DNA of 40,713 nucleotides from an uncultured Candidatus Saccharibacteria bacterium (GTDB lineage: Bacteria > Patescibacteriota > Minisyncoccia > Phycocordibacterales > EsbW-18): the NCBI GenBank assembly GCA_964634615.1, contig CAZWLQ010000004.1, forward strand, positions 730 through 41,442. Direction: 5' to 3'. Under the pieces are notes generated by a model that was not told the origin of the DNA, ran no database searches, and was given only the letters and a program-made list of their open reading frames with translations. How positions within the stretch are numbered: the stretch's first letter is position 1; every line of letters starts with the position of its first letter. Shown here in pieces: positions 1 to 40,713 of this stretch. A program made the translations under genes and the position numbers.

Positions 1-1
1 A

Positions 2-196
2 CCAAGACAAAATATTGAAGAAGGGTATATAGAGCAATCAAAGTGGGGAAGCGTAAAACGTTTCTTTTCCTTCTACTCGCAAGAAGAGTTTATTCAGCTG
101 CTTTCTCGGGCAGGATTTTCAATTCTTGAAACAGGCAATCTTGTCGAAGAGGATGGTACAAACTGGCTAACTTTCTTTGTTCAAAAACATGACTAA
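2..196 (+). CDS. C-terminal fragment of a class I SAM-dependent methyltransferase-like protein (5' end outside window)
   Basis: Frame 2 is open from the window edge to TAA 194-196. The tail ...RFFSFYSQEEFIQLLSRAGFSILETGNLVEEDGTNWLTFFVQKHD resembles the C-terminal end of small class I methyltransferases. Its stop overlaps the trmD ATG by 8 nt. Confidence 0.5.
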   Translation, partial: PRQNIEEGYIEQSKWGSVKRFFSFYSQEEFIQLLSRAGFSILETGNLVEEDGTNWLTFFVQKHD

Positions 197-836
197 AAAA
201 CCAACCTTCCACGTCATAACGTTATTTCCCGAACTGATTGAAAACTACACCGCGCACTCAATCATGAAGCGAGGAATCGAGAAGAAGCTTTTCTCTGTAA
301 AAGCGGTTAATCCTCGTGACTTTGCAGAAGATAAACACAACAAAGCGGATGACCGTCCGTATGGCGGTGGGCCGGGCATGGTTTTGAAGGCCGAGCCGAT
401 TCTCCGTGCGGTTGATTCGTTGAAGTTAGGAATAAAGAAAAAGAAGATACTCATCATGAGTCCGCGTGGAAAAACACTCACGAATGCCTACGCAAAAAAC
501 CTTGTTACTCGTTACTCCGATATCGTGCTAATAGCAGGACACTACGAAGGCATCGATGCACGCGTCAAAAAGATTTTGAAGGCAGAAGATGTTTCGGTTG
601 GTCCGTATGTGTTGACCGGAGGGGAAATGCCCGCGTTGATGATCATTGATGCAGCGGTACGAACAATTCCTGGCGTGCTCGGCACGCACGATTCACTCGA
701 AGAAAAACGCATTGCGTCGGGCGATGTGTATACACGACCAGAAACATTTATCTGGAAAAAGAAAAAATATACGGTTCCCGCAGTCCTCGCGTCCGGCAAT
801 CACGCGGAGATAGAAAAATGGAGGAGGGGTAAGTAG
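189..836 (+). CDS. trmD: tRNA (guanine37-N1)-methyltransferase TrmD
   Basis: ORF 177..836; the ATG at 189 is preferred (MTKKPTFHVITLFPE). Family-typical motifs HVITLFPE, DDRPYGGGPGMVL, IAGHYEGIDARV, LTGGE and ASGNHAEIEKWR are present. Confidence 0.95.
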   Translation: MTKKPTFHVITLFPELIENYTAHSIMKRGIEKKLFSVKAVNPRDFAEDKHNKADDRPYGGGPGMVLKAEPILRAVDSLKLGIKKKKILIMSPRGKTLTNAYAKNLVTRYSDIVLIAGHYEGIDARVKKILKAEDVSVGPYVLTGGEMPALMIIDAAVRTIPGVLGTHDSLEEKRIASGDVYTRPETFIWKKKKYTVPAVLASGNHAEIEKWRRGK

Positions 837-862
837 GAATTGCCCCCAAGTTACTCTATATA

Positions 863-891
863 TTGACAATATCTTCATATCGATGTATTTT
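863..891 (+). promoter_or_regulatory. sigma70-type promoter candidate for the orphan ORF
   Basis: TTGACA (863-868), 17-nt spacer, TATTTT (886-891). The predicted +1 near 898 gives a roughly 75-nt leader to the ATG at 975. Confidence 0.4.
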
Positions 892-974
892 CATCGAAGT
901 GCCGGCAACTTTTGAGTACAGGCATGCGAGTCCCGGTACGCTCGCGGGTCCTTGCTCAACGAAAGGGGTATGTG

Positions 975-1331
975 ATGGGAAGGGTCAAGCTTGAGAGTTT
1001 TGAGGCGACGTTGGAATTGGAAGACTTGCCGATCTATTTGACCGAGGTGAGATGCAGGTGGAGACCCGATGGGGACGAAGTGTTCCAAGAGTGGGTGGTT
1101 TTCATGCAAACCACTTCGAAGGACATCTCGCTCGGCCTCAGTCGGCTCTCTCTGGAAACGCGCGCAACATTGGCCGAAATCTTCGTAAGGCGCGGCCGGA
1201 CAAAGGAGCCACGAGATCGCTGCTTCATCGTCGGCGTCACGGTCAGTCCGAATGAGAAGCGTCATCTTCTCTGCTCCGTGCTGGTCGAAGAGAAGAAGAA
1301 GTTGATTTTCGTTCACCTCTCTACACGCTAG
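975..1331 (+). CDS. hypothetical small protein (118 aa), no recognisable family
   Basis: ORF 912..1331. The ATG at 975 lies 6 nt after GGGG (965-968, in gaaaggggta). G-rich first codon positions are coding-like. A promoter lies upstream and an intrinsic terminator downstream. AGG/AGA/CGG/TTG codon use is unlike the neighbouring core genes. The opposite strand is also open (891..1316), so coding status is not certain. Confidence 0.5.
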   Translation: MGRVKLESFEATLELEDLPIYLTEVRCRWRPDGDEVFQEWVVFMQTTSKDISLGLSRLSLETRATLAEIFVRRGRTKEPRDRCFIVGVTVSPNEKRHLLCSVLVEEKKKLIFVHLSTR

Positions 1332-1350
1332 CCCACCACGCCTGTTCTTC

Positions 1351-1388
1351 GCCCGCCTTCCCGATGTTCTGGGTCGGCGGGTTTCTTC
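1351..1388 (+). terminator. rho-independent terminator
   Basis: CCCGCC (1352-1357) pairs with GGCGGG (1376-1381), with an inner CCC/GGG helix (1360-1362 with 1371-1373). It is followed by TTTCTTCAT. It is T-rich on the + strand only. Confidence 0.6.
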
Positions 1389-1513
1389 ATGTATGTTTTT
1401 TAAACAAAATTCTCTAATTATTTTTTTTCCGTATCCAACATTAAGAGCAAACTATGATTCTCGAAAGACTCGCGGAGCACGTTCTTGTTTTTGTATCTAA
1501 CCTTAAGAGTGAG

Positions 1514-1605
1514 CCATACTTATCAAAAGACTCACGGAGTCCGATGAGGACGAGTGGGAATGACCCGCGAGCACGCGGGTACATGTTCTTTTGATAAGTC
1601 AATGG
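1514..1605 (+). other. compact structured element: 17-bp interrupted helix enclosing two small hairpins
   Basis: CCATACTTATCAAAAGA (1514-1530) pairs with TCTTTTGATAAGT-ca-ATGG (1587-1605). Inside are GUCC/GGAC (1539-1542 with 1547-1550) and ACCCGCG-agca-CGCGGGT (1563-1580). It lies upstream of the rpoB promoter, so strand and transcript are unknown. Confidence 0.3.
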
Positions 1606-1641
1606 CGAGCGACCACTTATCCACACGATACAAAACGGGTA

Positions 1642-1669
1642 TTGACCTTTGTAAAGAAACCCGTATACT
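1642..1669 (+). promoter_or_regulatory. sigma70-type promoter candidate for rpoBC
   Basis: TTGACC (1642-1647), 16-nt spacer, TATACT (1664-1669). It is bracketed by a 6-bp inverted repeat, ACGGGT (1635-1640) and ACCCGT (1659-1664). Confidence 0.45.
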
Positions 1670-1873
1670 GACCCCTATAAAAGGGGGAGAGTGAGTTACG
1701 CCTGAATCCCATTTTTTCGGTCATTATTCAGGGGTTTTTAAATAATCAATACACGCTTGCTAGAGGGGTACTAGCAATAAAAGGGGATTCGATACGGCGC
1801 CTTACATTTGTAAGGGGTAGGCACGGTGTCGTTTTGTCTTTGTACCTGCTCGTGAAGCGTCTTGACGATCACT

Positions 1874-4800
1874 ATGAAGCAAAAGTATTTTGCGAAGTAC
1901 AGCGCACCACTTGCCGCACTCCCAAATCTCACGGAGGCGCAGCTGACCTCGTTCCGGTGGCTCATGGAAAAAGGCGCAAAAGATCTCTTCAAAGAATTCT
2001 CGCCAATCACTGACTACTCAAACAAGAAGTTTGAGCTCCATATCACGGATGTGGCCTTCACCGAGCCAACGTTCGATGAACACTTTGCAAAGGAAAACAA
2101 GAAGAGCTATGAGATCCAACTCAAGGCTCGTGTAAAACTCGTCAACAAAACCCTCGGAACCGAAAAAGAGCAGGAAATCTTTCTTGCTGATTTTCCTGTC
2201 CAGACCGACCACGGAACATTCGTCATCAACGGTGTCGAGCGTGTTATCGTGCCACAACTCATTCGCTCATTCGGCGTACTCTTCTCCTCAGCTGAATTCA
2301 AAGGAAAGGAATACTTCGGCGCAAAGGTAATTCCAAGCCGTGGCGCATGGGTTGAAATCGAGACCGAGCCAAACAAGACTCTCCAGGTTCGCATCGACCG
2401 CAAACGAAAATTCCCTGTGACCGAACTCCTCCGTGTCCTTGGTGCACCGACCGACGACGATGTGAAAGCTCTTTTCAAGGGAAATGCAGCAGCGATTGAA
2501 TACATTGAGAAGACGCTTGCAGTTGACCCTGTGCACACTGCGGACGAATCATTTGTTGAGGTCCACAAGAAACTTCGTGATGGTGAACTTGCAACGGTTG
2601 AGAACGCACGCGAGTTCGTTGGTTCTATTTTCAACAACGAGCGCTACGACCTTTCAGAGGTTGGCCGTTTCCGTTTCAATCAGCGCTTTGGTGGCGAGGT
2701 TGATAAAAAATCTCTCCAGGCACGAACGCTCACACTTTCTGACATTGTCACGATTGTGAATCACATTGTGCTCTTGAACGTCACCCCAGGTTCAGAAGCC
2801 GACGACGTTGACGATCTCTCAAGCCGTCGTGTTCGCTATGTTGGTGAGATGCTTCAGCAGAAGATGCGTGTCGGTCTTGCTCGTATGAAGCGAAACATTC
2901 AGGACCGCATGTCGATTATCGAAGCGGACACCACGCTTCCGATGGCGATTGTGAACCCACGTCCGCTCCAAGCGCAAATCAAAGAATTTTACAGCACCAA
3001 CCAGCTTTCACAGTTCATGAGCCAGGAGAACGTGCTTTCAGAAATGGAGCACCTCCGCACGCTTTCAGCCCTTGGACCGGGTGGTTTGTCACGTGAACGC
3101 GCAGGTTTCGAAGTTCGTGACGTGCACGTATCGCACTACGGACGTCTTTGCCCTATTCACACACCAGAAGGTCCAAACATCGGTCTCATTCTCCACCTTG
3201 CGACACACGCGCGCTTGAACGACTTCGGCATTATCGAGACGCCATACGCAAAGGTTGAGAACGGCGTTATCACGAAAGAAATCGTCTATTTGAATGCAAA
3301 AGAAGAAGACAACTACAAGATTGCGCACGCAGCAACCGCGCACGACGATAATGGCAAGATCACCGAAACTCGTGTTGAGGTTCGTGTGAAGGGTCGTCCG
3401 GGCGTTATTTCTCCAAAGGAAGTTGATTTGATCGACGTTGCCTCAAACCAGGCCTACTCAATCGCAACATCATTGATTCCATTCTTGAACCACGACGACG
3501 CGAACCGAGCGCTCATGGGTTCAAACATGCAGAAGCAGGCAGTGCCGTGTGTTCGTCCAGAAGCACCAGTGGTTGCAACCGGTATCGAAGAGCGCGCCGC
3601 AAAGGACTCGGGACGCTTGGTCTACGCTCGTGAAGCGGGAACCGTCAAGAGTGTTGATGCACGAGCAATCGTGATTGAAAACAGCAAGGGTAAGAAAGAT
3701 GAGTACAAACTCATCAACTTTTCTCGAACGAACGGCTTTACCGCTTTCCACCAGCGTCCGGTTGTTTCAGTTGGCGACGCAATCAAGAAGGGGGAATTGC
3801 TCGCAGACACCTCAACATCGGTTGATGGACAGTTGGCGCTTGGACAAAACCTCCTGGTCGCCTTCATGTCATGGTCTGGTAACAACTTTGAAGACGCCAT
3901 CATCATTTCTGAACGATTGGTTCGCGAGAACTACCTTTCATCGATTCACATCGAAGAATTCGCCGTGAACGTTCGTGACACCAAGCTTGGGCCTGAAGTC
4001 ACCACAAACGACATTCCAAACGTCGGTGAATCGAAACTCCGCAACCTCGACGAAGAAGGAATCATCCGCATTGGTTCTGAAGTCCGTCCGGGAGATATCT
4101 TGGTTGGAAAGATTACGCCAAAAGGTGAATCACAATTGACTCCTGAAGAGCGCTTGCTCCGCTCAATCTTTGGTGACAAGGCACGCGACGTGAAAGACAC
4201 CAGCTTGCGCATGGAAGGAGGAAAGCGCGGCCGCATCATCGGTGTAAAAGTATTCTCACGCGAAAATGGTGACCAGCTTGAGAGCGGTATCATCAAGAAG
4301 ATTTACATCGAAGTCGCACAGCTCCGAAACATTTCAGTCGGTGACAAGCTCGCAGGACGACACGGTAACAAGGGTGTTATTTCACGCGTCGTTCCGATGG
4401 AAGACATGCCACGCATGGAAGACGGTACTCCGGTTGACGTTATTTTGACGCCACTTGGTGTGCCATCACGTATGAACCTCGGACAGATCCTCGAACTCCA
4501 CTTGGGACTTGCCGCAAAGACCATGAACTACCAAGCGGTCGTTCCTCCATTTGCAGGTGCGTCAGAAAAAGAAATCAAAGAGGAATTGAAGAATGCAGGG
4601 TTCTCAGAATCAGGAAAGATGAAGCTCTACGATGGTCGCACTGGCGAAGCGTTCGAGCAGGATATCGCGGTTGGATACATGTACATCTTGAAGCTCGAAC
4701 ACATGGTGGAAGACAAGATCCACGTTCGTTCAATCGGGCCGTACTCATTGATTACACAACAGCCACTCGGTGGTAAGGCACAAAACGGTGGTCAGCGATT

Positions 4801-5044
4801 CGGTGAAATGGAAGTCTGGGCACTTCTCGGATACGGTGCTGCGTACACGCTCCGTGAAATGCTCACCGTGAAATCTGACGACATCATGGGTCGTTCAGCA
4901 ACCTTTGATGCGATCGTTCGTGGTGCACGCATGAAGCAATCGAATACCCCGGCATCGTTCAACGTGCTTTTGCACTACATGCGCGGTCTTTCTCTTGACG
5001 TTGATTTGAAACCAGCCGAGATCGTTAAACCCGAGACCAAATAA
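1874..5044 (+). CDS. rpoB: DNA-directed RNA polymerase subunit beta
   Basis: ORF 1862..5044; the ATG at 1874 is preferred (MKQKYFAKY). Contains GPGGLSRERAGFEVRDVH, NRALMGSNMQKQAVP, GRHGNKGV and GGQRFGEMEVWAL. It is a compact form of about 1056 aa. Confidence 0.97.
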   Translation: MKQKYFAKYSAPLAALPNLTEAQLTSFRWLMEKGAKDLFKEFSPITDYSNKKFELHITDVAFTEPTFDEHFAKENKKSYEIQLKARVKLVNKTLGTEKEQEIFLADFPVQTDHGTFVINGVERVIVPQLIRSFGVLFSSAEFKGKEYFGAKVIPSRGAWVEIETEPNKTLQVRIDRKRKFPVTELLRVLGAPTDDDVKALFKGNAAAIEYIEKTLAVDPVHTADESFVEVHKKLRDGELATVENAREFVGSIFNNERYDLSEVGRFRFNQRFGGEVDKKSLQARTLTLSDIVTIVNHIVLLNVTPGSEADDVDDLSSRRVRYVGEMLQQKMRVGLARMKRNIQDRMSIIEADTTLPMAIVNPRPLQAQIKEFYSTNQLSQFMSQENVLSEMEHLRTLSALGPGGLSRERAGFEVRDVHVSHYGRLCPIHTPEGPNIGLILHLATHARLNDFGIIETPYAKVENGVITKEIVYLNAKEEDNYKIAHAATAHDDNGKITETRVEVRVKGRPGVISPKEVDLIDVASNQAYSIATSLIPFLNHDDANRALMGSNMQKQAVPCVRPEAPVVATGIEERAAKDSGRLVYAREAGTVKSVDARAIVIENSKGKKDEYKLINFSRTNGFTAFHQRPVVSVGDAIKKGELLADTSTSVDGQLALGQNLLVAFMSWSGNNFEDAIIISERLVRENYLSSIHIEEFAVNVRDTKLGPEVTTNDIPNVGESKLRNLDEEGIIRIGSEVRPGDILVGKITPKGESQLTPEERLLRSIFGDKARDVKDTSLRMEGGKRGRIIGVKVFSRENGDQLESGIIKKIYIEVAQLRNISVGDKLAGRHGNKGVISRVVPMEDMPRMEDGTPVDVILTPLGVPSRMNLGQILELHLGLAAKTMNYQAVVPPFAGASEKEIKEELKNAGFSESGKMKLYDGRTGEAFEQDIAVGYMYILKLEHMVEDKIHVRSIGPYSLITQQPLGGKAQNGGQRFGEMEVWALLGYGAAYTLREMLTVKSDDIMGRSATFDAIVRGARMKQSNTPASFNVLLHYMRGLSLDVDLKPAEIVKPETK

Positions 5045-5055
5045 CCATTCATTAT

Positions 5056-8000
5056 ATGCAACGAAACATCCCACAAGCAGCATCTGACTTCTCGGCGGTC
5101 TCTCTGAAGATTGCGAGCCCGGAGCGTATTCTCGAATGGTCATTCGGTGAGGTCACCAAGCCAGAAACAATCAACTACCGAACACAGCGTTCTGAAAAGA
5201 ACGGTCTCTTTGATGAGCGCATCTTTGGACCAGAGCGCGACTTCGAATGTTACTGTGGCAAATACAAAGGTATTCGTTACAAAGGCATCGTCTGTGAGAA
5301 GTGTGGCGTTGAAATCACACGCTCAATTGTCCGTCGCGAACGCATGGGTCACCTTGCGCTTGCGATTCCTGTTTCGCACATCTGGTTTCTTCGAAACGTT
5401 CCATCACGCATGGGGCTTATTCTCGATGTCACCGGACAAGACTTGGAAAAGGTCATCTACTTCGCTGGCTACATCGTCACCTCGGTGAACGAAGGCGAGC
5501 GCGAACGATTGATTAAAGATTTGGATACTGAATATAAGACAAAGACAAAGTCACTCAAAGACGAGAAATCCCGCGAGAAATTCAAAGAAGTCTATCTTGC
5601 AACAAAGCGTGAAATCACCTCGATTGCACGCTACACCGTGCTTGATGAAGCGGTCTATGCAAAGTTCGCGATGAAGTACGGAACATTCTTCGAAGCGGGC
5701 ATTGGTGCTGAAGCGGTGTACGAACTCATGAAAGAGATTGACCTTGCAACGCTTGCAGACGAACTCGACGCGTTGGTTGAAGGGAAAGAAGGCGAGGAAA
5801 AAAAGAAACTCCGCAAGCGCCTCTCACTCATTCGCTCAATGGTTCGCTCAAAGATTCGTCCTGAATGGATGTTCTTGGTGAACATTCCCGTCATTCCTGC
5901 AGCGCTTCGTCCGATGGTCGCACTTGAAGGAGGTCGCCACGCAACATCCGACTTGAACGACCTCTATCGTCGCGTCATCAACCGCAACAACCGTTTGAAG
6001 AAACTGATCGAAATCAAAGCTCCTGCAGTGATTCTCCGAAACGAAAAGCGTATTTTGCAAGAAGCGGTTGACGCGCTCATCGACAACTCGATGCGTCACC
6101 CAGGTGGCACCGCACTCTCACAAGCACAGCGCCGACCGCTCAAATCTCTCGCCGACAACTTGAAGGGTAAGCAGGGTATTTTCCGTCAGAACCTTCTCGG
6201 TAAGCGTGTGGACTACTCCGGTCGCTCGGTAATTGTGGTTGGACCATCACTCGCACTCGATGAGTGCGGTATGCCAAAGCACATGGCGCTCGAACTCTTC
6301 CGTCCATTTGTCATTTCAAAATTGATCTCACGCGGGTACGCATACAACATCCGTGGTGCAGGCCGACTGATCGAAGACGCAGGTCCTGAAGTATGGGAAA
6401 TCCTCGAAGAGGTGATTGAGAACAAGTACGTACTCTTGAACCGTGCTCCAACGCTTCACCGACTCTCAATTCAGGCGTTTCGTCCGATCCTCATCGAAGG
6501 AAACGCGCTCCAGGTGCACCCACTCGTTGTGCAGGCATACAACGCCGACTTCGACGGTGACCAGATGGCCGTCCACTTGCCACTTTCAGAAGAGGCACAG
6601 ATGGAAGCAAAAGAAATCATTGCGTCAAACAAGAACTTGCTCCGCCCAGGCGCAGGAACTCCTGTCATGTCAGTTGGTCACCAAGACATCGTGCTTGGTT
6701 CATACTGGATGACACGCCTTATTCCTGGTGAGAAGGGTGAGGGAGGAGTCTTCCGTAGCCCGAACGACGCGATTCTCGCCTACGACTTTAAGGCACTTTC
6801 TCCCCGCGCAAAGATTAAGGTGTACCCAACAGACAACCCGCGCTACGCCGCATTCAACGGTGAGGCATTTGAAACATCGGTTGGCCGTCTCCTCTTCAAC
6901 GCAAACCTTCCCGAAGAGTATGGCTTCATTAACAAAGAAATCACCAAGAAAGAAATGGCAGAATTGGTGAACAAGCTTATTGAAACACACACACCAGAAG
7001 AGATTGCAGTAATCCTTGACCGCATTAAGCACTTTGGGTTCACGTACTCAACGATGTCGGGAACAACCTTCGCGCTCTCTGAAGTTCCGAACCCTCCAAA
7101 GAAAGAAGCGTTGGTTGCTGCAGCACAGAAGAAAGTGGATGACATCACCAAACAGTATGAGGACGGTCTTCTCTCTGAAGAAGAACGCTTCCGTATGCAC
7201 ATCGAAGTCTGGCACGGTCTCCGAACCGACATGGAGAAGGACGTTAGTGAATCGCTCGATGAATCCGGTTCCCTCTACGTGATGTGGAAGTCGGGCGCTC
7301 GTGGCCAAATTGGTCAGCTCACAAACCTCGCCGGTTTGAAGGGTCTTATCGCTGGATCACAGGGTCGCACATTGGACTTCCCAATTCTTTCATCGTCAAA
7401 AGAAGGACTTTCACCAATCGAATACTTCATCACCACGAACGGCTCACGTAAGGGTCTCGGTGACACTGCGCTCAACACCGCGCAATCAGGATATCTCACA
7501 CGCCGTCTCTTCGATGTTGCGCAGGATGTTGTGGTTCTTGAAGAAGACTGTGGAACCAAAGAAGGCATTGAAATCACACCAAAAAACCTCGGGGGTATCG
7601 AAGTGCCACTTGCAAAAGGTATCGCTGGTCGTTGTATTGCAAAAGAGGTGAAGGACGCAGCGGGCACCGTTCTCGCAAAACGCAACGACTTCATTGATGA
7701 GCTTCGCGCGGCTGAACTTGAAGCGGCAGGTATCACAAGCGTACTCGTACGATCCCCAATGACCTGCGAGACATCACGAGGTGTTTGTAAGATGTGTTAT
7801 GGTCGCGACTTGGGAACCGGACGTATCGTTGAGCTTGGTGAAGCGGTTGGAACAATCGCAGCACAATCGATCGGTGAGCCTGCAACACAGCTCACAATGC
7901 GTACATTCCACGCCGGAGGTACCGCAGCGCTTGGTGGTGACATCGTCGCCGGTTTGCCTCGCGTGCAAGAAGTCTTTGAACGCCGCCCACCAAAGAATCC

Positions 8001-8727
8001 AGCAGTTATTTCTGAAACAGCGGGCATGGTGACCGAAGTCGTTGATAAGGGAACCGAGAAGTACATCAAAATCTTGCCTGCAATCGAAGATCGTAAAGAT
8101 AAAGATGGCGGTGTGCTAACCTACAGCGTCCACTATCGCCGAACCCCGTTGGTGAAAGTCGGAGAAGAAGTCACGAAGGGTCAGCTTCTCACGGACGGTT
8201 CAGCAGATATCACCGAGCTCTTCAAATATGCAACAAAAGAGCGAACCCAAGCGTATGTTATCGATGAAATCAGCAAAATCTATGAGCTTCAAGGTGCATC
8301 AGTTGCCCGCAAGCACATCGAAATCATCATCAAGCAGATGTTCTCTCGCGTGATGATTAAAGATCCAGGAGAAACAGAGCTCTCTCGCGGTGCGGTTATG
8401 GAAGTCTGGGACGCTCGCACGCTGAACGCAACAGCAAAGGAGAAGGACAAGAAGGAAGCAAAGTTCGCTCCGTTGGTGCTTGGTATCACGAACGTCGCAC
8501 TTTCACGAGCATCGTTCCTTTCAGCTGCATCATTCCAACACGTCAACAAGGTCTTGATCGACGCTGCGGTTCGTGGAAAGAAAGACAACCTCGTCGGGCT
8601 TAAGGAAAACATCATCATTGGCCGTTTGATTCCTGCGGGAACCGGCTTTCCAGGTAGTCCGAAGCACGAGATGATTAAAAATCTCCAATCGACGTTCAAG
8701 AACGACGATACGGAGGCGCAATTCTAG
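5056..8727 (+). CDS. rpoC: DNA-directed RNA polymerase subunit beta'
   Basis: 1223 aa. Zinc-binding CYCGKYKGIRYKGIVCEKCGVE, catalytic NADFDGDQMAVH, and the trigger-loop/bridge region are all recognisable. It starts 11 nt after rpoB. Confidence 0.97.
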   Translation: MQRNIPQAASDFSAVSLKIASPERILEWSFGEVTKPETINYRTQRSEKNGLFDERIFGPERDFECYCGKYKGIRYKGIVCEKCGVEITRSIVRRERMGHLALAIPVSHIWFLRNVPSRMGLILDVTGQDLEKVIYFAGYIVTSVNEGERERLIKDLDTEYKTKTKSLKDEKSREKFKEVYLATKREITSIARYTVLDEAVYAKFAMKYGTFFEAGIGAEAVYELMKEIDLATLADELDALVEGKEGEEKKKLRKRLSLIRSMVRSKIRPEWMFLVNIPVIPAALRPMVALEGGRHATSDLNDLYRRVINRNNRLKKLIEIKAPAVILRNEKRILQEAVDALIDNSMRHPGGTALSQAQRRPLKSLADNLKGKQGIFRQNLLGKRVDYSGRSVIVVGPSLALDECGMPKHMALELFRPFVISKLISRGYAYNIRGAGRLIEDAGPEVWEILEEVIENKYVLLNRAPTLHRLSIQAFRPILIEGNALQVHPLVVQAYNADFDGDQMAVHLPLSEEAQMEAKEIIASNKNLLRPGAGTPVMSVGHQDIVLGSYWMTRLIPGEKGEGGVFRSPNDAILAYDFKALSPRAKIKVYPTDNPRYAAFNGEAFETSVGRLLFNANLPEEYGFINKEITKKEMAELVNKLIETHTPEEIAVILDRIKHFGFTYSTMSGTTFALSEVPNPPKKEALVAAAQKKVDDITKQYEDGLLSEEERFRMHIEVWHGLRTDMEKDVSESLDESGSLYVMWKSGARGQIGQLTNLAGLKGLIAGSQGRTLDFPILSSSKEGLSPIEYFITTNGSRKGLGDTALNTAQSGYLTRRLFDVAQDVVVLEEDCGTKEGIEITPKNLGGIEVPLAKGIAGRCIAKEVKDAAGTVLAKRNDFIDELRAAELEAAGITSVLVRSPMTCETSRGVCKMCYGRDLGTGRIVELGEAVGTIAAQSIGEPATQLTMRTFHAGGTAALGGDIVAGLPRVQEVFERRPPKNPAVISETAGMVTEVVDKGTEKYIKILPAIEDRKDKDGGVLTYSVHYRRTPLVKVGEEVTKGQLLTDGSADITELFKYATKERTQAYVIDEISKIYELQGASVARKHIEIIIKQMFSRVMIKDPGETELSRGAVMEVWDARTLNATAKEKDKKEAKFAPLVLGITNVALSRASFLSAASFQHVNKVLIDAAVRGKKDNLVGLKENIIIGRLIPAGTGFPGSPKHEMIKNLQSTFKNDDTEAQF

Positions 8728-8740
8728 TTCCTATGTTGAA

Positions 8741-8821
8741 GACATGTCAAAAAACCGCAGCACACGAACGTGCTGCGGAGCATGTCGTGTAGAATCACCT
8801 GAGACATCTCTTCATCTCAGG
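8741..8821 (+). other. two tandem hairpins after rpoC, no U-tract
   Basis: GACATG...CATGTC (8741-8786) encloses CCGCAGCAC-acgaac-GTGCTGCGG (8755-8778). A second hairpin, CCTGAGA/TCTCAGG (8798-8804 with 8815-8821), follows. Neither is followed by a T-run. Confidence 0.4.
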
Positions 8822-8844
8822 GGGTAGACAAACAAAATCACACT

Positions 8845-10563
8845 ATGAGTTCTCCCGTTGAACAGATCAAAGATAGGCTGCCAATCCTTGATGTGATCTC
8901 GTCCTACATCAAGGTGGAGAAGAGTGGCAAAAACTTCAAGGCGAAGTGTCCTTTTCATAATGAAAAGACCGCCTCGTTTTTCATTTCGCCTGAGCGCAAC
9001 TCGTACTACTGCTTCGGGTGTGGTGCAAAGGGGGACGTCTTTTCATTTGTTGAAAGCTTTGAAGGAGTTGATTTCATGGGCGCGCTCAAAATGCTCTCGG
9101 AGCGAGCCGGTATCGTCCTCGATCCAAAAAACGCGGGACGTCCTGACCCAAACGGTCGCATCTATGCTGCAGTCAAAGAAGCGGTTGCATTCTTCAGAAC
9201 AAACTTTGAAGAAAACAATACCGCTCGCGACTATGTCAGAAGTAGAGGTATCACCGAAGCTACGGTTAAGAACTTCTCGCTTGGATGGGCGCAAGGGGAA
9301 TGGCGAGCACTCTTTGACCACCTTTCAAAAAAAGGATTCAGAACCGACGAAATCATTCGCGCCGGATTGGCAAAGCAAAAGATGGATGACAAAGGTGTCA
9401 CTGGAAGCCATCCCTACGATGTGTTTCGTGAACGTGTGATGTTCCCAATCTTTGACGCATCGGGTCGTGCGGTGGCATTTTCCGGACGAATTTTAGGGAA
9501 AGGGGACGAGCATACACCAAAATATGTAAACTCGCCGGAGACGCCAATTTTTAAGAAATCAGAGATTCTATATGGCTTTGATCGCGCAAAGCAATCAATT
9601 CGTCAATATAATTTTTCGATTCTTGTCGAAGGGCAGATTGATCTTGTGATGACGCACCAAGCAGGATTCACCAATACGGTTGCATCGATGGGCACTGCCA
9701 TCACCCCATTCCACATGGAACGTTTGAAGCGTATATCAGGCAACATCGTGATTGCACTTGATGCGGATGATGCTGGCGTTGCATCAGCGCTTAAAACAGC
9801 AAAGATTGCCATCACATCAGGCATGGATGTAAAAGTCGCGGTGTTGCCCGAAGGCAAAGATCCTGCAGATGTTGTGCAGGAGGACAAGGAAAAGTGGAAA
9901 GAGAGTGTCAGAACCGCAAAACATGTCATTGATTTCTTGCTCGAACGAATTCTTGCGCACGAAAAGGACTCTCGAAAAGCAAAGCAGCGAGTTACACGAG
10001 AGCTTTTGCCATACGTTGCATTGATTGAGAATGGTATCGACCAGGCACACTTCATCACAAGAATCGCAAGCGCACTTGGAATTGACGACGCAATTGTTGC
10101 TGAAGAAGTGCGAAAAATTCCTCAAGGAGATATTGAACTTCCAAGGCAAAAAGAGGAGCCAGCAAAAGCAAATTCCCCCCGTTATGATCGCTTGACCAGA
10201 ATTCTCTACGGCATCCTTCTCTGGAAAGAACGGGAGGAAAAACCGGACATTGATCCAGAAATCTTGCGCGCCGATCTCACGCGCATCCTTACCATGTCGC
10301 CCGATACGCTTTATCCGTTGGAAGAACGTGATGCGATAGCATTTGAGGCCGAGGTTGCCTATCAAGAGTCTGCGCACATTGATCGGCACATCAAAGAGAT
10401 GCTCACATTTCTTGAGGAGCACGCGCTCAAGGAAGAACTAACACGAGCGATGGCCGAACTCACCAGAGCCGAACGGGAAGGAAAGGGAGGAGAAGCGCCG
10501 GAATTGCTGGAGAAGTGCCGAGAGATAACAAAACGTTTGAATACATTACAAAGCCATTCATAA
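8845..10563 (+). CDS. dnaG: DNA primase
   Basis: CHC2 zinc finger [41 protein letters not shown] motifs [10 protein letters not shown] and ALDADDAG. Confidence 0.95.
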
Positions 10564-10583
10564 ACATCACAATTACTCATCGT

Positions 10584-11879
10584 ATGAAAAAAACAAAATC
10601 TGCTACAAAGAAAAAGAAGGTTATTAAAAAGAAACCTACTCGAAAAGTAATGTCGGCATCACGAAAGACAGCGAAGAAAGCCCCACGCAAAGCTCTTAAA
10701 AAGAGTGCGAAGAAGGTGGCAAAAAAAGCAAAGAAGCCAGTAAAGGCACAAAAACCTGCAAAGCCGGCGAAGGTTGTCGTGGTGAAAGAGCGGAAGCTCA
10801 CGAAGAAAGAACACCAAATGCGTGACAAAGCAGAGAAGCTCTACCAAAAGGGGCGCGAGCGCGGCTTCGTCACATACGATGAGATTTTGAAGGAGTTCCC
10901 GAATATCGAGGATGATGTGATGTTCCTCGAAGAACTCTATGATGGTTTTGAAACCGAAGGCATCGATGTAATCGAGTCTGGTGGCTTGCTTGACTTAAAT
11001 GGTGGAGAGGGCGTCGAAGGAAAACACGCCTATCATCGCGAAGAAACACGCTATGACTCAATCCAGATGTACCTTCGTGATATCGGAAAGTACGATCTCT
11101 TGAACGGCAATCAAGAAAAGGAGCTCGCAAAGCGTATTGAAACGGGGGACGAAGAAGCAAAGAATATTCTTGCTCGAGCAAACCTCCGCTTGGTGGTTTC
11201 GATTGCAAAGAAATACGCAAACCGTAGCTCAAACCTCACCCTGCTCGACCTCATCCAGGAAGGAAATATTGGTCTCTTCAAGGCGGTCGAGAAATTTGAT
11301 TGGTCAAAGGGATTCAAGTTCTCGACGTATGCAACATGGTGGATTCGTCAAGCGGTCACGCGTGCGATTGCAGACCAATCTCGCACCATCCGTATTCCCG
11401 TACACATGGTGGAGACCATCGCGAAGTACAAGAGGATTGTGCGAAAGCTTGCGCAAGACCTCGGCCGCGAACCATTGCCCGAAGAAATTGCGGTTGAGAT
11501 GGGAATGGAGGTTGATAAGATTCACCACATCCAGCAAATCAATCAAAATACGGTTTCACTTGAACTTCCGGTGGGTGATGATGGTGATAGCGGCTCAACA
11601 CTCGGAGACTTCATCAAAGACGATCACATGCCGTCCCCCGACAAGGAAGCATCGCAGCGTATTCTTGCAGAGCACATCCAAGAAGTTCTTGGAGAACTCT
11701 CACCGAAGGAGCGAAAGATTCTTGAGCTCCGCAACGGTCTCGCGGACGGTATCGCACACACCCTCGAAGAAGTAGGAAAGGAGTTTGGTGTCACTCGCGA
11801 GCGTATCCGACAGATTGAAGCCAAGGCGCATGAGAAGATTCGACAACATCACAAAGCGCAACAACTGAAGAATTACTAG
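10584..11879 (+). CDS. rpoD: primary (group 1) sigma-70 factor with a lysine-rich N-terminal tail
   Basis: ORF 10515..11879; the ATG at 10584 is preferred because it lies after the dnaG stop. Region 1.2 [11 protein letters not shown], region 2 [17 protein letters not shown] and [16 protein letters not shown], region 4.2 [23 protein letters not shown]. dnaG-rpoD adjacency matches the classical macromolecular-synthesis operon. Confidence 0.93.
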
Positions 11880-11890
11880 CGTAATTCTTC

Positions 11891-11923
11891 GCGGATAGTA
11901 CGCAGATAAAAATTCACGCAGAT
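11891..11923 (+). repeat. three GC(G/A)GAT boxes in the rpoD 3' UTR
   Basis: GCGGAT at 11891-11896, GCAGAT at 11902-11907, GCAGAT at 11918-11923. They lie between the rpoD stop and the terminator. Confidence 0.45.
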
Positions 11924-11936
11924 AAAGACGGAAAGC

Positions 11937-11962
11937 AAAATCTCCTTGCATAAGGAGATTTT
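11937..11962. terminator. rho-independent terminator after rpoD (A-run/T-run symmetric)
   Basis: AAAATCTCCTT-gcat-AAGGAGATTTT, a perfect 11-bp stem. Confidence 0.7.
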
Positions 11963-11968
11963 GTGCCA

Positions 11969-11996
11969 TTGACATAACATTTTAAAATAGTAGTAT
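11969..11996 (+). promoter_or_regulatory. promoter candidate for the 141-aa ORF
   Basis: TTGACA (11969-11974), 16-nt spacer, TAGTAT (11991-11996). TAAAAT at 11983-11988 is an alternative -10. Either choice leaves almost no leader before ATG 11998, or points to the in-frame ATG at 12022. Confidence 0.35.
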
Positions 11997-11997
11997 C

Positions 11998-12423
11998 ATG
12001 TACCAGATATTCGTCCAACCCATGGAGGGGAGGATCAGAGATTCTTGTGAAAGGAACGCTGTGCCGAGCGAACTCATAGCAAAAACACCTCAAGAACTTG
12101 GCTTCACCAACAATGTCCCTGTGAAGGAATTCCTTGCGCGCTGTGCGGAGAACGGACTATCTCTGCTTCCGGCTGAGGAAATGATTCAACTGGAGGAGGG
12201 TAGTAGGGCTTACTGTGGTATGACTTACCTCCTTAGTGGCCCACTTCAAGGGCCCAATGCTTCGGAGCCATTCATTGTCCGTAGGTTCGAAGAAGGGCGT
12301 TGCGAGGATTTCTTTGTCGTGAACTTGCCGGAGATCTACCCATCCTGGAAGGTTCCTCTCCTCTGGACCTTCTTGCTCCGGATTACCCCCTTGGAGAATG
12401 GTCGGCAGGAGTCCTGGGAGTAG
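11998..12423 (+). CDS. hypothetical protein (141 aa), no recognisable family
   Basis: Open frame with about one third G-starting codons, which is coding-like. It has its own promoter-like sequence and a strong terminator. AGG/AGA/CGG/GGG/CTG codons are essentially absent from the sampled rpoB codons. The start is ambiguous (11998 or 12022). An antisense ORF, 12157..12681, also stays open. Confidence 0.45.
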   Translation: MYQIFVQPMEGRIRDSCERNAVPSELIAKTPQELGFTNNVPVKEFLARCAENGLSLLPAEEMIQLEEGSRAYCGMTYLLSGPLQGPNASEPFIVRRFEEGRCEDFFVVNLPEIYPSWKVPLLWTFLLRITPLENGRQESWE

Positions 12424-12438
12424 GCGACGGTACGAATA

Positions 12439-12467
12439 GGCCTGGAGAAATCCAGGCCCTTTGTTTT
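12439..12467 (+). terminator. rho-independent terminator
   Basis: GGCCTGGA-gaaa-TCCAGGCC followed by CTTTGTTTT. Confidence 0.75.
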
Positions 12468-12470
12468 GTC

Positions 12471-12479
12471 TGCTAAAAT
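12471..12479 (+). promoter_or_regulatory. extended -10 promoter candidate predicting a leaderless nuclease mRNA
   Basis: TGcTAAAAT. The A of ATG 12486 lies 7 nt after the -10 hexamer. The only GAGG is 2 nt from the ATG, too close to act as a Shine-Dalgarno site. Confidence 0.35.
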
Positions 12480-12485
12480 GAGGCA

Positions 12486-13304
12486 ATGGCAAAGAAACGC
12501 TATCCGATCGAACACTGGAGCTATTCATCTTTGATAGCGTACTTGAGAAATCCACTTGCGTGGCATAAGCGCTATGTTGAAGGCGTGTTTGATACGCCCT
12601 CAACCCCTGCATCCGCGGTTGGTCGTGCTGCTCACAAGGCACTGGAGCATTTTTATGGAGGTTTTGATGCAGTCGCAGCAATCGATCTCGGGCTCGAATT
12701 TCTTCGTCTGGTTCCTGATTTCGAAATCAATTTTGGAAAAGCAGTAACTCGTAGTGCCAAAAAGAAAAAACGTCTCGACATGGAGCGAGAATATCTTCAA
12801 GCGATTGGTTTCTATCTCGAAAAACCGCCAAAGCATAGAATTCTTGGCATTGAAGTAAAAGCACTCACACACATTCCGGGAATTCCTATTCCCGTTAAGG
12901 CGATTTCAGATCTTGTGGTGGTTTCGAGTATTGATACAAAAGCGGTTGATATCATTGACCATAAGTTCGTTGATTCGTTTGGGAGCGTTGAGATTGATAA
13001 TCCGCTCTTCATGGTGCAGGCACTCTTCAACTACTACACAGTTCTTTCCCAGTTCAAACGACCGGTCAGACGTTTTATCGTGTACGAGTGTAGAAAGCGA
13101 AAGAATAAGAATGGAAAGCCACAGTTGAAACGCCATGTGATTGATTTTAGGAAACACGAAGAAGAGTTTGTCCTTTTCCATCGATTGGTGAAAGACGCAA
13201 CCAAAGATCTCTTGTCGCGAAAGATCTTCTTGCCGAACCCGTCGGACATGTTTGAGGGAAAGAATTCACTCCAAGTGTATCGGTGGGGACTTGAGAAGGA
13301 ATAA
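12486..13304 (+). CDS. PD-(D/E)XK nuclease, RecB/Cas4-like, without Fe-S cysteines
   Basis: 272 aa. N-terminal WSYSSLIAYLRNPLAWHKRYV is typical of PDDEXK_1-type nucleases. ISDLVV...IIDHKF gives the D...(D/E)xK motif. MVQALFNYY gives the RecB-family QxxxY motif. There is one Cys in total, so no Cas4-type 4Fe-4S cluster. It is more A+T-rich than its neighbours. Confidence 0.8.
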   Translation: MAKKRYPIEHWSYSSLIAYLRNPLAWHKRYVEGVFDTPSTPASAVGRAAHKALEHFYGGFDAVAAIDLGLEFLRLVPDFEINFGKAVTRSAKKKKRLDMEREYLQAIGFYLEKPPKHRILGIEVKALTHIPGIPIPVKAISDLVVVSSIDTKAVDIIDHKFVDSFGSVEIDNPLFMVQALFNYYTVLSQFKRPVRRFIVYECRKRKNKNGKPQLKRHVIDFRKHEEEFVLFHRLVKDATKDLLSRKIFLPNPSDMFEGKNSLQVYRWGLEKE

Positions 13305-13306
13305 GG

Positions 13307-13346
13307 TCGCGAATATCTGCGAATAGAGACGCGAATGCACGCAAAT
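13307..13346 (+). repeat. four phased GCGAAT-like boxes
   Basis: GCGAAT at 13309, 13319 and 13331, and GCAAAT at 13341. Spacing is 10, 12 and 10 nt. They lie between the nuclease stop (13304) and the terminator. Confidence 0.55.
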
Positions 13347-13380
13347 AAAAACACCGACCTTTTGAGAGGCCGGTGTTTTT
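13347..13380. terminator. bidirectional rho-independent terminator between convergent genes
   Basis: AAAAACACCGACC (13347-13359) pairs with GGCCGGTGTTTTT (13368-13380) with one mismatch. The A-run and T-run flanks allow function on both strands. Confidence 0.75.
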
Positions 13381-13393
13381 GCTACAGAGTTAA

Positions 13394-14086
13394 TTACTGT
13401 GTTACCGATCCATCATCTGCCAAGATCGTGTCAATGACTTGCTTCACCACATCATATGGCTGTGCGCCGTTGATTGGGAAGGTATCGCCATCCTTGGTGA
13501 GGATGATGCTGTACGGTGTGCCACGGCCACCTGCTTTAAGTGCTGCGTCACCATCGGCCTTCACGCGTGCTGCAAAGGTCTTTGCGGCGATACAACTATC
13601 GAGCGCTGTTCTATTAACGCCAAGTGTTGCCGCAATTGTTCCAAGCTCTGCGCCCGTCTCTGTTCCAGAAAAGAGTGTCGCGAGATATTTCCAGTACACA
13701 TCGTTACCCGCAAGTGATGCGACACATTCAGCACTCTCTGCCTTGAGGCGTGCTTCAGGGTGGAGCTGATCAAGCGGAAAGTTGCGGTAGACCCATGATA
13801 CATTTCCGGTCTTGCCGTATTCGTCAACGATACGCTGCATCGTTGCATGAAAGTCCTTACAAAACGGGCAATCGATATCAGAGTATTCGATGATTGTAAT
13901 GGGTGCGTTTGGGCTACCAAGAACGTGGTCAGCCGCTGATACTGGGGCGACGACGATTTCGTCCGGAGTGCCATCATCGTTCACATCCGGGGCAGCGTCT
14001 TTTGATTTGAAGAAGACTGCGCCTGCAACGAGGGCTCCCGCAACCAAAATCGCAATCGGGATAAGCATTTTGTTCTCTTGTTCCAT
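13394..14086 (-). CDS. membrane-anchored DsbA-family thiol:disulfide oxidoreductase
   Basis: N-terminal transmembrane helix MLIPIAILVAGALVAGAVFF. Thioredoxin-fold CxxC site in IIEYSDIDCPFCKDFH. Confidence 0.88.
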   Translation of the reverse strand: MEQENKMLIPIAILVAGALVAGAVFFKSKDAAPDVNDDGTPDEIVVAPVSAADHVLGSPNAPITIIEYSDIDCPFCKDFHATMQRIVDEYGKTGNVSWVYRNFPLDQLHPEARLKAESAECVASLAGNDVYWKYLATLFSGTETGAELGTIAATLGVNRTALDSCIAAKTFAARVKADGDAALKAGGRGTPYSIILTKDGDTFPINGAQPYDVVKQVIDTILADDGSVTQ

Positions 14087-14193
14087 ACGATAGCTTTTAG
14101 GAATAAATAAACCTGATAGATACTACGCCATAGAGTGTACCATGGGGGAAAAGTGCTGCGAATGGGCGTGGTACACTAGACCATATAGCGCAT

Positions 14194-14994
14194 ATGAGTA
14201 TTTTTGAAGGTATTTTGTTGGGTCTGACACAGGGATTAACCGAGTTTTTGCCGGTCTCATCAACCGGCCACTTGATTATTGTTCGTCAGCTTCTTGGTCT
14301 CCATGACCCTTCAGGGATCTTTTTTGACGCGGTGCTCCACTTGGCGACACTTTTGGCGGTCGCACTCTATTTCAGGCGAGATATTGGAGCGCTTGTCATG
14401 ACCGCGTGGAAATACATTCGTCGCAAACCGCTCGATGAGAATGAAAAAAACTTTTTCCTCGCGATTGTACTCGGGACGATTCCTGCGATTATCCTCGGAC
14501 TCATTTTTGAAGATGCAATCAGTACGTCAGCGCGAAGCACGATGGTTGTTGCGTGGGGCTTGGTCATCGGCTCGATTGTGATGTTTGCTGCAGAACGTCA
14601 TGTGAGGACCGACGCACAGGTGCAGGTGACACCTCGTCTTGGCTGGCGCCTTGGACTATTTCAGGCGTTCGCCCTCTTTCCTGGCATCTCTCGTTCGGGC
14701 AGTACGATTTCAGGAGGACTTTTTTCTGGCATGACACGCTCTGATGCAACACGGTTTGCTTTTGTGCTCTCATTTCCAATTCTCCTTGGTGCAGGAAGTG
14801 TGTCGGCGCTTGAGCTTTTTAAAGCGCCACTACTTCATGTGTCAGCATCGCTCGTTGCCGCATTCATAACCGCTCTTGTTTCAGCATTTATCGCGATTCA
14901 TTTCCTTCTCAAATTTGTACGTACACGAACCCTGCACCCATTCATTTGGTATCGGCTGATTCTCGCTGCGCTCCTCTTTTTCTTTCCGTTTTAA
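14194..14994 (+). CDS. uppP: undecaprenyl-diphosphate phosphatase
   Basis: LTEFLPVSSTGHL and PGISRSGSTISGG signature motifs. A polytopic hydrophobic protein of 266 aa. Confidence 0.95.
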   Translation: MSIFEGILLGLTQGLTEFLPVSSTGHLIIVRQLLGLHDPSGIFFDAVLHLATLLAVALYFRRDIGALVMTAWKYIRRKPLDENEKNFFLAIVLGTIPAIILGLIFEDAISTSARSTMVVAWGLVIGSIVMFAAERHVRTDAQVQVTPRLGWRLGLFQAFALFPGISRSGSTISGGLFSGMTRSDATRFAFVLSFPILLGAGSVSALELFKAPLLHVSASLVAAFITALVSAFIAIHFLLKFVRTRTLHPFIWYRLILAALLFFFPF

Positions 14995-15566
14995 AATCCC
15001 AACGAGTAGGTGAGTGAATGATCACCCTTGTCTTCCCAGCCGGTGGTGTCAATTGCGAGCTCTTTCGTCTCCGGGCCGTCTTTGTATTTGATTTTCTTAT
15101 TTTGGAGGATGAACTCATAAAGCTCTTTGGTCACCCTCACGTCTTGAATACAATAGTCACGAATTTCCTGCACCCGTCCTTCCTTCCACCAGTGGTATGC
15201 CTGAAGTCCGTCAGCACTTTTGCTGACCTTCAAGGTTGAACCCGCAACATTCTTGAGGGATAGTCGCCGACCGAGCGCAGTTTTGATTGAGACCATCATG
15301 TCAATTGATTTGATTGAGCGAAGCGAGCCGGGGTAGTACTTGTCCAACAAGGGGATATCGAAGTGGTCAGAATTGAATCCAATCAACACATCAGCTTTCT
15401 CAAAAATCGGCCACATCTGAGGGAACTCTTCCTGTGTGTATGAGGAGTACGTGTCGGTCTCGGAGTCATAGAGCGCAAGGACAGAAATATCAAGCAAGGC
15501 CGGATCGTTTTTTCCGACATCTTCAAAAAGGTTTCGAGTTTCGATATCAAAGACGACTTTTCGCAT
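14991..15566 (-). CDS. stand-alone DEDD 3'-5' exonuclease (RNase H-like fold, PolB-exonuclease-like)
   Basis: The ATG at 15566 is preferred (MRKVVFDIET), 4 nt after the hisS stop. ExoI FDIET, ExoII GFNSDHFDIPLL, ExoIII YCIQDVRVT. Confidence 0.8.
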   Translation of the reverse strand: MRKVVFDIETRNLFEDVGKNDPALLDISVLALYDSETDTYSSYTQEEFPQMWPIFEKADVLIGFNSDHFDIPLLDKYYPGSLRSIKSIDMMVSIKTALGRRLSLKNVAGSTLKVSKSADGLQAYHWWKEGRVQEIRDYCIQDVRVTKELYEFILQNKKIKYKDGPETKELAIDTTGWEDKGDHSLTYSLGF

Positions 15567-15570
15567 ACGA

Positions 15571-16869
15571 TTATCGCTTTGTGACGAATCCAGCAATGCC
15601 GTCTTGTGAGAGTGCGGTTTCGGTTCCTGTCGAAAGTTCTTTTACCGAATAGGTGCCACTTGCAAGCTCCTTGCTACCCACGACCACGATGAACGGCACG
15701 TTCATTTTCTCAGCGGTTTTGATTTGATCACCAAGTTTTGCATCTTTCATCGAAAGCACGACGCGCGCGCCTTGTGCACGAAGTGACTCTGCAACCGCAT
15801 GTGCTTTCAGGCGGTCATTTTCATCAATAACACAGAGCATGATATCAGCGGGAGACTGGTGTTTTGGCAGAAGCCCCCGAATTTCAAGGAAATCTTTTAT
15901 CGTCACGTCTCCCATGCCGAAGCCAACCGCAGGAACACCTTCATCAGAGAAAAGTTCAAGGAGGCGATCGTATCGGCCACCACCAAAGAGTGCGCGGTTA
16001 TTTTCTGGACTCGTATCAAAGAGCTCAAATACGATGCCGGTGTAGTAGTCAAAACCGCGCATCAACGTTGGATCAAATACCACGTTGGTGATGCCCACAC
16101 TGGCCAATCCTGCGATAAGTTGCTCAAGGTCATCAACCCACTTGGTGTCACCAACACAGTGTGGCATGTGTGCGCGGAGCTCGGCGATGTTTTTTGCTCT
16201 GAAGATGTTCAAGAGCATATCCGCGCCAACGCCAAGAATTTTCACAAGCGCTTCTTCGAACTCGCTCTCGCTCATCTTTGCCTTTCGATCAATCAAGCCA
16301 GCTGCGGCACGACGCTCTTCTTCAGTGATAGCAAAACAATCTGTAAAGAGCGTGTGGTACATCGCTCGGTGATTTATCTTCACAACGAAGTCTTGTTTCG
16401 TCGCACCAAATGCTTCCATCACGCGTGATGCAATGGTAATAGTCTCTACTTCGGCAGTAATACCAGGAACACCAAAGATGTCGACATTCAACTGCCAGTG
16501 TTCTCGAAGACGTCCACGCTGTGGGCGTTCATAGCGGAATACGTTCGGGATTGAGAACCAGCGAACAGGGAAGGTAAGCTCACGGCGTTTTCCTGCGATC
16601 ATGCGCGCAACCGTTGGAGTCATCTCTGGACGAAGCGTTACCTGGCGTTCGCCTCGGTCGGTAAAGGTGTAGGTTTGTTCGTTGACGTGTTCTTCGTTGG
16701 TTTTTGCGGAATAGAGTTCTGCGGGTTCGAGTAACGATGCGTTGTATTCTTCATACCCATAGCGAGCAAGAACAGAACGCCATGTATCAAAGATATAGTT
16801 TTGAATTGCTTGGTCCTCCGGATAAAAATCACGGACACCCTTGTAGGATTCGGTTGAAAGCTTTGTCAT
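15571..16869 (-). CDS. hisS: histidine--tRNA ligase
   Basis: GVRDFYPED, LRPEMTPTVARM, motif 2 FRYERPQRGRLREHWQ and motif 3 FGGGRYD. Confidence 0.95.
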   Translation of the reverse strand: MTKLSTESYKGVRDFYPEDQAIQNYIFDTWRSVLARYGYEEYNASLLEPAELYSAKTNEEHVNEQTYTFTDRGERQVTLRPEMTPTVARMIAGKRRELTFPVRWFSIPNVFRYERPQRGRLREHWQLNVDIFGVPGITAEVETITIASRVMEAFGATKQDFVVKINHRAMYHTLFTDCFAITEEERRAAAGLIDRKAKMSESEFEEALVKILGVGADMLLNIFRAKNIAELRAHMPHCVGDTKWVDDLEQLIAGLASVGITNVVFDPTLMRGFDYYTGIVFELFDTSPENNRALFGGGRYDRLLELFSDEGVPAVGFGMGDVTIKDFLEIRGLLPKHQSPADIMLCVIDENDRLKAHAVAESLRAQGARVVLSMKDAKLGDQIKTAEKMNVPFIVVVGSKELASGTYSVKELSTGTETALSQDGIAGFVTKR

Positions 16870-16896
16870 GTGGCTCTAGTGTACGGAAATTTCGGG

Positions 16897-16926
16897 AAAT
16901 AGAAAAGGCCTCGCCGAAGCGAAGCC
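16897..16926 (-). terminator. rho-independent terminator about 30 nt upstream of the hisS ATG
   Basis: On the - strand, GGCUUCGC-UUCG-GCGAGGCC (8 bp including one G.U, UUCG tetraloop) is followed by UUUUCUAUUU. Confidence 0.7.
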
Positions 16927-17179
16927 CTATGACCGAACTGACCGTGTGGTCAGGGAAGTAAGAACTGCATACGCGCGTCGGTTGAAACGGTTTCCCGTCT
17001 CGTCGTGTTTTAAACGGCTCTCAGAGGCTTCACGACACCGTTTTTGCAGGTCGAACTTCGTCTTGACGAAGCTCGACTCAACGCCTTGTTCAAGGAACCA
17101 CCCCCTCAGCAAGCTCTCCTAGGAGGCAACTGCCGCTCCGATCAGGAGGACAAAAGAGGATGAACCCAACGCACGTACC
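16897..17179 (-). ncRNA. roughly 280-nt structured RNA: hisS leader/attenuator or independent sRNA, class unassigned
   Basis: Promoter at 17213-17186 and terminator at 16926-16897. A 12-bp long-range helix pairs UACGUGCGUUGG (17177-17166) with CCGACGCGCGUA (16981-16970). An 11-12-bp apical hairpin sits at 17076-17051. A GNRA hairpin GAGACGG-GAAA-CCGUUUC sits at 17001-16984, and CUGACC-ACAC-GGUCAG at 16952-16937. Only a 61-aa track ORF (16927..17112, -) falls here, and it has no coding support. Confidence 0.55.
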
Positions 17180-17185
17180 AAAAAC

Positions 17186-17213
17186 ACTCTACTCCCCCTC
17201 TCTTAATAGTCAA
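17186..17213 (-). promoter_or_regulatory. sigma70-type promoter candidate
   Basis: On the - strand: TTGACT (17213-17208), 16-nt spacer, TAGAGT (17191-17186). It starts 4 nt after the priA stop. The predicted +1 is near 17179. Confidence 0.45.
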
Positions 17214-17216
17214 CTC

Positions 17217-19133
17217 CTACAACAAACTTTCCGGCCCCACCTCAACCCGATACACCGGCGGAAGATTTTTTAAGCTTTCTTCAAGCGCCTCATTCGGCCA
17301 CTCGCTTGAGGGAATCTGAAGCAAGGCATGTGCGACAAACGAGCCTTTTATTTTTGAAACGAACGCAGGATACACAGAAATCGAATGGGGAGCGAAACGC
17401 TCTTTGAGCACTTCCAAATGTTCCATGACATCTTTTTGCTTTCCTTGAAGTGTGATTTTAATCGGAACACCATATGGAGGATAGGAGAACATTTTTCGTC
17501 GCTCATCTTCGCTTTTGAAGAACGCTAACCCGTCTCCTGCAAGTGCCATACGGAGTGTTTCTTGTTCAGGGCTCCTCGTTTGAACAATTAAACGTTTTAC
17601 CGTAATTTCTCGCATGAATGAAAGGAGATCAAAAAGTCGTTCTTGCATAAAAACATCCGGAAGCATTAGGAGTGTATCGAATGATGCGATAACCGATGTG
17701 TGCGGATTAACATCGCGGAGGTAGGGAAGCGCCCGCACGGTGCCGATTAAAATTCCGTTTGTGGATTCCCTCCAAGCGTTCATTATTTTCATCGCGTCGG
17801 CATGGCTCTTTGCGGTATCGTTTGAGAGAAGAAAGAGCGGCGCTTCTTTTTTGTATGACTTTAATAGGTCGTGGATTTTTTCAACCCCCATGCCGTATGC
17901 GTAGAGTCGCCATCCGCCACACGTGCCGCAGACGGTTTTTGCATCACGCTCCCTACCACACCGGTGACATGCAAAGTGTCTCCCTTCGATATCGCGCTCT
18001 CCTTGTTTTGGAAGATGCAGGACCATCGGCGCATCGCATCGGTCACAGGTAAGAACCGTGCCACAGTCCCTGCAGAGCGTCAGTGGTGTGTGACCCTTTC
18101 GCGTTGCGTAGATGAAGCTTCGCTCACCGCCTTCGATGGATCGACGGATAGCATCGGTTGCCTGCGGTGAGAGAACCGGTGACTCTCCTTGTGCGTGAGG
18201 AACCTCACGCATATCAACAAGTGACACCGCAGCGTTAGTTTGTTGATGCATCTGCGGTTTCAATACTTCTTCGTATTCATGCGCAAACGTTTTTGCAAGC
18301 GTCTCAATGCGAGCATAGGTATCACCAAAAATCACATCTACTCCTGCATGTCGTGCGAGCGATGTGATAACGCGTCGCGCGTCAATAAAAGGGCGTTCAG
18401 ATGATTTGTAGTAGGTCGATGATTCGTGTTCGACAATGTAGTGTGCGATGTCATGACGCCACACACTCAATGCAACGGTTGTGCCAACCACGAGAGTTGG
18501 ATCGTCGTGGGTCATCGCATGTTCCCATTGCTCACGCTGTTGTTTTGGTGTCATCGCGCTCGCTAAAAGAAATGAGTGGTCTTCAACACCTCGAGAAAGT
18601 TTTGTGAATACATCATCCGCTTCAGCCCGAGTCGGCGCGATAACAATTACTGATTTCTTTCGTGCGAATGATTCGCGAATGATGCTTCTGTAACGCGCAA
18701 GTCGCTCCTCATACGGGAGCTGAATCACGCGAGGAATCGTGTGAAGGTCATCTCTCTGATGTGTTGGTGGAACGCTTTCAAGAACACGTATGAAGTTTGT
18801 TGCCTGCATGAGTCCTTGCGGCAAGATACTGTAGAGTACCGTTCCGAGTGGCGCGGCATAGTAGTGCGAAAGATCGTTCGCGGCATGGATGAGTGCATTT
18901 GGAAGCGCTCGGGAAAGTAAAACGCGTTTTACTTTCTTCAATGCGTACGCTGCGCGACGGATATCGCTCGCATTTTCTGTTGCCTCCGTTACGGAAACAA
19001 CAAGCGCCGGCGCGTATTTTTTACGAATAGGGACTTCTACAAGCGCCCCCTCTTCCACGGGCAAGCTTGTGTAGTAGGAAAGGAGTTCTGGTGCAACACC
19101 ACGGAGAATCGGTACAACTGAAAGTATCTTCAT
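17217..19133 (-). CDS. priA: primosomal protein N' (PriA) homologue with degenerate ATPase motifs
   Basis: The ATG at 19133 is preferred (MKILSVVPIL). PriA-type Cys-rich zinc block CRDCG..CDRCD..CHRCG..CGTCGG, and overall collinearity with PriA. No GxGK(T/S) is present anywhere. VEHES sits where DEEH is expected. Confidence 0.85.
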   Translation of the reverse strand: MKILSVVPILRGVAPELLSYYTSLPVEEGALVEVPIRKKYAPALVVSVTEATENASDIRRAAYALKKVKRVLLSRALPNALIHAANDLSHYYAAPLGTVLYSILPQGLMQATNFIRVLESVPPTHQRDDLHTIPRVIQLPYEERLARYRSIIRESFARKKSVIVIAPTRAEADDVFTKLSRGVEDHSFLLASAMTPKQQREQWEHAMTHDDPTLVVGTTVALSVWRHDIAHYIVEHESSTYYKSSERPFIDARRVITSLARHAGVDVIFGDTYARIETLAKTFAHEYEEVLKPQMHQQTNAAVSLVDMREVPHAQGESPVLSPQATDAIRRSIEGGERSFIYATRKGHTPLTLCRDCGTVLTCDRCDAPMVLHLPKQGERDIEGRHFACHRCGRERDAKTVCGTCGGWRLYAYGMGVEKIHDLLKSYKKEAPLFLLSNDTAKSHADAMKIMNAWRESTNGILIGTVRALPYLRDVNPHTSVIASFDTLLMLPDVFMQERLFDLLSFMREITVKRLIVQTRSPEQETLRMALAGDGLAFFKSEDERRKMFSYPPYGVPIKITLQGKQKDVMEHLEVLKERFAPHSISVYPAFVSKIKGSFVAHALLQIPSSEWPNEALEESLKNLPPVYRVEVGPESLL

Positions 19134-19240
19134 AGTGAAATGTCGTGGGGTCATTTTAGCACGAGGCATCAGCGAGCCATGAATGGGCCTCTATATCGAT
19201 GTTTCGCGGTCGTTCGACTCTCTAGTATCATGATCTCTGC

Positions 19241-20593
19241 ATGACAGAATCACTTGATTTCAAAGTAGAAGGTGGCCGAAAGCTTAAGGGCACCATCGCA
19301 ACCAATTTTTCAAAAAATGGCTCCGTCGTTCTTATTTGTGCGGCATTACTCAATAAGGGTGTTACGCGACTTCACGGCATCTCGAGGATCGAAGAAGTAA
19401 ATCGATTGCTCGAGATTATCAAGAGCATTGGCGTACAGGTTTCCTGGATTGACAAGAACAGTATCGAGATCGTTCCTCCGAAAAAATTCAAAATGAATCA
19501 TCTGGACAAAGACGCTGCTGCGAAAGTGCGCTCAAGTCTTATGTTCATCGGCTCACTGATTCATCATCTCCCCCAATTTAAACTCCCGCATGCGGGTGGG
19601 TGCAAAATGGGAAACCGAACGATTGCTGCGCATCGCTACGGGCTCGAAGAGCTCGGAGTAAAGATTGCCACCAAGGAATCTCATTACGAAATTTCGACAA
19701 AGAAACTGAAGCCCGCAGATATTGTGATGTATGAGGCCGGCGATACTGCGGCCAACAATCTTTTGATGGCGGCCGCTCTTATCCCAGGAACGACAATCAT
19801 TCGATTTGCACCTCCGAACTATCAGGTACAAGAGCTGTGTTTTTTCCTTGAAACAATGGGTGTGCGGATTGAGGGCATTGGCACAACGACACTCACCGTG
19901 CATGGCATCAAAAGCTTCAATGCACCTCTTGAGTACACCAACAGTGAAGATCCAATCGAATCGATGATGTTTATCTCTGCTGCGATTACCACAAACTCAA
20001 GACTCACGATCACGCGCGCACCGATTGACTTTCTCTCCGTTGAACTTCTGAAGCTTGAAAAGATGGGATTGAAATACAAAAAGAGCAAGCGATATAAATC
20101 GTACAACGGTCGCACCGATTTGGTTGATCTTACAGTCATGCCATCAAAACTTTCTGCTGTGTCAGACAAGATTCATGCATTGCCGTATCCCGGTATCAAT
20201 ACCGATAACCTTCCGTTTTTTGTGCCGATTGCGACGCAAACCGACGGGGTAACGCTTGTTCACGATTGGATGTGGGAGAATCGTGCCATTTATTTCACCG
20301 AACTCAATCGACTTGGAGCAAATGTGCTTCTCGCTGATCCACATCGCGTATTCGTTACGGGAAAGACAAAGCTTAAAGGCGCACAGGTGGTCTGTCCGCC
20401 AGCACTTCGCCCCGCGATGATTATCCTGATTGCGATGCTTGCGGCAGAAGGCACGTCAATACTTCGAAATGTCTACTCCATCAATCGTGGCTATGAAGAA
20501 ATCGCTTTACGTCTGAACTCAATCGGTGCACACATCGAGGTGTTGCACAGTGCGTACGAGCGGTTGAAAAAGGCCTCAAAAACGGTACGATAG
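19241..20593 (+). CDS. murA: UDP-N-acetylglucosamine 1-carboxyvinyltransferase
   Basis: Enolpyruvyl-transferase architecture. N-terminal VEGGRKLKGTI..SKNGSV, and the active-site Cys loop HAGGCKMGNRTIAAH. Confidence 0.85.
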   Translation: MTESLDFKVEGGRKLKGTIATNFSKNGSVVLICAALLNKGVTRLHGISRIEEVNRLLEIIKSIGVQVSWIDKNSIEIVPPKKFKMNHLDKDAAAKVRSSLMFIGSLIHHLPQFKLPHAGGCKMGNRTIAAHRYGLEELGVKIATKESHYEISTKKLKPADIVMYEAGDTAANNLLMAAALIPGTTIIRFAPPNYQVQELCFFLETMGVRIEGIGTTTLTVHGIKSFNAPLEYTNSEDPIESMMFISAAITTNSRLTITRAPIDFLSVELLKLEKMGLKYKKSKRYKSYNGRTDLVDLTVMPSKLSAVSDKIHALPYPGINTDNLPFFVPIATQTDGVTLVHDWMWENRAIYFTELNRLGANVLLADPHRVFVTGKTKLKGAQVVCPPALRPAMIILIAMLAAEGTSILRNVYSINRGYEEIALRLNSIGAHIEVLHSAYERLKKASKTVR

Positions 20594-20599
20594 TGAGGC

Positions 20600-21616
20600 A
20601 TGTTTAAGATCTTCTCCAAAAAACTCGGCATTGACCTTGGTACTGCGAACGTCCTTGTCTTTGTGCCGGGTAAGGGAATTGTCTTAAATGAACCGTCGGT
20701 TGTTGCGGTCTCCGAATCTGACAACAAAATCCTTGCGATTGGTGTCGAGGCAAAGCGCATGATTGGAAAAACGCCAGACGATATCATTGCGTATCGTCCA
20801 ATGAAAGATGGTGTGATTGCGGACTACCGTGTCACCGAAGCAATGCTCCGCTACTTCATGGACAAGGCGTTGGGTCGTTGGAGTATTTTTAAACCAGACG
20901 TCTTGATTTCAGTGCCTGCGGGTGTTACCTCAACCGAGCGACGCGCAGTGGTCGAGGCAGCAATCAAAGCAGGTGCAAAGCAGGCGTACGTCATCAAGGA
21001 GCCAATTCTCGCAGCGATTGGTGCAGGCATTCCTATCCACGACCCAGAAGGGCACATGATTGTTGATATCGGCGGCGGCACCACAGATGTCGCAGTGATT
21101 TCCCTCGGCGGTATCGTGACGTGTACATCGGTTAAAGTTGCGGGGAATAAAATTGATCAAGCGATTGTTGATTACATCAAAAAAAATTACAACCTCTCAA
21201 TCGGCGAGAAGACCGCAGAGGATATCAAAATTAAGATTGGTTCTGCGGTGCCTGTCGAAGAGGAGCTTTCAATGACCGCAAAGGGTCGCGACTTGGTGAC
21301 AGGCCTTCCACGCGAAATGGAAATCAAAACCAACGAGGTGGTGAAGGCGATTCGAAAGGAGCTGCGTGAAATGGTCCGCGCGATTAAAGATGTTTTCCAA
21401 GAAACACCGCCCGAGCTCGCTGCTGATATCATCGGCAAAGGCATGATGATGACCGGCGGAACATCGCAGCTCCGCAACCTTCCCGAATTGATGTTCCGTG
21501 CAACCGGCGTTCCTGCTCGTTTGGCGGACGAGGCACTCTTTTGTGTGGTCAAAGGAACCGGTATTGCGCTTGAGCACCTGGACACCTACAAGAAATCGAT
21601 TATCGCGAAACGCTAG
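20600..21616 (+). CDS. mreB: rod shape-determining actin homologue MreB
   Basis: GIDLGTANVLVF, DIGGGTTDVAVISLGG and MTGGTSQLRNL. Confidence 0.95.
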   Translation: MFKIFSKKLGIDLGTANVLVFVPGKGIVLNEPSVVAVSESDNKILAIGVEAKRMIGKTPDDIIAYRPMKDGVIADYRVTEAMLRYFMDKALGRWSIFKPDVLISVPAGVTSTERRAVVEAAIKAGAKQAYVIKEPILAAIGAGIPIHDPEGHMIVDIGGGTTDVAVISLGGIVTCTSVKVAGNKIDQAIVDYIKKNYNLSIGEKTAEDIKIKIGSAVPVEEELSMTAKGRDLVTGLPREMEIKTNEVVKAIRKELREMVRAIKDVFQETPPELAADIIGKGMMMTGGTSQLRNLPELMFRATGVPARLADEALFCVVKGTGIALEHLDTYKKSIIAKR

Positions 21617-21635
21617 TGTACACGAACCTCGCATT

Positions 21636-22265
21636 ATGTTCCTCAATCACCACGCATATCTTGTGAAAGGACGTATTGGCGAAACCTCGCCGATAGCATT
21701 TTTAACTGAGCAAAACATTACGCTTCCATCGGAAGCTCTTCTGACGCGGCATACGTTTGAAACACTTGGTATTGATGACGCACGAGCACTGTTTGCCTTA
21801 CAGATGCGAAAAACCGAAGAGGGGACGGTGTCGGTGTTCTTGATTGAAACATCATTTATAACCCGCGAAGCCCAAAACGCGCTTCTGAAAATGCTCGAGG
21901 AACCTTCTATTGATTCTCTCTTTATTGTTGTCACGCCACATCCAGAGCTCCTCTTGCCTACATTACAATCGCGCTTTGCAAAGAGTGAACATGCGGATGT
22001 CGCTGACACATCGCGCGGAAAGAATTTTCTCGCTGCCTCACAGAAAGAACGTGCAAAAATCATCACTGCTATACTTGAAGACGAGGGCCGCAGTTCCGCA
22101 GAGTCTTTGATTCGCGATATCGTTATTGAGCTTCATCGAAAGAGTCTACGCGGAGAATACGCCCCTCTTCTTGAGAAACTCGAAATGCTACGACGATATG
22201 CGACCGACACATCATCATCAATGAAGATGATTCTTGAATACGTTGCGCTCGCACTACCACAATGA
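21636..22265 (+). CDS. holB: short DNA polymerase III delta'-like clamp-loader subunit
   Basis: The ATG at 21636 is preferred because it lies after the mreB stop. HHAYLVKG, AQNALLKMLEEP and LLPTLQSRF are present. It is only 209 aa and has no P-loop. Confidence 0.55.
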   Translation: MFLNHHAYLVKGRIGETSPIAFLTEQNITLPSEALLTRHTFETLGIDDARALFALQMRKTEEGTVSVFLIETSFITREAQNALLKMLEEPSIDSLFIVVTPHPELLLPTLQSRFAKSEHADVADTSRGKNFLAASQKERAKIITAILEDEGRSSAESLIRDIVIELHRKSLRGEYAPLLEKLEMLRRYATDTSSSMKMILEYVALALPQ

Positions 22266-22978
22266 TGCACTCCAAACATGTTTTGCTCTTGGTATTTCTG
22301 CTCCTCGCCTCTTCTGCGCAGGCTTTTTCAACGTCAATAAGCGATGTGTTGATTTTTACAGAGATCAACGATGTCCGACAAGAGCATGATCGAGAGGAGC
22401 TTATCCGCGATGCCACACTCGACGTACTTGCGCAGGAAAAACTTGACGACATGTTTGCGCGTGATTACTTTTCACACAAAGACCCTAACGGCCTTGGTAC
22501 CGCGGTTGCCGCCAAGAATGCAGGATATCGCTTTACTGTTCTTGGAGAAAACCTCGCGATGGGTTCATATGACGATATAGAAATGCTCGTTGATGCGTGG
22601 ATGGAGAGTAGCGGCCATCGAAAGAATCTTCTCGATGATCGCTTCACAAACACCGGCATCGCCTCAGGCATCGGTGAATTCAACGGCGAAGAAACATTCA
22701 TTGCCGTTCAGATTTTTGCCCGACCCCACGGAGCATGCAAGAACCCGTCAGCAGAAATAGCTGCCTATATCGCACGTGGAGAAACATACACAAAAAATAT
22801 CGCCGCACTCATGAGTGTCTATGCGACGAGTATGGGCGGAGCATCAAACGGCAGTGTACGCGCACTCACCAATCAAGTGTCTGTGCTTATGACAGTTTTT
22901 CTCCGTTCGCTGGATGAAAAAATTAAAGAGTATGACAATCAAATTGCTGAATTCGAAGCATGTATGGGTGAAGGATAG
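22262..22978 (+). CDS. secreted CAP/SCP/PR-1 (YkwD-like) domain protein
   Basis: Signal peptide MMHSKHVLLLVFLLLASSAQA. YFSHKDPNG, GENLAMG and WMESSGHRKNLL. ATGA overlap with the preceding gene. Confidence 0.85.
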   Translation: MMHSKHVLLLVFLLLASSAQAFSTSISDVLIFTEINDVRQEHDREELIRDATLDVLAQEKLDDMFARDYFSHKDPNGLGTAVAAKNAGYRFTVLGENLAMGSYDDIEMLVDAWMESSGHRKNLLDDRFTNTGIASGIGEFNGEETFIAVQIFARPHGACKNPSAEIAAYIARGETYTKNIAALMSVYATSMGGASNGSVRALTNQVSVLMTVFLRSLDEKIKEYDNQIAEFEACMGEG

Positions 22979-23032
22979 GAATGATATACTCTGTGGTATG
23001 CAGAAGTTTAATCTTCATAATCCTTCTACGCT

Positions 23033-23536
23033 ATGAACTCTCAAGAAAATCAAACACGAACACTCCGTATCACCGTTGGTATCGCTATTCTCGTTGTTGT
23101 TGTCGGTGCTATTTGGTACATGACACGATCGTCCGGAGACGATTTTGAGTTTAACGCTGCAACAACGACACGCTCTGGAGATGATACTCGTGCTATCGCG
23201 GGACAAAGCCAAAACATCATCGTGTACGCACCGCGAATGAATGAGCGTGTTGGAACACCAGTGATTGTTGAAGGTGAAGCCCGTGTATTTGAGAATGTGG
23301 TGAATTACCGACTTGTTGATGCAAATGGCAAAGAACTTGCAGAAGGGTTTGCAACTGCAGATGCTCCTGACATAGGACAATTCGGTGCATTCCGTGGCGA
23401 ATTGAATTATGTATCAAATGCTGATCAGAAAGGAACCGTCGAAATCTTCTGGTATTCGGCAAAAGACGGTTCAGAAGTTGATAAAGTCACTATTCCCGTA
23501 ACGATTACCAAGACACCTGAATTCATCAAGGGGTAA
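23033..23536 (+). CDS. membrane-anchored Gmad2-type immunoglobulin-like domain protein
   Basis: Transmembrane anchor ITVGIAILVVVVGAIWY. IIVYAPRMNERVGTPVIVEGEARVFENVVNYRLVDANGKELAEGFATA...GAFRGEL matches the Gmad2 pattern as I recall it. Confidence 0.7.
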   Translation: MNSQENQTRTLRITVGIAILVVVVGAIWYMTRSSGDDFEFNAATTTRSGDDTRAIAGQSQNIIVYAPRMNERVGTPVIVEGEARVFENVVNYRLVDANGKELAEGFATADAPDIGQFGAFRGELNYVSNADQKGTVEIFWYSAKDGSEVDKVTIPVTITKTPEFIKG

Positions 23537-23537
23537 G

Positions 23538-23578
23538 TGCGAACAGAACGCAAGCAATCTCGCGAATTAACGCGAATA
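23538..23578 (+). repeat. four phased GCGAAT-like boxes
   Basis: GCGAAC at 23539, GCAAGC at 23550, GCGAAT at 23562, GCGAAT at 23572. Spacing is 11, 12 and 10 nt. They lie between the stop (23536) and the terminator. Confidence 0.55.
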
Positions 23579-23582
23579 AAAC

Positions 23583-23611
23583 AAAAAGGCCTTATTTAAA
23601 AGGGTCTTTTT
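23583..23611 (+). terminator. rho-independent terminator
   Basis: AAAAAGGCC (23583-23591) pairs with GGTCTTTTT (23603-23611), including one G.U. The loop is 11 nt. Confidence 0.6.
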
Positions 23612-23639
23612 GCTACGGAAAGAAAGTGATGAGAGGGTA

Positions 23640-23667
23640 TTGACAAATAAATTGCGGGCGCTATAAT
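23640..23667 (+). promoter_or_regulatory. near-consensus sigma70 promoter
   Basis: TTGACA (23640-23645), 16-nt spacer, TATAAT (23662-23667). This is the best promoter match in the window. Confidence 0.75.
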
Positions 23668-23673
23668 ACGCCC

Positions 23674-24032
23674 AGGAAGCTGCCCGGATGCACCGGCCAA
23701 CAGCTATCCGCGCGGAGATCAACTCGATGATGCGGAACCAGTTCACCTAAACGTAACGCCGGCGCGACAAGAGGCTGCCATAGCCAAGCGGTGGAGCAAC
23801 CAGCGGGCAATTGCTCGGAAGACGGTTGTTGCACCGTGAACAAACGATGGAAGAGCGCGTAGTAGGGATCGTCGGCCGAAGCACGCGTGGCGAGTTAACC
23901 CTCTCCCGTAATTGCCGAGTCACCATTGCCACCATCGTGCAGTAAGCAAGTGCGCGAGCCGTTCTCTCTCGAGCGCGACTCCCAGCTTGTGAACACCCCC
24001 TCCGGACTTCGGTTCGGGGGGATTTTCTTTTT
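23674..24032 (+). ncRNA. roughly 360-nt G+C-rich structured RNA, class unassigned
   Basis: It runs from the predicted +1 to a C5/G6 hairpin plus UUUUCUUUUU (23996-24032). There is no + strand ORF of 60 aa or more. 5' AAGCUG (23677-23682) pairs with CAGCUU (23983-23988). Verified local helices include 23684-23696, 23773-23785, 23794-23816, 23789-23836 and 23844-23872. Confidence 0.65.
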
Positions 24033-24038
24033 GCTACA

Positions 24039-24716
24039 ATGCCTCTCATGACCCCCGCAAAACTCCTCGAGCGAAAGAAACGATTCATTGCCTTCAACAA
24101 GGTTTTAAAGAAACTCTACCCTGAAGCAAAAATTGCCCTCAATTTCAAAAATAACTGGGAGCTTCTGGTTGCGGTTGAACTCTCTGCTCAATGCACTGAT
24201 AAAAAAGTGAATGAAGTCACCGCAACGCTTTTCAAAAAGTACAAAACACTCGACGATTACGTGAACGCAACGTTTGAGGAGTTCTCTCAAGATATCCGTC
24301 AAACCGGTTTTTTCAATAACAAGGCAAAGAATATTCTCGCGGCTGCCAAAATGGTTCGCGATCAATTTAAAGGAAAACTTCCAAAGACGATGGGGGAGAT
24401 ACTTACAATCCCTGGTGTTGCTCGGAAGACCGGCAACGTGGTGCTTGGAAATGCATACGGAGTCGTCGAAGGCATCGCGGTTGATACCCATATCAAACGC
24501 TTTTCACAAAAGTTTGATTTAACCGATCATAAAGACCCCGTAAAAATCGAACGCGATTTGATGGAGATTATTCCAAAAGATGAATGGTTTGGTTTTACGT
24601 ACCGCTTGATTGATTATGGCCGCGCTATTTGCAAAGCAAACCAACACGATTGTGCAGAGCACCCACTCACAAAAATCTACCCGAAAGCAGCGCATGTCTG
24701 GCCGAAAGCGAGATAA
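24039..24716 (+). CDS. nth: endonuclease III (HhH-GPD DNA glycosylase/AP lyase)
   Basis: LLVAVELSAQCTDKKVN, the HhH-GPD segment LTIPGVARKTGNVVL, and VDTHIKR. ATG 24048 is an alternative start. Confidence 0.9.
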   Translation: MPLMTPAKLLERKKRFIAFNKVLKKLYPEAKIALNFKNNWELLVAVELSAQCTDKKVNEVTATLFKKYKTLDDYVNATFEEFSQDIRQTGFFNNKAKNILAAAKMVRDQFKGKLPKTMGEILTIPGVARKTGNVVLGNAYGVVEGIAVDTHIKRFSQKFDLTDHKDPVKIERDLMEIIPKDEWFGFTYRLIDYGRAICKANQHDCAEHPLTKIYPKAAHVWPKAR

Positions 24717-24810
24717 ACCCATCTGAAAATCTGGGTTCCCGAGGCAAAGACGAGCATTCCGCAGTTCACGTAGAACGACTGTAGCCAGGGAGGGGTTTTC
24801 AGATGGGTTT
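24715..24810. repeat. 15-bp perfect inverted repeat with 66-nt spacer
   Basis: AAACCCATCTGAAAA (24715-24729) and TTTTCAGATGGGTTT (24796-24810). The left arm starts inside the nth stop codon. Confidence 0.8.
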
Positions 24811-24832
24811 AAATCAGTACACTTGAGGCGAT

Positions 24833-26107
24833 ATGAGGTATCCAACGCCTAAACGAAGCATTCTAAAAAACGGCATTCGTCTCATCACGATTCCTATGCC
24901 GACCTCTCCAACAGTTACAGTGACCGTACTCGTTGAGGCGGGTTCGCGTTACGAGACAAAACAAGACAATGGGCTCTCTCACTTCCTTGAGCACATGTGC
25001 TTTAAGGGCACCACAAAGCGCCCGACATCTGCCATTATCACCCGCGAACTCGAGATGATTGGCGCCGAATATAACGCGTTCACCGGTGAAGAAATGACTG
25101 GCTATTGGGCAAAAGCTCGCACGAAGCACTTCGACGACATTCTTGATGTGGTATCAGACATTTACCTCGATCCACTGTTGCCGGAAGTCGAGCTTGAAAA
25201 AGAGCGTGGCGTGATTATCGAAGAAATCAATATGTACGAAGATCTTCCACAGCGGAAGGTTCACGATGTACTTGACGAACTGATGTACGGTGACCAGCCA
25301 GCAGGTCGCTCCGTCATTGGACCAAAAGAAAACATTAGGCGTTTTGCTCGCGCCGATTTCGTCCGCTATCGAGATCTCCACTACGTTGGAACAAAAACAG
25401 CCATCATAATCGCAGGCGGTTTTAGCAATACAGAGATGGTTGCGCACGCAAAGAAATATTTTAGTACTGCACGAAAAGGAAAAGGTGGTATGCGTCGGCG
25501 CACAAAAGAAAAGCAAGCTACACCTGCACTCCTGCACAAAGAGAAGGCAACCGACCAGACACATTTTGTGCTGGGTTTCAGAAGCTATCCGCTTCGCGAT
25601 AAGCGACAAATGACACTTCGCCTGCTTGCGGCGGTTCTTGGTAAAGGAATGAGCTCTCGTCTTTTTTTGAAGCTCCGTGAAGAGATGGGTGTGTGTTATT
25701 ACGTTCGCGCGAATCAAGAAAGCATGACCGACACCGGTGTGTTTAAAATTTCTGCAGGTCTCGACAGCACGCGTGTCGAAGAGGTCATCGAGGCAATTAT
25801 TGATGAGGCACAGAAACTTCGCGATGTTCCGGTATCACTCGACGAACTCACGAAAGTAAAAGAAATGATTATTGGTGCAATCGCAATGGGTCTTGAAACA
25901 TCAGATCAGGTCGCTGATTGGTATCACGATGAGATACTTCGCCAACCACTGAAAACTCCCGCGGAAATCGTCAAGGAAATTCAGGCGGTAACGCCAGCTC
26001 AGATTCAAAAAGTGGCACAAGATATCTTTGTGAACAAAAAATTGAATCTCGCGCTCGTAGGACCGAAGCGTAATCTTACACAACTTAAAAAAGTTGCACG
26101 CCTATGA
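24833..26107 (+). CDS. M16-family (pitrilysin/insulinase-like) zinc peptidase
   Basis: HxxEH zinc site in GLSHFLEHMCFKGTTKR. 424 aa, with no signal peptide. Confidence 0.9.
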   Translation: MRYPTPKRSILKNGIRLITIPMPTSPTVTVTVLVEAGSRYETKQDNGLSHFLEHMCFKGTTKRPTSAIITRELEMIGAEYNAFTGEEMTGYWAKARTKHFDDILDVVSDIYLDPLLPEVELEKERGVIIEEINMYEDLPQRKVHDVLDELMYGDQPAGRSVIGPKENIRRFARADFVRYRDLHYVGTKTAIIIAGGFSNTEMVAHAKKYFSTARKGKGGMRRRTKEKQATPALLHKEKATDQTHFVLGFRSYPLRDKRQMTLRLLAAVLGKGMSSRLFLKLREEMGVCYYVRANQESMTDTGVFKISAGLDSTRVEEVIEAIIDEAQKLRDVPVSLDELTKVKEMIIGAIAMGLETSDQVADWYHDEILRQPLKTPAEIVKEIQAVTPAQIQKVAQDIFVNKKLNLALVGPKRNLTQLKKVARL

Positions 26108-27897
26108 AGCGACTTAGTCACAAAAAAATAAAAACGTCGTGGGATTTAAAGGGAATGTTTTATAGCTCTCTCAACGATCCTCGACTGGTAAACGATATAA
26201 AGAACGCGAAGCTAGCGTATAAAGCATTTGAGAAGAGGTACAAAAGCAACAAGGCATACCTCCGTAACGAGAAAGCACTTCTTGGAGCTCTCAAGGATTG
26301 GAAAAAACTCCTTGCAGTGGTTGGGGGCCAGAAGCCCCTCCGTTACTGTAATTTTCGTATGCACCTTGATGGATCCGATAAAAAGGTAGCAGCGTTCGCA
26401 AACAAACTGTCACTTGAAATGGAAGAAGCAGCGAATAGCGTGCTCTTTTTTGAACTCGATCTCGGAATGTTGCCAAAAGCACTTCAAAAGGTAGTGCTCA
26501 CAAAGAAGTCGTTTGAGTCATATGGTTACTTCTTCTCTCGCATACTACTACGTTCGCGTTATAAACTAAGTGAAAAGGAGGAGCGGCTCATGAATCTGCT
26601 CGCGTTGCCAAGCGGTACCATGTGGGAACAGGGTGTGAGCCGTGTTGTATCGTCACTCACGGTTTTATACCGCAAAGAGAAAATCCCAATTGCAAAAGCG
26701 TTCAAGCTGATTTCTGATTTGTCTCTCAAAGAACGACACGCTCTCCACAAGCAGTGTATGGAGAAACTTTGGACCGTCAGCGAGTTCGCAGAAAGCGAAA
26801 TCAACGCGATTTATACCACAAAGAAAATATCGGATGATTTAAGAAAATATCCCAAACCCTACAGCGCAACAGCACTTAGCCATCAAACCAGTGAAAAAGA
26901 AATCGACGCACTGGTCAAAACAGTTCGCGCTGCATTTCCGACCGCGCATCGTTTCTATGCCTTAAAGAAAAAACTTCTTGGTCTCAAGAAACTTACCTAT
27001 GCGGATCGTGCTGCAAAGATTGGCACGCTGAAACAGAAAATGACGTTCCATGAAAGTATTGAAATCGTCCGGAGTGCTTTCTATGAACTTGGCGAACGAT
27101 ACGGCACGATTTTTGATACGTTCCTGACAGAAGGGCGCATCGATGTCTATCCAAAGACAGGCAAGCTCGGCGGAGCATACTGTTCTCATGGCATTGGTAC
27201 ACCTACGCTGGTTTTTTTGAATCACGTTGACACTGTCGGCTCACTGGTGACGCTGGCGCATGAAATGGGACATGCGGTTCACTCTGAACTCTCAAAATCT
27301 CAATCTGTGCTCTATCAAGATTACTCCATAGCGGTTGCAGAGGTGGCAAGCACGTTGTTTGAAAGCATTGTCTTTGAAAAAGTATTGCAAAAACTCTCAC
27401 CACAAGAACAAGTAATCGCACTCCATGACCGCATCAACGATTCAGTCGCAACGATCTTTCGTCAAATCGCATGCTTTAGCTATGAGCTTGCGATGCACAC
27501 AGCAATCAGAGAGCGTGGAGCGCTTTCAAAAGATGAGATGGCGACAATGCATAACACCTATATGCAGGAGTATCTTGGATCAAGTGTGAAAATGGAGAAG
27601 AGCGACGGAGCTTTTTTCATTGATTGGCCGCATATCCGCTACTCTTTCTACGTATATTCTTATGCATACGGGCAACTTATCAGCCATGGTCTGTACGCTC
27701 GATTCAAAAAAGATCGCGGCTATTTTAAAAAGATTGAAAAGTTTCTCTCTGCAGGAGGAAGCAAGTCGCCACGCGATATCTTTAAAGAAACTGGTATCGA
27801 TGTTGCAGACTCTGCGTTCTTCAAAGAAGGCTTACAAGACATTGAGAAGGAACTAGATCGGTTGGAGAAACTTACCAACAAGTTTAAATTCACATAA
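26104..27897 (+). CDS. pepF: M3B oligoendopeptidase F family
   Basis: HExxH in LAHEMGHAVHSEL. About 600 aa. ATGA overlap with the M16 gene. Confidence 0.88.
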   Translation: MKRLSHKKIKTSWDLKGMFYSSLNDPRLVNDIKNAKLAYKAFEKRYKSNKAYLRNEKALLGALKDWKKLLAVVGGQKPLRYCNFRMHLDGSDKKVAAFANKLSLEMEEAANSVLFFELDLGMLPKALQKVVLTKKSFESYGYFFSRILLRSRYKLSEKEERLMNLLALPSGTMWEQGVSRVVSSLTVLYRKEKIPIAKAFKLISDLSLKERHALHKQCMEKLWTVSEFAESEINAIYTTKKISDDLRKYPKPYSATALSHQTSEKEIDALVKTVRAAFPTAHRFYALKKKLLGLKKLTYADRAAKIGTLKQKMTFHESIEIVRSAFYELGERYGTIFDTFLTEGRIDVYPKTGKLGGAYCSHGIGTPTLVFLNHVDTVGSLVTLAHEMGHAVHSELSKSQSVLYQDYSIAVAEVASTLFESIVFEKVLQKLSPQEQVIALHDRINDSVATIFRQIACFSYELAMHTAIRERGALSKDEMATMHNTYMQEYLGSSVKMEKSDGAFFIDWPHIRYSFYVYSYAYGQLISHGLYARFKKDRGYFKKIEKFLSAGGSKSPRDIFKETGIDVADSAFFKEGLQDIEKELDRLEKLTNKFKFT

Positions 27898-29117
27898 TGA
27901 AAGCATCCTACCAGCCACCACAAAAAATACTTGAACGGTACGCTGATGTGCTGGTCAACTTTGCACTGAATGACGGCAAGGGAATCACAAAAGGTCAAAC
28001 GGTTTTGATTGTCATTTCTGAATCTGCCCGCCCGCTTCTTGTTGAGCTCCGAAAAGCAATCACTAAAGCTGGTGGCAATATCATCCTCAAATATATTCCA
28101 AGTGACGAGGCACGCTATTCGTTTTCGAGAGATTTCTACATGTATGCAAAGGGTAGCCAGCTCACCTATGCTCCACAAAAGTATTTTGCAGGCATGGTAA
28201 GCGATACAGATCACGTACTCACGGTCTTGAGTGAAGATCCAAAAGGACTTAAAGGATTGCCGGCAGAAAAGATCAGCACGCACACCCAAGCACTTGCACA
28301 ACTGCGAAACGAATATAGGAAAAAAGAGAACGTAGGAAAACTTACGTGGACATTAGCGCTCTACGCAACGCCCGAACAGGCAAAAGAAGCAGGGCTCTCC
28401 CTTAAGGCATATTGGGAGCAGATAATCCGAGCATGTTTTTTGGATACTCCAAACCCAATCGCACGATGGAAAGAGACGTTCAACAAGATCCATGCGTATC
28501 GAAAGGCCTTGAGCAAACTCCCGATTAAAAGTCTCCATGTTAAAGGCGCCGATGCGGATTTGATCGTGACGCTTGGAGACTCGCGCATGTGGCTCGGCGG
28601 AGGAGGACACAACATCCCTTCGTTCGAGATATTCACGAGCCCCGACTGGCGCGGTACCGAAGGCTGGATTCGTTTCAACCAACCGCTCTTTTATTTGGGC
28701 AACAAAATCACCGGTATCGAACTGTGGTTTGAAAAAGGTCGTGTTGTTAAAAGCCGTGCAAAAACCAATCAAGCACTGCTTCACAACATGATTGCATCAA
28801 AAGATGCCGACAAGGTTGGTGAGTTTTCTCTCACCGACAAACGATTTTCGCGTATCGAAAAGTTCATGGCACATACGCTTTTTGATGAAAATGTGGGAGG
28901 TGCACATGGCAACACACACATCGCACTTGGTATGGCGTACAAAGAGGCCTACACCGGTGATATCAAAAAGGTGACTCCAAAGAAATGGAAAGAGCTTGGC
29001 TTCAATGACTCAACGGTGCACACAGATATCATCTCAACAGCGCCACGCACCGTGACAGCAACCCTGAAGAACGATACCAAAAAAGTGATTTATAAAAACG
29101 GCATGTTTACGCTATAG
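27897..29117 (+). CDS. M29-family aminopeptidase (AmpS/PepS/aminopeptidase T-like)
   Basis: N-terminal LERYADVLVNFALN..GQTVLI, C-terminal FDENVGGAHGNTHIALG and TVHTDI. TAATG overlap with pepF. Confidence 0.85.
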   Translation: MKASYQPPQKILERYADVLVNFALNDGKGITKGQTVLIVISESARPLLVELRKAITKAGGNIILKYIPSDEARYSFSRDFYMYAKGSQLTYAPQKYFAGMVSDTDHVLTVLSEDPKGLKGLPAEKISTHTQALAQLRNEYRKKENVGKLTWTLALYATPEQAKEAGLSLKAYWEQIIRACFLDTPNPIARWKETFNKIHAYRKALSKLPIKSLHVKGADADLIVTLGDSRMWLGGGGHNIPSFEIFTSPDWRGTEGWIRFNQPLFYLGNKITGIELWFEKGRVVKSRAKTNQALLHNMIASKDADKVGEFSLTDKRFSRIEKFMAHTLFDENVGGAHGNTHIALGMAYKEAYTGDIKKVTPKKWKELGFNDSTVHTDIISTAPRTVTATLKNDTKKVIYKNGMFTL

Positions 29118-29129
29118 TCGAGGGTATCT

Positions 29130-30998
29130 ATGCATTCATCAGAGATTCGAAAGAAATACCTCGATTTTTTCGCCGCTCGTGGGCACGCGATTGTGCCGTC
29201 AGCTCCGCTTGTGCCACAGAATGACCCGACAACGCTCTTCACGGGCTCGGGTATGCAGCCAATGATTCCGTATCTTTTGGGTGAAAAACACCCGCTTGGC
29301 ACGCGCGTCGCTGATTCACAGAAGTCGTTCCGTGCTGAAGACATTGAAGAAATAGGCGATAACCGTCACACAACATTCTTCGAGATGCTTGGTAACTGGA
29401 GTTTCGGCGATTATTTCAACAACGAACAAATCCGATGGATGTCAGAATTCCTCTTTGATGAGATTGGTATCGACCCAAACAAACTCTACGTAACGGTCTT
29501 TAGTGGGGACGAGAAGAACAACCTCCCAAAAGACACTGACTCTGCAGAATTATGGAAGAAGATTTTTGCTGAAAAGGGTATTGATGCCTCCATTGTTGAG
29601 ATTGGAAGTGAGGCCAATGGTGGGGAAGTTGGTATGCAGGGCGGCCGCATATTCTATTACGAAGCTAAGAAAAACTGGTGGAGCCGTGCTGGTGTGCCAG
29701 ATAAAATGCCCGTCGGTGAACCAGGAGGTCCCGATTCCGAGATGTTTTATGAATTTTCTGATATCGAGCACGATCCGAAATTCGGAAAGCAGTGCCACCC
29801 AAACTGCGACTGCGGACGATATCTCGAAATCGGCAATAACGTCTTCATGACATACAAGAAGGTCGGCGAAGGAAAGTTTGAGCTTCTTCCAAATAAGAAT
29901 GTTGATTTTGGAGGAGGACTGGAGCGCATGACTGCAGCATCGAATAACGACGCGGATGTTTTCACGATTGATGTTTTTGCTTCCATCATCGGAACACTCG
30001 AGGAGCTTTCCGGTAAACGTTATTCGGATAAAACCCACACCGCATCATTTCGCATCATCGCAGATCATATTCGCGCGTCAGTGTTTCTCATTGGTGATGG
30101 AGTAATCCCCTCAAACACCGAGCAGGGATACTTTGTTCGCCGACTCCTACGCCGTGCAATCCGCTATTGGGACAAGCTTGGCATCGCGGGCGAAGGTTTG
30201 GCACAGCTCGTGAATCCTATTGCTGATTGCTACCAAGACTCATACCCAGAACTTGCTTCAAAGAAAGTTGAGATCACTGAAGAAATCAAAAAAGAAGAGG
30301 AGCGGTTCCGTCAGACGCTTGAACGCGGACTCAAGGAGTTTGAAAAGATTCCTATCGGCGCAATTTCTGCAGCTCAATCCTCGATGCTCTACCAATCATA
30401 TGGTTTCCCTTTCGAACTCATCGAAGAATTGGCAAAAGAAAAGGGCAGTACCGTAAGCCGTATCGAATTTGATGAGGAAATGAAGAAGCACCAGGAGCTC
30501 TCACGTGCGGGTTCGGAGCAAAAGTTCAAAGGCGGGCTTGGTGACACCAGTGAGATGTCGCTTCGATACCACACCGCAACACATCTTTTGAACGCAGCGC
30601 TTAAGCGCGTGCTTGGTGCGCATGTAAAGCAGCGGGGAAGCAACATCACACCGGAGCGTCTTCGATTCGACTTTTCTCACCCGGCCAAAGTAACCGACGA
30701 AGAAAAAGAAAAGATTACGATGCTCATGAACGAATGGATATCAAAAGGATTGGTGGTCACCCGTCGCGAGATGCCTCGTAATGAAGCGGAGAAACTTGGT
30801 GCAGAAATGGAGTTCGGTGCAAAATATCCTGATATCGTTTCTGTCTACACCATCGAAGATACCGACGGCTCACCGATTAGTATGGAATTCTGTGGCGGTC
30901 CGCATGTCGAGAACACAAAAGTTCTCGGTACGTTCAAGATTGCAAAGGAGGAAGCATCGTCCGCGGGTGTCCGGAGAATAAAAGCGGTTTTGTCTTAA
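29130..30998 (+). CDS. alaS: alanine--tRNA ligase, short form ending after the editing domain
   Basis: RHTTFFEMLGNWSFGDYF, LEIGNNVFMTY and VDFGGGLERM in the catalytic core. HTATHLL and CGGPHV form the editing-site HxxxH/CxxxH pair. It ends at ...SSAGVRRIKAVLS. Confidence 0.93.
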   Translation: MHSSEIRKKYLDFFAARGHAIVPSAPLVPQNDPTTLFTGSGMQPMIPYLLGEKHPLGTRVADSQKSFRAEDIEEIGDNRHTTFFEMLGNWSFGDYFNNEQIRWMSEFLFDEIGIDPNKLYVTVFSGDEKNNLPKDTDSAELWKKIFAEKGIDASIVEIGSEANGGEVGMQGGRIFYYEAKKNWWSRAGVPDKMPVGEPGGPDSEMFYEFSDIEHDPKFGKQCHPNCDCGRYLEIGNNVFMTYKKVGEGKFELLPNKNVDFGGGLERMTAASNNDADVFTIDVFASIIGTLEELSGKRYSDKTHTASFRIIADHIRASVFLIGDGVIPSNTEQGYFVRRLLRRAIRYWDKLGIAGEGLAQLVNPIADCYQDSYPELASKKVEITEEIKKEEERFRQTLERGLKEFEKIPIGAISAAQSSMLYQSYGFPFELIEELAKEKGSTVSRIEFDEEMKKHQELSRAGSEQKFKGGLGDTSEMSLRYHTATHLLNAALKRVLGAHVKQRGSNITPERLRFDFSHPAKVTDEEKEKITMLMNEWISKGLVVTRREMPRNEAEKLGAEMEFGAKYPDIVSVYTIEDTDGSPISMEFCGGPHVENTKVLGTFKIAKEEASSAGVRRIKAVLS

Positions 30999-31084
30999 TC
31001 TTCGGCGCACCTGTCTGCCGTAGGTAGATCAAAGCAACACTTCCCCAGATTTTCTTGTGATACACTAAAACGCATATCATCCCT

Positions 31085-32203
31085 ATGCGTTTTTTTGAGC
31101 GCAGACAGCAATCAAAGAGCACCTTGTCAGTGATCCTTTCAAGCGATCATGTAGAACTTTCTATATTGCTCATATCGCCCGAACAGAAACCGAAGATTGT
31201 TTTTGCATCGAGTAAAAAGATTGAAAAAACCACCGCAGGAAAACCACTTTTGTCTCGATTGAATGAATCATTGACCGCGCTTTGCGACGAGACGCTTACG
31301 GAAGGCCTGACGCACATCGTTTCCCGTCGCGTAGCACATGGTCACTTTGATGCGATTCGGGTCTTTTATGGCTCACCGTGGTATGTCTCTCGAGGCCGCC
31401 AAATTTCTATTACCCGTTCAGCAAAAACTCCGCTTACTGAAAGCTCTCTTAAGGAAAGTATTGGCCAAGCTACCGTAGGACTGCTGCCACCAGAGATGAA
31501 GGACGCGGTTATTCTTGAAGAACACGCGCATGGGTTTACCGTGAATGGTTATCCCATTGAAAATCCAATAGGTGTGGCGGGTGAAGAAATCGGTATGCGC
31601 GTATTTGTCTCTGCGATTGATGCGGCAACAAAGAATGTTGTTGAGACCGCGCTTCATCGTGCATTTCATTCCCGTTCTCTCACGCATCACTCAACCGTGC
31701 TTCCAATCGCGGAGGTTCTCCATAAAACAGCAGCGATTAAAGACGCTTATTTTTTGGTTGATGTGTCAGCGCTTACTACAGAAGTATCGCGAATCGACCG
31801 TGGCATGGTCTTGGACACGATTTCGTTCCCTGAAGGTTTTGAAACACTCTCTCAAAAAGCCGCAAAAAGCATGAAGCGGCCCCACAGTGACATGCAAACG
31901 ATACAAAAGCGGCCAAACGATTTCGGATTGACCAAAGAATTTACAATAGCCCATGATGATGCGTTGGGAAATTGGTCAAGCGCGTACGCTGATGCCTTCG
32001 AAACACTGCAAGGCAATGGAATGCCTATCACGAATACAATTCTGATTGCTGATGCGCCAACTGCCGATGCTTTCAAGAGAGATATCGGCCGAATCAGTGG
32101 GACAAAAGTTCAAATTCTTTCATCAAAAAATTACGAGTCCCTCTATGATGCTGCGGCTCGAAGTGATGCGACAGCCGTCGGTGGCCTTCTTGCCCTTTCT
32201 TAA
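31085..32203 (+). CDS. hypothetical protein with a degenerate FtsA/PilM-like actin-fold pattern
   Basis: 372 aa. NGYPIENPIGVAGEEIGMRVFVSAID...YFLVDVSALTTEVSRIDRGMVLDTISFPEG parallels the FtsA/PilM block (..P.GM.G..LE..VH.. / VDIGGGTTD..V...G......P.GG). The phosphate-binding glycines are replaced. Confidence 0.7.
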   Translation: MRFFERRQQSKSTLSVILSSDHVELSILLISPEQKPKIVFASSKKIEKTTAGKPLLSRLNESLTALCDETLTEGLTHIVSRRVAHGHFDAIRVFYGSPWYVSRGRQISITRSAKTPLTESSLKESIGQATVGLLPPEMKDAVILEEHAHGFTVNGYPIENPIGVAGEEIGMRVFVSAIDAATKNVVETALHRAFHSRSLTHHSTVLPIAEVLHKTAAIKDAYFLVDVSALTTEVSRIDRGMVLDTISFPEGFETLSQKAAKSMKRPHSDMQTIQKRPNDFGLTKEFTIAHDDALGNWSSAYADAFETLQGNGMPITNTILIADAPTADAFKRDIGRISGTKVQILSSKNYESLYDAAARSDATAVGGLLALS

Positions 32204-32333
32204 ATACTCTAAAATTCCTGTAAAGAGGGGAAATCCTGCCCTGGACGTCCTCTTTTGTGCTACCATACAGGCACCTACCTTAAGCGGGAGGTTCATTACA
32301 GCAGGTATTGTCAACTTTTAGAATTATTTCACT

Positions 32334-33638
32334 ATGCAAGATCTCGTATCTCAGTCAGAGCGACGTTCGGTGAGAAACATTTCAATCGACCGTCCCCAAA
32401 CCAGTGGCGACAACCCATCAGAAAGCGTTTTTTCAAAAGACTCTGGACCATCATTCCCTCAGCGTCCCTCGTTCATGAAATCACGCGGACGCGGTAGCAA
32501 ACTTCCGTGGATTATCGGCGGCATTGTGATTGCCGTGGTCCTTATCTTTGTTATCGGCTCGATTTTTGCCGGCGCAACCGTAACGCTCACCCCTCGTTCA
32601 GCGCTCGTCAACTTGGACACTACCTTCACCGCATACCAAACACCGGCAGCGGGTTCTGTTGGCTTTGAAATCGTTTCTGTTGAAAAAGAGGCGACACGAA
32701 GCGTCACGGCAACGGGCGAAGAGCGCATCGAGCGCCCTGCGTCAGGAACAATCGTCATCTATAACAACTATGACGAAGACACCCAGAAATTGATCAAGAA
32801 CACCCGCTTTCAAACTACTGACGGTAAGATCTATCGTATCCAGGAGTCAATCACTGTTCCTGGTAAGCACAAGGACGCAACAGGTGCGATGGTTCCTGGC
32901 AGCATCGAGGCAACCGTATTCGCCGACAGCGCAGGCGAGTCCTACAACATCGGTCTCTCCGACTTCACGATTCCTGGCTTCAAGGAAAGCAATGACCCTC
33001 GCTACGATGGCTTCTACGCCCGTTCAAAGACCGAAATGACCGGCGGATTCTCTGGTACGGTGAAGACGGCATCTGCAGAAGACACCGAAAAGGCGGAAAA
33101 CGAGATGGAGGCAGAACTTTCAAGCGCACTGCTTGAAGAAGCGAAAACATCGCTCCCTGTGGAGTTTGTCTTGATGCCGGAGAGTGCAGAATATTCATTC
33201 ACCAATCTTCCAAACGCAACGGGAGATGACGGCATGGTTGTATTGAAGAGCAAGGGCACAATTCGTCTCTTGGCAATCAATAAAGATGCAATCGCACAAG
33301 TCGCAGCACTCGAGCGTGTATCAGGATACGCAGGAGAACCTGTTACCTTTGCAAACACCGAGGAATTGACATTTGAAATCGTAACCGATCCATTTGACCT
33401 CGCATCTGCAAGCTCAACAGACATTCGTGTAACTGGCCCAACAACCTTGGTTTGGACATTTGACACTGAAGCAATCGCAGCGGAGCTCGCGGGCAAGGCA
33501 CGAAGCGCGACAAAAGCAATCTTCAGCAAATACCCAGGCATCGAGAAGGCCGACGTGGTTATCCGTCCATTCTGGAAACGCTCGCTTCCAACCGAGAGTG
33601 CCGACATTACTGTGGCTGTAGAACAAGTAAAGGAGTAA
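32334..33638 (+). CDS. bitopic membrane protein with a large extracytoplasmic beta-rich domain, family unknown
   Basis: 434 aa. A disordered N-terminus is followed by one transmembrane helix (LPWIIGGIVIAVVLIFVIGSIFAG) and then about 350 aa of extracytoplasmic sequence. The AAGGAG for infA lies in its last codons. Confidence 0.75.
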   Translation: MQDLVSQSERRSVRNISIDRPQTSGDNPSESVFSKDSGPSFPQRPSFMKSRGRGSKLPWIIGGIVIAVVLIFVIGSIFAGATVTLTPRSALVNLDTTFTAYQTPAAGSVGFEIVSVEKEATRSVTATGEERIERPASGTIVIYNNYDEDTQKLIKNTRFQTTDGKIYRIQESITVPGKHKDATGAMVPGSIEATVFADSAGESYNIGLSDFTIPGFKESNDPRYDGFYARSKTEMTGGFSGTVKTASAEDTEKAENEMEAELSSALLEEAKTSLPVEFVLMPESAEYSFTNLPNATGDDGMVVLKSKGTIRLLAINKDAIAQVAALERVSGYAGEPVTFANTEELTFEIVTDPFDLASASSTDIRVTGPTTLVWTFDTEAIAAELAGKARSATKAIFSKYPGIEKADVVIRPFWKRSLPTESADITVAVEQVKE

Positions 33639-33640
33639 GC

Positions 33641-33877
33641 ATGACAGCAACCCCTAAAGGAGAAGTTGTAAAAGCAAGCGTGGTTGAGGCACTCGCAAAC
33701 GCCCATTTCCGCCTTGTATTGGATGTTCCTCTGGCAGAAGGAGAGACGAGAGAGCCCGTTATCGGCTATTTGGCAGGCAAAATGCGCCTGCACCGCATCC
33801 GTGTAATCGTCGGAGACACCGTTGAGGTACTTCTTGACCCGTACGGTGGCAAACCTCGCATCACCCGCCGACTCTAG
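33641..33877 (+). CDS. infA: translation initiation factor IF-1
   Basis: S1-like OB pattern GYLAGKMRLHRIRVIVGDTVEVLLDPY. 78 aa. Confidence 0.93.
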   Translation: MTATPKGEVVKASVVEALANAHFRLVLDVPLAEGETREPVIGYLAGKMRLHRIRVIVGDTVEVLLDPYGGKPRITRRL

Positions 33878-33890
33878 GCCTTCCTTAAAG

Positions 33891-33923
33891 AACGCTTGGG
33901 GACAGGGGTCTTGTGCGTTTTTT
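33891..33923 (+). terminator. weak terminator/attenuator after infA
   Basis: AACGC/GCGTT outer helix with an inner GGGAC-aggg-GTCTT helix (two G.U pairs), running into TTTTTT. Confidence 0.4.
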
Positions 33924-34018
33924 GGCTGCGTGTTACTATGGCAGCTCCACAAAGGGTAAACCCTCACAGGGTCGGTTATTTCTTTGCGCAGGTAGAGAAA
34001 CACCAAAAAACATACATT

Positions 34019-34132
34019 ATGAAAGTCAAATCCGCGGTCGAAAAACGATGCAACAAATGTAAGATGGTCCGCCGTGCGGGTCGCCTTCGCATCGTCTGTT
34101 CAAACCCTCGTCACAAGCAGCGTCAAGGCTAA
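34019..34132 (+). CDS. rpmJ: 50S ribosomal protein L36
   Basis: Internal ATG of ORF 33896..34132. [37 protein letters not shown] (37 aa, zinc-ribbon type). Confidence 0.92.
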
Positions 34133-34208
34133 AGACAAGAAACGAGGGTATAGGGTGTAGCCATGAGAGGCAAAGGAACACCCCAAACCCCGCAACACTA
34201 AAATTTCT

Positions 34209-34589
34209 ATGCGTATCGCAGGTATCACACTTCCAGACAATAAGCGCATGCCGTTTGCTCTCACATCGGTATACGGCATCGGTCGTGCTCGTGCACTCAA
34301 GGTTCTTGAGACTGCAAAAGTTGACGCAGCTAAGAAGCCAACCGACCTTTCAGAAGCAGAAGAAGGAGCAATCCGAAAGGCGCTCGAAGGGTACATTCTC
34401 GAAGGAGACTTGAAGCGTGAAGTATCAGGAAACATCAAGCGATTGAAAGACATCACAGCGAACCGTGGCATGCGTCACAGCAAGCGCCTCCCGGTCCGTG
34501 GCCAGCGCACCAAGACCAACTCTCGTACTGTTCGTGGCAACGTTCGCAAGACGATGGGTTCTGGTAAGCGTAAGGTTGAACTCAAATAA
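34209..34589 (+). CDS. rpsM: 30S ribosomal protein S13
   Basis: MRIAGITLPDNKRMPFALTSVYGIGRARA... Confidence 0.96.
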   Translation: MRIAGITLPDNKRMPFALTSVYGIGRARALKVLETAKVDAAKKPTDLSEAEEGAIRKALEGYILEGDLKREVSGNIKRLKDITANRGMRHSKRLPVRGQRTKTNSRTVRGNVRKTMGSGKRKVELK

Positions 34590-34595
34590 TACTTT

Positions 34596-35027
34596 ATGGG
34601 AAAGAAACGAGTTGCATCAAAAGGCGGAGCGGCAGGCGAGGGAGCATCACAAGGTGGCTCACGTCTTTCACGCAAGAAGCTCGACAAGGGCATTCTCTTC
34701 GTTGAAGCTACCTACAACAACACAAAAGTCTGTCTTGCGGATAGTGCAGGACAAGTCGTCAGCTGGTCATCATCAGGAACTCTTGGATTCAAGGGTGCAA
34801 AGAAGGGGACACCGTTCGCTGCTGCAAAGGTTGGCGAACACATGGGCGATGTTGGCAAACAGCTTGCTGTCCGTGAAATTGGCATCGTGGTAAAAGGTGT
34901 CGGTTCGGGCCGAGAATCGGCAATCCGCGCCTTTGTTGCAAAGTCAGGATCGGTGATTTCATTCATCGAAGACCGCACGCCGGTTCCGTTCAACGGTCCT
35001 AAAGCAAAGAAAGCCCGCCGCGTCTAA
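34596..35027 (+). CDS. rpsK: 30S ribosomal protein S11
   Basis: NNTKVCLADSAGQVVSWSSSGTLGFKGAKKGTPFAA. Confidence 0.96.
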   Translation: MGKKRVASKGGAAGEGASQGGSRLSRKKLDKGILFVEATYNNTKVCLADSAGQVVSWSSSGTLGFKGAKKGTPFAAAKVGEHMGDVGKQLAVREIGIVVKGVGSGRESAIRAFVAKSGSVISFIEDRTPVPFNGPKAKKARRV

Positions 35028-35048
35028 TCATTTCTTATTTAATCAACC

Positions 35049-35666
35049 ATGCTTCGCCTTAAACGATTCAAAGTAGCCCGCCGTCTTGGACCTCTCGTCT
35101 TCGATCAAACGCAGACAGAGCGTTTTGCTATGTCTGAAGCTCGCAAGAAAGCAGCTCCAGCAAAAGACAAGCGTCGCAAGAACATTTCTGCATACAACGT
35201 CTCACTCCGCGACAAGCAACGCCTTCGTATTTTTTACGGCATGCCAGAGCGTCAGTTCAAGCGCTACATCAAAGAATCAGTTGCAAAAGAGGGTGGTGCA
35301 GTGTTGAACCTCTACACGATGCTTGAATCGCGCCTCGACAACGTCGTCTACCGCGTTGGTTTGGCAAGCACTCACCGTGCAGCTCGTCAGATGGTTAGCC
35401 ACGGTCACATCACCGTAAACGGCAAGAAAATCCGCGTTCCATCACATATCGTTTCAATCGGAAACATTATTGGTATTCGCGAAGGAAGCGTCGGAAGCAA
35501 ACTCTTCACGAACAACGAAGAGAAGAAGGAGGGCAGCGTAAAATTGCCATCATGGATTAGCGAGAGCGAGAAGCAGAAAACCTGGAAAATAACAGGTGCA
35601 CCGCGCGCAGATGAAATCCCTGATGCATTCAATATTCCGTCAGTTGTCGAATTTTATTCACGCTAA
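35049..35666 (+). CDS. rpsD: 30S ribosomal protein S4
   Basis: S4 domain LESRLDNVVYRVGLASTHRAARQMVSHGHITVNGKKI. Confidence 0.96.
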   Translation: MLRLKRFKVARRLGPLVFDQTQTERFAMSEARKKAAPAKDKRRKNISAYNVSLRDKQRLRIFYGMPERQFKRYIKESVAKEGGAVLNLYTMLESRLDNVVYRVGLASTHRAARQMVSHGHITVNGKKIRVPSHIVSIGNIIGIREGSVGSKLFTNNEEKKEGSVKLPSWISESEKQKTWKITGAPRADEIPDAFNIPSVVEFYSR

Positions 35667-35689
35667 ATAGTGTTAATTAAGATTGAGTT

Positions 35690-36661
35690 ATGGAACCCAC
35701 TATGCACACACCAAGTCAGCCGAAAGTTGTTTCTGAAAAAGGAAACGCCGGCTCATACCAGATCGATAACCTCTACCCGGGGTATGGCCACACGCTCGGT
35801 AACTCGCTTCGCCGAATTATCCTCTCATCAATTCCTGGCGCTGCGGTTACGTCGGTCAAAATCAACGGCGTCCACCACGAATTTTCAACCATCGAGGGCG
35901 TAAAAGAAGACGTTGTTCGCATCATGCTTAACTTGAAGCAGGTTCGTTTTGAACTTGTTGGTGACGAGCCACAGACAGCAACCCTTTCTATCAAAGGACC
36001 AAAGGAAGTGAAGGCATCAGACCTCTCGCTCCCGGGCCAGCTTCGTGTTCTCACTCCCGATGAACACATTGCATCAATCACGGGAAAAGCAGAGCTCGAC
36101 CTCGAAATCCGCGTTGAAAAGGGCCTTGGCTACGTTCCAAAAGAAGTGCACCACAAAGACAAAGTTGAGGTTGGCGTTGTTACCATGGACGCAGTCTTCA
36201 CCCCAATCAAGCGCGTAACCTACGATGTTGAGAACATGCGTGTTGGTGACCGCACCGACTTCAACCGCTTGAAGATGTTCATCGAAACCGATGGCACCCT
36301 CACACCACGCGAAGCACTCGAACAGTCAATTCGAATCATGATTGACCAGTTGAAGGCAATCGTTGGATTCGAAGAGCCTGCAATCCCTGAAGTCTCATTT
36401 GAAAAAGAAGAGTCTGGTGAGGCACTCGAAGGAGGTGAAGTGACCGAAGAATCATCAAAAGAGTTTTTGAAGACCCGCATCGAAACCCTTTCTCTCTCGA
36501 CCCGCACTGAAAACGCACTTACGTCCGCAAACATCCGCACTGTTGGAGGTTTGGTTCGCAAGAAAGAAGAAGACCTTTTCTCTGTCGAAGGATTGGGCGA
36601 AAAGGGAGTTCAGGAAATCCGCCGCGCGCTTGCAAACTACGGTATCACCCTCAAACAGTAA
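35690..36661 (+). CDS. rpoA: DNA-directed RNA polymerase subunit alpha
   Basis: GYGHTLGNSLRRIILSSIPG in the N-terminal domain. LSLSTRTENALTSANIRTVGGL in the C-terminal domain. Confidence 0.96.
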   Translation: MEPTMHTPSQPKVVSEKGNAGSYQIDNLYPGYGHTLGNSLRRIILSSIPGAAVTSVKINGVHHEFSTIEGVKEDVVRIMLNLKQVRFELVGDEPQTATLSIKGPKEVKASDLSLPGQLRVLTPDEHIASITGKAELDLEIRVEKGLGYVPKEVHHKDKVEVGVVTMDAVFTPIKRVTYDVENMRVGDRTDFNRLKMFIETDGTLTPREALEQSIRIMIDQLKAIVGFEEPAIPEVSFEKEESGEALEGGEVTEESSKEFLKTRIETLSLSTRTENALTSANIRTVGGLVRKKEEDLFSVEGLGEKGVQEIRRALANYGITLKQ

Positions 36662-36687
36662 GTATTTAGAGCACTGATCAAAAGCTT

Positions 36688-37041
36688 ATGCGACACCACA
36701 ACGTCAACAGAAAATTCGGCCGCGAAAAGAAACCACGAGAAGCATTCATCCGCTCGCTCGCAAGCTCTTTGATCATGAAAGGAAAGATCTCAACAACGCT
36801 CCCACGAGCAAAAGAGATTCGCCCATTCGTTGAAAAGCTCGTTACCCGTGCAAAGAACCCAACACTCGCAAACACACGCATCCTCGTTACCCGTCTTGGA
36901 ACTGACGATATGCGTGTCAGCAAGAAGTTGATTGCGGTTGCAGAAGGATACAAGGGTCGCGCAGGAGGATACCTCCGCATCACAAAGACCGGTTTCCGCC
37001 AGGGCGACGCAGCACCAAAAGCAATCATTGAATTCGTATAA
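36688..37041 (+). CDS. rplQ: 50S ribosomal protein L17
   Basis: MRHHNVNRKFGREKKPREAFIRSL... Confidence 0.95.
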   Translation: MRHHNVNRKFGREKKPREAFIRSLASSLIMKGKISTTLPRAKEIRPFVEKLVTRAKNPTLANTRILVTRLGTDDMRVSKKLIAVAEGYKGRAGGYLRITKTGFRQGDAAPKAIIEFV

Positions 37042-37049
37042 ACAACCGT

Positions 37050-37391
37050 ATGATTACCATCGACGCACAAAACAAGAAGCTCGGACGACTCGCTAGCGAG
37101 GTCGCAATCCTCCTCATGGGTAAGGATCAGACCGATTTCGCACGAAACGCGATTCCTGACCGTGACATCAAGGTCATCAACGCGGACAAGCTCGCAATCG
37201 AGCCACGAAAACTTCTTGCAAAGGAGTACACAAGCTACACGGGTTACCCGGGTGGTTTGAAAACAGAGACCTTGGGTGCGTTGATCGCACGGAAGGGAGC
37301 GTCTGAAGCAATTAGGAAGGCAGTGCACGGCATGCTCCCAGGCAACAAGCTTCGCCCACGCATGATGAAGCACTTGATCATCGAAGCATAA
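37050..37391 (+). CDS. rplM: 50S ribosomal protein L13 (short N-terminus)
   Basis: LGRLASEVAILLMGK, VINADKLAI, YTGYPGG. Confidence 0.93.
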   Translation: MITIDAQNKKLGRLASEVAILLMGKDQTDFARNAIPDRDIKVINADKLAIEPRKLLAKEYTSYTGYPGGLKTETLGALIARKGASEAIRKAVHGMLPGNKLRPRMMKHLIIEA

Positions 37392-37396
37392 CTCAT

Positions 37397-37804
37397 ATGG
37401 CTACCACCGCATCAAAAAAATACATCGAGGCAATCGGACGTCGCAAACTCGCTATCGCACGTGTTCGCGTGACCTTCGGTACTGCAAAATCATCATTCAC
37501 CATCAACGACCGCCCACTCGATGAGTACTTTCCACTCAAAGACCACCAGATGATCGCTCGCGAAGCACTTGTGAAGACTGACAAAGCAAACGCAAGCGTT
37601 ACGGTGCAGGTTAAGGGTGGCGGAATCCACGCCCAGGCAGAGGCAATCCGCCTTGGTACCGCACGAGCACTTTTGGTTGAAGACCGCGAACTCCGCGCAA
37701 CCTTGAAGCCTGCTGGATACTTGCGACGTGACCCACGTATCGTTGAACGCAAGAAATTCGGTTTGAAGAAAGCTCGCAAGAGCCCACAATGGGCAAAGCG
37801 TTAA
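37397..37804 (+). CDS. rpsI: 30S ribosomal protein S9
   Basis: GRRKLAIARVRV, GGGIHAQAEAIRLGTARAL, RDPRIVERKKFGLKKARKSPQWAKR. Confidence 0.96.
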   Translation: MATTASKKYIEAIGRRKLAIARVRVTFGTAKSSFTINDRPLDEYFPLKDHQMIAREALVKTDKANASVTVQVKGGGIHAQAEAIRLGTARALLVEDRELRATLKPAGYLRRDPRIVERKKFGLKKARKSPQWAKR

Positions 37805-37824
37805 TTCCTTTTTGCCCATTGTGG
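37784..37824. repeat. 14-bp perfect inverted repeat spanning the rpsI stop codon
   Basis: CCACAATGGGCAAA (37784-37797) and TTTGCCCATTGTGG (37811-37824). The 13-nt loop contains TAA 37802-37804. Confidence 0.8.
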
Positions 37825-37859
37825 TGGAAAGGGGTCGGGAAAACTCTCAAATATAAATC

Positions 37860-37884
37860 AAGGCCGCCTCGCAGGGCGGCTTTT
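37860..37884. terminator. bidirectional rho-independent terminator
   Basis: GCCGCC-tcgcag-GGCGGC (37863-37880), with an A-rich 5' flank and TTTT 3' flank. It serves rpsI (+) and the convergent 73-aa ORF (-). Confidence 0.75.
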
Positions 37885-37900
37885 GAAATACTTCGAGTGG

Positions 37901-38122
37901 TCACTTCAGCGCCTTCTCCCGTCTCTGTCGGCGGAGCGTGACAGTACTGACGTAGTGACATTCATCTCCTTCGGGTCCTTCGCTGATTCCCCACACCTCC
38001 TTATTGAATTCCTGATTGATGACCTTGGTCGCGGCGGCGCTGATTGCCACAAGAAGTGCTTGTCTGATCCGTGGATCATCGCGACGTCCAGGGATGCGCA
38101 CCTCATACCCAAACTTGATCAT
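37901..38122 (-). CDS. small protein (73 aa), possibly dodecin-like
   Basis: GGAG (38134-38131) lies 8 nt before the ATG at 38122. The terminator lies 16 nt after the stop. G-rich first codon positions are coding-like. The beta-alpha-beta-beta layout, with IRQALLVAISAAATKV and W...HYVSTVTL, loosely recalls dodecins. The + strand ORF 37883..38158 overlaps and lacks such signals. Confidence 0.5.
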   Translation of the reverse strand: MIKFGYEVRIPGRRDDPRIRQALLVAISAAATKVINQEFNKEVWGISEGPEGDECHYVSTVTLRRQRREKALK

Positions 38123-38224
38123 GGTGAGAGCTCCTCTCTAGTTGTGCTACTCCGATGACAAAGCTACAAGCATATCCGTTCTTTGTCAATTCATTTGTTA
38201 TCGAAAACGTTGTAAAATATACCT

Positions 38225-38791
38225 ATGACGAAGAAGAAAGAACCTACCCCTGAAGATATCGAAATCATAGAAGACGAAGAGACCGCCGCTCGGAAACCTT
38301 TTGGCAAGAGCGACAGCAAGCTTCGTGACGAGCTCGATCAGGCAAACAAGGAAAAGAAAGAGTACCTTGCCGGCTGGCAACGTGCCCAGGCAGACCTTGC
38401 AAACGTTCGAAAGGACGCGTTTGAGGCCGAAAAGAAGGTCTTTCCGAGGGCTTTAACGACGATTCTCACCGATCTTTTGCCGGTGTTGGATAGCTTTGAC
38501 CTCGCTTTCGGCAACAAGGAGGCGTGGGAGTCCGCTCCAAAGAACTGGCGTGATGGTGTCACGTATATCCACCAGCAGTTTTTAAGTGTCCTCTCTGGAT
38601 ATGGCGTTTCAGTGATCGATCCGGTGGACGAGGAGTTTAACCCTCAAGTTCACGAATCAATCGAAGCGATACCTGTTGCAGAGGAAAATAAAGACGGTAA
38701 AATCCTCTCCGTAATGCAAAAAGGGTATCGCATGGGCGAGACAATCATACGACCCGCGAGAGTAAAAGTTGGAATGTACGAAACACACTAA
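38225..38791 (+). CDS. grpE: nucleotide exchange factor GrpE
   Basis: Coiled-coil YLAGWQRAQADLANVRKD, LLPVLDSFDLA, and the C-terminal beta domain GYRMGETIIRPARVKV. Confidence 0.93.
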   Translation: MTKKKEPTPEDIEIIEDEETAARKPFGKSDSKLRDELDQANKEKKEYLAGWQRAQADLANVRKDAFEAEKKVFPRALTTILTDLLPVLDSFDLAFGNKEAWESAPKNWRDGVTYIHQQFLSVLSGYGVSVIDPVDEEFNPQVHESIEAIPVAEENKDGKILSVMQKGYRMGETIIRPARVKVGMYETH

Positions 38792-38821
38792 ATTCTTAAT
38801 CATCTAACCTTCAAAAACTAT

Positions 38822-40696
38822 ATGGGAAAAATTCTTGGAATCGACCTTGGAACAACAAACTCAGCAATGGCGGTGATGCAGGGAGGCGAGCCGACCATCA
38901 TTGAGAACAGCGAAGGCGCACGAACGACCCCGTCAATCGTTGCGGTCAGCAAAACAGGCGACCGTTTGGTTGGTTTGATCGCACGCCGTCAGGCCGTTAC
39001 GAACCCAAAGAACACCATCTACGGCATCAAGCGTTTGATGGGTCACAAGTTCGACGAGGACGCGGTTCAGAAGGAAAAGACCGTCGTGCCATACGAAATC
39101 ATCCGCGCATCGGATGGTTCTGCGGCGGTGAAGATGAACGACAAGGAATACCGTCCCGAAGAAGTGTCAGCGATGATTTTGGGCAAGCTCAAGGCGGACG
39201 CTGAAGCAAAGCTTGGTGAGAAAATCACCGAGGCAGTCATCACTGTGCCTGCATATTTCAATGACTCACAACGAAAGGCAACTAAGGACGCAGGTGCGAT
39301 CGCAGGATTGACCGTGATGCGCATCATCAACGAACCAACAGCGGCAGCGCTCGCATACGGCTTCAACAAGAAAGCAAACGAACAAATTGCGGTCTTCGAC
39401 TTCGGTGGAGGAACATTCGACATTTCAGTACTTGAAGTATCTGCCGCAGAAGGCGAGCAGAGCGTTGAAGTGAAGGCTACCGGCGGAGACAGTCACCTTG
39501 GAGGACGCGACATTGACCAGAAGGTGATTGAGTGGATTATCACTGAATACAAAAAGGAATCGGGTATCGATGTCTCAAAAGACCCGCTCGCACTCCAGCG
39601 ACTCGACGAAGCAGCTGAGAAAGCAAAAATCGAGCTCTCAACAGCAACAGAAACTGAAATCAATCTCCCCTTCATCACATCAGACTCGTCAGGTCCTCGT
39701 CACTTGGTGATGAAGATCTCTCGCGCAACGCTTGAGAACATTGCTCGTGAATTCATTGACCGAGCTCTCACCATCACAAAGCAAGTGATTGCTGACTCAC
39801 CATTTGAAATCAAAGATATTGATGAGGTGGTGTTGGTCGGAGGTCAGAGCCGCATGCCAGCGATTCAGGCAGCGGTCAAAGAGCTTTTCGGCAAAGAACC
39901 AAACCGCTCAATTAACCCTGACGAAGTGGTAGCGCTTGGTGCTGCAATCCAGGCCGGTATCCTCCAAGGAGATGTTAAAGACGTGCTTTTGCTCGATGTG
40001 ACCCCGTTGTCGCTCGGTATCGAAACCTTAGGAGGTGTCGCAACAAAGCTTATCGAGAAGAACACCACGGTTCCTGCAAGCAAATCGCAGACCTTCTCAA
40101 CAGCATCCGACAACCAAACCTCCGTGGAGATTCATGTTGTCCAGGGAGAGCGACCAATGGCATCCGACAACAAGACCTTGGGTCAGTTTATCCTCGATGG
40201 CATTCCGCCAGCTCCTCGTGGCATGCCACAAGTTGAGGTGACCTTCGACTTGGACGCAAACGGTATCCTTACGGTCAAAGCAAAAGACAAATCATCTGGC
40301 AAAGAGCAATCTATCCGTATCGAAGGCAGCGGAACACTCTCTGAAACTGAAATCAACCGCATGAAAGCGGACGCAGAAGCACACGCAGCAGAGGACGCAA
40401 AGAAGAAAGAGTTGGTTGATGCCCGCAATATGGCAGATCAAACCATCTTCACTGCAGAAAAAGCTCTCAAAGACGCTGAAGGAAAAATTGGAGATGATGT
40501 GAAGACATCCGTAACCACAGCAATTGAGGAGGTACGCAAGGTGAAGGATGGAAGTGATATTGATGCAGTCAAGAAGGCAACCGAGGCCTTGGTGACCGAG
40601 ATGCAGAAGATTGGTGCAGCAATGCAGACTAACGCGGACAGCACGCAGACAGGCGCGGAAGGAGAGCAGAAACCTCCTGAAGGCGAGAACTCATAA
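38822..40696 (+). CDS. dnaK: molecular chaperone DnaK (Hsp70)
   Basis: [39 protein letters not shown]. 624 aa. Confidence 0.98.
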
Positions 40697-40713
40697 GGGT
40701 GGTAATCTCTATG

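Follow-up and report, generated by a model that had tools for sequence, protein, structure and literature searches.

The spacer between priA and hisS in the window, by which the whole 40,713-nt stretch of DNA analysed here is meant, holds a predicted structured non-coding RNA of ~285 nt, with its own promoter and terminator and under selection. This RNA is outside all known families and is present in a single small lineage only. We consider it probable that it represents an independent, young, genus-level sRNA gene of ~285 nt, belonging to one lineage of Paceibacteria.

The window is a part of the core genome of a member of Patescibacteria (CPR; Paceibacteria/Parcubacteria type), and genome scans based on HisS match only MAGs of that group. 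The housekeeping genes present in it are trmD, rpoB, rpoC, dnaG, rpoD, bacA, hisS, priA, and aroA, as well as mreB, alaS, rpsM, rpsK, rpsD, rpoA, rpsI, grpE, and dnaK. The RNA spacer is flanked upstream by priA (17217-19169, minus strand) and downstream by hisS (15571-16869, minus strand, with the ATG at 16869), the distance between the two genes on that strand being 347 nt. At the other end of hisS, an RNase H-like gene has its listed TTG start at 15596, overlapping the 3' end of hisS by 26 nt (window 15571-15596); in relatives the start of this gene is called 2-62 nt past the hisS stop, so that the true start of the window gene is probably located further downstream.

In all of the sequence that was searched there are only three distinct homologous spacers, namely those of the window, L081, and L001. 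The spacer sequence of the window is also found in L090 (and its contig in SRR12762296), L081 and L082 are identical, and L001 is also present as L091. Compared to the window, HisS is 91% identical in L081/L082 and 83% identical in L001. Both of the other homologues keep the two hexamers of the promoter, the helix that closes the structure, hairpins of 7 bp and 6 bp, and the terminator, each of which is described below.

The promoter TTGACT-16-TAGAGT, proposed in the sequence-only reading, is indeed located at 17213-17186, where it begins 3 nt past the priA stop and is the sole promoter-like match of the promoter scan in 1.1 kb. On the minus strand, its -35 hexamer TTGACT occupies 17208-17213 and its -10 hexamer TAGAGT occupies 17186-17191. 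The hexamers are kept in all three homologues, with GTTGAC invariant in the -35 region and with the -10 sequence reading TAAAGT in L081 and TATACT in L001, which leaves the pattern TAxAxT unchanged, whereas the 16-17 nt between the hexamers are unrelated in sequence. Hexamers kept around a diverged spacer, as seen in the alignment, are the mark of a real promoter. The start of transcription predicted from it would lie at ~17179-17177, at the first base of the closing helix P1.

At the other end of the RNA, the predicted intrinsic terminator comprises positions 16895-16928 of the minus strand. Its 10-pair stem (16928-16905) includes GGCUUCGC-UUCG-GCGAGGCC and is followed by UUUUCUAUUU, and this combination of a GC-rich stem with a U-tract, ending ~27-35 nt before the hisS ATG, has a hairpin energy of -16.2 kcal/mol. 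The terminator of L001 is found at the same place as GGUCUGCC/GGCAGGCC, differing from GGCUUCGC/GCGAGGCC by two pairs in which both bases are swapped, and the UUCG terminator that had been described before hisS is therefore not only present in the window, but also compensated in this homologue. An own promoter, an own intrinsic terminator, and a non-coding sequence between them, three of the features by which a stand-alone sRNA gene is recognized, are all found here.

The fold of the 286-nt RNA has an MFE of -117.6 kcal/mol (z = -3.97), and none of 200 dinucleotide shuffles is as stable. L081 and L001 have z-scores of -4.21 and -2.40, respectively. The whole 5' part is enclosed by P1, with the 5' strand GUACGUGCGUUGG at 17166-17178 and the 3' strand CCGACGCGCGUAU at 16969-16981 of the minus strand, both assigned from the MFE fold and the alignment. 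The arms of P1 are ~185 nt apart. The 12-bp core of this helix, formed by UACGUGCGUUGG (17177-17166) and CCGACGCGCGUA (16981-16970), corresponds to the closing helix recognized in the sequence-only reading; it is extended to 13 bp in the MFE fold (17178-17166 with 16981-16969) and has the support of covariation.

Within P1, the first element is P2 (17098-17163, minus strand, from fold and conservation), with the stem UCAUCCUCUU/GAGGGGGUGG and an apical extension that varies in length from 45 nt in the window to 14 nt in L081 and 24 nt in L001. Its segments CCUCUUU and GAGGGGKUGGU are kept in all three homologues, and a T-box-like string, GGGUGGUUCC (17105-17096), is part of this element, being the 3' strand of P2. 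The junction motif GAACAAGG that follows (17084-17091, minus strand) reads GAACARGG in each of the three aligned homologues, although its pairing partner differs between the sequences in the three folds. P3a, a variable 12-bp hairpin assigned from the fold at 17050-17077, has its place taken in L081 and L001 by a hairpin of unrelated sequence. The next hairpin, P3b (17012-17043, also from the fold), is variable as well and carries the antiterminator candidate GUGAAGCCU (17033-17025). P4 (16984-17001), a 7-bp hairpin with a GAAA loop that is supported by both fold and covariation, is positioned directly 5' of the 3' strand of P1. Two of these hairpins, the 12-bp one at 17077-17050 and the one with the GAAA loop at 17001-16984, had been recognized before from the sequence and recur in the present fold. 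The junction strands kept in the 5' domain are GAGGGGKUGGU, GAACARGG, and the A-rich CCGAUGA.

The region between P1 and the terminator is built differently. A linker, GCAGUUCUUACUUCC (16954-16968, minus strand), remains single-stranded in each of the three MFE folds and includes the segment UGCAGUUCUU, which is invariant in the alignment; this linker may be considered a candidate seed or protein-binding segment. The linker is followed by the tail hairpin CUGACC-ACAC-GGUCAG (16938-16953, minus strand), found in both alignment and fold, whose 6 bp are invariant except that the basal pair, C-G in two of the sequences, is replaced by U-A in L001.

Covariation in these helices provides evidence that the structure is maintained. 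Across the 16 columns of P1, the 7 bp of P4, and the 6 bp of the tail hairpin, all 85 of 85 cells pair, and seven pairs are changed on both sides. Four of the pairs changed on both sides, and another four changed on one side only, belong to the 16-column helix of P1, in which every cell is paired; all cells are likewise paired in P4, with two of its seven pairs changed on both sides. This level of pairing for the three helices is reached by only 2 of 500 column shuffles, and it falls to 21-37% in a control in which the partner strand is slid by 1-3 columns. These statistics are thin, as there are three distinct sequences only, and the interior of the RNA is not reliably alignable.

Divergence at neutral sites provides the scale against which this conservation is to be read. 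In the three pairwise comparisons, identity at four-fold degenerate positions of hisS amounts to 56%, 47%, and 40%, whereas the 3'-terminal 149 nt of the spacer are 82% identical between the window and L081. The interior of the RNA, in turn, is approximately as diverged as neutral sites and yet folds into hairpins, differing drastically even between genomes in which HisS is 91% identical. The 82% identity at the 3' end and the perfect helices, set against 40-56% at neutral sites, therefore argue for selection acting on RNA, and on this comparative evidence the spacer encodes a selected, structured RNA. A question attached to the sequence-only reading, namely whether the helices are conserved upstream of hisS in relatives, can be answered in this way: they are kept and covary in two homologues, and they are absent where HisS is 60-67% identical.

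No family in Rfam, T-box included, matches any part of the window at the gathering score. When the spacers of the window, L081, and L001 are compared with Rfam at E<=10, there is no match to a T-box, riboswitch, 6S, SRP, RNase P, ribozyme, or tmRNA model, and the weak matches that do appear (SorY, istR, isrO) are driven by the terminator hairpin. The comparison with the T-box and other leader models of Rfam that had been suggested as a check thus yields no match in any of the three homologues at E<10. ARAGORN finds neither tRNA nor tmRNA in the window. Partial likenesses to a hammerhead, domain 5 of group II introns, P4 of RNase P, and CsrA sites, noted by eye, were rejected, as none corresponds to a model match.

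No open reading frame on either strand is common to the three homologues, and the two frames present in the spacer of the window have no match in Pfam. A hydrophobic frame of 22 residues was considered and rejected as coding, since it starts upstream of the predicted start of transcription and is not conserved. In L001, the public HisS call (2860-4299, P0002, 479 aa) begins within the RNA, 141 nt before the conserved ATG, and this early start is probably an annotation artefact created by an open frame running through the spacer.

The distribution of the RNA is narrow. Among 80 loci retrieved by the HisS-based scan of GTDB genomes, only L001 carries the element, and a HisS search in 5.8 billion proteins yields only P0001 (91%) and P0002 (83%) above 67% identity. 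Contig look-ups of further loci add no variants of the RNA. The exact pattern of the 3' module has no match in JGI metagenomes or viral contigs, and the exact pattern of the 5' module has four matches in JGI metagenomes, all due to chance on inspection, and none in viral contigs. A blastn comparison of the RNA with collections of phages and plasmids gives no match, no further copy is detected by an nhmmer profile search in 609 kb from 95 related loci, and there is no second copy within the 40-kb window. One blastn match of 17-28 nt, in L036, proved to be an unrelated 5'UTR hairpin.

The junction itself appears to be older than the RNA. In L083 (67% HisS identity), L084 and L087 (66%), and L002 (60%), priA and hisS are adjacent without the RNA, separated by gaps of 16-74 nt, and aroA is found upstream of the pair in L083, L084, and L087, where gene calls exist. 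In most of the 80 Paceibacteria hisS loci, the upstream gap is too short for such an element. The short gaps in syntenic relatives therefore indicate a gain of the RNA along the stem branch of this small lineage. Two of the spacers without the RNA, in L084 (2927-3000) and L087 (2932-3000), each contain a long inverted repeat that has no relation to the element of the window, that of L087 being AACCTATAACCTGTA...TACAGGTTATAGGTT with a T-run ending at the hisS ATG; these repeats may be terminators of priA.

Downstream of the terminator, hisS is preceded by a putative promoter of its own (16878-16906, minus strand), composed of the weak -35-like sequence TTTTCT (16906-16901), a 17-nt spacer, and the -10 box TACACT (16883-16878), located 8 nt before the ATG. 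The 35-nt interval between the terminator and the ATG repeats the pattern seen in the upstream promoter: TTTTCT(A) and AAATTTxCGTACACT are kept, whereas variation is found in the middle of the spacer and in the 8-9 nt that precede the ATG. L083 and L002, which have no RNA, also have TACACT 9-10 nt before the hisS ATG, directly past the priA stop, and the -10 box of hisS thus appears to predate the RNA element. The sequence TACACTTGAGGC precedes both hisS in L081 (2985-3000) and, at an equal distance from the ATG, the M16 peptidase gene 24833 of the window (24815-24835), which suggests a common type of promoter and discriminator.

This arrangement is not peculiar to hisS. Among the 33 genes of the window, 16 have the sequence TANNNT at a distance of 4-12 nt upstream from their start codon (for example, at the starts 12486, 35690, 38225, 24833, and 16869), compared to ~7% expected from hexamer frequency, and a Shine-Dalgarno-like motif is found in two of the 33. 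The frequent occurrence of the former and the scarcity of the latter point to mRNAs of this genome that are mostly leaderless or near-leaderless, and the position of TACACT suggests that hisS, too, is leaderless, with its own promoter past the terminator of the RNA. Taken together, the evidence favours two units arranged back to back, one consisting of promoter, RNA, and terminator and the other of the hisS promoter and a leaderless hisS.

The main alternative to such an arrangement is that the RNA is a recently acquired cis-acting leader of hisS, in which the P1-closed domain would sense tRNA-His, histidine, or HisRS and modulate read-through. The layout of the region is that of a classical attenuator, with promoter, structured domain, and terminator in the same orientation and ending ~30 nt before the gene of an aminoacyl-tRNA synthetase; junction-like strands are kept while peripheral stems vary, as they do in aptamers; and the invariant tail hairpin exposes CACA, corresponding to a His codon followed by A. 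Its restriction to genomes in which HisS is at least 83% identical, with syntenic junctions at 60-67% identity lacking the RNA, would seem to speak against such a leader, but a narrow distribution is not decisive by itself, because attenuators too can be gained. T-boxes of hisS are known from Bacilli and Lactobacillales, and other phyla provide cases in which hisS acquired an attenuator or exchanged one type for another (PMC2965389).

It is the details of the RNA that make this alternative unlikely. The pairing proposed in the sequence-only reading as an antiterminator, between 17033-17025 and 16927-16919, does exist in the window (9 bp, -14.5 kcal/mol), but it is not conserved in the two homologues, where the best duplexes with the 5' arm of the terminator have energies of only -12.6 (L081) and -8.1 kcal/mol (L001) and involve positions not homologous to those of the window; no pair of competing folds, one with the terminator and the other with an antiterminator, is common to the three. 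Moreover, P1 and the terminator are ~60 nt apart, a distance that includes the invariant hairpin, and P1 therefore cannot directly gate the terminator in the usual manner of a riboswitch. None of the three folds contains an element resembling Stem I with a specifier loop, and the sole conserved CAC lies 3' of the main domain, as part of the 4-nt loop closed by the tail hairpin, with neither a run of His codons nor a leader peptide in the spacer. The T-box-like GGGUGGU was already judged too far upstream when first noticed, and with ~170 nt between it and the terminator that judgment holds. The absence of matches to T-box or other leader families at E<10 in the three homologues, as well as the presence of a conserved hisS -10 box at a leaderless distance, also in outgroups without the RNA, points in the same direction. 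Thus, of the two possibilities initially offered for this region, a sensing or attenuating leader and a separate sRNA, the former is not supported by family assignment, antiterminator pairing, distribution, or the putative hisS promoter, whereas the latter is now the better supported one. A comparison with the T-box leaders (RF00230) leads to similar conclusions: the window RNA shares with them the location upstream of a synthetase gene, the common orientation, the intrinsic terminator, and the GGGUGGU string, but differs in lacking a model match, Stem I, a specifier loop, and a conserved antiterminator, in having that string inside P2, in being absent from the next relatives, and in the seemingly separate promoter of hisS.

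A divergent housekeeping RNA, for example a 6S-like RNA that binds RNA polymerase, could have been missed by Rfam and be located at other loci in the relatives, and RNAs of CPR bacteria are often divergent. The strong promoter, the paired 5' and 3' ends, and the closed domain of ~210 nt resemble 6S RNA, as does the size of that domain. The folds, however, branch several times instead of forming a rod with a central bubble, an additional 3' tail of ~75 nt contains two hairpins, and there is no match at E<10 to models of 6S, SRP, RNase P, or tmRNA, nor does ARAGORN report anything. Drastic changes of the interior at 91% HisS identity would be out of place in a housekeeping RNA, and the all-or-nothing occurrence at a single syntenic junction has the look of a gain, not of a relocation, which together render this explanation very unlikely. 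Equally, the region might have no function as RNA at all, being a relic of an insert or an expanded spacer that acts as DNA, by terminating priA, promoting hisS, or providing the operator TGACC-N4-GGTCA. The narrow distribution would agree with that, the best-conserved part is the 3' end, beside the hisS promoter, and the tail hairpin is a near-invariant palindrome of 14 bp, as might be expected of a protein-binding site. What DNA function leaves unexplained are the compensatory changes that keep P1 and P4 paired despite nearly saturated neutral divergence, as well as a conserved promoter placed exactly at the 5' end of P1, and we hold this explanation to be highly improbable. The remnant of a MITE or insertion sequence was rejected as well: the element is single-copy in 40 kb of the window and 609 kb of loci, the phage and plasmid collections compared contain no copy, and the inverted repeat formed by P1 does not bound the inserted segment, lying ~35 nt inside its left and ~100 nt inside its right boundary. 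The sequence GTACGTG was tried as a repeated operator and dropped, its four occurrences in the window compared to 2.4 expected being not significant.

The reading as a stand-alone sRNA gene leads to a proposed scheme. The gene would have been gained in the ancestor of one genus-level lineage and placed between the priA stop and a pre-existing -10 box of hisS. A strong promoter of the sigma-70 type would direct transcription from the first base of P1. P1 and the rapidly evolving 5' domain of ~210 nt, comprising P2, the variable hairpins, and P4, would probably serve as a stable scaffold or a binding platform, whereas the far better conserved 3' module, consisting of the linker with UGCAGUUCUU and the tail hairpin, is the part most likely to be active, through pairing with targets or binding of a protein. 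A constitutive terminator would end the RNA, halt read-through from priA, and shield the promoter of hisS from transcription of both priA and the sRNA, and hisS would be transcribed separately from the promoter that abuts the terminator, probably as a leaderless mRNA. Expression of the RNA, constitutive termination, a promoter belonging to hisS, and action in trans or by protein binding are all points that we infer from sequence. Within the window, complements of the linker are no commoner than expected by chance, and the energies of duplexes formed by the linker or the hairpin with the 5' ends of its 33 genes are no better than those of shuffled seeds; these scans refer to the window only, that is, to a small fraction of a genome.

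Among known systems, stand-alone intergenic sRNAs of bacteria resemble the window RNA in having their own conserved promoter and terminator, no open reading frame, a narrow range, and an unpaired segment beside 3' hairpins. The window RNA differs from them in its length (~285 nt) and in the presence of a big 5' domain closed by a helix of 13-16 bp. Such a domain brings to mind small RNAs that are controlled by, or derived from, riboswitches, for example SreA/SreB and EutX/Rli55. In common with those, the RNA has a P1-closed 5' domain of several helices with conserved junctions, followed by a tail and a terminator, and it is predicted to be a separate transcript; in contrast to them, it matches no known aptamer class, and its tail and terminator have no alternative fold linked to P1. 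We can speculate that the 5' domain is a new aptamer, belonging either to a CPR-restricted attenuator of a synthetase gene, responding to tRNA-His or histidine without the architecture of a T-box, or to a ligand-controlled sRNA, although we think that this is quite unlikely. If the domain did bind a ligand or tRNA, the importance of the RNA would rise considerably.

With a range of three genomes, the RNA opens no new regulatory principle at present. A literature search for described small RNAs of CPR bacteria found none, and most of the non-coding RNA repertoire of CPR/Patescibacteria seems to be uncharted. In that setting, a concrete sRNA candidate is provided here, backed by covariation and with defined, if predicted, ends, and the reduced genome that encodes it seems to rely on leaderless mRNAs for almost all of its genes. 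Studies of the origin of sRNA genes should also profit from this example, in which an RNA gene appears as a clean addition to a syntenic junction.

The window contains another unit of similar build, at 23640-24030 on the plus strand, between a gene for a protein with a Gmad2 domain (23033-23536) and an HhH-GPD gene (24039-24716). No Rfam family matches that unit, and, in contrast to the RNA before hisS, it does not fold more stably than shuffled sequence (z = 0.02). It starts with a perfect consensus promoter, TTGACA-16-TATAAT (23640-23667), continues for ~330 nt without a convincing open reading frame, and ends directly before the HhH-GPD gene with a strong terminator that has a UUCG loop (23998-24021) and is followed by ATTTTCTTTT. 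The HhH-GPD gene probably starts at its second ATG, at 24048, with a TACAAT box located 7 nt upstream.

Follow-up and report, generated by a model that had tools for sequence, protein, structure and literature searches.

What lies between a Gmad2-domain gene (23033-23536) and nth in this stretch of DNA, where a perfect promoter is followed by about 325 G+C-rich bases without a credible open reading frame and then by a terminator? The whole stretch that was analysed, 40,713 nucleotides long, is called the window below. A first-pass annotation had taken the element for an orphan structured RNA gene of about 360 nt, clamped at its ends, belonging either to a highly divergent housekeeping RNA or to an undescribed class. 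Most likely this is a real and expressed non-coding RNA gene, confined to a narrow lineage and belonging to a family not described so far. Judging from sequence comparison, long-term selection has most likely kept its transcription signals and a 5' domain of about 112 nt, not a 360-nt end-clamped fold.

The signals that delimit the element, together with those of its two neighbors, are as follows.

23582..23616, plus strand: terminator-like hairpin and T-tract closing the upstream Gmad2-domain gene (inverted repeat I2, direct repeat D1)
23605-23616, plus strand: left copy of the 12-nt direct repeat D1, TCTTTTTGCTAC, in the tail of the Gmad2 terminator
23640..23667, plus strand: sigma-70-type promoter, TTGACA-16-TATAAT, 12/12 consensus positions
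23998..24032, plus strand: intrinsic terminator with a G+C-rich hairpin of 10 bp and a T-tract 3' of it, found by terminator scan
24026..24037, plus strand: right copy of D1, TCTTTTTGCTAC, found by repeat search and degenerate in the related locus L088
24035-24040, plus strand: -10-like box TACAAT of nth, 7 nt upstream of the ATG at 24048
24048..24050, plus strand: probable ATG start codon of nth, outside the RNA; the nth proteins of relatives have 222 aa

The 12/12 promoter match is the only one on either strand of the 40.7-kb window, the next best site reaching 11/12, which bears out its earlier description as the best promoter in the window. With its 16-nt spacer and G+C-rich discriminator it resembles the promoters of stable RNAs, and an rpoD gene is found within the window. 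Its hexamers are the same in the window and in the related loci L088, L090 and L091, while the spacer of L088 differs at 4 of 16 positions. At the other end, the terminator scan recovered the hairpin, with its arms at 23998-24021, and the T-tract 3' of them, as annotated. The terminator variants of L090 and L098, at 23995, 24013 and 24016, retain or better the pairing, two of the substitutions bettering it (GUUCGG to GUCCGG), and L088 shares the outer stem and tail. The terminator-like sequence that closes the Gmad2-domain gene is 78% conserved in L088. The enrichment in G+C was also correctly noted, with values of 0.54-0.60 over 23600-24000 vs 0.39-0.48 in the flanks.

The surroundings are those of a chromosomal housekeeping region. 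Pfam hits among the scanned open reading frames of the window include trmD, dnaG, rpoD, hisS, priA, a murA-like gene, mreB, a holB-like gene, alaS, rpsK, rpsD, rpoA, grpE and dnaK, and two frames of 1060 and 1223 aa at 1862-8727 are, by size and position, probably rpoB and rpoC. No reverse transcriptase, transposase or Cas-like partner was detected by Pfam in the window frames scanned.

The distribution of the element among related loci is narrow. Every close relative of the nth protein of the window belongs to the Patescibacteria (Parcubacteria/Paceibacteria-type). What is termed here the type A RNA is found in the window and in L001, L002, L090, L091 (GCA_020050275.1) and L098; a homologous unit, type B, is found only in L088 (GCA_018061915.1), a relative at species level. 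In L087 (GCA_964478705.1) and L089, the spacer between the Gmad2-domain gene and nth measures 106 nt and holds a single terminator and no RNA, and the spacer of L087 is not recognizable as a deletion remnant of the RNA. Types A and B and the RNA-less L087 and L089 all come from the 90%-identity nth cluster of the window. In other close relatives (L083, L086 and L100-L107, nth 77-82% identical), 3-12 nt separate the Gmad2 stop codon from the ATG of nth, and in L084 and L085 a HIT-family gene stands between the two genes. The RNA block is thus missing at the Gmad2-nth junction, the place to which this statement is confined, in L083, L086, L087, L089 and L100-L107. The type A group, L088 and the L087/L089 group are approximately equidistant from one another, with 47-70% divergence at 4-fold degenerate sites. 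Since the interval, 511 nt in the window, differs between equidistant groups, the locus displays a presence/absence polymorphism of 511 nt.

Searches beyond the junction added little to this picture. Comparison with relatives, as the first-pass annotation had proposed, yielded one divergent homologue, that of L088, but neither further homologues nor covariation: nhmmer and blastn searches with the RNA against 82, and later 108, loci retrieved only its own species and L088, and a covariance model of the 5' domain found nothing new in 0.56 Mb of related loci. No second copy was detected in the window or in those 0.56 Mb. A blastn search of phages and plasmids with both versions returned one terminator-like chance match, and exact-pattern scans of JGI metagenome contigs (with a 22-mer and a conserved 20-mer), like pattern scans of viral contigs, gave only chance matches within coding genes. 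Fourteen relatives with long spacers upstream of nth carry two tRNAs in one locus and nothing else, and L099 has a different G+C-rich insert upstream of nth.

Alignment of the window with L088 divides the predicted transcript into segments of very different conservation.

23674..23785, plus strand: conserved 5' domain of the transcript, with a predicted start near 23674, delimited by alignment with L088
23678-23705, plus strand: hairpin H1, within the 5' domain
23707-23711/23732-23736, plus strand: basal stem of hairpin H2, within the 5' domain
23739-23750, plus strand: linker stretch CAGUUCACCUAA, identical in the window and L088
23757-23772, plus strand: linker stretch CGCCGGCGCGACAAGA, identical in the window and L088
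23773-23785, plus strand: hairpin H3, within the 5' domain
23786..23974, plus strand: body specific to the lineage, with a G+C content of 0.59 and a sequence unrelated to the 237 nt at the equivalent place in L088
23975..23986, plus strand: short block GCGACUCCCAGC, resembling GCGCCUCCCACAGC at the same place in L088 and containing the 3' arm of the proposed end clamp

The 5' domain is 83% identical between the window and L088 over 114 columns (about 112 nt). In the same comparison the 4-fold degenerate sites of nth and of the Gmad2-domain gene are 52-54% diverged, and the spacer between nth and the M16 gene is 53% identical. All 19 differing columns of the domain fall outside the 36 paired columns of H1-H3, an avoidance with p of about 0.03 if the differences are grouped, in our own reckoning, into about nine events. 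The distal part of H2 is replaced in L088 by a shorter, different loop. In the minimum free energy (MFE) and centroid folds, 23739-23750 is unpaired and part of 23757-23772 pairs in some. The predicted stability of the 5' 112 nt is unremarkable (MFE z = +0.38 vs shuffles), and complements of the conserved stretches occur at chance level only in the 40-kb window. No compensatory base-pair change was found anywhere between types A and B, the only two versions, so that H1-H3 stand as proposed hairpins.

From 23786 on, the two versions cannot be aligned (212 nt vs 237 nt). The resemblance between GCGACUCCCAGC and GCGCCUCCCACAGC is short and could, on sequence, be a chance match. Both bodies are G+C-rich, 0.59 in the window and 0.54 in L088, vs 0.47-0.49 for the loci. 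Their predicted stabilities differ: four clean hairpins are predicted for the body of L088 (z = -3.15; whole L088 RNA, z = -4.38), and the window version past the 5' 112 nt reaches z = -0.89. For 23674-24032 as a whole, the MFE is -128.1 kcal/mol vs -127.9 +/- 4.9 for dinucleotide shuffles (z = -0.04), and the antisense strand gives z = +0.82. The fold proposed by the first-pass annotation fares accordingly. Complementary strings do exist where it had placed an interior packed with short helices, but their joint stability is that of shuffled sequence. The clamp between AAGCUG and CAGCUU is missing from the MFE and centroid structures, AGCUG pairing locally with CAGCU at 23701-23705, and it is down to 4 bp in L088, the sole divergent homologue. 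The helices downstream of 23786 and the pseudoknot have no alignable counterpart in L088 and are hence unsupported. Of the structured, end-clamped RNA class of about 360 nt, what stands is that no curated family accommodates it, but only the first 112 nt or so and the terminator region are conserved.

Within type A the body is invariant across the window, L091, L090 and L098, while neutral flanking sites differ. It shows no difference in 324 nt from L091 and one from L090, an indel at the terminator edge. Neutral-type flanking sites show 13 differences in 442 (Fisher p of about 1e-3 for body vs flanks with L091; about 3e-3 with L090 by our own estimate, the recombinant upstream spacer being excluded), and non-coding flanks and third codon positions of nth differ by about 3-5% in the same comparisons, which are few and not independent of one another. 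The difference-free tract continues 146 nt into nth, and the spacer upstream of the promoter is only 58% identical in L090, which marks the locus as mosaic; recent cassette exchange is therefore possible and could account, in place of selection, for some of the conservation.

Protein-coding readings, whether as a small sense peptide or as a 117-aa antisense frame at 23747-24100, appear scarcely tenable. They can call on the presence of antisense frames of 117 aa in the window and 124 aa in L088 over the same stretch, and on a 20-aa sense frame 3' of an AGGAAG motif. However, the two versions do not place their antisense frames in the same register on the conserved DNA at the H3 end, the lengths of these frames are reached by 30% (window) and 7% (L088) of shuffles, and the sense peptide shifts in frame and length in L088, in a genome without Shine-Dalgarno use. 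No homologue of the antisense frame was retrieved by a word-indexed search of 5.8 billion proteins or by a full HMMER scan of 1.84 billion representatives, whether among genuine or spuriously called proteins, nor did it match Pfam. The earlier statement that the plus strand has no frame of at least 60 aa holds, none exceeding 44 aa.

A highly divergent housekeeping RNA, be it RNase P RNA, tmRNA, SRP RNA or 6S RNA, would be compatible with the size, the stable-RNA-like promoter and the G+C enrichment of the element. Moreover, RNase P RNAs of Patescibacteria (CPR) can escape standard thresholds, having been found only under the Rfam noise cut-off (Lui et al., 2021, PMC8172020). The searches nevertheless argue against membership of a known family, in agreement with the first-pass annotation. 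With Rfam 15, the whole window gave zero matches at the gathering score; at E<=10, there was nothing relevant on 23540-24100, where irrelevant matches of 12-16 bits lie on the flanks only, and neither the RNA body (23668-23998) nor the L088 version had any match. The covariance models RF00010 and RF00011 accordingly had no match at the gathering score in the window or at E<=10 in either version. ARAGORN detected neither tmRNA nor tRNA in the window, Rfam had no tmRNA match, and thus no tRNA-like domain with a tag frame was found; neither version matched SRP RNA or 6S RNA in Rfam. Folding predicts local hairpins in series rather than a 6S-like rod, and pairing of the 5' and 3' ends is missing from the MFE structure.

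RNase P RNA is the housekeeping RNA that the element most invites comparison with, by its size range, G+C enrichment and strong promoter, and its 5' GAAGCUG and 3' CAGCUU recall helix P1. Unlike RNase P RNA, it lacks CR-I (GGAAAGUCC-like), CR-V (ACAGAA..GGCUUA) and P4, as had been noted for the first two, and its similarity to E. coli M1 RNA is that of shuffled sequence, 288 of 300 shuffles scoring at least equally in local alignment and 108 of 300 in global alignment. By eye, GUAACGCC, GAGCAA, AAGAGCGC and GUUAAC follow one another as in the RNase P S domain, but this resemblance was rejected on comparison with shuffles. The distribution speaks against a housekeeping role as well: the block is absent from the homologous Gmad2-nth junction, the site compared, in the closest relatives and is therefore lineage-specific, and two-thirds of the molecule cannot be aligned between lineages whose nth proteins are 91% identical. 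We know of no housekeeping RNA of which two-thirds is unalignable between lineages so close. The housekeeping alternative raised by the first-pass annotation is thus set aside as highly improbable.

The position of the element before nth suggests a cis-regulatory leader, for instance a riboswitch or attenuator whose 5' domain would respond to a signal and control read-through into nth and the downstream peptidase genes. The order of promoter, long untranslated RNA, strong terminator and gene is indeed that of attenuation leaders such as riboswitches and T-boxes, and the conserved 5' domain is aptamer-sized. In contrast to those leaders, no antiterminator was recognized: no upstream segment of either version pairs with the 5' strand of the terminator beyond chance, and a candidate between the H2 loop and that strand was discarded, its pairing being no better than in shuffles or in cross-combinations of types A and B. 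Furthermore, nth does not adjoin the RNA in the way first described, without a spacer. The 222-aa length of the nth proteins of relatives makes ATG 24048 its probable start, and the apparent abutment arises because nth has its own leaderless-type promoter, with the -10-like box TACAAT at 24035-24040. At this position L087, L088 and L099 have TACACT, and such a box lies 7-8 nt before the ATG in genomes with and without the RNA. Shine-Dalgarno sequences are lacking from the genes of the window; in many of them a -10-like box precedes the ATG by 6-9 nt, and most have a layout that suggests leaderless mRNAs. With genes that look leaderless, a 370-nt leader would make a poor template for the translation of nth. 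Over 200 unconserved nt also separate the conserved domain from the terminator, and relatives carry the same nth gene with no leader at all. A leader function is accordingly considered rather unlikely.

A sponge RNA that sequesters a protein through repeated CGGA/GGA motifs in a fast-evolving sequence, as CsrB and RsmZ do, would share with the element its length of about 350 nt, its layout of strong promoter and terminator, and its rapid divergence outside a small core. Across the two versions, CGGA is the tetramer with the strongest over-representation (11 observed vs 4.2 expected, p = 0.003 uncorrected), but this possible repeated motif is not significantly enriched after correction for 256 tetramers, and the shared 5' domain is in part counted twice. 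Inspection of the L088 folds by eye puts at least one GGA site in a stem rather than a loop, so that the motifs are not confined to loops as in CsrB/RsmZ. The L099 insert has no CGGA, and no CsrA-like gene was seen among the open reading frames of the window. Such a role is therefore regarded as very unlikely, albeit by a hair less so than that of a housekeeping RNA.

The next most likely reading after a stand-alone RNA, unlikely as it is in itself, is that of inserted or recombining DNA without RNA function, a mobile or foreign remnant that carries a strong promoter by chance and whose similarity between lineages reflects recent exchange. Presence and absence at one junction among loci whose nth is at least 90% identical (L087 and L089 lack the block, the window and L088 have it) is what an insertion would produce. 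The direct repeat TCTTTTTGCTAC flanks 421 nt, for which about 0.02 occurrences are expected by our own estimate, and the G+C content of 0.54-0.59 exceeds the 0.47-0.49 of the genome. The mosaic left flank of L090 and the different G+C-rich insert of L099 fit the same view. On the other hand, conservation is patchy in a functional-looking manner, with perfect -35 and -10 boxes beside a diverged spacer and discriminator, and with untouched hairpin stems beside changed loops in the comparison of the window with L088. Both flanking genes are near saturation at neutral sites between these two loci, so the block is not young. The direct repeat is present, but the other marks of a MITE or insertion sequence are missing: there are no terminal inverted repeats and no transposase by Pfam, neither the window nor 0.56 Mb of related loci contains a second copy, and phages and plasmids gave no match. 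An invertible promoter was also considered, through an 11-nt inverted repeat at 23626-36/24042-52; about 2-3 such repeats are expected by chance per 800 nt by our own estimate, one arm lies within nth, and the idea was dropped.

The reading that we favor, with a confidence that comes close to even, is that of a stand-alone RNA that acts by way of its conserved 5' domain and has a structured body particular to its lineage. In it, an RNA gene of about 325-360 nt, confined to a narrow Parcubacteria/Paceibacteria lineage, would be transcribed from the sigma-70 promoter to its own intrinsic terminator, with predicted ends near 23674 and 24032. The first 112 nt or so would be the selected part, made up of hairpins H1 and H2, some 36 nt of conserved unpaired linker, and then the small hairpin H3. 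This domain may be the working part of the molecule and might act in trans, by pairing through 23739-23750 and 23757-23772 or by binding a protein. The 210-240 nt or so behind it, G+C-rich and prone to form hairpins, might serve as a structural, stabilizing or specificity module.

Several features place the element beside stand-alone bacterial small RNA (sRNA) genes. Its own sigma-70 promoter and intrinsic terminator, both present in L088, L090 and L091 as well, enclose a region that overlaps no coding gene; it lies between unrelated housekeeping genes and has a narrow phylogenetic range. As in such RNAs, its 5' region and terminator are conserved and the part between them varies. The stretches 23739-23750 and 23757-23772, identical in the two versions and outside H1-H3, would suit a seed or a binding site. 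Unlike typical sRNAs, it measures about 325-360 nt, three to four times their length, and it has a long, G+C-rich variable part that stays constant inside a lineage. The support gathered for it, from two distinct versions only, lies in the transcription signals, in how conservation is distributed, in the presence of the block at this junction in some relatives and its absence there in others, and in the lack of both coding potential and a known family.

A different arrangement, to which we give a slim chance, is that of a modular RNA, in which a conserved 5' handle is joined to a type-specific body that selection keeps constant within a lineage but that gives way to unrelated sequence in a sister lineage and is absent in others. 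If this idiomorph-like pattern were true, it would suggest a specificity-determining RNA (a guide, a decoy or a recognition module) in host-dependent bacteria rather than an ordinary sRNA.

Returning to the stand-alone RNA, it is supported at present by two sequence versions only and, although new, belongs to a well-known general type; the locus also illustrates that an RNA gene that is big, G+C-rich and well promoted need not be a housekeeping one. The practical value of the finding is modest pending more homologues or transcripts. Patescibacteria have tiny genomes and few recognizable regulators, and to our knowledge almost nothing is known of their regulatory RNAs. An RNA of about 350 nt with a strong promoter, carried by some of a set of near relatives and missing from others, would be a tractable way into this subject, all the more so for its conserved 5' domain and its lineage-specific body.

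The block that holds the putative RNA gene (23674-24032, + strand) is bounded by an exact 12-nt direct repeat, TCTTTTTGCTAC, whose two copies enclose 421 nt and lie in terminator tails:

23605-23616, tail of the terminator of the Gmad2-domain gene
24026-24037, tail of the terminator of the RNA

This repeat, which is degenerate in L088, a relative with the divergent type B version of the RNA, may be a trace of the block's origin. The spacer 3' of the Gmad2 gene contains short tandem CGCGAAT(T/A)AA units (23545-23580). In L090, a type A relative, unrelated sequence containing three CGCAGAT units stands in place of that spacer (L090:140-200), and yet the adjoining RNA is identical to that of the window, which points to a local recombination breakpoint immediately 5' of the -35 box.

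L099 belongs to a different lineage (82% nth cluster). Upstream of its nth lies a G+C-rich stretch (0.57) of at least 170 nt, at which the contig ends, followed by a terminator and TACACT (L099:1-185). This stretch does not encode the Gmad2 C-terminus, and it may represent a third RNA version whose 5' portion would lie beyond the contig end. Directly downstream of nth, on the opposite strand, three relatives have a 125-aa gene that is not present in the window; it belongs to the 23S_rRNA_IVP family and also matches bAvd faintly:

L101:2015-2392
L102:1185-1562
L084:1055-1435

Five further intergenic stretches of the window (350-530 nt, G+C 0.45-0.53) gave no Rfam match at gathering score:

1332-1861, with a 10/12 promoter match at 1642, upstream of a 1060-aa ORF (1862-5044) that is probably rpoB
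13770-14193
16870-17216
33639-34099
37780-38224

Seven ORFs of 123-372 aa had no Pfam match at E<=0.001:

912-1331
11998-12423
13335-13769
31085-32203
34100-34471
36678-37373
37393-37779

In the ORF list, nth begins at ATG 24039 and has 225 aa. Because the protein has 222 aa in relatives and the -10-like box of nth, TACAAT, overlaps position 24039, the true start is probably ATG 24048. Throughout the window, most genes lack an upstream Shine-Dalgarno sequence and have a -10-like box (variants TACACT, TACGAT, TATAGT, TAGAAT, TAAAAT) 6-9 nt 5' of the ATG, as in these examples:

14170-14196
20577-20602
24810-24835
29108-29132
32310-32336

This layout suggests that leaderless mRNAs are widespread in this organism.
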